Assembly: GCF_000008645.1 (NCBI RefSeq) | Contig: NC_000916.1 | Coordinates: 1,650,001-1,682,000 of the forward strand | Source of the DNA: Methanothermobacter thermautotrophicus str. Delta H | GTDB lineage: Archaea > Methanobacteriota > Methanobacteria > Methanobacteriales > Methanothermobacteraceae | Reading direction: 5' to 3' | Length of the DNA stretch: 32,000 nt | Shown: in pieces, positions 1 through 32,000 of the stretch | Layout of the letters: every line of letters starts with the position of its first letter | How positions within the stretch are numbered: position 1 is the first letter of the stretch | The notes under the pieces: generated by a model | What the model was told of the DNA's origin: nothing | Database searches by the model: none | Seen by the model: the letters and a program-made list of their open reading frames with translations, nothing else | Program-made: the position numbers and the translations under genes

Positions 1-1358
1 AGGGGGGATTCACCTTTGACATGGGACCATCATGGTACCTCATGCCAGACGTCTTTGAAAACTTCTTCGCAGAGTTCAATGCCAGGCCAGAGGATTTCTA
101 TGACCTCAAAAAACTTGAACCAGCATACCGCGTATTCTTTGACGGGGGAAGGGTAGTTGATGTATCATCTGATATTGAAAAGAACTATGAACTCTTTGAC
201 AGCTTTGAGGAAGATGGGGGTGAAAGACTCAGGGAGTACCTGGAATCAGCCGGTAAACTCTACGACTCGGTTGTGAAGGAAATGCTCTACAGGGACTACA
301 GGTCAGTCCTGGACTTCCTTAATGGAAAGCTCCTGCTACAGGGATTGAGGCTCAACATACTCGAATCTCTTGAACACTTCGTTAACAGGCGATTTAAGAG
401 TGACGAGGCCCGCAAGATACTCCAGTACTCAATGGGATTCCTTGGAAGCGCACCACAGAACACACCCTCAATGTATCATATAATGTCCCATATCGACATG
501 ACCCTTGGAGTCTTCTACCCTGAGGGGGGTATAAGGAGGGTTGCCCAATCAATATATGAACTCGCCCTTGAACATGGAGCCAGATTCCACTTCAACGAGG
601 AGGTTAAAAGGATAGAGGTAATCGATGGAGTGGCAACATCTATCATAACCGACAGGAACATCTATGAAGCTGATGCGGTCCTGGTGAATGCGGATTACCC
701 CCACAGTGAACTGGAACTTCTTGATGAACCCCACAGGACCTATGATGAGGCATACTGGGAGTCCAGGGTAATGGCACCATCAGCCTTTGTAGCCTACCTC
801 GGAGTTGACAGGGTTATAGATGCCCTTGAACACCACAACCTCTTCCTGGAGAGGGACTGGGCCGATAAATTCCAGGAGGTATTTGACCCCCGGAGGGCGA
901 GGTGGCCAGAGAGACCATCCTACTATGTGAATGTACCATCACGGACAGATACGACTGCTGCCCCCCAGGGATCAGACACCCTCTTCATACTGGTCCCCCT
1001 CGCGCCGGGCATGGAGGATAACGAGGAACTCAGGGAGGGCCTCTACCGGAGGGTCATGGATGACCTTGAGAGGAAGGTGGGTGAAAATATACGTGACCAT
1101 GTTGTTGTGAAGAGGATATTCGCCATAAATGATTTCAGGGACCGTTACAATGCATACAGGGGCACAGCCCTGGGTCTTTCCCATACACTCAGACAGACAG
1201 CCCTCTGGAGACCATCACATAAGAGTAAGAAGGTTAAGAACCTCTATTACACGGGACATTACACCCATCCAGGTATAGGCGTGCCGATGACACTTATCTC
1301 CTCCCAGATAGTCTGCAACGAGATGATGGATGATATGGGAATTAATCCGGATGGATGA
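1..1358 (+). CDS. FAD-dependent phytoene desaturase family protein (CrtI/CrtD-like), 5' end cut by window edge
   Basis: The frame stays open back to base 3 (GGFTFDMGPSWYLMPDVF), so the gene is truncated at the window edge. It has the CrtI-type GFxFDxGPS block and the C-terminal YYTGHYTHPGIGVPMTLISS motif. The stop TGA at 1356-1358 overlaps candidate starts of the next gene. Confidence 0.85.
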   Translation, partial: GGFTFDMGPSWYLMPDVFENFFAEFNARPEDFYDLKKLEPAYRVFFDGGRVVDVSSDIEKNYELFDSFEEDGGERLREYLESAGKLYDSVVKEMLYRDYRSVLDFLNGKLLLQGLRLNILESLEHFVNRRFKSDEARKILQYSMGFLGSAPQNTPSMYHIMSHIDMTLGVFYPEGGIRRVAQSIYELALEHGARFHFNEEVKRIEVIDGVATSIITDRNIYEADAVLVNADYPHSELELLDEPHRTYDEAYWESRVMAPSAFVAYLGVDRVIDALEHHNLFLERDWADKFQEVFDPRRARWPERPSYYVNVPSRTDTTAAPQGSDTLFILVPLAPGMEDNEELREGLYRRVMDDLERKVGENIRDHVVVKRIFAINDFRDRYNAYRGTALGLSHTLRQTALWRPSHKSKKVKNLYYTGHYTHPGIGVPMTLISSQIVCNEMMDDMGINPDG

Positions 1359-2250
1359 TTTTTACTGTATAAACCTATTAATGGGTGATATAACTTTGAT
1401 TGACGGGAAAATTTACTCAATATTTAAGCGTGGAAGCAAAACATACTTCTACAGCACGCTATTCTTCCCAAAGGATGTCAGGAGAGACGTTTTTATACTC
1501 TACAGCTTCCTTCGAAAGGCCGATGACTACGTTGACCGGGTACCGCAGGATACTGATGGGTTCTATGAATTTGTGGAAAGGTACCGGAGAGCATACTCCG
1601 GTGAAATCACAGGTGACGTGGTGGTTGATTCCTTCGTGGAGCTTTCAGAGAGAAAAAATTTTGAAGATGAGTGGACAGAGGCCTTCCTGAGGTCCATGGA
1701 GATGGATATAACAGTATCATCCTACAGTACAATGTCTGCCCTCGAAGAGTACCTCCTTGGTTCATCAGAGGTCGTGGGGCTCTTCATGGCATCCATAATG
1801 GGCCTCCACACGGATTCATACCACCATGCAAGGTACCTTGGAAGGGCCATGCAGTACGTTAACTTCATAAGGGACATTGCAGAGGACATTGAGCTTGGAA
1901 GGCTATACTTTCCGATGGACGAACTTGAAAGGTTCGGACTCCAATCCCTTGATCCTGATGAGATAAGGGGGAGGGAGGATAATTTCCGGTCATTTCTGAG
2001 GGCCCAGATAGACATCTACAGGGACTGGCAGAGGACAGCTGAGAGGGGCTACCGGTACATCCCCTACCGTTACCTGGTACCCATAAAGACAGCGGCTGAC
2101 ATGTACATGTGGACATCAAGGATCATTGAAAGGGACCCCATGATAGTCTACAGCCGAAAGGTGAAGCCGTCAGGGGGCCGTGTGGTATCCGGGGCGGTAT
2201 TTAACATGTTCCGCCTCATGGGTCCTCTCAGGGTCAGCAGAGGTCCATGA
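1330..2250 (+). CDS. crtB: Squalene/phytoene synthase family enzyme (CrtB/CrtM-like head-to-head prenyl condensing enzyme)
   Basis: Two Asp-rich motifs are present, YSFLRKADDYVD and NFIRDIAEDIELGRLYFP. There are three possible ATG starts: 1330, 1351 (ATGGATGA overlapping the upstream stop) and 1381. C30 versus C40 specificity cannot be read from the sequence. Confidence 0.85.
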   Translation: MIWELIRMDDFYCINLLMGDITLIDGKIYSIFKRGSKTYFYSTLFFPKDVRRDVFILYSFLRKADDYVDRVPQDTDGFYEFVERYRRAYSGEITGDVVVDSFVELSERKNFEDEWTEAFLRSMEMDITVSSYSTMSALEEYLLGSSEVVGLFMASIMGLHTDSYHHARYLGRAMQYVNFIRDIAEDIELGRLYFPMDELERFGLQSLDPDEIRGREDNFRSFLRAQIDIYRDWQRTAERGYRYIPYRYLVPIKTAADMYMWTSRIIERDPMIVYSRKVKPSGGRVVSGAVFNMFRLMGPLRVSRGP

Positions 2251-2269
2251 CCTTCGGGGCAGTGTTCAG

Positions 2270-3136
2270 ATGAATGTTCTTGGAGACTATGCGAGATTTC
2301 TCTTCAGGATATCCAGGTTCAGGTTCTGGATCTACACAGGCGGAACCTATGTGATAGGATACACCCTGGCCGCGTCAGGATTTGCAGATTTCCTCTCACC
2401 TGCCTACTACCTCTACCTGATATACTTTTTCTTTCCGGCCAGTATCTTCATATACGGGGTTAATGACTGGTGGGATGAGGAAACCGACATTCTGAACCCC
2501 AAGAAGGGCTCCAGAGAACATATGCTGGCCCAGGATGAGAGAAAAAGATTGAAGAGATCGATAATACTAGTAACCGTCATCAGCTTCCTTATGATGCTAT
2601 CACAGACACTTACGGAGGCCCTAATTTTCATGGGATTCCTTTTTTTATCATACTTCTACAGCGCACCCCCACTTCGCTTCAAGGAGAGACCCTTCCTGGA
2701 TTTCTCATCCAACTACCTCTATATAATGCCGGGAATATTCGCATACAACCTTGCATCGGGCGCCCTTCCGGACCCGCTGATCCTCTTTGCCGGTTACTGC
2801 CATGTTGCAGCCATGCACATCTTCTCGGCCGTACCTGATACTGAATATGACAGAATTGCAGGTATAAACACCACCCCCGTTTTCATCGGCAGAAGACCGG
2901 CCCTTGCACTTTCAGCCTTCTTCTGGTTACTGCTATCCATTATAACAGTATTCGTTACAGGATTCCATCCACTGAGCTTCCTGGTATTCATATACCCGGC
3001 ATTTCCCCTTTCAGTGCTTCTAATAAGGAGAATAAGAATAGAGAAGATATACTGGTATTTACCCCATGTTAACACTGCCCTCGGCGGCCTTCTATTCCTT
3101 GCACTCATAAACTACAGGGTGTTTCACTGGATATAA
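2270..3136 (+). CDS. UbiA-family membrane prenyltransferase (lycopene-elongase/LyeJ-like by context)
   Basis: Polytopic hydrophobic protein with Asp-rich motifs GVNDWWDEETD and DTEYDRIAGINTTP. ATG 2270 (MNVLGDYARF) is preferred over the track start at 2180, which would overlap crtB by 71 nt. The LyeJ-like assignment rests on neighbours only. Confidence 0.75.
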   Translation: MNVLGDYARFLFRISRFRFWIYTGGTYVIGYTLAASGFADFLSPAYYLYLIYFFFPASIFIYGVNDWWDEETDILNPKKGSREHMLAQDERKRLKRSIILVTVISFLMMLSQTLTEALIFMGFLFLSYFYSAPPLRFKERPFLDFSSNYLYIMPGIFAYNLASGALPDPLILFAGYCHVAAMHIFSAVPDTEYDRIAGINTTPVFIGRRPALALSAFFWLLLSIITVFVTGFHPLSFLVFIYPAFPLSVLLIRRIRIEKIYWYLPHVNTALGGLLFLALINYRVFHWI

Positions 3137-3150
3137 CCCAACGGGATACT

Positions 3151-3897
3151 TCACCATAATTTAAACCTGGGTGTTCTTAATATGAGTGCAATGAGCATGA
3201 GGCCTGCAATGAAGGGTATCTCAAGGCCAAGGAAGAGGCAGGCACCTGTCCAGAAACACATTATCAGGTAAAGACTTGATACAGCACCATTACCCATCTC
3301 CTGCAGGGAGTCACCGGGCACTGCCAGTGAGATCAGTGCAGCCCCCAGACCTGAGAGAATCCAGCCCGCGAAGTTCTGTAGTGGAACCCCATAGAAGATC
3401 CCCGGATTCACCCACACCCAGAATTTGAGGGCAACTGCAGCCGGGTCAATAACCACGTCGGTTAATGCAGCAATAAGGGCCGCCAGGATCAGAAATTTAA
3501 CCCTGCCCTCAACACACTCCTTTGCAAGGTAGGCGGATCCAAGGAACAGGGGTAGCCACGCGAATGGAACCGTGAAGGGGGTGTAGCCTAGTATCTTCAG
3601 GCCGATCATATCACCGTAGTAGAACTCAGAGTAGGGAAAACCGGTTATTATGGCAAGGGTTTCAATCGAAATTGCATAGATGCCAAGAACGAGTATCAGT
3701 AAAAAGCCACGGGACCCGAGGCTCCTTATGGTTGATATGAATGATGGAACAGCCATTGAAATTATGAATATAACTGATACGATCCAGTAACCCTCTATTC
3801 TCATGCCGGTAACAGGGTATGAGCTCAGAGCAAGTATGATACCCGTCAGCAGTATCATCAGGGAGGTCCTTCCGGCTTTATCAGACATACTGAACAC
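3151..3897 (-). CDS. Carotenoid biosynthesis membrane protein, CruF-like (Caroten_synth/DUF422-type family, from memory)
   Basis: Multi-TM protein with GFPYSEFYYG, a DVVIDPAAV..FWVW block and FYGVPLQNFAGW. These match my recollection of the CruF bisanhydrobacterioruberin hydratase family. It is convergent with the UbiA gene, with a 14-nt gap. Confidence 0.65.
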   Translation of the reverse strand: MFSMSDKAGRTSLMILLTGIILALSSYPVTGMRIEGYWIVSVIFIISMAVPSFISTIRSLGSRGFLLILVLGIYAISIETLAIITGFPYSEFYYGDMIGLKILGYTPFTVPFAWLPLFLGSAYLAKECVEGRVKFLILAALIAALTDVVIDPAAVALKFWVWVNPGIFYGVPLQNFAGWILSGLGAALISLAVPGDSLQEMGNGAVSSLYLIMCFWTGACLFLGLEIPFIAGLMLIALILRTPRFKLW

Positions 3898-3910
3898 CTT
3901 TGCGGATCAT

Positions 3911-4729
3911 TCATACTCCAGATCTCCAGCCGTACACATCAGGCCTTCTGTTTCTCAGGAGGGGAAGCTTCCTCCGGATCCTCTCCACGGCTTCCAGGTC
4001 AATATCTGCTGTGATCACAGAGGGGGATGCATCGGCCTCACAGACGACAGAGCCCCAGGGATCAGCGATCATAGAGTGGCCATAGGCAACATAGGACGCT
4101 GAGGGGTTCCTTGCAGGTGATGCAGCAACACAGTAGCACTGGTTATCCAGGGCCCTTGACCTTACAAGGAGCCTCCAGTGGGCCGGTCCGGTTGTCATAT
4201 TGAATGCCCCCGGGAATATAAGGACCTCTGCACCCCCTAGGGCCATCATCCTTGAAAGTTCAGGGAAACGCATATCATAGCATATCCCCACACCCATAAC
4301 GCACTGGGGAGTTTCTATAACGGTCACGGAGTCGCCTGCAATCAGGCTATCTGATTCCCTGAAGCTTATCTCTCCGGGAACATTGATGTCGAAGAGGTGG
4401 ACCTTGCGATGCTTCCCGATGATGTTCCCACCATCGTCCATCACAAAGGAGGTGTTGTAGATGCCTTCAGGTGTTTCCTCGGGGATGGAACCTGCGACCA
4501 GGTGGATCCCCAGTTCCCTGGCAATTGACCTCATGGTTCTTATGGAGTATCCATTCTCATCCTCTGCATACTCTGAAAAAAGGTTTACATCGTAGGGGCA
4601 TGTGAACATCTCAGGAAGCACAATGAGCCGGGCGCCTCTCTCAGCGGCCTCCACAATCATCTCAACGGCAGTACCAACATTCTTCTCTTTATCTTCGGTT
4701 ACCTGCATCTGGCATATTCCAAGCCTCAT
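3911..4729 (-). CDS. Carbon-nitrogen hydrolase (nitrilase superfamily, Nit/omega-amidase-like)
   Basis: The Glu-Lys-Cys triad contexts are present: LIVLPEMF, GKHRKVHLF and GVGICYDMRFPE. Confidence 0.85.
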   Translation of the reverse strand: MRLGICQMQVTEDKEKNVGTAVEMIVEAAERGARLIVLPEMFTCPYDVNLFSEYAEDENGYSIRTMRSIARELGIHLVAGSIPEETPEGIYNTSFVMDDGGNIIGKHRKVHLFDINVPGEISFRESDSLIAGDSVTVIETPQCVMGVGICYDMRFPELSRMMALGGAEVLIFPGAFNMTTGPAHWRLLVRSRALDNQCYCVAASPARNPSASYVAYGHSMIADPWGSVVCEADASPSVITADIDLEAVERIRRKLPLLRNRRPDVYGWRSGV

Positions 4730-4747
4730 AGAGACACTTCCATAAAT

Positions 4748-5302
4748 TCAGGTGAAGGAAACATTTTCCAGGAGGATCTTAAGACCGATGAGGATGAGGA
4801 TCAGGCCTCCAAGGGCCTCAAGACGGTTTTCAAATATGTGGCCCACCCTCTCGCCTATGTAGCTACCGGCAAGTGATAGTATGAATGTGATGAGACCTAT
4901 GACAATTACCGGGAGCCATATGGATATGTCAAGGAGGGCGAAGCTCACACCCACTGCGAAGGCATCGATGCTGGTTGCAATTGAGAGTACAAGGAGTTCA
5001 CGGTAACTGAAAATGAATTCTTCCTCCTCCATGATCAGGCTTTCATAGATCATTTTAAGGCCTATTATGAGGAGCAAAATGAATGCTGCCCAGGGTGCAA
5101 GGGCTGATACGAGCCTCTGGATTTCAAGACCAGACACCCATCCAAGAACTGGCATGGCAGCCTGGAAGGTTCCGAAGGATAGTGCGGATATCAGGGCGTA
5201 GTTTGTCTCTGATTCATGGAGTGCAAGGCCCCGGCTCACAGATATGCTGAAGGCGTCCATTGCAAGGCCAACTCCTATGAGCACCATTGATAGAAGATCC
5301 AT
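4748..5302 (-). CDS. mntP: Manganese efflux pump MntP family (2x DUF204)
   Basis: Small six-TM protein with the duplicated motif GLAMDAFSISV / ATSIDAFAVGV. Confidence 0.8.
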   Translation of the reverse strand: MDLLSMVLIGVGLAMDAFSISVSRGLALHESETNYALISALSFGTFQAAMPVLGWVSGLEIQRLVSALAPWAAFILLLIIGLKMIYESLIMEEEEFIFSYRELLVLSIATSIDAFAVGVSFALLDISIWLPVIVIGLITFILSLAGSYIGERVGHIFENRLEALGGLILILIGLKILLENVSFT

Positions 5303-5369
5303 TATTATCCTCTCTTACTTTAATAATCATACCTTCTTTCTTACCCTATTTAAACCCACCACCCCCGGG

Positions 5370-5388
5370 AAAACCTTTATATATAAGG
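5370..5388 (+). promoter_or_regulatory. Candidate archaeal BRE/TATA promoter (AAAACCTTTATATATAAGG)
   Basis: Near-consensus methanogen box A (TTTATATA at 5376-5383) preceded by an A-rich BRE. It lies in a 181-bp AT-rich divergent spacer about 100 nt upstream of htrA. Which gene it serves is uncertain. Confidence 0.45.
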
Positions 5389-5483
5389 ACTTTTAATAAC
5401 TTAATTTAACTAAAAATTCAGTAACCTGAAAAAAGTTCCAGAACATTTAAAATAAACTTAAAAACCAATTAAAAGTTAGAAAA

Positions 5484-6470
5484 ATGATCGAATCAAAATA
5501 TACTAACAAGGGATCTGATTTTAGTGAAACAGAACTTGAAGAGCAGGAAATAATGGATGCCTACTCAGAGGCTGTTATGGGTGCAGCCGATAGAGTGAGC
5601 CCCTCCGTTGTAAGGGTAACAACGGTGGCCCGATCAAAAAACAGGACCGTGGGTGGAGGTTCAGGTCTCATATACACTGAATACGGGCATATAATCACAA
5701 ACAGTCATGTTGTCCACGGATCAGAGAGAATTGAAGTAACACTGAACACAGGGGAAGAGTACCGGGCAACTGTTGTTGGTGATGACCCCCACACAGACAT
5801 CTCGGTCCTGAAAATCGAACCTCAGCATGAACTCAGAACACCTGAATTTGCAGACTCCAGCAGGGTGAGGGTGGGACAGCTTGCCCTGGCAATAGGCAAC
5901 CCCTTCGGGTTCCAGTTCACAGTAACAGCAGGAGTTGTGAGTGCAACCGGCAGATCCCTGCGGACCATGACAGGGAGGCTCGTGGATGGGGTTATACAGA
6001 CAGATGCAGCACTAAACCCTGGAAAATCAGGCGGACCACTGGTTGATTTTCGCGGAAGGGTCCTGGGGATAAACACGGCCCTTATAAGACCTGCTCAGGG
6101 GCTTTGCTTTGCAATACCATCAAATACAGTCAGGGAAGTCGCAGATAAACTTATAGAGGATGGTAAAATAAGAAGGGCCCACCTGGGAGTGGCCTGCCAG
6201 AACATGGTGCTGAAGCCAGAAACAGTTGAGAAACTGAAACTGAATTCGGATAGGGGAGTTATGGTTGCATCACTCTCAGATGGTCCGGCAGGAGATGCTG
6301 GAGTCATGCGTGGTGATATCATAATAGCCCTCGACGGCGAAGCAGTTGAAACAGTCGATGACCTTCACAGAATCCTCAATGAGGAAAGGATCGGTATGGA
6401 ATGTGATCTGGATGTCATAAGGGGGTCTGAGATCTTTAAAATCTCTGTGAAACCATCAGAACTGGAATAA
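5484..6470 (+). CDS. htrA: HtrA/DegP-family serine protease with C-terminal PDZ domain
   Basis: Catalytic contexts ITNSHVV (His), DISVLKI (Asp) and NPGKSGGPL (Ser) are present. A PDZ-like tail follows (GVMRGDIIIALDGEAVETVDDL). There is no N-terminal hydrophobic signal or TM segment. Confidence 0.85.
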   Translation: MIESKYTNKGSDFSETELEEQEIMDAYSEAVMGAADRVSPSVVRVTTVARSKNRTVGGGSGLIYTEYGHIITNSHVVHGSERIEVTLNTGEEYRATVVGDDPHTDISVLKIEPQHELRTPEFADSSRVRVGQLALAIGNPFGFQFTVTAGVVSATGRSLRTMTGRLVDGVIQTDAALNPGKSGGPLVDFRGRVLGINTALIRPAQGLCFAIPSNTVREVADKLIEDGKIRRAHLGVACQNMVLKPETVEKLKLNSDRGVMVASLSDGPAGDAGVMRGDIIIALDGEAVETVDDLHRILNEERIGMECDLDVIRGSEIFKISVKPSELE

Positions 6471-6494
6471 GCCCATCTAAAGTTTTATTAAGAG

Positions 6495-6522
6495 GGGGTG
6501 CCAGACTAATTCTGGAGACCCC
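6495..6522 (+). promoter_or_regulatory. Imperfect intergenic stem-loop between htrA and the AAA+ gene
   Basis: GGGGT-g-CCAGA, loop CTAAT, TCTGG-ag-ACCCC, giving 5 + 5 bp with an internal loop. It is preceded by a TTTT at 6483-6486. Function unknown. Confidence 0.25.
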
Positions 6523-6538
6523 ATTGGCAGTGGTTTGA

Positions 6539-7435
6539 ATGAATACAACTGAAAAGCTGGATAAAATCGACACATCACTCAGAAATGTGGGATACATACC
6601 GAGCAGGGACATCATCATAACCCTTTTTCTCTCATCGGAACTGAAAAAACCTGTTCTCGTGGAGGGCCCGCCCGGGACCGGTAAAACACTTCTAGCTAAA
6701 AAAACTGCAGAGGCACTGGGAAGAGAGTTCTTCAGGATACAGTGCTATGAGGGCATAACCTTCGAGCAGATAGTCGGAGAATGGAACTACCAGAAACAGC
6801 TTCTGAGCCTTGAAAAGTCACGAATCCATGGATCCGATGAAGACGTCTTCAGGGAGGATTACTTCATAAAAAGACCACTCCTATCGGCATTCATCAACGA
6901 GAAACCCTCACTGCTCCTGATAGATGAGATAGACAAGGCAGATGAGGAGGTCGAGAGTTTCCTCCTCCAGGCCCTCGGTGAGAAGCAGATAACGGTCAAT
7001 GACCTTGGAACCTTTGACCTGCGAAATGATATAATGGTTTTCCTCACCTCCAACTCCCAGAGGAACCTCCTCGACGAGACAAGGGACAGGTGCCTTTACA
7101 TCCACATTGATTACCCTGACCCTGAACGTGAGATGGAGATCGTGAGGGCTCACGTTCCATCAGCACCTGAGGGCCTCATCAGGGAAACTGTAATGCTCAT
7201 AAACAGGATAAGGGGGCTGGGAATCATCAAGAAACCCTCCATAAGGGCCACCGTGGACTGGATCAGGACCATCATGGCCCTTGGAAAGGATAGCCTGGAC
7301 TCCGATACTCTTAAGGAAACCCTTGGAGTTGTTATAAAGAACAGGGCGGATGAAGCAAAGGTCCTTGATCTTGTGGAATCGGTTGAGGGGAAAGATGAAG
7401 AGGATCATTCATCTATCAAACATATTAAGGGATAG
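6539..7435 (+). CDS. MoxR-class AAA+ ATPase (CoxD-like)
   Basis: Walker A GPPGTGKT and Walker [11 protein letters not shown] are present. Size is about 300 aa, typical of MoxR. It is followed by an overlapping VWA gene. Confidence 0.85.
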
Positions 7436-8504
7436 GGGGGTCCCGGTAAGCATAAGGGGCACCATGGACGCATCTGAGGCCTATCGAATATTTAAGGGGA
7501 GGCCTGAACTCAGGGATGCCCTCTTCTCGGTTTACGTTAAGGACCCAAGACACGCAGGCGCATTCATGGAGGCCTACGAGGAGATCTTCGGAGTTCCAGC
7601 GAAAAATGAATCAGAGGAATCAGGAGAAGGCGAGGGACTACATCACCTAAGGTCATCAGAAAATTTTTCAGGCAATTCAGAGGCGGAAATGGGAATTGAT
7701 GAGCTTTCACAGCTCAAACCCGAAATTGAGGAGTTAACTGACCCTTCAATGGATGTGGCCGCAGTCATGGACAGGGACATGTCCACCCTCAATTCATTCG
7801 ACCCGGAGATATTTGAGCTATGCCGCAGACTTGGAATAAAAATTGCCAACAGAAGATCAAGGAGGCTACGCCAGTCCAGGAGGATGAAGCCGGATATAAG
7901 GCGGAGCATAAGGAAGAACATTAAACATGGGGGCACAGTGCTTGAACTTATACGCTCAGAACCGAGGGAGAGGAAGAGCCAGCACATATTCCTCAGTGAT
8001 GTGAGCGGGTCTTGTGACTGGATAAGCAACTGGTTCTTCTGCATAATCTACGCAGCCCAGCGCACATTCTACCGTTCACGATTCTTTGACTTCGACAGCC
8101 GAATAGTTGAGACAACCCACCTGCTGGATGAGGACGACCTCTACGATGCCTTCAGGAATCTCAGGGAGTCAAGAATCAGGAATTTAATGATCCACGGAAC
8201 ATCCAATATGTACACAGCATTCAGGGATTTTATTGAAGGCGTAACCTTCACAGGAAAATCATACATAGTTATCCTCTCAGACTGCAGGGACTGGGCCGGT
8301 CCAAGGAGGGATGGTATCCCTGAGAGCGTTGAACTGGTAGCTGAGATGTCAGAGAGGGCCCGGAAGGTTCTGATACTTAACCCTGAACCTGAAAAGAAGT
8401 GGGACGTCGTGGATAGCTGTGTTTCACTTTACCGGGATGCCGGGGCAAGCGTGATGGAGGTCAGGACACTCAGACAGCTTGCAGAGGTTATAGAAGGGCT
8501 TTAA
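7395..8504 (+). CDS. VWA domain protein, CoxE-like
   Basis: MIDAS-type motif [10 protein letters not shown] and a basic [11 protein letters not shown] segment. ATG 7395 is preceded by GAGGGG and is preferred over the track start at 7350. Either start overlaps the MoxR gene. Confidence 0.75.
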
Positions 8505-9262
8505 AGGAAATTATCCAGTGTAACGCCCCTGTTTGATCTCAGCTCCCGTGGGGGTTCGATCTCCCTGAACTCAAGGCCCTCCTCCTCCAGCATCTCCATG
8601 GCATCATGGGTTATGGATGGAGCCACGAGAACACCACGCACACCCACCCTATCCTCCCTGAACTCATCAACATACCTTTTAAGCTGTTTAACTGCACTCA
8701 CTCCGGCCTTCCTGCTTTTAAGCTCAATTATCATGAGGGAACCATTCTCATCCTTTCCCAGTATGTCAATGAAGCCTGAAGTGACGGCATACTCCCTTGC
8801 AACGGGCCGGAAACCCTTCTCAATGAGGTGGGGGTGCATGATTATCATATCACCCATATCGTTCTCATGACCTGCAACCATGAGATCATGGACGTCCCTT
8901 GCAAGGTAATATGATACAAGGTGGGCCTCATGGATTTCGACCTCAAGGCGCTCTTCAGGGTCCCTCCGGATACTCTCGAGGTAGAGGCTGCCCCTCTTGA
9001 TATAGGCACGTGACCTTGATTTGGGTGGCTGCCAGTTAACAGGATCCACCTTACGGTCCTGGTGCACCATGAAGGTCCCATCGGGTTTTATGACGATCAG
9101 CCTTTCACCGGCATCAAGCCTGCTCCTTGCACGACCCTCATAGGATGCACTGCAGCAGGCGAGTATCACCACAAGGGCCCTCTTCCTTATACCATCCTCT
9201 ATTAAACGGTAGGCCTCCTTTATCGACGGATTTTCAGATACCTTGCACTTCATGCAGTTCAC
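8501..9262 (-). CDS. nucS: Endonuclease NucS (EndoMS, mismatch/branched-DNA nuclease)
   Basis: A PD-(D/E)XK core is present ([24 protein letters not shown]), and the length is about 250 aa. The track start 9262 is GTG. ATG 9253 (MKCKV) sits about 26 nt downstream of a TTCAATAAA TATA-like box, so the transcript may be leaderless. Confidence 0.85.
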
Positions 9263-9447
9263 ATTCAGCGTTTATTGAAAAGTTCAGTCAGTTAACTGTA
9301 ACTGGTACTCAGTGATCGCAGATCACCGGGCAACTAAATCTACCCTGTCAGTGTAAATATTAATATCGACCCTGATATAAACTATAGTCTGTCTGAGAGA
9401 TTTTATGTCTACCTTACGAACTGTGAGCTGGAGAAAGTTGTGTGTCC

Positions 9448-10845
9448 ATGATAAAGGAGTTTTTCATAGGAACCGAGATATCGCCTGCATATTACGGGGA
9501 GCTACTTGATTTCATCTACCGTTACTACCTCATCCCCGGAGAATTCACTGACATCAGAAAAGAGGCCCTCAAAATAGCTTTCAGGGCTTTAAGGAAGGAT
9601 GGGGTGATATACGGGGAGCTTATTGGAGGCGGGGACTTTAAACTGATCCTGGATTACCCCCGGAATCTTGAGGAATGGGCCCACTCAATATACGCGGATA
9701 TATTCACATCCATCCAGGTCTTTGAGGATGTCCTCCGGCAGCACACAATATACTTTGCCTGGGTGGAGGGGGAGGATATAATCCCTGAAAAACCCCCCAC
9801 GAGGAGGGGAATGGCGTCCAGGGGGATATTCGGAAGCAGCATGCTCCTTGTCTATGTACTGTTCTTCGGGGTGAACATAATCCTCTTCGTAATCCTTGGC
9901 TTCTATGCTGTTATCGCAATTCTCCTCATGCAGCTTGGAATAATCCTCCTCTCTGACAGGATATACGCGAGGATGGGGGAGTGGGTTCTCACAAAGGATA
10001 ATCCCAGCGTACACATAGTCCAGTTCCAGCTTCCAGAGGATGAATTCAGGTTCTTTATAAAGACAATGGGAGAAGATGCGGTTGTCAGGATAAAAAGGGA
10101 GATCTATGATGCTTCACTTGCAAATAAAAGGCCCCCCACCTGTGATGACGCCCGGAGTGTCCTGGAGAGGCATGGATTCAGATGCAATCCCCTTTATGAG
10201 AGGTCAAGGACGGTGAACCTCTACAGAATAGTTGAAAGAGCCGCATCAGCCTTTGGGATACCGGTACCGAAGGTGGTGCTTGCAAATACCATGATAGCAA
10301 ACGCTGCAGCAACTGGTCCAGGTCCAGGGAGGGGGCTGGTGCTTGTAACCACTGGCCTGGTTGTTCAGCTCACCGATGATGAGATCCTTGCAGTCATAGG
10401 ACATGAGATGGGGCACCTGGTTGGACGGGACCCGATCATACTCTTCAGCATAGTCTCAGCTGAGTTCATACTGAGGCTCACAGTGCTCCTTCCCGTGGTT
10501 ATCATTTCACCCATACTCTACATAATCGTTGCAATGGGCGTAATATTCTTCGTGGCAAAGTTCTTTGAGGCCAGGGCCGACCTGCTATCTGCAATGACCC
10601 TCGGTAAACCTGAGGTACTGGCCAGGGCCCTCAGGAAGATAGGTTACCAGAAACTTGCCCTGGAGAAAAGGGGATCACAGAGGATAACGGGCTGGACAGC
10701 ATGGGATCCTCATCCACCCATATATTTCAGGATAAACCGTCTCGAAAACCTCCGGGATTACAGGAACATTAAGAGCCCACTTCTTCAATCTGCAGGGGAT
10801 GTTATAAGGGGCCTGAAGGAGGCCATTCTCCACATGTTCTCCTGA
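9448..10845 (+). CDS. M48-family zinc metalloprotease (HtpX-like) with extra N-terminal soluble domain
   Basis: The HEMGH zinc motif is flanked by hydrophobic helices. About 120 aa of non-membrane N-terminal sequence precede the first TM pair. ATG 9448 is preferred over GTG 9442. Confidence 0.75.
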   Translation: MIKEFFIGTEISPAYYGELLDFIYRYYLIPGEFTDIRKEALKIAFRALRKDGVIYGELIGGGDFKLILDYPRNLEEWAHSIYADIFTSIQVFEDVLRQHTIYFAWVEGEDIIPEKPPTRRGMASRGIFGSSMLLVYVLFFGVNIILFVILGFYAVIAILLMQLGIILLSDRIYARMGEWVLTKDNPSVHIVQFQLPEDEFRFFIKTMGEDAVVRIKREIYDASLANKRPPTCDDARSVLERHGFRCNPLYERSRTVNLYRIVERAASAFGIPVPKVVLANTMIANAAATGPGPGRGLVLVTTGLVVQLTDDEILAVIGHEMGHLVGRDPIILFSIVSAEFILRLTVLLPVVIISPILYIIVAMGVIFFVAKFFEARADLLSAMTLGKPEVLARALRKIGYQKLALEKRGSQRITGWTAWDPHPPIYFRINRLENLRDYRNIKSPLLQSAGDVIRGLKEAILHMFS

Positions 10846-10876
10846 TCCCGGATACTGGACGTCCTTGAGGGGGGCT

Positions 10877-11242
10877 TCAGATTATCCTTGAGAGAATGCA
10901 TTCAACGTCTTCAAGTTTTATCCCCTCAGGTCCAGGGATTCCATACCTCCTGCATTTGTACTCCACTGATTCACGGTTCACGATGCATTCAAAGGGGTCA
11001 CTGCACTCATCATGGCTGTAGCTATCCTTTTTTCCGATTAAATCTTCGAGTTCAACTATGGCCTCCCTGATGAGATCCTCTGCATCCATTTCAAGGAGCC
11101 TGTCAAGGAAGTCGTTCTCCATGGACCTATCCTTCCCGAAAAATTTTTCAAAGGATCTCCGCTGCTGCATACCCTTGTAGATTATTATGAGTTTGTCCTG
11201 AAGTTCCAGTGCATCAATCCTTCTCATGTAATCATCCCGCAT
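10877..11242 (-). CDS. Hypothetical protein (acidic, Cys-containing C-terminal half)
   Basis: Clean 121-aa ORF with an ATG start. No motif recognised. Confidence 0.5.
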   Translation of the reverse strand: MRDDYMRRIDALELQDKLIIIYKGMQQRRSFEKFFGKDRSMENDFLDRLLEMDAEDLIREAIVELEDLIGKKDSYSHDECSDPFECIVNRESVEYKCRRYGIPGPEGIKLEDVECILSRII

Positions 11243-11256
11243 GATCCATCATCAGG

Positions 11257-11268
11257 TATTTTTAGCAA
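11257..11268. repeat. Copy 1 of 12-bp direct repeat TATTTTTAGCAA (TATA-like)
   Basis: An identical 12-mer recurs at 11322-11333, 65 bp away, in the divergent spacer between the hypothetical gene and the ferredoxin gene. Confidence 0.6.
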
Positions 11269-11321
11269 CAAACCGCGGCTCATTCTCCTCACAACCATCA
11301 GCTGCTCCATCCATCACCAAC

Positions 11322-11333
11322 TATTTTTAGCAA
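11322..11333. repeat. Copy 2 of 12-bp direct repeat TATTTTTAGCAA (TATA-like)
   Basis: See copy 1. It is followed by the palindromic ATATTAATAT at 11341-11350 and the SD-like AGGGTGA just before ATG 11377. Confidence 0.6.
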
Positions 11334-11376
11334 TAGCCCCATATTAATATTGGACTTCAGTTTTTAGGGTGACATC

Positions 11377-11607
11377 ATGTACAGGCTTGAACTGGATAGA
11401 ACGATGTGCATATCATGCGGAAACTGCATTGACAGCTGCCCGGATCTATTTGAATTTGCAGATGATGGAATTTCATCCATTAAAGGTGTTGAAATTTCTG
11501 ATATCCAGGCACTTGAACTTGAGGATCCATCCTGCAGTGAAAAGGCTGCAGGTAACTGCCCGGTAATGTGCATAAAGCTTTACAGGGATGGAGAGGAGGT
11601 TCTGTAA
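11377..11607 (+). CDS. Small single-cluster ferredoxin
   Basis: CISCGNCIDSCP plus a distal CP (AAGNCPVMC), 76 aa. The competing ORFs at 11369..11566 and 11364..11573 lack any motif. Confidence 0.75.
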   Translation: MYRLELDRTMCISCGNCIDSCPDLFEFADDGISSIKGVEISDIQALELEDPSCSEKAAGNCPVMCIKLYRDGEEVL

Positions 11608-11629
11608 CAATGAGACGGGAGGCAAATTG

Positions 11630-12586
11630 ATGGAGGAGATTCCAGCATCCTATTTCAAAATCGAAGAATTCCAGTTTGAATCAGGAGAAAAAATCCAGGA
11701 GGCTCCCGTTGAGTACAGAACAACAGGGAAACCATCCCTTGATGATATGGGAGTAATAGATAATGCTGTTATATACATACATGGCTGGAGCGGGGACTGT
11801 TCATCAGTCAGGAGGATAGCTGCCCTTACAGAGCCGGGAGGGGCCCTTGAGAACTTCTTCGTAATCTCTATAAGCTCCCTTGGATCACCGGGATCAGCAT
11901 CACCATCCACAACAGCGATGGGAAAGGATTTCCCGGAATACACCATCCTCGACATGGTCAACTTCCAGAGGCAGTTCTTAGATGAAAAATTCGGGATAAG
12001 AAAGGTTAGGGGAGTTATAGGCACATCCATGGGCGGTTTCCAGGCCCTTCAGTGGGCTGCGGAGTACCCTGATGAAATGGAGTTCCTCATACCCCTTGTG
12101 ACATCATGGCAGGTGCGCGGTATAAACTATGCACTCTTCAGCTACATGAACCACCTCATCGAGGGGGACCCGGAATTCAGGGCAGGCACGAGGCCTGAGA
12201 GGGCACTTTCGCTGGCCTCAATGCTCATGTACCTCCACGGACTTTCAAGGGAATACTACCAGGGCCTCGAAAATGCTGAACTGGAGTCCTCAATGATGGA
12301 TATGGGTTCTGAGGGGGCCCTCATGGACCCCTATGACGTTATCTGGAGAAACAGGGCCGCCATGAAACATGACCTCAGCGGGAAACTGGAGAGTATCAGG
12401 GCCCGCACCCTCATATTCGGGGTGAACCAGGACCGCTACTTCCCACCTGAACTTGATACAATCCCGATGGCTCAACTAATACCGAAAGCAGAACTTGTCC
12501 TATTCGATTCAGAGTGCGGACACCTCGGGGTGAATGAGATAGGAAAATACAATGAGATCATAGTGTCCTTTATTGGTGGTGATTGA
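11630..12586 (+). CDS. Alpha/beta hydrolase of the homoserine O-acetyltransferase (MetX) family
   Basis: Nucleophile elbow GTSMGGFQALQWA and an N-terminal F.FESGE...YRT.G block typical of MetX. ATG 11630 is preceded by GGGAGG and is preferred over 11588. Confidence 0.7.
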   Translation: MEEIPASYFKIEEFQFESGEKIQEAPVEYRTTGKPSLDDMGVIDNAVIYIHGWSGDCSSVRRIAALTEPGGALENFFVISISSLGSPGSASPSTTAMGKDFPEYTILDMVNFQRQFLDEKFGIRKVRGVIGTSMGGFQALQWAAEYPDEMEFLIPLVTSWQVRGINYALFSYMNHLIEGDPEFRAGTRPERALSLASMLMYLHGLSREYYQGLENAELESSMMDMGSEGALMDPYDVIWRNRAAMKHDLSGKLESIRARTLIFGVNQDRYFPPELDTIPMAQLIPKAELVLFDSECGHLGVNEIGKYNEIIVSFIGGD

Positions 12587-12671
12587 GGAGCTACTGAGCT
12601 GATCTCAGGATCAGTGGGCATGGTGTTCTGTGGGGCTTATTGATGATGATCTCAATCTACATAAATGATGG

Positions 12672-12962
12672 GTGGTGTTTTATTTGAAGGTTAAGGTTGA
12701 AGATTTTGGCTTCAGGGAAGATATGGGTCTGAACTATGTACGTTACAGGGTCTCGGGTCTTGATGAGGAGCTCACTGAGAAGCTGATTGAGAGGCTGGAT
12801 GAGGACACTGAAAGGGATGACGGGGACCTCATCATAACAGTGTTCTATGAAAGGGAGTACTTCCCCTTTGGGTCTGAGGAGTCAAAGGTTAAAATGGCGG
12901 ACTTCATCGCAAGGGAGGAGATCGAGATGATGGTCTTCCTTTCAAGCGTCCTTGAGGACTGA
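12672..12962 (+). CDS. Hypothetical small acidic protein
   Basis: 96-aa ORF with a GTG start (alternative TTG at 12684). No motif recognised. Confidence 0.4.
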   Translation: MVFYLKVKVEDFGFREDMGLNYVRYRVSGLDEELTEKLIERLDEDTERDDGDLIITVFYEREYFPFGSEESKVKMADFIAREEIEMMVFLSSVLED

Positions 12963-12997
12963 TAGGCATAAAAGCGAATTCAGGGGCCCTGCTCCTG

Positions 12998-13309
12998 ATG
13001 AACTGGATCATGCTGGAAAGGTGGAGGATGGTTCTTGTAACTGTTGATGAACTCAAAAAATCCCCTGAAGGATGGGAACTCAGACTTAAACTTATGATCC
13101 CTGATGAAATCAGGGAGAAAGCTATTGATACACTTGCAGATAAATTCAGGGACTACTCCTTCTTCGCCGGTCCCCGGGGAGTGGATGTTCTTGTCTCCTT
13201 CAGAATAACTGAGCCATGGGAGGATGAAACGGTTCATGAGGTGGTTGAAACAATAGTGGCTGAACTCTCATTATTTATAGATAAGATGGAGGGATATGGT
13301 GGTCTTTGA
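12998..13309 (+). CDS. Hypothetical small protein, translationally overlapped with the HIT gene
   Basis: 103-aa ORF with alternative ATGs at 13010 and 13028. Its stop overlaps the start of the next gene by 14 nt. The composition looks more protein-like than the antisense ORF 12980..13237. Confidence 0.45.
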   Translation: MNWIMLERWRMVLVTVDELKKSPEGWELRLKLMIPDEIREKAIDTLADKFRDYSFFAGPRGVDVLVSFRITEPWEDETVHEVVETIVAELSLFIDKMEGYGGL

Positions 13310-13739
13310 GGAATACGACTTTGGGGAGTATCTCTATGAAAGGGACCACTGGATTGTTTTCCTGGCACCCAACCAGAGCAACCTTGGCACATGTGTTGTT
13401 GCCCTCAAGAGGAATGAGAAATTCCTTGGGAACCTCAGGAAGGATGAGTGGGAGGAAATGCTTCGCATAATCTCTGAAATTGAGAATGCTGTGAAGAAGG
13501 AATTCGGGGCAACCATGTTCAACTGGGGGGTCCTCCTCAACTCATTCTACCGGCAGAACACCCCACCACCCCATCTGCACTGGCACTTCATACCAAGGTA
13601 CAGGGAGGAGGTCACAGTCAACGGTGAAACCTTTGATGACCCCTTCTTTGGTTACATGAGGCCCCGTCCACCAAAGAGGATATCAAGGGAAACCTTCCTT
13701 GAAATAGGTAGGAGGATACTCAGATGGATAAAGGTATGA
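13296..13739 (+). CDS. HIT-family nucleotide hydrolase/transferase
   Basis: Histidine triad PPPHLHWHFIPRY. Confidence 0.8.
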   Translation: MVVFEEYDFGEYLYERDHWIVFLAPNQSNLGTCVVALKRNEKFLGNLRKDEWEEMLRIISEIENAVKKEFGATMFNWGVLLNSFYRQNTPPPHLHWHFIPRYREEVTVNGETFDDPFFGYMRPRPPKRISRETFLEIGRRILRWIKV

Positions 13740-13787
13740 GTGCTCTGAAGGTCTGAGGGGACCCTTTCAGGAAATTAAAGGGCCGGA

Positions 13788-14201
13788 TTACAGTCGAGCT
13801 ATACGCTCCCTGAACTCCTTCCTGTGCCTCTTCTCCTCATCAACAATGTGCCTTAAAACACCGACAACCTCATCATCGTCTATTATTTTAATCTGCCTCT
13901 CATACTCTTCAATGCCCTCTGTTTCCTTCTCGATCTGCCTCTCAAGGCCCTCCTTTATATCTTCACCAACGTACTCCACTTCACCAAGCTCCATGGATGG
14001 CCTACCTCCCCTCTTTGTTATGAGATCAGCCAGCCACCACATGTGCCTCATCTCATCGACTGCAATGGCCTCGGTCAGGCGGCTTATATCGCAGTCCTCG
14101 ATGACAAAGGAATTGTAGGTGTACATCATGGTGGCCTCGAGTTCATGCCTGAAATCAATGTTGAGGAGTTCCAGTATTTCTTCTGTGTCCACGAGAATCA
14201 C
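13788..14201 (-). CDS. Ferritin-like diiron protein (bacterioferritin-like fold)
   Basis: Four-helix pattern with ligand contexts HELEATMMY, VDEMRHMWW, EKETEGIEEY and DEEKRHRKEF. By eye it aligns with the Bfr ExxH motifs. Confidence 0.6.
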   Translation of the reverse strand: MILVDTEEILELLNIDFRHELEATMMYTYNSFVIEDCDISRLTEAIAVDEMRHMWWLADLITKRGGRPSMELGEVEYVGEDIKEGLERQIEKETEGIEEYERQIKIIDDDEVVGVLRHIVDEEKRHRKEFRERIARL

Positions 14202-14344
14202 CCATATGATTTATGGTTTTTTTAGTTATTTATCAGTTATCCCATGCGTCTCTATCAAGGACATCCCTACTGAAGACTCAGGTAAAGCATCAGGGGTCTT
14301 CCGAAGTCCTATGAGCTCATTTTTTGAATTTTTAAAAGGTAATC

Positions 14345-14358
14345 TATAAAAAAAGGGA
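14345..14358 (-). terminator. Oligo-T archaeal terminator candidate downstream of the surface-protein gene
   Basis: The minus strand reads CCCTTTTTTTATAG. The T7 run is at 14348-14354, starting 10 nt past the TAA stop, and further T-runs follow. Confidence 0.4.
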
Positions 14359-14363
14359 GGTGA

Positions 14364-16388
14364 TTAAAGTCTTCTGGCGGATGTTAAGCCTCCAAGAACC
14401 AGAAGAATGGATACTATGATCCCTGCTACCGGTGAACCGGTTCTCTCCATCCCCACAACGGTGGTAGTGTTTGTTCTGTTAGCAGGACCTGGAGATCCCC
14501 GAATAGTTACAGTGGTTTGAACGAGCTGGTAGTCTCTGGCGGTTACTGTGGCAGTACCGGGACCTTCATCAGCCCTTAAAACCGTAATGGCCATACCATT
14601 GGTCCAGGGGACTGTTATAGATTTACTGCCCAGGTTCCCCAGGCTGGTTGTGAAGGTCACCCGTGGGCCGCTGAAGAAGAGGGCGGCATCTGCACTGTGA
14701 TCACCGCCAGCCACATCATGGTAGACACTGGCGGTAATGGTTGAGGTTCCACCAGTGTTTATGGTGGAGGGACTTGCATCGATCTTCAGAACCAGCCATG
14801 GATAGTATTTTAGGGTTCCATTGCCAGGGAAGAATTTAGCGGTATCAGGACTGTTGGTACCATACCAGTTGTAGGAGGCGGTGGTGTTACTGTTTTCCAG
14901 CTGATGAAAGAGTCTGTCCAGATCGTCCCGTATGGGCTTCAGGATGGGTTCCAGTTCCGGATGCTCTTTAATGGCATCATCAAGTGGTTTAAGCATTTCA
15001 TCGATGCTGGGCCCGAAGTTGGAAAATAGAAAGTTCTGGATATAATATTCATAATTGGCGATACGGTTGTAGTTTATGGTCCCGTTAGGTGAGCAGATCA
15101 CTATACCTATCCCTGCGCCATCCCCTTCTATGTTGTTACCGGTGACCCTTGTTGTGTTAAAGCCTGCAGCCACCATGGAAACGTCACGGGTTCCATTTAC
15201 TCCATTTACCATGTTATGGATCATTTCAAGATGTGCCAGGGCAACACCCACAATACCTGCAGCCACACCAGGGGAGGTGATATCTGAAGCAATGTTATTT
15301 TTCAGGGTTGCATTGTTTAGGAGGCCCAGGCCTAACATGGCTACGGATGCACTGGCTTTGCTGATACCGGATACAAGGTTACCTTCCATTTTAAGGTCCC
15401 CGATGGCAACGATAACCATTCCAACTGCCTGTTGCCCCGCCACTATGGATGATATTATATTTTTGGATATTTCAACGGTTCCATTTCCCACTATGGCGGC
15501 TTCAAGCGCATAGACAGAACTGTTGGCAGAACCCTGTAAATTTAAGATCCTGTTACCTGATATGATGGCATTAACGCTGTCACTGACTATTTCCATTCCC
15601 ATAATGGCACTGAAGGCAGTTACACCGTCAATGATGTTCCCGGTAACCACTAAACTGGCCACACTGGCCAGCTCGGGGTTTCCACCGGCACCCTTGCTTT
15701 TTCCAAGCTGGAATCCGAATACGGCGCCATTAGAAGTGCTTATATTTGACAGGGTGTTCCCGCTTAGATTAAAACTGTCTAAAGTCCCGTTGGTGGAAAC
15801 AGTAACCCCACAGATGGTTCCCTCACCATTCATGTTTAATATGCGGTTTCCGGAAACCGTGAAGAAACCCTGGGAAATGTTAGCAAATATACCATTCTCA
15901 TAGGGACCAGAAATAACGTTATTTAAGATTGTGGTGTTGCATCCTGAAACAGCAATCCCTGTTTTACCACCATTAATCCTGTTATTTTCAATTTTACAGT
16001 TATCTGCACTTATATTAACCCCGACACCATGGGGAGGACTGTTTATTATGAACCCCCTTATTGTGCTTCCGCTGCCATCACCGGTCCCATCGTTTACCAG
16101 GGTGAATGCTGTGTTAGCAGGGTTTATTTCCACATCATCGCCGTTATTAGCCTGTATTATGAGTTTCTTGTTCACGGTAACATCCTCATGATAGGTTCCA
16201 CCGTGTACATTGATAACGTCACCCTCCAGGGTACTGGAATTATCAATTGCTGCCTGGATCGAGGTGTAGATCTGACCTGACCCCACATCCCACTGGGTTG
16301 CCGATGCATTACCTGCACAGAAAAGACAAATAGCAACCAGAAAAAGACCTCTATAAAATTTAGAACAGGTTTTCTTCAAATTCTCCAC
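14364..16388 (-). CDS. Secreted cell-surface protein (adhesin-like): parallel beta-helix (PbH1) repeats, Ig-like domain, C-terminal sorting-signal-like anchor
   Basis: Signal peptide MENLKKTCSKFYRGLFLVAICLFCAGNASA (GTG start). There are many repeats of about 22-25 aa of the N.I.G....GI type (NNRINGGKTGIAV, GNRILNMNGEG, GNIIDGV, GNRILNLQG, GNNIEGDGAGIGI). A Thr/Ser-rich beta domain and NRTNTT sequons follow. The tail is MERTGSPVAGIIVSILLVLGGLTSARRL. Confidence 0.8.
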   Translation of the reverse strand: MENLKKTCSKFYRGLFLVAICLFCAGNASATQWDVGSGQIYTSIQAAIDNSSTLEGDVINVHGGTYHEDVTVNKKLIIQANNGDDVEINPANTAFTLVNDGTGDGSGSTIRGFIINSPPHGVGVNISADNCKIENNRINGGKTGIAVSGCNTTILNNVISGPYENGIFANISQGFFTVSGNRILNMNGEGTICGVTVSTNGTLDSFNLSGNTLSNISTSNGAVFGFQLGKSKGAGGNPELASVASLVVTGNIIDGVTAFSAIMGMEIVSDSVNAIISGNRILNLQGSANSSVYALEAAIVGNGTVEISKNIISSIVAGQQAVGMVIVAIGDLKMEGNLVSGISKASASVAMLGLGLLNNATLKNNIASDITSPGVAAGIVGVALAHLEMIHNMVNGVNGTRDVSMVAAGFNTTRVTGNNIEGDGAGIGIVICSPNGTINYNRIANYEYYIQNFLFSNFGPSIDEMLKPLDDAIKEHPELEPILKPIRDDLDRLFHQLENSNTTASYNWYGTNSPDTAKFFPGNGTLKYYPWLVLKIDASPSTINTGGTSTITASVYHDVAGGDHSADAALFFSGPRVTFTTSLGNLGSKSITVPWTNGMAITVLRADEGPGTATVTARDYQLVQTTVTIRGSPGPANRTNTTTVVGMERTGSPVAGIIVSILLVLGGLTSARRL

Positions 16389-16502
16389 CTTCTCTGTATA
16401 AAATTATGTCAATGGGTTACATTTAATGCTTTGCACTGTATACTGTCTCTCTTTCTTTGAAGTGTTCTGAGAGGATCTTCAGGGGGGGGGCAGTAGCGGT
16501 GA

Positions 16503-16510
16503 TTATATAT
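16503..16510 (+). promoter_or_regulatory. TATA box candidate (TTATATAT) for the DUF362 gene
   Basis: It is centred about 27 nt upstream of the SD AGGAGG (16534-16539). That SD sits 8 nt before GTG 16548. Confidence 0.4.
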
Positions 16511-16547
16511 TCTGTTCTGAGGATATCTTTTACAGGAGGAATGTTCT

Positions 16548-17651
16548 GTGGCATCTAAGGTTTACTTTGCAGACCTGAGGGCGAGGTCTGCTGATGAGAA
16601 TAAGGGGAGTAAGATAGGGAAACTCTTTGAGAGGGTATGTGCCAATCTTTTCTCAGAGGATGATGTGGTGGCTGTGAAGGTCCACTTTGGGGAAAGGGGG
16701 AATGATTCCTTTGTAAGTCCAGTGATTTTAAGGCATATTGTCGATAAGGTCAAGGATAGCGCCGGGAAGGTTTTTCTGACCGATACAAATACACTGTATT
16801 ATGGTTCCAGGCATAATTCAGTTGATCACCTTGTTACCGCAGTACTGAACGGTTTTGACTATGCGGTTGTCGGTGCTCCTCTTATAATCGCGGACGGACT
16901 CCATGGGGGGAATGAGAGGCTCGTGGAGGTGAATCAGAAGCATTTTGATACTGTGAAGATAGCGGGTGACATCCATGACTCCTCAGGGATGGTTGTGGTG
17001 TCCCATTTTAAGGGTCACGGGATGAGTGGTTTTGGAGGGGCCCTTAAAAACCTTGCAATGGGATGCGCAACACTCCATGGGAAACTGGAACAGCATGAGT
17101 GCGCAAAACCGGTTATAACAGGGGATTGTAACCTTTGCGGTGTCTGTGTGGAGGACTGTCCTGTGGAGGCCATCACTCTCACTGAAGATGGCGTTAAGAT
17201 AGAATATGATGAGTGCATAGCCTGTATGAACTGTATGGACAGCTGTCCAAATGAGGTTTATGATCTTAACTGGGAGGATGATGTGCCAGCATTCATTGAG
17301 AGGATGATGGAATATTCACTTGGTGCCATTAAAGGTAAGGAGGGTAAGGTTGCATACTTCAATTTCCTTACGAACATAACACCTGACTGTGATTGCGTGC
17401 CCTGGAGTGATTATCCAATCGTACCGGATATAGGGATACTGGCCTCCAATGATCCTGTTGCAATAGATGCTGCAAGTTATGATCTTGTGAACCAGCAGGT
17501 GGGCTTCAGGGGGTCCATCCTTGAGAAGAATTTTGAGGAGGGGGCTGATAAGTTCAGGGGTGTCTGGAGTGAGGTTGATTCAGGGTACCAGCTGGTTTAT
17601 GCCGAGGAGATCGGCCTTGGATCACGAAAGTACCATCTTGTGAGGGTATGA
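16548..17651 (+). CDS. DUF362-type protein with inserted 2x[4Fe-4S] ferredoxin domain
   Basis: Cys clusters CNLCGVCVEDCP and CIACMNCMDSCP. The N-terminal KVYFADLRA...VAVKVHFGE block is as I recall for DUF362. GTG start with a strong SD. Confidence 0.65.
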   Translation: MASKVYFADLRARSADENKGSKIGKLFERVCANLFSEDDVVAVKVHFGERGNDSFVSPVILRHIVDKVKDSAGKVFLTDTNTLYYGSRHNSVDHLVTAVLNGFDYAVVGAPLIIADGLHGGNERLVEVNQKHFDTVKIAGDIHDSSGMVVVSHFKGHGMSGFGGALKNLAMGCATLHGKLEQHECAKPVITGDCNLCGVCVEDCPVEAITLTEDGVKIEYDECIACMNCMDSCPNEVYDLNWEDDVPAFIERMMEYSLGAIKGKEGKVAYFNFLTNITPDCDCVPWSDYPIVPDIGILASNDPVAIDAASYDLVNQQVGFRGSILEKNFEEGADKFRGVWSEVDSGYQLVYAEEIGLGSRKYHLVRV

Positions 17652-17654
17652 TCA

Positions 17655-18569
17655 TTATTCTGATACCCTGATCATCCTTTCAACAGCCCTCCTGGCCCTC
17701 CTGGCGATTTCATCAGGGACTGTAACAACAAATTCCTCGTTTATCAGGGAATTTTTAACCTTCTCTAGGGTATGGAGTTTCATGTTCTCACATATGGCCT
17801 CTTCAAGGAGGGGTATGGTCTTCTTGTCTGATTCAAGGCTGATGCGGGTCGTCATGTCAACCTCTGTCCCGATTATGAAACTCTCAGCGTCCGATTCAAG
17901 GACCCTGCGGAGCATTCCTCCGGTGCTCAGAATGTGGTCTGCAAGTTCCTGGACCTCGGGGTCACATTCGGGGTGTATGAGGAGCTCAGCTTCAGGATAC
18001 TTCTCCTTTGCAGCCATCACATCGCCGGCCGTGAACATCTTGTGGACGTAGCAGTGCCCCTCCTCTGGGATGGGTATTATGGTTTTGTCTGTATGCTCCT
18101 GGACGTACCATGCCAGGTTCCTGTCGGGTCCAAAGAGAACCAGGTCTTCATCAAGGCTTTCAACAACCCTGACGGCATTTGCTGATGTGCACAGGATATC
18201 AGCCTCGGCCTTCGCCTCTGCGAGGGTGTTAACGTAGAGAACAACGGCGGCATCAGGATACCTCTTCCTAGCCATTCTCACATCCTCTGCACTGAGCATG
18301 TGTGCCATGGGACACTCAGCACCCCTGTCAGGTATCAGGATCTTCTTATCAGGATTCAGTATGTAGGCTGTCTCGGCCATGAAGTCCACTCCACAGAAGA
18401 CGACAATGTCCTTTCCCTCTATCCTTGATGCCTCAATGCAGAGCTCAAGAGAATCCCCTTTAAAATCTGCAATCTCCTGTATCTCTCTGCTCTGGTAATT
18501 GTGTGCGAGTATAATTGCATTTTTTTCCTTCTTTAACCTTAGAATGTCCCTTTGCAGCTGATTTAACAT
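17655..18569 (-). CDS. nadA: Quinolinate synthase
   Basis: ILAHNYQ N-terminal block, Cys ligand contexts (VFCGVDFMAET, ECPMAHM, EGHCYVHKMF), about 300 aa. Confidence 0.9.
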   Translation of the reverse strand: MLNQLQRDILRLKKEKNAIILAHNYQSREIQEIADFKGDSLELCIEASRIEGKDIVVFCGVDFMAETAYILNPDKKILIPDRGAECPMAHMLSAEDVRMARKRYPDAAVVLYVNTLAEAKAEADILCTSANAVRVVESLDEDLVLFGPDRNLAWYVQEHTDKTIIPIPEEGHCYVHKMFTAGDVMAAKEKYPEAELLIHPECDPEVQELADHILSTGGMLRRVLESDAESFIIGTEVDMTTRISLESDKKTIPLLEEAICENMKLHTLEKVKNSLINEEFVVTVPDEIARRARRAVERMIRVSE

Positions 18570-18638
18570 AAGCGTCCCTACTGAGAGTTATCATGAGTAA
18601 AAATTAAGAATCAATGCATTTATTAATAGGATTTAATC

Positions 18639-18652
18639 TTTTATAAAGGTTT
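18639..18652 (-). promoter_or_regulatory. BRE/TATA promoter candidate (minus strand AAACCTTTATAAAA), proximal copy, upstream of nadA
   Basis: Near-consensus box. The predicted TSS is about 18617, giving a leader of about 48 nt for nadA. Confidence 0.45.
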
Positions 18653-18699
18653 CCATGGAGACCTTTGGGTCTAGGTGAGTTTCAGTCGGCATTCCCATG

Positions 18700-18713
18700 T
18701 TTTATAAAGGTTT
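18700..18713 (-). promoter_or_regulatory. Second identical BRE/TATA-like 14-mer (AAACCTTTATAAAA), distal copy
   Basis: Exact 14-bp duplicate 61 bp upstream of the proximal copy, and 22 nt past the stop of the Roadblock-fusion gene. Confidence 0.35.
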
Positions 18714-18734
18714 TTCTTGGTTCTGTGACCGGAA

Positions 18735-19814
18735 TCATTCCTCCCAGATCTTCCTCAGCTCTGGGTGAATTGTCCCGGTTATTCCAAGTTCATCCATGGC
18801 AGCTCTGTAGGCCCTGTGGATCCTGCTGAACTCTGGTCGTATCATCCCCCTGAATGCATCGTACCCCATAACGCGACCATAATTTTCTGTTATGGATGTT
18901 ATTATCCTCTCGAAGTCTTCCTTAATCTTCTCGATGCTGTGACCTGAGCCTTCAATATTCTCTCTCAGCCTTCTGAAGTCGAGGGATGCGCTTCCAAGGA
19001 CTTTCACGTCTCTGAGTGTTTCAGGGCATTCAATGTATGGGAGGGACTTTCTGAGCATCCCACCAGCCGGGGCAACCCCCATTATCTTGCTGGCCCCGAT
19101 TGACATTGCAAGGAGTACGTGCTCGTAGATGGTGAGGGCGGTTTCAATCCGCCCCTCAGGGTCGCCGGGGACCTCAAGGGGCCTCAGTTCAGGTAGTGAG
19201 AGTGGAGGTTTGACCTCAGGTATTCCTGGTGATTCCATGGGTTCACGGTCACCCTCATCAGGCACTGAATCACCTGCAGGGGCCCTGGCGGCCATTCCAG
19301 CTTCATCATCCATGACCTCAGATTCAGTGGAATCTGCAGGAACATCAGATTCTATCAAAAGCGTTTCAGATACATTTGAGTCCTTAACCTCGCTGATTTC
19401 GGACTTTCCTCTAACATCAGTGTATTCTGGTCCTGTAACTGTAGCTTCATCCCTATCAGGGGCAATGGCCGTCTTCAGGGAAGCCAGTTCACTGGCCATA
19501 TCAGGTTCTGATAGCCTCCTCATGGTCTTCCTTGCAAGGAGAATAATCCTCCCGAGATTGGATCTCCTGTCAGCCAGTACAAGTAGCTGGTGGCTGTCGT
19601 TCAGGAGCACCATCTTCCCGCCAGGGAACTCCATCACGGCGGACCTGTATTCCCCCTGCCCTGCCAGGTTTATGAGTTTACCCGAGGCATCAGCCATGAC
19701 CTGGGCCATTGATCCCAGGTCCCTGCTGAATGATCCGGCACCGTAGATGATCCGGCCTGAGCTTTCGGTTATGATAACCCCCTCGACACCATCAATTTCC
19801 AGGATTTCGCCCAC
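18735..19814 (-). CDS. Roadblock/LC7 (MglB-like) domain protein fused to a long acidic linker and an unknown C-terminal domain
   Basis: The N-terminal 100 aa follow the Roadblock pattern (IDGVEGVIITESSGRIIYG...GKMVLLNDSHQLLVLADRRSNLGRI). An acidic/Pro-rich low-complexity stretch of about 110 aa follows, then a globular C-terminus of about 140 aa. GTG start. Confidence 0.6.
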   Translation of the reverse strand: MGEILEIDGVEGVIITESSGRIIYGAGSFSRDLGSMAQVMADASGKLINLAGQGEYRSAVMEFPGGKMVLLNDSHQLLVLADRRSNLGRIILLARKTMRRLSEPDMASELASLKTAIAPDRDEATVTGPEYTDVRGKSEISEVKDSNVSETLLIESDVPADSTESEVMDDEAGMAARAPAGDSVPDEGDREPMESPGIPEVKPPLSLPELRPLEVPGDPEGRIETALTIYEHVLLAMSIGASKIMGVAPAGGMLRKSLPYIECPETLRDVKVLGSASLDFRRLRENIEGSGHSIEKIKEDFERIITSITENYGRVMGYDAFRGMIRPEFSRIHRAYRAAMDELGITGTIHPELRKIWEE

Positions 19815-19844
19815 TATCTCTTCAATTATTCTAAAACCCCCGTT

Positions 19845-20444
19845 TTAGATGTTCTCCTTCTTTAAAAGTTTGCAGTGTGTTATCCACGCAGCCTTCTTCT
19901 GGCCGGGGGGATAACATGTTATGAGCATCAGCCTTGCATCCCCGCTCTGGGAAAACCTCACAGGGTTTGTTCTGTAGTCCCACCTTATATCATCACCATT
20001 GGATGTCACGGTGTATATGTAGCGTATGGAGGATGATGCATCCTCTATGATTACCCTGTCACCCTTCCTCAGCGCTCCGATCTTCCTGAAGGGTCCTGAG
20101 TAGGTTGTCCTGTGTCCGAGGATTCCGCACTCCCCACCAGATCCTGGCATAACGCTTTCAGGATAGTGGTATACTGATTCATAGGCATTTACGGTGTCCT
20201 CCCTTATCCAGCACTTCACCCCTATACTGGGTATGATGAGCCTTCCAATGACAGGGCCACTGGAGCCGGCGCTGCTGCTGGGTACAGGGTCAAATAGCTC
20301 CCTGGGAGCATTCCTGTAATTCTCAAGGTGAGCCCTTGATCTTTCAAGGGCCTTGTAGTCCTCGAATCCCTTTATTATGATACCTGAACTTAGCATGATG
20401 AAAAAAAGGCATATTAGGGGTGCGTAGAGTCCTGTTTTCTTCAT
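19845..20444 (-). CDS. Sortase-family transpeptidase homologue with N-terminal membrane anchor
   Basis: TM anchor MKKTGLYAPLICLFFIMLSSGIIIKGF, His motif GILGHRT and Cys motif ARLMLITCYP (TLxTC-like). By eye, IAGHTF...KKGSMVYF...LTLITC of S. aureus SrtA aligns to ILGHRT...RKGDRVII...LMLITC. Confidence 0.7.
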   Translation of the reverse strand: MKKTGLYAPLICLFFIMLSSGIIIKGFEDYKALERSRAHLENYRNAPRELFDPVPSSSAGSSGPVIGRLIIPSIGVKCWIREDTVNAYESVYHYPESVMPGSGGECGILGHRTTYSGPFRKIGALRKGDRVIIEDASSSIRYIYTVTSNGDDIRWDYRTNPVRFSQSGDARLMLITCYPPGQKKAAWITHCKLLKKENI

Positions 20445-21191
20445 TTATGACCCTTCTCTGTATTTCCTCAGGATTTTTTTCACATGGCCGGCAATGACGG
20501 ACCTGTATTTTGTCACCCTGTCAGGGTCAGGAATCCAGGCAGTTACCTTGGCGCTGATGCCTGTATCAGTGAATTCCAGTATGATCAGTCCGGGTTCAGG
20601 GTCCTTCAGTATCCCGGGAACCCTCATGAGGACGTCCTTCACATCGGATTCAAATTTCTCCAGGTCCATGTCATAGTCAAGGTTGACCCTCAGTTCAACC
20701 CTCCTCCGGTCTTCAGCAGTGTAATTTACGTAGGCTGTTTTTGAGAAGGTGGAGTTTGGAACCGTCACCATTCCGGCCTCTGGAGTTTCTATCGTCGTTG
20801 TTCTGAATCCAACCTTCCTGACCCTGCCCCGCTGGCCGGCAACTTCGATGGTGTCACCCACCCGGAAACTTTTATCTGCAAGGATGAACATCCCGGATAT
20901 GAAGTTGGATATGATGTCCCTTGATGCAAAACCCACTGAAACACCTGCTATTCCCAGGCTAACGGTTATTGCAGTTATGTCAATGCCGAGTTCCCTGAGG
21001 ACTATGCTTGCTGCGATGAAATAAACACTGTACTTTATTATGTCATTGATGACCTGTATGAGTGTGAGGTCCAGTTCCCATTTTCTGGCGGATTTCCTCA
21101 GGAAGTAGGACGTCCACTTAACAAGGAGGACGGCTACCATCACAGTTACAATTATTATTAGAATGGTCTCAACTGTCAGGAGAGGAGTCAT
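20445..21191 (-). CDS. Small-conductance mechanosensitive channel (MscS family)
   Basis: Three N-terminal TMs, then FRVGDTIEVAGQRGRVRKVGFRTTTIETPEAGMVTVPNSTF. The stop directly abuts the sortase start. Confidence 0.85.
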   Translation of the reverse strand: MTPLLTVETILIIIVTVMVAVLLVKWTSYFLRKSARKWELDLTLIQVINDIIKYSVYFIAASIVLRELGIDITAITVSLGIAGVSVGFASRDIISNFISGMFILADKSFRVGDTIEVAGQRGRVRKVGFRTTTIETPEAGMVTVPNSTFSKTAYVNYTAEDRRRVELRVNLDYDMDLEKFESDVKDVLMRVPGILKDPEPGLIILEFTDTGISAKVTAWIPDPDRVTKYRSVIAGHVKKILRKYREGS

Positions 21192-22092
21192 AAGCCTTCA
21201 CCTCCACTGTCATAAGGTCATCAGCAACATCAGTCACTGGGAATACCTGGCGGGCAGCTTCCAGAATAACCTCGGTGCGCTTGTACCGTGTGCTGAGGTG
21301 TGTGAGGATCAGTCTCTTCACCCCTGCGGATCTGGCAACCTCTGCAGCTTCCCTGGCGGTGGAGTGCCCGCTTTCAGCGGCCTTGTCCTCACTACCCGCC
21401 TCCAGTGTTGATTCGTGTATAAGGAGTTCCGCACCCTCTGCCAGTTTTATAACAGATTCACAGGGGCGGGTGTCCCCTGAGTAACATACCTTCACACCCT
21501 TCCTGGGGCTTCCAAGAACCTCCTCAGGCATTATGATTCTGTCACCGACCCTTACAGGTATGCCTCTGTGCAGTTTCCCGAAGGCCGGGCCCGGCTTGAG
21601 CCCCAGTGCAATGGCCTTTTCTCTGAGGAACCGGGGCCTCTTCTTCTCCTCGAAGCAGTATGCGAGGTTGAATACTGAGTGGGAGGCAGGGGCTGAGGTG
21701 ACACGGTAGTCATCCTCTTCAACAACTGTGCCGCCCCTCACCTCATGGACGTTGATATCGAAGTCGAGGGTGAAGTAGCCCATCTTCATTATGCACTCAT
21801 GCAGCTCATGGATCCCTGGGGGGCCATAGATATCCAGTGGTTCTTCACGACCCCTGAAACCCATGGACTGTATCATCCCGGGTATTCCGAGTATGTGGTC
21901 CCCGTGGAGGTGTGTTATGAATATCCTTGTAACCTTCATGGGACTGATCCCTGCAAGGGCCATCTGCCTCTGGGTTCCCTCACCGCAGTCAAAGAGAAAT
22001 ATTTCACCGGGTATGCGGAGGGCTATGGAGGTGTGGTTCCTGTTTTTCGATGGGACCGCTGATGATGTGCCAAGGAATGTCACTTCCATCAT
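21169..22092 (-). CDS. rnz: Ribonuclease Z (tRNA 3' endonuclease, metallo-beta-lactamase fold)
   Basis: ITHLHGDH motif, N-terminal FLGTSSAVPS, C-terminal LILTHLS. It overlaps the MscS start by 23 nt. Confidence 0.9.
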   Translation of the reverse strand: MMEVTFLGTSSAVPSKNRNHTSIALRIPGEIFLFDCGEGTQRQMALAGISPMKVTRIFITHLHGDHILGIPGMIQSMGFRGREEPLDIYGPPGIHELHECIMKMGYFTLDFDINVHEVRGGTVVEEDDYRVTSAPASHSVFNLAYCFEEKKRPRFLREKAIALGLKPGPAFGKLHRGIPVRVGDRIIMPEEVLGSPRKGVKVCYSGDTRPCESVIKLAEGAELLIHESTLEAGSEDKAAESGHSTAREAAEVARSAGVKRLILTHLSTRYKRTEVILEAARQVFPVTDVADDLMTVEVKAYDSSPDS

Positions 22093-22160
22093 ATCACTCT
22101 TTCATAAATGCTCTTCTTTTGCAGATCTCCCTTCTGGACATAAGATTTATAATTCTTCCA

Positions 22161-22168
22161 TTTATATT
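22161..22168 (+). promoter_or_regulatory. TATA box candidate (TTTATATT) upstream of nadC
   Basis: It is centred about 21-24 nt before ATG 22185/22188, so the transcript is possibly leaderless or has a very short leader. The spacer is shared divergently with rnz. Confidence 0.35.
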
Positions 22169-22184
22169 AATTTAGGGGATCTTT

Positions 22185-23024
22185 ATGATGGATATTATCA
22201 GGGAGATGATCAGGGCCGATGTGGGATTTGAGGATATAACAACCGAGGCACTCATTGACAGGGGAACCAGGGTTGTGGCGGATATCGTTTCCAGGGAAGA
22301 GGGAGTTGTTGCAGGTGTTGAGGTTGCCGAGATGATGGCCCGGGAGTTCTCCATATCCATCATCAGATGGAAGGATGATGGTGACCCCTTAAGCGGCGGT
22401 GAACGGGTCTTAACCCTTGAGGGGGATGCCATGGATATCCTTATGGTTGAGAGGACCATGCTGAACCTCATGATGAAGATGAGCGGTATAGCAACCCTGA
22501 CAAGGAGCATGCTTCAGAGGGCGAGGGCGGTAAATGAGGGCATAAGGATAGCGGCCACAAGGAAAACCACTCCAGGTCTTCAGTGGTTTGAGAAACAGGC
22601 TGTTAGGATCGGTGGTGGCGACACCCACCGCTTCAGGCTTGATGACTGTGCAATGATCAAGGACAATCACATCGCCATTGTGGGCAACATTGAGGATGCG
22701 GTGAGGCGTGTGAGGGATCATGTGAGTTTCACAAAGAAGGTTGAGGTTGAGGTTGAGAGTCCTGATGATGCAGTCCGGGCGGCTGAGGCCGGAGCTGATA
22801 TAGTACTCCTTGATAACATGTCACCTGAGACAATCCGAAATACCCTGGAGGAACTTGAAAGGCGCGGGCTCCGGGATAATGTCATAGTGGAGGCATCAGG
22901 GGGCATCAAACCGGATAATATTGAACTTTATGCTTCTACCGGCGTTGAAGTGATATCCATGGGTTTCATAACAGCTTCAGCTCATCCAGTTGACCTCAGC
23001 CTTGAAATAAGGGGACTAAAATGA
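22185..23024 (+). CDS. nadC: Nicotinate-nucleotide diphosphorylase (carboxylating)
   Basis: AATRKTTPGL, GGGDTHRFRLDD and VEVEVES..LLDNM blocks typical of NadC. Confidence 0.9.
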   Translation: MMDIIREMIRADVGFEDITTEALIDRGTRVVADIVSREEGVVAGVEVAEMMAREFSISIIRWKDDGDPLSGGERVLTLEGDAMDILMVERTMLNLMMKMSGIATLTRSMLQRARAVNEGIRIAATRKTTPGLQWFEKQAVRIGGGDTHRFRLDDCAMIKDNHIAIVGNIEDAVRRVRDHVSFTKKVEVEVESPDDAVRAAEAGADIVLLDNMSPETIRNTLEELERRGLRDNVIVEASGGIKPDNIELYASTGVEVISMGFITASAHPVDLSLEIRGLK

Positions 23025-23119
23025 GTTTTAATTCTGGTGATTGGAACCCTCAATCTACTTAATGGGATACCTTCCACTTAACATTATAATTGATGGTTTC
23101 TTCAATTATATGGAATACA

Positions 23120-23127
23120 TTTATATA
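23120..23127 (+). promoter_or_regulatory. Consensus TATA box (TTTATATA)
   Basis: It is centred 26 nt upstream of ATG 23149. See the finding on alternative starts. Confidence 0.5.
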
Positions 23128-23148
23128 CCTTGACATAGATATAGTCCC

Positions 23149-23556
23149 ATGGAGGTTGAAATTATGGAAAATGAAGAGTTTCAGAATAATAATGCTGATG
23201 TCACTGAAACTGAAGAGGAAACTGAAGAATTACCCTTTGCAAAGGCAGAGGTTGTCAGACTGATGAAACAGCACCTTGACAGTGATAAGATGATACGTGA
23301 GAGAGTCAAGGTTGAGATGAACAAGTTCCTCGGTGAGATCCTTGAAAAGGTCTGCACCCAGCTGAACCAGTACCCCTATGCAACAGTGGAATATGAAATG
23401 CTTAAGGAGTGCATATATCCCTACAAGAACATTGAAAGGATCAACCAGGAGAAGGAACGCCTCCTGGCCCACCTTGAGGCAATAAAGGCGGACTGTGATT
23501 CCATGGCCATGGATATCCAGCGCACACTTAAACTCAGGGACGTGGATGAGGATTAA
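23149..23556 (+). CDS. Hypothetical acidic protein, possible histone-fold-like helix-strand-helix core
   Basis: [16 protein letters not shown]....[21 protein letters not shown] resembles the NFYB/archaeal histone-fold pattern, but this is weak. The true start may be ATG 23164, which is preceded by GGAGG at 23151-23155. Confidence 0.4.
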
Positions 23557-23564
23557 TCCTCATC
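23545..23564. repeat. 20-bp perfect palindrome GATGAGGATTAATCCTCATC spanning two overlapping convergent stop codons
   Basis: Verified base by base. Both convergent genes end ...D-E-D-stop and share the central TTAA. Confidence 0.9.
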
Positions 23565-24143
23565 ATCATTCCCTTCTGATTCAAAAACAAGGAATCCCGT
23601 TTTCAGAGACCTTATTTCATCCTCTGAAAGTTTTTCCTTCAGGGCCCGGGGGTGACCCACAAAGCTCTGGCCGAAGGGGTCCTCTATTATCACTGTAACT
23701 TTTCTGACACCTTCACGAACTTCATGGAGCATTTCCAGAATCTTTGAGGCCTTTTTCTTTGATTCATCATCCTCAAACAGGTTCAGGGCGGTTTTAAGCG
23801 CGGCTTCAAATCTTTCAACAACGCCCTCTATGTTGGAGATGTAACCCGCTGACCTGGGACCTGGCTCGACCTTGAGTCCAAGTTCAGGTATCCTTATGGT
23901 TGCTGATTGTGACTTAACGACCCTTGCGTTGAGTGTATCCGCCCCTGCCTCGATGATGTACCTTGAGGGTTCCTTCTGTTCGAGGCATATGATGTCGGTG
24001 CTCCTGTAGTTGCACCTTTCACAGATTAGTACTGACTCCATTATCTCTCCAAAGTAGGGAATCTTTTCAACCCTTGTTACTGCAGTCATGCACCGTTCTC
24101 CACCGCAGACCGGACAGTCAATTTTCATATCCTGCTGATTCAC
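23553..24143 (-). CDS. ZPR1-type zinc-finger protein
   Basis: CPVCGG...CERCNY zinc ribbon, followed by a ZPR1-like beta domain ([15 protein letters not shown]). Confidence 0.75.
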
Positions 24144-24175
24144 ACTGTCACCCCTTGATGTTACTGGATTTACTT

Positions 24176-25141
24176 TCAGTCCCCATCCTCATCATGGTAG
24201 ACCAGTCCACTCTCTTCCAGTTCCCTGAGTATTTCCTGAAGAGTTTCGGGATCTGGAGCACATATTCTGTGGCTGTGAACATTATTCGAGAGTGTGTAGA
24301 GCCTTTCAAGATCTCTTTTCCTCTTGGGACTCTCATTTAATCTTTTAACAAATCTTTCAGCTTCAGCTGGATCATATACGTTCACTTCACGTTTGAGGGG
24401 CTGCGAGAACCCGGGTATCGGGTAGGAGACATCAACAATCCTGCCACCATGTCTCTTTATTATTATGTCAATCACATCACCCAGCCGTTCAACCGGGTGC
24501 TGGAGGGTCACCTCGGTGCAGTTCTCCCTTATGAAGGAGAGCATCCTCCTGATTGTACAGTTTATATCATCATTGTTGATAACCGGGACACCATGTTCCC
24601 TTGCATTCCTGACAAGGTAATCATGGATTACGCGGTTCTCCCGGAAGTATTCAAGGTGTTTACCACCTCTCTTAATCTCCATGGCCCTCTTGACGAAGCG
24701 TTCCTTATGAACATTCTCCTCGGCCGCCAGAACAAAAAAATGAATTGAAGCGTTTTCGCTGAACTTTTCCGTGTTTATGAGTCCGGGGAGGAGGTGGACG
24801 CCCTCTATAACAACGTCATCAGAATCTGTAACAGCCCTTTCTATGACCTTCTCAATGGCGGGAATTACGAAAGAGGCATGGTCCTCAAAGCCAGCGCATA
24901 TCAGTGACTCAATACTATTTCCCTGAAAGAGCTCCTTGTCCCTGAGTGCTGTGTAGGCATCAAAGGATGATCTGTGAAGTGTAGGCGCATAATCTGGCCC
25001 GATGATACCCCTGACTATCTCCCTTATAAAATCTGTTTCTATGAGGTGCTTTATGCTCAGTTCCCTTGCAAGTTCAGATGCCACCGTGGACTTCCCTATA
25101 CCTGAGGCACTTCCAATGAGTATAACGTAGGGCTTTCTCAA
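24176..25141 (-). CDS. P-loop kinase of the 2-phosphoglycerate kinase family (COG2074-like) with extra C-terminal domain
   Basis: [39 protein letters not shown] matches my recollection of the 2PGK family. About 110 aa of additional C-terminal sequence follow. Confidence 0.6.
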
Positions 25142-25169
25142 TTTATACTCCCCAAAACTAAAATAAAAA

Positions 25170-25517
25170 TTATGTCAGGAGGTCCTTCACGCGTTCAGCG
25201 CTTCTCCTCATCTCTATACGTATAAGTCCCAGATTTATATCAACATCAGTTATGAGTACAAGTATTCCCTCCCCTGCATCTATCATGAGAGTTTTACCCC
25301 TGGTACCCTCAATCATGACCTGTTCAAGGGGCTCGTGCTTTATCTCCTCAGCTGACCTCTCGGCGGTACCGAACACTGCTGAAGCCATTGCAGCAACCAG
25401 TTCCCCATCGATATCAGATGGCACCTCACTCTCAATTACCAGACCATCCTTACCAACAACAAGGGAACCGTTTACCCCATTGATCCTACCTAAATCTTTA
25501 AGTATTCTTGCTATCAT
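25170..25517 (-). CDS. Roadblock/LC7 (MglB-like) domain protein
   Basis: 115 aa. [19 protein letters not shown]...[27 protein letters not shown] is the canonical Roadblock pattern. SD GGAGG lies 6 nt before the ATG. Confidence 0.8.
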
Positions 25518-25645
25518 ACTATGCCTCCATAAACAGAGTATTCCACCTAAAATATATAGGCTTTAAGCATTTATTAATTAAATGGGTATGACTAACTAAT
25601 TAACAGTTTCTATTTGATTCCAGCAAGTATTAAAGGAGTGATTAT

Positions 25646-26698
25646 TTGCACACATTATCTTCTGTGGAGGAACTCAGGGAGCTGAATCCATTCATAGTAA
25701 TAGGCTGTGGCGGCGGCGGAGAAAAATTCGCAAACTTTGCGGGTGTTGAGGCGGTAGGATTTGTGGATGACGACCCCAGGAAACATGGAACTGAATTTTG
25801 CGGGTTTAAGGTGTCATCAAGCCTTCTTGACCTTATAAAGGAGACAGACGCCCGTAGCGTTGCCATCATGCTCCCCATAGGTGCCGAGGGCACAGCCCTC
25901 AAGTACGCTGTCCAGGCAATAAATGAGGGCAAAAACGTTGTCACCTCCTTCAGATCACTCCCCCTATCAGAGAACACTTCACTCATTAAATTCGCTGAAA
26001 GGATGAATGTGACCATAAAGGAGATAAGCCCCAGGCTCGATAACATCCGGAGGATATTTGGAGTAGCCCCTTCACGCTGCACCGAGATGCTCCCCAAGAT
26101 AAATTACAGGCATAAGGCACCGCTTGTATTTGTTGGTGGAACCTCACAGGAGTGCGGTAAGCGTACAACCACAAGGCTGCTGGGAAAGGAGGCCATTGAG
26201 AGGGGCCTTGAGGTTGGCGTGATATCAACCGATGAAATGGGTCTGGAACAGCCAGTGGACATAAACTTCCGTGCAGGCAGTCTTTCGGTGATGGATGTTG
26301 CAGCGGCCATCATGGGGTCAGTCAAGTACCTTGAGGAGGAAAAGAACCCTGACATCATATTCATAGAGGGGCAGTCCAGTCTGACTGAAAGGGGTAACCC
26401 CCATCCCAGGGGCTTATCAGCTTCGATACTCATAGGTTCAATGCCAGATGCCACAGTGCTCTGTCACAGACCAAACCATCCCTACAGAAAACCTCGAGGA
26501 ATAAAAGAGGAGATAAGGGCCATAGAGGCACTCGAGCCAACTAAGGTTATAGGCATTTCCTTAAATTTAAGAAACATTAGTGACAGATCAATAATGGAGG
26601 AATATGAAAAACGTTTCGGGCTTCCTGTTGTCGATGTTAAAAATGGGGGGGCATCAAGATTGATGGACGTCATCATGGAATACATAGGGGAGATTTAG
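25646..26698 (+). CDS. DUF1611-family protein (Rossmann-like N-domain plus P-loop-like C-domain; DgcN-related family, from memory)
   Basis: [13 protein letters not shown]...VGFVDDDP N-domain and [19 protein letters not shown]-loop-like segment. TTG start with SD AAGGAGTGAT. The stop TAG abuts the sepF start. Confidence 0.6.
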
Positions 26699-27058
26699 TT
26701 GAGGGACATTCTGGAAATGCTGAAAAAAAGTGTCGGACTGGACGAGGAAGTAAGGGAATCCGAGGAGACAGAGACGATAATAGTGCCGGAACATTCATTC
26801 TATGAGATAATCCTACTCAGGGCAGGATCCCTGGGGGATGTGGAGGACGCACTTTCCCAGGTTATCGAGGAGAAAAATCCGGTTATACTTGACTTAACCG
26901 AAATTCAGAGGGATAATCCTGAAGACTTCACAGCCGTCGGTGAACGCATAAAGGATCTGAGGGAGAACCACGGAGCTGAGGCTATACTGATCTGCAATAA
27001 GGAGAAGAATGTTGTTATAATAACTCCAAGGGAAATCAAACTCATCAGGAAGGGGTAG
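26699..27058 (+). CDS. sepF: Cell division protein SepF (FtsZ membrane anchor)
   Basis: About 119 aa. N-terminal amphipathic segment RDILEMLKKSVGL and a DUF552-like core (YEIILLRAGSLGDVEDALSQVIEEKNPVILDLTEI...ILICNKEKNVVIITPREI). TTG 26699 has AGGGGAG 6 nt upstream. ATG 26717 is an alternative start. Confidence 0.8.
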   Translation: MRDILEMLKKSVGLDEEVRESEETETIIVPEHSFYEIILLRAGSLGDVEDALSQVIEEKNPVILDLTEIQRDNPEDFTAVGERIKDLRENHGAEAILICNKEKNVVIITPREIKLIRKG

Positions 27059-27066
27059 TGAACGTA

Positions 27067-28167
27067 ATGGAGCTTCCAATCACCAAACCATCAAAGATAT
27101 CCTACGGTGATGAAATAGACTTCACGGAACTTCTTGAAAGACTCGCCAGGGATGAATACAACGGCTTCATAAGGGTTACGCATGCATCGGATGAGGGTTA
27201 CATCCTTTTCAGGGACGGATCACATGTCGCAGCATCCTACGGACGTTTCATGAAGGGGGAAGCTCTTGATAGGATAATGGAGGTGGCTGATAAAACAGAC
27301 ACCCTAATAGAACTGTTTGATCTTAAAAGGTCACAGCTGGACTATCTCATGGATATAAACAAGATCTATAGAATCGAGGAGACTGCGGCTGAGATAACTG
27401 AAATGCCCGAGGTTGAGGAGGAGTCCTACTTCAACCCCAAGGAGGCAAGCTACAGGCAGCCAGTAACTCCCCGGGAACCTGTAACTGAAAATGAGGAAGA
27501 TGTTAAGGTCAGTGAAGCGGCTCCTGATTCAACAGGAGATGTTTCTGGCGAGGCTGATCAGGGAGTGACTTCAGGTATGGATGTGGCGGTTGAGGGTGAT
27601 GAAGGAACATCTGAATTAACAGATGATAGTTCTGAGGAGACCTCTCAGGAGGAAGCAGCGGTAACAGAATATACTGAAGTTCCACAGGCTTCTGAAGTCT
27701 CTTCCACTGAGGTCACCGTCCAGGAATCTGAAGATGAGTCTGAAGAGACCCGGAAACCCCTCAGCAGGGATGAACTCATGAAAAAATATGGTCTCAAGGA
27801 TATCGGTGAAGAAGAGGTTGAAAGGGTTCTTGAGACATACAAAGGGGGTGCAATTACAGATATAGACCCTGAGAGGGTTGAACTCACCCTGATGAATAAG
27901 ATAAAGATGTCAATACTTGGAATACCCAAAATAAAGGGTGCTGAGGTCATAGTATTCCTTGACAATGCCTATGACCTCAGTGGGAAGATAAAGATAATGG
28001 TTGAACATGAGGGTAAGGGACTGTTCTCTAGGATAATGGGGGACTCCAAGGAGGAGGACAAACTCAAGTTCCACATAATGGACATCGTCGAGATGGAGCT
28101 CAGGAAGACCTTCAGGGATTTCCCTGAGATTGTGGATAACTTTGAGGTGAGTATTGAGATACGCTGA
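27067..28167 (+). CDS. PATAN/DUF4388-like N-domain protein with ~130-aa acidic disordered linker and unknown C-terminal domain
   Basis: FTELLERLARDEYNGFIRVTHASDEGYILFRDGSHVAASYG..KGEALDRIM fits the DUF4388 pattern (tGvLrv..g..G.iyf.dG.ivhA..g...GeeAl). An E/S/T/V-rich linker and a globular tail follow. GTG 27058, overlapping the sepF stop, is an alternative start. Confidence 0.5.
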   Translation: MELPITKPSKISYGDEIDFTELLERLARDEYNGFIRVTHASDEGYILFRDGSHVAASYGRFMKGEALDRIMEVADKTDTLIELFDLKRSQLDYLMDINKIYRIEETAAEITEMPEVEEESYFNPKEASYRQPVTPREPVTENEEDVKVSEAAPDSTGDVSGEADQGVTSGMDVAVEGDEGTSELTDDSSEETSQEEAAVTEYTEVPQASEVSSTEVTVQESEDESEETRKPLSRDELMKKYGLKDIGEEEVERVLETYKGGAITDIDPERVELTLMNKIKMSILGIPKIKGAEVIVFLDNAYDLSGKIKIMVEHEGKGLFSRIMGDSKEEDKLKFHIMDIVEMELRKTFRDFPEIVDNFEVSIEIR

Positions 28168-28213
28168 TCAGATAAGGTCAACTGTTGCCCGGATCGGATA
28201 TCCTGTCCAGAAC

Positions 28214-28234
28214 TAACAATATTTTTATACCGGA
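28214..28234 (+). promoter_or_regulatory. Copy 1 of duplicated TATA-containing box TAACAATATTTTTATACCGGA
   Basis: A near-identical copy lies at 28278-28296, 64 bp downstream, in the 158-bp spacer upstream of minD. Confidence 0.4.
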
Positions 28235-28277
28235 CTTACATGTCTTTAAAGTAGGGTAATTAAAAAGGCGACGTGTG

Positions 28278-28296
28278 TAACAATATTTATATCGGA
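28278..28296 (+). promoter_or_regulatory. Copy 2 of duplicated box TAACAATATTTATATCGGA
   Basis: The TATA core is about 26 nt upstream of the minD SD (GGAGG at 28314-28318). Confidence 0.4.
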
Positions 28297-28325
28297 ATGA
28301 CTGATTATTATCTGGAGGTATTGGA

Positions 28326-29105
28326 ATGACAAGAGTGATTACAGTTGCATCCGGTAAGGGAGGTGTGGGGAAGACAACCATCACTGCAAACCTGGGTGTT
28401 GCGCTCTCAACCTACGGTGAAAGGGTTGTCGTACTTGACGCTGATATAGCAATGGCAAACCTTGAATTAATCCTTGGGATGGAGGGAAAATCCGTTACAC
28501 TGCATGATGTCCTTGCGGGTAATGCTTCAATCGAGGATGCTGTTTATGAGGGACCAAACGGTGTTAGGGTCGTCCCGGCAGGTATATCCCTTGAGGGTCT
28601 GAGGAATGTTAAGCTGGACCGTCTGGAGGATGCCCTGGCCTACCTTATAGAGGATACTGACATACTTCTCATAGACGCCCCTGCAGGGCTTGAAAAGGAC
28701 GCTGTCGCAGCCCTTGCAGCTGCGGATGAACTTCTGCTTGTCACAACACCTGAGGTGCCCTCAATAAGCGATGCCCTCAAGACAAAGATTGTTGCAAGTA
28801 AACTGGATATAAACATAATAGGTGTTGTTATAAACCGTGAACAGTACGATAAAACCTTCCTGAGTGTTGAGGAGGTTGAAACAATACTCGAGGTCCCTGT
28901 AATTGCAGTTATACCGGACGACCCCGAGGTAAGCCGTGCAGCCGCCTTTGGCGAGCCGATAGTCATTAAGAATCCAAAGTCACCGGCAAGTAACGCCCTC
29001 ATGGAGCTTGCAGCAGACCTCATTGGCGAGGAATACCAGCCAATTGAGCCTGACAAGCAGGGAGTTATTGCGAAACTCATAAGCGGTTTAATGGGGCGGA
29101 GATGA
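28326..29105 (+). CDS. minD: MinD/ParA-class septum site-determining ATPase (archaeal MinD)
   Basis: Deviant Walker [18 protein letters not shown] and [16 protein letters not shown] lies 7 nt upstream. Confidence 0.85.
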
Positions 29106-29120
29106 TCACCCCCCGGTGAT
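29105..29120 (+). promoter_or_regulatory. Hairpin ATCACC-CCCC-GGTGAT pairing the minD stop region with the SD of the next gene
   Basis: 6-bp perfect stem with a C4 loop. The 3' arm GGTGAT is SD-like and lies 8 nt before ATG 29129. TTATTTT follows the stem. Confidence 0.4.
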
Positions 29121-29128
29121 TTATTTTG

Positions 29129-29962
29129 ATGCGTGTTGTCAGTGTCGGGACCTGTAACATGGACTTTATCTTCAGGGTGCAGGAGTTTGTTGAACCTGAC
29201 TCTGAGATGTACATAGATGATATCCACATCCTTCCAGGGGGTTCCGCCCTCAACTTCGCTGTCTGGATCTCAGCCCTTGGTTTCAGTTCAGACATCGTGG
29301 CTGCCACCGGCGGAGACATGTATGGGGAAATAATAAGATCCAGACTGGAATCAGAGGGTGTATCCACAGGGTGTCTTTCTGTGGTTGAAAAACCTACAGG
29401 CATGGCCTTCATATCAGTTGATGGCTCAGGCAGAAGGTCAATATATTCATATATGGGGGCCAATGCAGAACTTGAGATCGGAACACCTGAGGGGCGGTGT
29501 ATCAGGGCTGCAGATGCTGTTCATCTTAGCGGCTGCTACGTTGAAGTTGCACAGAGGGTTGCTGAAATCAGGGAGGTTTACTTCAGTCCAGGCCGCCTTC
29601 TGGCAGGCTATGGCCTCGATGTCCTTGAACCGGTACTCAGGAAAACGGAGGTCCTCTTTCTGAATGATGATGAACTTGAGATTCTCACGGGGTCCCGTAA
29701 ATCAGGGATTTCCAGGTTACTGGGTGTCGGTGTTGATTATGTTGTTGTAACCCATGGACCAGGGGGCGCGTCCTTCTTCTCAGCTGACCATTCCCTGGAG
29801 ATGAAGGTTGAGGATGCTGGAGCCATCGACACAACCGGTGCAGGCGATGCCTTTGCAGCGGGTTTCATGTCAGAATGGCTCAGGGGATATGAGCCATTAG
29901 AATGTCTCAGGGGAGGTCACAGGGCAGCCCTTAAGGTGATTTCAAGGTTTGGGGCTTTTTAA
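29129..29962 (+). CDS. PfkB-family carbohydrate/nucleoside kinase
   Basis: N-terminal VVSVGTCNMDFIF and C-terminal DTTGAGDAFAAGF signature. ATG 29129 is preferred over TTG 29126. Confidence 0.8.
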   Translation: MRVVSVGTCNMDFIFRVQEFVEPDSEMYIDDIHILPGGSALNFAVWISALGFSSDIVAATGGDMYGEIIRSRLESEGVSTGCLSVVEKPTGMAFISVDGSGRRSIYSYMGANAELEIGTPEGRCIRAADAVHLSGCYVEVAQRVAEIREVYFSPGRLLAGYGLDVLEPVLRKTEVLFLNDDELEILTGSRKSGISRLLGVGVDYVVVTHGPGGASFFSADHSLEMKVEDAGAIDTTGAGDAFAAGFMSEWLRGYEPLECLRGGHRAALKVISRFGAF

Positions 29963-29980
29963 TGTCTTTTGAGTTTCGGA

Positions 29981-30739
29981 TTAGTTAATTTTGATGAGGT
30001 CTCTGATGTTATCCCGGGACACCCTCCTTATCTCTCTTCTCCCGAAGCCCTCCATCCTCATCCGGTGAACTGTCCTTGGAACAGAAAGGGGATCTGATGG
30101 TGCAGAGCTCATGTCACTGTTTATGACAAATCTTTCGGTCCCGTATTCCCTGAGAATTTCTACTGCTTCAGCAGGAGTGAGCTTCTCCGGCTGCACGGTG
30201 AGGCCAAGGATACATTCAGTTTCAATCAGATGAGGGAGCACATCCATGTTAACATGCTCAATCACGGCCCTCCTCTCATCAATGTTCTCTCCAACAAGAT
30301 CTACTATCAGTGGGGTTATCTCGGCCTTTCTGGTGCGCGGGGTGTGCACAATTACAGGGAATCCCAGCTCATCTGCCATCTGCATCTGCTCTATGAAGAC
30401 CTCTTTTTCAATTTCTGACCCCGAGTCAAGGCCTATTTCACCCACAGCAACAACAGATGAATCCTTAAGGAGAGCTGGAAGTTCTTCAAGGACCCTCCCA
30501 TGATCAGGGGGTATGGCCCTCGGGTGCATCCCCAGTGCCAGGTGCAGTCTGAGGCCTTTACGTGAGGCCCTCCCCGGCTCAACCATGAGAACTCTCCTCA
30601 GGTGTGCAAGGATTACATCTGCTGATAGGGCCTCAAGAGGGTCATGGGCACATGCGATGGCTTCTTCAACACCACTCACAGCCATCAACTCAAAATCCTC
30701 GATGGGTCTAGTGTCTGCATGTATATGACTGTCTATCAG
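29981..30739 (-). CDS. TatD-family metal-dependent hydrolase; start extended beyond the ORF track to a non-canonical codon
   Basis: GEIGLD, FPVIVHTPR and INSDMSS motifs are present. The in-frame sequence upstream of track start 30688 encodes L-IDSHIHAD, the TatD HxH motif, right after SD GGGAGGAG. See the finding. Confidence 0.7.
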   Translation of the reverse strand: MIDSHIHADTRPIEDFELMAVSGVEEAIACAHDPLEALSADVILAHLRRVLMVEPGRASRKGLRLHLALGMHPRAIPPDHGRVLEELPALLKDSSVVAVGEIGLDSGSEIEKEVFIEQMQMADELGFPVIVHTPRTRKAEITPLIVDLVGENIDERRAVIEHVNMDVLPHLIETECILGLTVQPEKLTPAEAVEILREYGTERFVINSDMSSAPSDPLSVPRTVHRMRMEGFGRREIRRVSRDNIRDLIKIN

Positions 30740-30816
30740 TTCAACTCCTCCCTTTTCATTCTATCAAAATATTTAACCCTGAAGGATATAAGTGTAGTGA
30801 GAGGAGTGGTGTATGC

Positions 30817-31671
30817 ATGCATGGCGAGATACTCACTGATGTATATGAATATCTTTATGATGACCTTCAGTTCATCCTTAAATCAGCGGCAAGGTTCCGG
30901 ATAATAGCTTCTCTTCTGGAATCACCGAAAACCTTTGATGAGATAAGGGGGGATGTTAGGGTCAGCCTGCCAGCACTCTACAGTAACCTAAGGCTGCTTA
31001 TGGATGAGGGTTCAGTCAGGTTGAGGGGGGACCGTTACAGCCTCACCCCTGAGATGAAACTCATGGGACTCTCTGCACTGAAGCTGTTTGATTCTGTGAG
31101 GGTTATAAATGGCCTTGAGGATATATGGCTTGACCATGATATAAGCGGGATCCCTCAGGAACTCCTTGAGGATATTGACTGGCTCATCAATTCAGAACTC
31201 ATAGTGGCATCACCTGCAGATATATACAGGCCCCATAACACATACAGGGAACTTATAGGGGGCTCCAGTGAGATATACGGTGTTTCACCCATATCCCACA
31301 GGGACCTCATCGATATATATGAGGGGTTCCTTGAGGAGGGTGTACCCATCGAACTCGTTCTGAGTGACGGTGTTATAAGGGAAATGGTTTTAAATGCAAG
31401 CTTCAGTCTTTTAAGGACATCCATTAAAAACAGAAACCTGAGGGTAAGACGTTTTGAAGGTGATCTGAGGGTTGCCTTCACAGTAACCGATAAGTTCCTG
31501 TCACTGGGCCTCTTTGATAGGAACGGGTTTTATGACCAGAACAGGGATATCATGAGCACCGATGCCAGGGCCATTGAGTGGGGCCTCCGGCTTTATGAGC
31601 ACTACCGTGAAAGATCAGAAAAGCTTGGACTCAGGAACCTTACGAAGATAATGCTTTCAACAGGGAACTAG
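30817..31671 (+). CDS. Winged-helix (ArsR-like) transcriptional regulator with DUF1724/FilR1-type C-terminal domain
   Basis: The N-terminal wHTH (RFRIIASLLESPKTFDEIRGDVRVSLPALYSNLRLLMDEGSV) is followed by a domain of about 190 aa (WLDHDISGIP...). Confidence 0.7.
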   Translation: MHGEILTDVYEYLYDDLQFILKSAARFRIIASLLESPKTFDEIRGDVRVSLPALYSNLRLLMDEGSVRLRGDRYSLTPEMKLMGLSALKLFDSVRVINGLEDIWLDHDISGIPQELLEDIDWLINSELIVASPADIYRPHNTYRELIGGSSEIYGVSPISHRDLIDIYEGFLEEGVPIELVLSDGVIREMVLNASFSLLRTSIKNRNLRVRRFEGDLRVAFTVTDKFLSLGLFDRNGFYDQNRDIMSTDARAIEWGLRLYEHYRERSEKLGLRNLTKIMLSTGN

Positions 31672-31691
31672 CTGATCTGGAGGGAACCGGA

Positions 31692-32000
31692 ATGAAATTT
31701 AAACTGTTATCACCACGTGATGAAGGTGATTTTCAGAATCTCCTTGCTGACATCAGATTTCTGGCCGGCTCACGGGTCAGGTCAAAGATTATATTTGCAC
31801 TGATGGACGGTGAAAGGTCCATTTCTGATATCAGGAAGAGTATGATGGCTCCAGATTCAACCATAACCCATTCCTTAATGGAATTAGAATCAAAAAGGCT
31901 GGTTGAGAGGAGTCAGGATTCCTGCAGATTGACTTCAAAAGGGAAACTTATGGGCGCGGTCCTTTCGAGGTTCATAGCTTCACTGGATGCAGTCAGACTT
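31692..32000 (+). CDS. Second wHTH/ArsR-like regulator (paralogue of the previous gene), 3' end cut by window edge
   Basis: Not in the ORF track. I translated it by hand from ATG 31692, with GGAGGG 7 nt upstream: MKFKLLSPRDEGDFQNLLADIRFLAGSRVRSKIIFALMDGERSISDIRKSM...SKGKLMGAVL. It stays open to base 32000 and has the same layout as 30817..31671. Confidence 0.65.
   Translation, partial: MKFKLLSPRDEGDFQNLLADIRFLAGSRVRSKIIFALMDGERSISDIRKSMMAPDSTITHSLMELESKRLVERSQDSCRLTSKGKLMGAVLSRFIASLDAVRL

Follow-up and report, generated by a model that had tools for sequence, protein, structure and literature searches.

A recurrent MQxTG-type C-terminal signal in surface proteins of Methanobacteriaceae, a probable archaeal variant of the sortase/LPXTG system

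Sortases typically cut their substrates at a T-G pair, and proline occupies P3 in about 90% of the known sortase signals. The accepted catalytic triad is His-Cys-Arg, the catalytic arginine of Staphylococcus aureus SrtA (SaSrtA) being R197, where the last strand begins. In other archaea, tripartite PGF-CTERM signals are handled by archaeosortase A, with attachment to lipid (PMC4343526). Sortase genes of pseudomurein-walled methanogens have been on record for more than 10 years (PMC2812497, PMC3087415). One or two such genes per genome, and previously one or two canonical LPxTG-like matches per genome (mru2147, msm0173, msm0411), have been reported for the Methanobacteriales (PMC2812497, PMC3087415, PMC11915815). 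Lupo et al. 2025 (PMC11915815) described a 'Sortase E' orthogroup of pseudomurein archaea that adjoins a CpaB/RcpC-like pilus-assembly gene, and related it to pili or surface proteins, not to wall synthesis. Leahy et al. 2010, Kaster et al. 2011, and Lupo et al. 2025 report neither an MQxTG-type signal nor a large substrate family, and no description of such a signal was found in the open literature searched.

We analyzed a stretch of 32,000 nucleotides from Methanothermobacter thermautotrophicus str. Delta H (NC_000916.1, positions 1,650,001 to 1,682,000), referred to here as the window. The features relevant to the surface protein, the sortase, and the gene next to the latter are the following.

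14364..16388, minus strand: gene for the surface protein; GTG start at 16388 (674 aa), TAA stop at 14366..14364 (ORF list and translation)
16299..16388, minus strand: Sec-type signal peptide, residues 1-30 (...LFCAGNASA/TQW; read from sequence)
15033..16295, minus strand: right-handed parallel beta-helix passenger, residues 32-452 (AF2, pLDDT mostly >90)
14895..15026, minus strand: helical hairpin, residues 455-498 (AF2 secondary structure)
14499..14816, minus strand: Ig-like beta-sandwich domain, residues 525-630 (AF2)
14460..14498, minus strand: variable disordered linker, residues 631-643, with the sequons N637-R-T and N640-T-T inside
14430..14459, minus strand: extended putative recognition motif VVG-MERTG-SP, residues 644-653 (codons checked; ortholog conservation; logo)
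14436..14450, minus strand: pentapeptide M647-G651, with the proposed scissile bond between T650 and G651
14379..14429, minus strand: hydrophobic membrane-spanning helix VAGIIVSILLVLGGLTS, residues 654-670, with a conserved GG (AF2, hydropathy)
14367..14378, minus strand: basic tail ARRL (taken from the letters)
19845..20444, minus strand: sortase, 199 aa (Pfam PF04203, E 6.5e-17)
20445..21191, minus strand: MscS-type mechanosensitive channel gene (Pfam MS_channel domains), its stop abutting the sortase start

The surface protein has 82 homologs, all from Methanobacteriaceae and annotated as 'cell surface protein'. Based on the ortholog alignment, its true start is probably located 3 codons downstream of the GTG at 16388, which would give a protein of 671 aa. 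The signal peptide, with a basic n-region, a hydrophobic h-region, and an AxA site, is kept in the orthologs; cleavage presumably takes place at AGNASA/TQW, and AF2 places a helix at residues 2-23. The AF2 model has a mean pLDDT of 87.4. Foldseek related the beta-helix to phage tailspikes and alginate epimerases/lyases with E values of about 3e-4, at a low TM of 0.3 that indicates generic fold similarity, and TIGR03804 scored below threshold. For the Ig-like domain, intimin D0-D1 was matched with 27% identity over 107 columns. The protein contains 18 N-x-S/T sequons, compared to 10.9 ± 2.9 in shuffled sequences. The AF2 model and the sequon count agree with a previous sequence-only reading of this DNA, which had proposed a signal peptide, a beta-helix, an Ig-like domain, and NxT sequons.

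That reading had also placed a tripartite, sorting-signal-like structure with an xxxTG motif at the C-terminus, and the codons proved correct to the base: positions 14450..14430 on the minus strand read ATG GAG AGA ACC GGT TCA CCG, i.e., M-E-R-T-G-S-P, and the last 28 residues consist of MERTG, SPVAGIIVSILLVLGGLTS, and ARRL. No other ORF of the window combines xxTG, a hydrophobic C-terminal stretch, and a basic tail. The hydrophobic stretch has a hydropathy of 2.3-2.5 and is modeled as a helix at residues 654-673, while residues 633-657 have a pLDDT below 50. The AF2 model thus shows the motif in a disordered, stalk-like segment, with the last folded domain on one side and the predicted membrane helix, by which the protein would be held, on the other. 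M647 and T650 are invariant in 49 of 49 orthologs, whose overall identity to the window protein ranges from 41% to 97%, and G651 and P653 are conserved at 90% or more. Column conservation amounts to 0.73 in the motif and drops to 0.42, the lowest value of the protein, in the linker upstream of it.

The signal recurs far beyond these orthologs. An exhaustive profile search with the 38-residue signal domain retrieved 686 protein clusters at a library-wide E <= 1e-3, and 124 clusters at E <= 1e-10. The signal ended 0-13 residues from the C-terminus in 150 of 150 matches listed, on carriers of 48-2102 aa. The family consensus is T-[VI]-G-M-Q-x-T-G-x-P, followed by a helix (LAIL...GG) and a K/R tail, which is found in essentially all members. 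In a logo of 200 unique signals (the top-150 logo, which has a bias towards the query profile), the frequencies were T 89%, [VI] 98%, G 68%, M 99%, Q 90%, x, T 100%, G 100%, x, and P 96%, and the helix carried G at position +17 in 98%. The values of 100% for T and G are rounded, and one ortholog (P0066) has Ala in place of Gly. At P3, Gln (90%) is accompanied by Glu (about 4%), and Lys, Arg, and His also occur. In 215 of 228 signal proteins, Met lay 27-29 aa before the C-terminal end. Chance occurrence of the MERTG signal is ruled out by the conservation among orthologs and the recurrence at library-wide E <= 1e-3, and the presence of a recurrent TG motif in other secreted proteins is decisively established. 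As proposed earlier, the first two motif positions are not LP. MERTG itself is real but is not the family motif; it is a minor lineage variant of the MQxTG consensus.

Ten carriers subjected to a Pfam scan contained DUF11, Chlam_PMP repeats, beta-helix, Big_1/Big_3_5, CarboxypepD_reg, BNR, and VWA domains. A different repeat protein, which adjoins the surface protein ortholog of Methanobacterium formicicum BRM9, bears the same signal. All family members with an organism name belong to the Methanobacteriaceae; the cluster look-ups returned names from Methanobacterium only. A word-indexed protein search with a 46-aa signal alignment yielded 11 short fragments. In 1.4 Mb of related DNA, MxxTG was absent from the other ORFs whose products terminate in a membrane helix with a basic tail.

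There is no dedicated model for the MQxTG signal in Pfam or NCBIfam. TIGR01167 (LPXTG_anchor) matched 12 of 48 family signals weakly at E <= 1 (best E 0.0023) and reached 19.0 bits (cutoff 15.9) with a consensus-like ortholog tail. Rumino_NPXTG matched 4 of 48 and GVDTG_CTERM 2 of 48 signals. PEP-CTERM gave weak, sub-threshold matches to 2 of 48, covering the helix and tail only. The window copy matched neither TIGR01167 nor any other curated sorting-signal model. PGF-CTERM, PEF-CTERM, and VPXXXP-CTERM did not match the window tail or any of the 48 signals at E <= 1, and the window protein sequence contains no PGF or PEF motif. The curated models that the signal touches, if weakly, thus appear to be mainly of the sortase type.

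The window gene at 19845..20444, previously described as sortase-like, is indeed a true member of the sortase superfamily. PF04203 scored 61.9 bits (cutoff 26.6), and the AF2 model consists of an N-terminal membrane helix (residues 4-45) and a sortase beta-barrel, for which Foldseek returned sortases A, E, and D (E 3.5e-10 to 1e-8, TMt 0.6-0.77). His111 (GHRTTYS) and Cys177 (LITCYPPG) are invariant in 24 homologs and align with H120 and C184 of SaSrtA, in a profile alignment that stops before the C-terminal strand. The best class match in NCBIfam was NF033747 (class E), with 59.2 bits at a cutoff of 160. Tyr94, in an invariant VYHY, aligns with the GHY of 5go6 and 5utt. For the class E Tyr in the beta3/beta4 loop (H228-Y229 in SrtE1), a role in favoring a non-proline P3 has been proposed (PMC5148588), and Tyr94 would fit the Q/E found at P3 of the signal. 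In ungapped alignments with 5cuw and 5uus, the family-invariant Ala186 stands opposite R329 of SrtE1 and the Arg of C. diphtheriae SrtF (Cys+9); K/R residues occur at positions 182/183, near the canonical Arg site. A residue elsewhere in the protein may be the structural equivalent of the Arg, with K182/K183, R154 (in DIRWDY), and R112 as candidates. With Ala at the canonical Arg position, catalysis may follow a different mechanism, or the protein may serve some other function.

The sequence-only reading had also pointed to the short distance between the two genes. The distance is right, with 3.46 kb between the sortase and the start of the surface gene, but its value as evidence did not stand. 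When the signal HMM was applied to 80 related sortase loci (1.38 Mb), an ORF with the signal was found within 10 kb only in the closest relative, which rules out an enzyme-substrate operon, and M. formicicum BRM9 has the surface protein ortholog without a sortase within 10 kb. The linkage is not conserved, and the proximity therefore carries no weight. The genes that separate the two in the window are housekeeping genes. Conserved in 73-76 of the 80 loci is the order RNase Z-MscS-sortase; we treat the MscS-type channel gene as context only, outside the proposed mechanism. The gene p359, directly downstream of the sortase, was rejected as a partner because an Mvh-like hydrogenase cluster separates it from the sortase in most genomes. 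Sortase and signal were found together in three genomes, namely those of the window, of L003, and of M. ferruginis (sortase in L018, signal protein P0261), a co-occurrence that is anecdotal. Some Methanobacteriaceae have a second, longer sortase paralog, so the assignment of enzyme to substrate is not unique.

On balance, we favor the view that the surface protein ends in a dedicated sortase-type sorting domain of ~31 residues, for which we propose four steps of handling. The protein would be exported by the Sec system via its N-terminal signal peptide. The C-terminal helix and the R/K tail would then retain it in the membrane, leaving T-V-G-M-[Q/E]-x-T-G-x-P exposed in the disordered stalk outside. 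The sortase encoded at 19845..20444 in the same genome, itself anchored in the membrane, would recognize the residues at P4 (M), P3 (Q/E), P1 (T), and P1' (G), and by homology to the bacterial sortases it would cut between T650 and G651 through a thioacyl intermediate on Cys177. Transfer to an amine would follow, most plausibly the free epsilon-amino group of Lys in a pseudomurein stem peptide or a lipid-linked precursor. We infer T-G cleavage and pseudomurein attachment for the surface protein, and the sortase would be a housekeeping enzyme for many unlinked substrates with unrelated passenger domains. The most likely function of the MQxTG signal is that of a recognition signal for an archaeal sortase. 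More tentative, and in our judgment somewhat short of an even chance, is the wider proposal that this divergent sortase, with Ala at the Arg position, and the signal T-V-G-M-Q-x-T-G-x-P, cut between T and G, covalently attach hundreds of distinct Methanobacteriaceae proteins to pseudomurein.

A plain C-terminal membrane anchor that is never cleaved might also account for the domain; TVGMQxTGxP would then be a glycosylation or contact site, or an element that caps or positions the helix, and the whole module of Ig/DUF11 domain, stalk, and helix would have spread by shuffling among paralogous adhesins. Single-linkage BLAST clustering placed 110 of 119 passengers in one cluster because repeat and Ig domains are shared, so many carriers have C-terminal domains and descent in common, as this explanation would have it; as a count of passenger families the clustering gave no information. 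It also accommodates the conservation of the helix itself (LAIL...GG), expected of a working membrane helix, and a sortase without the canonical Arg. We nevertheless consider a plain anchor unlikely: the nearly complete conservation of M, T, G, and P within a disordered, variable stalk is what a site recognized by an enzyme, and not a passive anchor, typically shows, the signal sits on passengers as unrelated as VWA, BNR, and beta-helix domains, the interval between its Met and the C-terminus is rigid, other proteins with a C-terminal helix lack the motif, and the T-G pair with its helix and basic tail resembles mainly sortase-type curated models.

Cleavage could, alternatively, be the work of another enzyme (archaeosortase/exosortase-like, rhombosortase-like, or an unknown membrane protease), with a product that is lipid-anchored or released. 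Archaeosortase A provides the precedent by processing PGF-CTERM in other archaea (PMC4343526), the gap between motif and helix is only 2-3 residues, as in PGF, and the sortase active site is atypical. That none of the 48 signals matched the archaeal CTERM models, that T-G is the hallmark pair of sortases and the curated models matched best describe LPXTG, NPXTG, and GVDTG anchors, and that a conserved sortase is present in the same lineage make this reading distinctly improbable. The sortase might, furthermore, polymerize its substrates or join them to a different polymer or protein of the surface, in the manner of a pilus or fiber, rather than to pseudomurein. We rate this possibility as very improbable, even though class C sortases act in this way in bacteria, a longer paralog exists, and the 'Sortase E' orthogroup lies beside a CpaB/RcpC-like gene (Lupo et al. 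2025, PMC11915815): the window sortase belongs to the housekeeping RNase Z-MscS array and has no pilin-like or CpaB-like neighbor, and the candidate substrates are many, large, and heterogeneous, as with housekeeping sortases.

Previously, almost no credible substrates were available for the sortases of pseudomurein methanogens, and the MQxTG family provides a concrete substrate set. If MQxTG is a sortase signal, protein anchoring to the archaeal wall becomes testable: the sharply defined motif suggests a peptide substrate for the recombinant sortase (TVGMQNTGIPL-type; TVVGMERTGSPV) and predicts the mature C-terminus, Thr650 in the window protein. The sorting mechanism proposed above would, if true, represent the first archaeal pathway for the covalent anchoring of proteins to the wall and a naturally orthogonal sortase/tag pair that could serve protein ligation beside LPXTG. 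The signal would also improve the annotation of the surface proteomes of Methanobacterium-type methanogens from soils, digesters, and animal guts, and the proteins bearing it could offer vaccine targets for methane mitigation. If the active site really lacks an Arg, the His-Cys-Arg triad accepted for sortases would be called into question.

Archaeosortase A with PGF-CTERM, together with the ArtB-E signals of Euryarchaeota, shares with MQxTG an archaeal, tripartite C-terminal domain behind a glycosylated Thr/Asn-rich stalk, and PGF-CTERM and MQxTG are each common to many surface proteins within one lineage. However, the motifs differ (PGF vs MQxTG), and TIGR04126-type models do not match the MQxTG signals. 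Archaeosortases are polytopic, whereas the window sortase is single-pass with a sortase fold, and the known archaeosortase product is lipid-anchored, not wall-linked.

The class E sortases (Streptomyces SrtE1/SrtE2, Actinomyces SrtA, Corynebacterium SrtF) are the closest class by sequence, and the PDB matches of the window sortase are the class E enzymes 5utt, 5go5/6, 5cuw, and 5uus. Common to both are the GHRT(Y) His motif, a Tyr after beta3 (VYHY vs GHY), a housekeeping role (proposed for the window sortase) without substrate linkage, and a signal with a non-proline P3. The P4/P3 residues are M-Q in MQxTG, in contrast to L-A in the class E LAXTG signal. Class E retains the canonical Arg (SrtE1 R329), which is an invariant Ala in the family of the window sortase, and the latter, with 199 aa, is short and, unlike class E, has no cytoplasmic extension.

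With the bacterial LPXTG signal (TIGR01167/PF00746), MQxTG shares a T-G pentapeptide, a helix of about 17-20 aa, and, at the very end of the protein, a K/R tail, and the carriers in both systems combine a Sec signal at the N-terminus with a disordered stalk. Both signals, moreover, are found on many unlinked, multidomain, adhesin-like proteins, in the case of LPXTG those of housekeeping sortases. P4 is Met (99%) in MQxTG but Leu in LPXTG, and P3 is Gln (Glu in the window) instead of Pro, which makes the signal a variant rather than a canonical LPXTG. Unlike LPXTG, it is flanked by further conserved residues, T-[VI]-G upstream and the P3' Pro downstream, and its host is an archaeon with a pseudomurein wall, whereas LPXTG belongs to murein walls. 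We judge MQxTG to be a real variant, in Archaea, of the sortase/LPXTG system, and probably one that has not been described before.

The C-terminus MERTG...ARRL and its codons, as described by the sequence-only reading, were exactly reproduced when we re-read the surface-protein gene:

14364..16388, minus strand: surface-protein gene, 674 aa (ORF translation)
14450..14430, minus strand: ATG GAG AGA ACC GGT TCA CCG, codons read as M-E-R-T-G-S-P
14366..14364, minus strand: stop codon of the surface gene (codons read)

The final 28 residues consist of MERTG (M647 to G651), SPVAGIIVSILLVLGGLTS, and ARRL. No other ORF in the 32-kb window ends in a hydrophobic stretch and a basic tail with xxTG ahead of them. 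The protein was modeled with AlphaFold2 from a 50-sequence alignment (mean pLDDT 87.4), and the following parts were predicted:

N-terminus: signal-peptide helix
Residues 32-452: right-handed beta-helix
Residues 455-498: helical hairpin
Residues 525-630: Ig-like sandwich
Residues 633-657: disordered segment with the motif and two N-x-T sequons
Residues 654-673: terminal helix

The signal peptide, beta-helix, and Ig-like domain claimed previously are all among the predicted parts, and the protein carries 18 N-x-S/T sites (10.9 ± 2.9 in shuffles). In Foldseek searches, the Ig domain resembled intimin D0-D1 (27% identity), and the beta-helix gave merely generic matches to tailspikes and alginate epimerases/lyases (E ~3e-4, TM ~0.3).

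The C-terminal architecture is kept in all full-length orthologs. M647 and T650 are invariant in the 50-sequence alignment, and G651, P653, and G667 are at least 90% conserved. Column conservation amounts to 0.73 in the decapeptide and drops to 0.42, the lowest value of the protein, in the linker upstream. An exhaustive search of 1.84 billion representative proteins with a 38-position tail profile retrieved 686 proteins with E ≤ 1e-3, of which 124 reached E ≤ 1e-10. Recurrence of a TG motif among other proteins had been named beforehand as a test, and together with the conservation it considerably strengthens the claimed signal. The matched proteins are 48-2102 aa long, and in 150/150 matches listed the match ends 0-13 residues before the C-terminus. 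The logo of 200 unique tails, partly biased because the search profile itself served to retrieve the proteins, reads T(89%)-[V/I](98%)-G(68%)-M(99%)-Q(90%)-x-T(100%)-G(100%)-x-P(96%); next come a helix containing L-A-I-L and G-G and, last, K/R. The values for Thr and Gly are rounded, as Ala replaces Gly in one ortholog (P0066). The distance from Met to the C-terminus is 27-29 residues in 215 of 228 proteins. Glu at P3, as in the window variant MERTG, is a minority state (4%). Ten carriers of the signal contain the Pfam domains DUF11, Chlam_PMP repeats, Beta_helix, Big_1/Big_3_5/Invasin_D3, CarboxypepD_reg, BNR_4, or VWA. In M. formicicum BRM9, the neighbor of the surface-protein ortholog encodes a different repeat protein of 796 aa that ends in ...ISMQTTGTPLAGLILAILMISGGFVSNRKNR.

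The neighboring gene claimed to encode a sortase (19845..20444, minus strand) carries a PF04203 domain (61.9 bits versus a cutoff of 26.6), and its product is, by sequence, a bona fide sortase-domain protein. GHRTxYS (His111) and TCYPPG (Cys177) are invariant in a 24-sequence family alignment, and both residues align with H120 and C184 of S. aureus SrtA. The AlphaFold2 model (pLDDT 80) shows a beta-barrel with an N-terminal membrane helix; in the PDB, it best matches sortases A, E, and D (E 3.5e-10 to 1e-8). Unexpectedly, the sequence alignment places an invariant Ala186 (codon 19887..19889) at the position of the canonical catalytic Arg. Methanobacterium sp. UBA44 encodes a second paralog of 320 aa (L082:9488-10450) on the same contig as its standard sortase (locus L024); it has an extra N-terminal domain, GHHTTH where the standard enzyme has GHRTTY, and TCYPPGYSRAAW.

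Pattern scanning of species-representative genomes yielded 89 relatives of the sortase, all from Methanobacteriaceae. The named sortase homologs, like the 82 homologs of the surface protein, belong to Methanobacterium or to MAGs labelled Methanobacteriaceae or Methanothermobacter. The window itself derives from an archaeon of the Methanobacteriaceae. Among the 80 loci retrieved for the 89 relatives, 73-76 keep the order RNase Z-MscS-sortase. The MscS gene ends immediately before the start codon of the sortase (19845..21191), which suggests co-transcription of the mechanosensitive channel and the sortase. In only one of the 80 loci, that of the closest relative (L003, a MAG labelled Methanothermobacter sp., 79% sortase identity), does an ORF with the signal lie less than 10 kb from the sortase. 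This ORF (L003:7044-7874) is a 276-aa fragment ending in ...VGMETTGAPLAGIIVSILLLLGGLTSARK, and the surface gene appears to be split there into a 406-aa N-terminal part (P0073) and the signal-ending ORF. In BRM9, no sortase was found within 10 kb of the surface-protein ortholog. The 3.5-kb distance in the window is therefore incidental, and the argument drawn from it fails. The sortase looks like a housekeeping enzyme with dispersed substrates. Sortase and signal occur in the same genome in three cases, namely the window genome, that of L003, and M. ferruginis.

Between sortase and surface gene, the window encodes DUF362/Fe-S, NadA, and, directly downstream of the sortase, another protein:

18735..19814, minus strand: uncharacterised 359-aa protein

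Its central region is acidic and Pro/Glu-rich, and it has no Pfam match. Most Methanobacterium genomes carry an Mvh-like hydrogenase cluster of ~3.5 kb between the sortase and the counterpart of this protein (L018:14497-15771 in M. ferruginis). An AAA ATPase/VWA_CoxE pair and a CN_hydrolase (window 6539..8504 and 3911..4729) also lie near the BRM9 surface ortholog, which indicates that synteny in this region is partial and rearranged. Elsewhere, the window of this methanogen holds a set of carotenoid-type genes (21..3897):

21..1358, plus strand: phytoene-desaturase-like amine oxidase
1330..2250, plus strand: phytoene/squalene synthase
2180..3136, plus strand: UbiA prenyltransferase
3151..3897, minus strand: PF04240 'carotenoid biosynthesis protein'

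The set resembles crtI/crtB/lyeJ/cruF, the bacterioruberin genes of haloarchaea, and would be unexpected in a strict anaerobe.

The proposed sortase-substrate relationship is supported in part: the linkage argument is lost, while signal and sortase are real and plausibly paired as substrate and enzyme. The surface protein would be exported via Sec. Its C-terminal helix and basic tail would retain it, leaving TVGM(Q/E)xTGxP exposed on a flexible stalk, an architecture borne out by the model and by conservation. By homology, the sortase would recognise the motif and cut T|G through Cys177. Transfer might then proceed to an amine, most plausibly the Lys epsilon-amino group of pseudomurein or a precursor. 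Alternatively, the anchor may stay uncleaved and the motif serve as a conserved juxtamembrane element; in 1.4 Mb of related DNA, the motif is absent from other ORFs ending in a membrane helix and basic tail. A different enzyme could also process the signal and leave a lipid-anchored product; PGF-CTERM and other archaeosortase signal models matched 0 of 48 tails. Finally, the sortase might polymerise its substrates.

No model in Pfam or NCBIfam 20.0 is dedicated to the signal, and the window tail matched none of their models. A consensus-like tail reached 19.0 bits on TIGR01167 LPXTG_anchor (cutoff 15.9), and 12, 4, and 2 of the 48 tails matched TIGR01167, Rumino_NPXTG, and GVDTG_CTERM, respectively. 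Full-text literature searches for the motif strings or archaeal sortase substrates returned nothing relevant. Earlier genome papers give sortase counts and one or two LPxTG-like proteins, nothing further (PMC2812497, PMC3087415), and a 'Sortase E' orthogroup conserved among pseudomurein archaea was reported with its substrates not named (Lupo et al., 2025; PMC11915815). Thus, the signal is apparently a so far undescribed archaeal variant of the sortase/LPXTG kind. Class E is the nearest sortase class by sequence, although the window enzyme scores 59 bits, well under the curated cutoff of 160. In SrtE1, the catalytic Arg is R329, nine residues past Cys320, whereas the aligned residue in the window family is Ala186; the only K/R nearby, at 182/183, is specific to the family, as is an invariant SNGxDIRWDY loop motif. 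The invariant VYHY of the family lines up with GHY in class E enzymes, whose Tyr is proposed to form a hydrogen bond with the P3 amide when P3 is not proline (PMC5148588). A class-E-type Tyr agrees with Gln or Glu at P3 of the signal.

What the first reader, a model, noticed from the sequence alone, without database searches (positions are those of the whole stretch)
19845..20444. Sortase-fold transpeptidase in an archaeal rnz-mscS-srt-roadblock operon, with His where the catalytic Arg is expected
Seen in the sequence:
- an N-terminal membrane anchor, a GHRT histidine motif and an LMLITC cysteine motif in sortase order and spacing
- a start codon that directly abuts the MscS stop (20445/20444), while MscS overlaps RNase Z by 23 nt, so the four genes look co-transcribed

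Aligning by eye on the conserved Trp (S. aureus W194-E-K-R197 versus W-I-T-H here), the transition-state Arg is replaced by His. There is no Arg at all in the 22 residues after the Cys.

Sortases are a hallmark of Gram-positive peptidoglycan anchoring. A pseudomurein wall with Lys/Glu/Ala peptides offers an analogous acceptor. I recall that sortase homologues in Methanobacteriales have been mentioned in comparative surveys. I know of no defined substrate, acceptor or mechanism, and I cannot verify the literature here.
Basis: partly seen in the sequence, partly recalled or inferred. Interest (0 to 1): 0.7.

Follow-up and report, generated by a model that had tools for sequence, protein, structure and literature searches.

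The report
Archaeal sortase lacking its catalytic arginine
This methanogen gene encodes a real sortase-type enzyme that keeps the catalytic cysteine and histidine but has alanine where all bacterial relatives have an essential arginine, and a surface protein 3.5 kb away carries a previously undescribed sorting tag (M-x-x-T-G) that could be its substrate.

Summary
The ORF at 19845-20444 (-) is real. It encodes a 199-aa protein with an N-terminal membrane helix and a sortase domain (Pfam PF04203, E 6.5e-17). The AlphaFold model's best Protein Data Bank (PDB) matches are all sortases. It lies in the 90%-identity cluster of the Methanothermobacter thermautotrophicus Delta H protein WP_010877431.1, already annotated 'class E sortase'.

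The 'His replaces Arg' reading is wrong in detail. Bacterial relatives carry the invariant Arg nine residues after the Cys. Profile-profile and pairwise alignments put that Arg on invariant Ala186. His190 sits at Cys+13, a position that is also His in relatives that still have the Arg (R-W-V-T-H against A-W-I-T-H).

So the clade has no canonical Arg: position +9 is Ala in 132 of 144 sequences and Lys in 6.

The 674-aa surface protein at 14364-16388 ends in a tripartite signal, VVGMERTG, then a hydrophobic helix, then RRL. Its orthologues conserve M-[QEKR]-x-T-G. A metagenome pattern scan found the same tail on 58 diverse adhesin-like proteins. Every locus that could be named was Methanobacterium.

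Which of the organism's two sortases reads this signal, and what the acceptor is, remain untested.

The parts
19845..20444 (-). Sortase-fold gene, 199 aa: N-terminal membrane helix, disordered linker, catalytic domain from about residue 62 to 199.
   Evidence: ORF. Pfam PF04203 E 6.5e-17. AF2 model with pLDDT 81. Foldseek PDB hits are all sortases, E about 1e-10 to 1e-8. In the 90% cluster of M. thermautotrophicus Delta H WP_010877431.1.
20364..20426 (-). Codons for residues about 7-27, the hydrophobic N-terminal membrane anchor. MKKTG lies on the cytoplasmic side, so the catalytic domain is predicted to face outside.
   Evidence: Sequence. Modelled as a helix over residues 4-44. Topology is inferred.
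20112..20114 (-). His111 codon (GHRT motif), the catalytic His equivalent.
   Evidence: Invariant in 28/28 orthologues and 30/30 including long paralogues. Aligned to the bacterial GHR His by hhalign.
19914..19916 (-). Cys177 codon (LMLITC-YPPG motif), the catalytic Cys equivalent at the end of strand beta7.
   Evidence: Invariant in 144/144 clade sequences. Aligned to the invariant bacterial Cys. The model has a strand at 170-177.
19887..19889 (-). Ala186 codon (Cys+9), the position homologous to the catalytic Arg of bacterial sortases.
   Evidence: hhalign places the invariant bacterial Arg on this position. BLASTP to P0250 and P0344 agrees. Clade census at +9: Ala 132, Lys 6, Val 3, Glu 3 of 144. 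Strand beta8 starts at 186 in the model, as Arg329 lies at the start of beta8 in SrtE1.
19875..19877 (-). It is a clade-conserved His four residues after the Arg position.
   Evidence: His in 137/144, otherwise Tyr, Asn or Ser. The same position is His in Arg-containing relatives such as RWVTH, RWITH and ERMIVHA.
20445..21191 (-). MscS-family mechanosensitive channel gene. Its stop directly abuts the sortase start.
   Evidence: Pfam MS_channel 1st/2nd/3rd domains. The adjacency is conserved in about 75 of 80 genome loci.
21169..22092 (-). RNase Z gene, first gene of the tightly packed run. It overlaps mscS by 23 nt. An AT-rich TATA-like sequence lies in the 92-nt gap to the divergent nadC.
   Evidence: TIGR02651 scores 384 bits against a cut-off of 293. 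Coordinates. Upstream sequence.
18735..19814 (-). 359-aa gene 30 nt downstream of the sortase: weak Roadblock/LC7-like N-domain, acidic/Pro-rich linker, conserved C-domain. Included because of spacing only.
   Evidence: Robl_LC7 E 0.014, below cut-off. It follows srt directly only in Methanothermobacter-like loci.
14364..16388 (-). Candidate substrate: 674-aa secreted parallel beta-helix 'cell surface protein' with an N-terminal signal peptide and a C-terminal tripartite sorting signal.
   Evidence: Translation. About 80 orthologues, named 'cell surface protein' in Methanobacterium and Methanothermobacter. Conserved tails.
14364..14450 (-). Sorting signal of the candidate substrate: M-E-R-T-G, S-P, a 20-residue hydrophobic helix, R-R-L, stop.
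   Evidence: M, T and G are invariant in 57 distinct orthologue tails. The same architecture occurs on 58 metagenomic proteins. A related tail scores above the TIGR01167 LPXTG_anchor cut-off.

Best explanation
The gene encodes a membrane-anchored, outward-facing cysteine transpeptidase of the sortase superfamily. It belongs to a clade restricted, as far as sampled, to Methanobacterium, Methanothermobacter and close relatives.

The clade keeps the His111/Cys177 pair and the class-E-type Tyr (Tyr94). It has lost the beta8 Arg: Ala186 sits at that position.

Proposed mechanism, inferred by analogy with bacterial sortases:
- Secreted adhesin-like proteins are held in the membrane by a C-terminal signal of the form [T][VI]-x-M-[QEKR]-x-T-G-x-P, then a hydrophobic helix, then a basic tail.
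- Cys177 attacks the Thr-Gly bond and forms a thioacyl intermediate.
- An amine resolves the intermediate. The most likely amine is a free amino group of a pseudomurein stem peptide or its lipid-linked precursor. This fixes the protein to the wall.

The substrate-positioning and oxyanion role of the missing Arg must be dispensable or supplied elsewhere. Candidates are Lys183 in the beta7/beta8 loop, Arg154 of the clade-specific SNGxDIRWDY motif, and His190.

Shown here: fold, family, conserved residues, loss of Arg, existence and spread of the MxxTG signal, and synteny. Inferred: catalysis, cleavage site, the pairing of this sortase with this signal, and the acceptor.
For: - Family and fold: Pfam Sortase E 6.5e-17. 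The model's PDB matches are all sortases.
- His111 and Cys177 are invariant across orthologues and long paralogues. This argues for a working active site, not a decayed one.
- H93-Y94 aligns with H228-Y229 of SrtE1, and Tyr229 is the class E residue that contacts position P4 of the signal (PMC5148588).
- Loss of Arg.
- Candidate substrate 3.5 kb away in the window, and also near the gene in the Methanothermobacter locus L001.
- M, T and G are invariant in 57 distinct orthologue tails.
- An unbiased DNA pattern scan gave 83 matches. Of these, 58 were followed by a hydrophobic helix, a basic tail and a stop, with 45 distinct tails. They sit on ORFs of up to 3380 aa built from DUF11, Chlam_PMP, beta-helix, PQQ and BNR domains.
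- A related tail passes the TIGR01167 LPXTG_anchor cut-off, 17.5 against 15.9 bits.
- All seven signal-bearing loci that could be named are Methanobacterium. One genome, Methanobacterium sp. ACI-7, holds both the signal (L142) and the sortase orthologue (L056).
- This distribution matches the short-form sortase.
Against: - No activity data exist for any archaeal sortase in the searchable literature.
- In bacterial sortases the Arg is considered necessary for efficient catalysis (Marraffini et al. 2004, cited). An Arg-less enzyme may therefore be slow, hydrolytic, or non-catalytic.
- M. thermautotrophicus has a second sortase, OG0001178 / WP_010876661.1, conserved in all pseudomurein archaea. 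It could be the enzyme that reads MxxTG.
- Substrate and sortase are neighbours only in Methanothermobacter-like genomes. No sortase lies next to the 58 metagenomic substrates.
- No compensating residue is universal across the wider clade.
- I could not obtain model coordinates, so spatial proximity of any candidate residue to Cys177 is untested.
Confidence: 0.5

Rival explanations
1. The MxxTG-tailed surface proteins are processed by the other, pseudomurein-wide sortase (OG0001178, WP_010876661.1 in strain Delta H). The Arg-less short sortase has a different and still unknown substrate set, possibly a single dedicated target.
For: - Two sortases are reported per Methanothermobacter genome (PMC3087415; PMC2812497).
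- OG0001178 is present in every pseudomurein archaeon examined and is annotated Sortase_E, with TIGR01076 hits in some members.
- There is no conserved gene linkage between the short sortase and MxxTG proteins outside Methanothermobacter.
Against: - The MxxTG signal was found only in Methanobacterium and Methanothermobacter. That matches the narrow range of the short sortase, not the broad range of OG0001178.
- Species reported with one sortase each, Methanobrevibacter ruminantium and M. smithii (M. smithii's is OG0001178), are reported to carry LPxTG proteins instead.
- This census is small and was not designed to prove absence.
Confidence: 0.27
2. The protein is a catalytically crippled or hydrolase-only sortase relative. 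Without the Arg it does not perform efficient transpeptidation, and acts as a processing protease or a non-enzymatic partner.
For: - The canonical Arg is absent, replaced by Ala.
- No single replacement residue is conserved across the wider clade.
- It scores far below every NCBIfam sortase-class cut-off, for example class E at 59 against 160 bits.
Against: - Cys and His are strictly conserved over 144 sequences and in paralogues at about 30-45% identity.
- The membrane anchor and active-site motifs (GHRT, TCYPPG) are kept.
- The gene is kept at a syntenic position in most of 80 species-level genomes.
- Pseudoenzymes usually lose the nucleophile first (general knowledge).
Confidence: 0.13
3. 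The enzyme is a wall-building transpeptidase that cross-links pseudomurein stem peptides, not a protein-anchoring sortase.
For: - It is a cysteine transpeptidase fold with an extracytoplasmic catalytic domain.
- The word 'transpeptidase' does not occur in the main text of the pseudomurein pangenome study.
- That the pseudomurein cross-linking enzyme is unidentified is my own recollection, not something I verified.
Against: - The clade was not found outside Methanobacterium and Methanothermobacter-type genomes, although pseudomurein is shared by all Methanobacteriales and Methanopyrus.
- Its orthologue is not among the pseudomurein-specific orthologous groups of PMC11915815.
- That study judged even the universal sortase unlikely to be biosynthetic.
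Confidence: 0.05

Closest known systems
Class E sortases of Actinobacteria (Streptomyces coelicolor SrtE1, PDB 5CUW; S. avermitilis 5GO5; Thermobifida fusca 9IOK)
   Same: - It is the best-scoring NCBIfam class and is among the top PDB sequence and fold matches.
- It has an N-terminal membrane anchor, a GHR(T) His motif and a TCxP Cys motif.
- The beta7/beta8 hairpin has the same length.
- The H-Y pair aligns with SrtE1 H228-Y229, the Tyr that lets class E accept a non-proline at P4. This fits a signal with Gln/Glu at that position.
   Different: - Ala replaces the catalytic Arg (SrtE1 R329).
- The score of 59 bits is far below the class E cut-off of 160.
- The candidate signal is M-[QEK]-x-T-G, not L-A-x-T-G.
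- The host is an archaeon with pseudomurein, not peptidoglycan.
- It carries a clade-specific SNGxDIRWDY insertion region.
Staphylococcus aureus sortase A (His120/Cys184/Arg197; LPXTG)
   Same: - Same fold and the same His and Cys (for class A structures generally).
- The T-G at the end of the motif and the tripartite signal architecture are shared.
   Different: - SrtA's Arg is at Cys+13 (C184/R197) against Cys+9 in SrtE1 and B. anthracis SrtA. That four-residue offset misled the by-eye alignment.
- Nearer relatives fix the Arg position at Cys+9, which is Ala186 here.
- Recognition is L-P in SrtA against M-Q/E here.
The second Methanobacteriales sortase, orthologous group OG0001178 of PMC11915815 (WP_010876661.1 in strain Delta H), encoded next to a DUF515/CpaB-like gene
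   Same: An archaeal sortase-domain protein in the same genomes. Databases annotate it Sortase_E.
   Different: - It is a different locus and orthologous group.
- It is present in all pseudomurein archaea examined, including Methanopyrus and Methanobrevibacter smithii.
- It is predicted to have a signal peptide plus two or three membrane segments.
- I could not retrieve its sequence, so its Arg status is unknown.
Archaeosortase A / PGF-CTERM system of haloarchaea
   Same: It also uses a C-terminal tripartite signal (motif, hydrophobic helix, basic tail) on secreted archaeal surface proteins, which is removed by a Cys enzyme (PMC6098224).
   Different: - Archaeosortases are polytopic membrane proteins unrelated in sequence to sortases.
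- They recognise PGF-type motifs and attach lipid, not wall polymer.
- No archaeosortase-like gene is present in the window.

Membership tests
Sortase superfamily (Pfam PF04203, peptidase family C60) | Significant match to the family profile above the curated threshold | tested here: met
   PF04203 scores 61.9 bits against a gathering score of 26.6, E 6.5e-17, covering profile positions 2-124 of 125.
Sortase superfamily (Pfam PF04203, peptidase family C60) | Eight-stranded sortase beta-barrel fold | tested here: met
   The AF2 model (pLDDT 81) has eight strands in the catalytic domain. The top 50 Foldseek PDB hits are all sortases, E 2.8e-10 to 1.5e-8, with TM-score on the target up to 0.79.
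Sortase superfamily (Pfam PF04203, peptidase family C60) | Catalytic His on beta4 and catalytic Cys in a TLxTC motif at the end of beta7 | tested here: met
   His111 and Cys177 are invariant in the clade. They align to the conserved bacterial His and invariant Cys.
Sortase superfamily (Pfam PF04203, peptidase family C60) | Conserved active-site Arg at the start of beta8 | tested here: not met
   The invariant Arg of 48 bacterial relatives aligns to Ala186. Position Cys+9 is Ala in 132/144, Lys in 6/144 and never Arg. Pairwise alignments give RW[VI]TH against AWITH.
Sortase superfamily (Pfam PF04203, peptidase family C60) | Transpeptidase activity on a C-terminal sorting signal | not testable with these tools
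   No biochemical data were found in the library.
Class E sortase (NCBIfam NF033747; Kattke et al. 2016) | Score above the curated class model cut-off | tested here: not met
   59.2 bits against a cut-off of 160. All other class models are also far below cut-off, and TIGR01076 scores 28.4 against 39.35.
Class E sortase (NCBIfam NF033747; Kattke et al. 2016) | Conserved Tyr in the beta3/beta4 region (SrtE1 Tyr229) shaping the P4 subsite | tested here: met
   The HMM alignment pairs the query VYHYPE with SrtE1 VGHYAE. Counting back from His251 gives Tyr229 on Tyr94, which is invariant in the orthologues. The role of Tyr229 is from PMC5148588.
Class E sortase (NCBIfam NF033747; Kattke et al. 2016) | Cognate LAXTG sorting signals in the genome | tested here: not met
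   No LAxTG or LPxTG signal sits at a protein C-terminus in the window. The tripartite signals found are M-[QEKR]-x-T-G. Only the window and fetched loci were tested, not a whole genome.
LPXTG-type cell wall sorting signal (TIGR01167), for the candidate substrate | Tripartite C-terminus: short motif ending in T-G, hydrophobic helix, basic tail, on a protein with an N-terminal signal peptide | tested here: met
   Window protein. 57 distinct orthologue tails. 58 metagenomic proteins, of which 32 of 35 complete ORFs have an N-terminal hydrophobic run.
LPXTG-type cell wall sorting signal (TIGR01167), for the candidate substrate | L-P-x-T-G pentapeptide and a model score above cut-off | tested here: inconclusive
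   The motif is M-Q/E/K-x-T-G, not L-P-x-T-G. TIGR01167 scores 17.5 bits (cut-off 15.9) for one Methanobacterium tail and 14.8 for another, with no hit for the window's own tail.
Archaeosortase / exosortase sorting system (rival home for the signal) | PGF-, PEF-, VPXXXP- or PEP-type motif and a cognate polytopic archaeosortase gene | tested here: not met
   The motif differs. No exosortase or archaeosortase family hit appeared among the window's ORFs. Whether one is encoded elsewhere in the genome could not be tested.

The most novel reading that the evidence does not exclude
This would be an Arg-independent sortase lineage that covalently attaches M-Q/E-x-T-G-tailed adhesin-like proteins to pseudomurein. 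It would be the first archaeal sortase-substrate system. It would also show that the sortase reaction can run on a Cys/His dyad, with the Arg function lost or moved to another residue such as Lys183 in the beta7/beta8 loop.
Probability: 0.35. Interest if true: 0.75.

Novelty: new variant of a known kind. Interest (0 to 1): 0.6.

Why it matters
How methanogens with pseudomurein walls fix proteins to their surface is unknown. The one functional study I found treats the C-terminal helix of a Methanothermobacter adhesin simply as a membrane anchor (PMC6759345).

This locus pairs two things in one organism:
- an annotated but uncharacterised sortase whose active site departs from the His-Cys-Arg rule;
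- a clear, conserved, non-LPXTG sorting tag on dozens of adhesin-like proteins.

That turns a vague 'archaea have sortase homologues' remark into a testable enzyme-substrate hypothesis. The peptides, mutants (A186R, H190A, K183A) and a competing enzyme for comparison are all defined.

If the enzyme is active, it would be a thermostable sortase with a new recognition motif. That is of practical interest for protein ligation. It would also give a target for altering aggregation or adhesion of industrial and gut methanogens.

Tried and rejected
- **Model coordinates.** The structure tool returns no coordinates or contacts, and /data holds none. I could not measure which side chains lie next to Cys177. 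The Arg assignment therefore rests on alignments and strand boundaries.
- **Protein database search with the signal.** The 44-aa version returned only five short fragments. Two look like different protein contexts (L081, L082).
- **The search for related loci with the tail alignment.** I replaced it with a degenerate DNA pattern scan.
- **Sortase genes next to metagenomic MxxTG proteins.** None found. I also looked for a second sortase near the 80 genome loci or in the window, and found none.
- **Recovering the OG0001178 sortase sequence.** I tried to pick it out of the representative hits by composition and C-terminal helices, without success.
- **Weak Pfam Hint_2 hit.** E 0.03, below cut-off. 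I dismissed it as noise.
- **Arg171 and Arg112 as substitutes.** Arg171 sits at Cys-6, at the far end of beta7. Arg112 in GHR is also present in Arg-containing relatives. Neither is a convincing replacement.
- **Bacterial promoter and terminator scanner.** Not used, because archaeal promoters differ. I read the intergenic DNA directly instead.
- **Clustering the metagenomic substrates into families.** It failed to separate them. They share C-terminal modules such as DUF11, and single linkage merged them. Pfam architectures were used instead.
Full report
**1. The observation**

The features read by eye are present.
- An N-terminal hydrophobic stretch (YAPLICLFFIMLSSGIII).
- GHRT with His111 and LMLITC with Cys177.

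The gene packing is also correct.
- The mscS stop (TAA) is followed immediately by the sortase ATG.
- mscS (20445..21191) overlaps RNase Z (21169..22092) by 23 nt.
- A fourth ORF (18735..19814, GTG start) begins 30 nt after the sortase stop.
- The 22 residues after Cys177 contain no Arg.

The neighbours are well identified.
- RNase Z hits TIGR02651 at 384 bits.
- The channel gene has three MscS domains.
- The fourth gene is only weakly roadblock-like (E 0.014, below cut-off).

**2. What the protein is**

- Pfam Sortase (PF04203) matches at 61.9 bits against a gathering score of 26.6, E 6.5e-17, over almost the whole profile.
- PDB sequence searches return only sortases.
- An AlphaFold2 model built on 28 orthologues (pLDDT 81) shows a long N-terminal helix (4-44), a disordered linker and an eight-stranded domain.
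- Its 50 best Foldseek matches in the PDB are all sortases of classes A, C, D, E and F.

The fold and family assignment is therefore solid.

The protein is not new to databases. It sits in a 90%-identity cluster with M. thermautotrophicus Delta H AAB86295.1 / WP_010877431.1, named 'class E sortase' or 'conserved protein'. There are 226 homologues, nearly all from Methanobacterium, Methanothermobacter or unclassified Methanobacteriaceae.

By NCBIfam's own thresholds it belongs to no defined class. The best is class E at 59 bits against 160.

**3. The arginine question**

That is not the usual spacing. In SrtE1 (C320/R329) and B. anthracis SrtA (C187/R196) the Arg is at Cys+9 (PMC5148588).

A full HMMER scan of 1.84 billion representative proteins gave 4064 hits. 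About 30 representatives (E < 1e-19) form an archaeal clade, and the remaining hits (no organism names available) I treat as bacterial-type relatives.
- The bacterial relatives read TC-x-P-x-G-S-x-x-x-R-L-V-V, with Arg at Cys+9.
- The archaeal clade reads TC-Y-P-P-G-[KR]-K-x-A-A-[WY]-I-T-H-C-K-L.

Across 144 clade sequences:

| Position | Residues |
|---|---|
| Cys+9 | Ala 132, Lys 6, Val 3, Glu 3, never Arg |
| Cys+13 | His 137 |
| Cys+6 | Lys 118 |

Three alignments agree on where the Arg belongs.
- Profile-profile alignment of the orthologues against 48 bacterial relatives (probability 99.96%, no gap in this region) places their invariant Arg on Ala186. It places His190 on a variable bacterial position.
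- Two relatives that still have the Arg share the following residues...CHPPGSTQY**R**WVT**H**LKLV and ...CHPPHSTRQ**R**WIT**H**LELV, against ...CYPPGQKKA**A**WIT**H**CKLL here.
- C. diphtheriae SrtF likewise reads AE**R**MIV**H**A.

His190 is thus an old neighbour of the Arg, not its replacement. The model agrees: strand beta8 begins at residue 186, just as Arg329 lies at the start of beta8 in SrtE1.

The conclusion is that the canonical Arg is absent, and Ala replaces it rather than His.

**4. Is anything compensating?**

In the wider clade, which includes long paralogues of 270-575 aa with an extra N-terminal domain, only His111, Cys177 and a handful of structural residues are universal.
- A subclade has Lys at Cys+9 (AKW, NKW, HKW).
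- A Methanobrevibacter/Methanovirga form has Arg at Cys+10.
- Lys183, Arg154 (in the clade-specific SNGxDIRWDY motif) and His190 are conserved in the short orthologues but not in all paralogues.

I could not obtain coordinates, so which of these, if any, reaches the active site is unknown.

The literature describes the Arg as positioning the substrate and possibly stabilising the oxyanion (PMC3019223). It cites Marraffini et al. 2004 for its requirement for efficient catalysis. Strict conservation of Cys and His over this depth argues that the protein is still an enzyme, but this is inference.

**5. Gene context**

In 80 species-level Methanobacteriaceae genome loci, the order nadC (divergent), rnz, mscS, srt is kept in about 75 of them. 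The mscS end and srt start abut or overlap.

The roadblock-like gene follows directly only in Methanothermobacter-like genomes. In Methanobacterium a hydrogenase-type cluster of about 4 kb lies between.

AT-rich TATA-like sequences lie upstream of rnz. nadA downstream has its own TATA-like repeats.

Co-transcription of rnz-mscS-srt(-robl) is likely from the spacing but is not shown. I see no functional logic linking RNase Z to the rest.

**6. A candidate substrate and a new sorting tag**

The 'MERTG region' belongs to a 674-aa ORF at 14364..16388 (-). It has a signal peptide, parallel beta-helix repeats and the C-terminus ...TTVVG-MERTG-SPVAGIIVSILLVLGGLTSA-RRL*. This is the tripartite architecture of a Gram-positive cell wall sorting signal.

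About 80 orthologues, named 'cell surface protein' in Methanobacterium and Methanothermobacter, down to 36% identity, keep it. In 57 distinct tails:
- M, T and G are invariant.
- Position 2 is Q/E/K/R/H.
- Pro follows two residues after G in 52.

I then scanned public metagenome contigs with a degenerate DNA pattern for T-[VIM]-G-M-Q-[KN]-T-G.
- 58 were followed in frame by a hydrophobic helix, a basic tail and a stop within 31-36 residues. The other 25 look like chance matches.
- The 58 comprise 45 distinct tails on ORFs of up to 3380 aa.
- Most have N-terminal signal-like segments. They are built from DUF11, Chlam_PMP, beta-helix, PQQ-propeller and BNR modules.
- One such tail passes the curated cut-off of TIGR01167 (LPXTG anchor), matching from T-G onward. 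The window's own tail does not.
- Every signal-bearing locus that could be named through exact-sequence look-ups is Methanobacterium: seven of seven.
- Methanobacterium sp. ACI-7 has both the signal (L142) and the sortase orthologue (L056).

I found no description of this motif. The one functional study of a Methanothermobacter DUF11 adhesin treats its C-terminal helix as a plain membrane anchor (PMC6759345).

**7. Which sortase reads it?**

This is the main uncertainty. Methanothermobacter genomes are reported to hold two sortases and no LPxTG proteins.

The other sortase is OG0001178 of a 2025 pseudomurein pangenome study (WP_010876661.1).
- It lies next to a DUF515/CpaB-like gene.
- It is present in all pseudomurein archaea examined, including M. 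smithii and Methanopyrus.
- The present gene's orthologue is not in that study's candidate set.

The narrow range of the MxxTG tag matches the narrow range of the Arg-less short sortase better than the broad range of OG0001178. Methanobrevibacter species, which are reported to have one sortase each, carry a few LPxTG proteins.

Proximity in the window and in L001 adds a little. No linkage is seen elsewhere, and my census cannot prove absence. I put the pairing at roughly one in two.

**8. Comparison with known systems**

It works like, and is most similar to, a class E sortase.
- Same anchor and same hairpin length.
- Same His-Tyr pair as SrtE1 H228-Y229, the Tyr that lets class E accept a non-proline at P4.

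It fails two defining features of that class: the Arg and the model score. Its candidate signal is M-Q/E-x-T-G rather than L-A-x-T-G. It should be filed as a sortase-superfamily member of a distinct archaeal clade.

Archaeosortases share only the logic of the signal. No such gene is in the window.

**9. Verdict**

- The gene and its context are real.
- The sortase identification is right and already in the databases.
- The specific His-for-Arg claim is a misalignment.
- The underlying point, no catalytic Arg, is correct and clade-wide.
- The MxxTG tail is a genuine, widespread and apparently undescribed sorting-type signal.
- Activity, acceptor and enzyme-signal pairing are inferred.

This is a new variant of a known kind, of moderate to good interest.

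Noticed in passing
window 21-3897: Four adjacent genes resemble a carotenoid-type isoprenoid pathway: a flavin amine-oxidase/phytoene-desaturase-like gene, a squalene/phytoene synthase, a UbiA prenyltransferase and a PF04240 'carotenoid biosynthesis protein'. This is unexpected in a strictly anaerobic methanogen.
   Followed up: no
window 25170-29105: This neighbourhood looks related to cell division or polarity. It holds a genuine Roadblock/LC7 protein (E 8e-20), DUF1611, SepF, DUF2226 and a MinD/ParA ATPase. The N-terminus of the 359-aa gene after the sortase is about 30% similar to this Roadblock protein in related loci.
   Followed up: partly
window 18735-19814 (-); L012 14338-15570: The gene after the sortase has a weak Roadblock N-domain, a long acidic/Pro-rich linker and a well-conserved C-terminal domain with no Pfam match. 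It is kept across Methanobacteriaceae even where it is no longer next to the sortase.
   Followed up: partly
window about 18639-18713: The sequence AACCTTTATAAAA occurs twice, about 60 nt apart, in the gap upstream of nadA. These are probably tandem TATA-box-like elements.
   Followed up: no
L078 9416-10435; L080 9488-10450; P0207-P0224: Long paralogues of the Arg-less sortase (270-575 aa) carry an extra extracellular domain between the membrane helix and the catalytic domain. One (P0213, 575 aa) is named a beta-propeller repeat protein. L080 lies on the same contig as the short orthologue L022, so one genome can hold both.
   Followed up: partly
P0222 (Methanobrevibacter / Candidatus Methanovirga), P0242: These long forms read TCWPP...AERY.H, with an Arg at Cys+10 rather than Cys+9. 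This is either a shifted catalytic Arg or an independent residue.
   Followed up: no
L082 2189-2413 (= L156): A free-standing 74-aa ORF consists of little more than the MQKTG sorting signal and has no signal peptide. It may be a remnant or a mis-called gene.
   Followed up: no
L092 (7635, 11288), L127 (4852, 9613), L132 (190, 2661); L081 2988-6198: MQxTG-tailed surface protein genes often occur in pairs on one contig. In L081 the tail is split from an 843-aa DUF11/beta-helix gene by apparent frameshifts.
   Followed up: no
window 5484-10845: This stretch is rich in envelope or proteostasis genes: an HtrA-like trypsin/PDZ protease, a MoxR-type AAA ATPase with a VWA/CoxE partner, NucS, and an M48 peptidase with a long N-terminal extension.
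   Followed up: no
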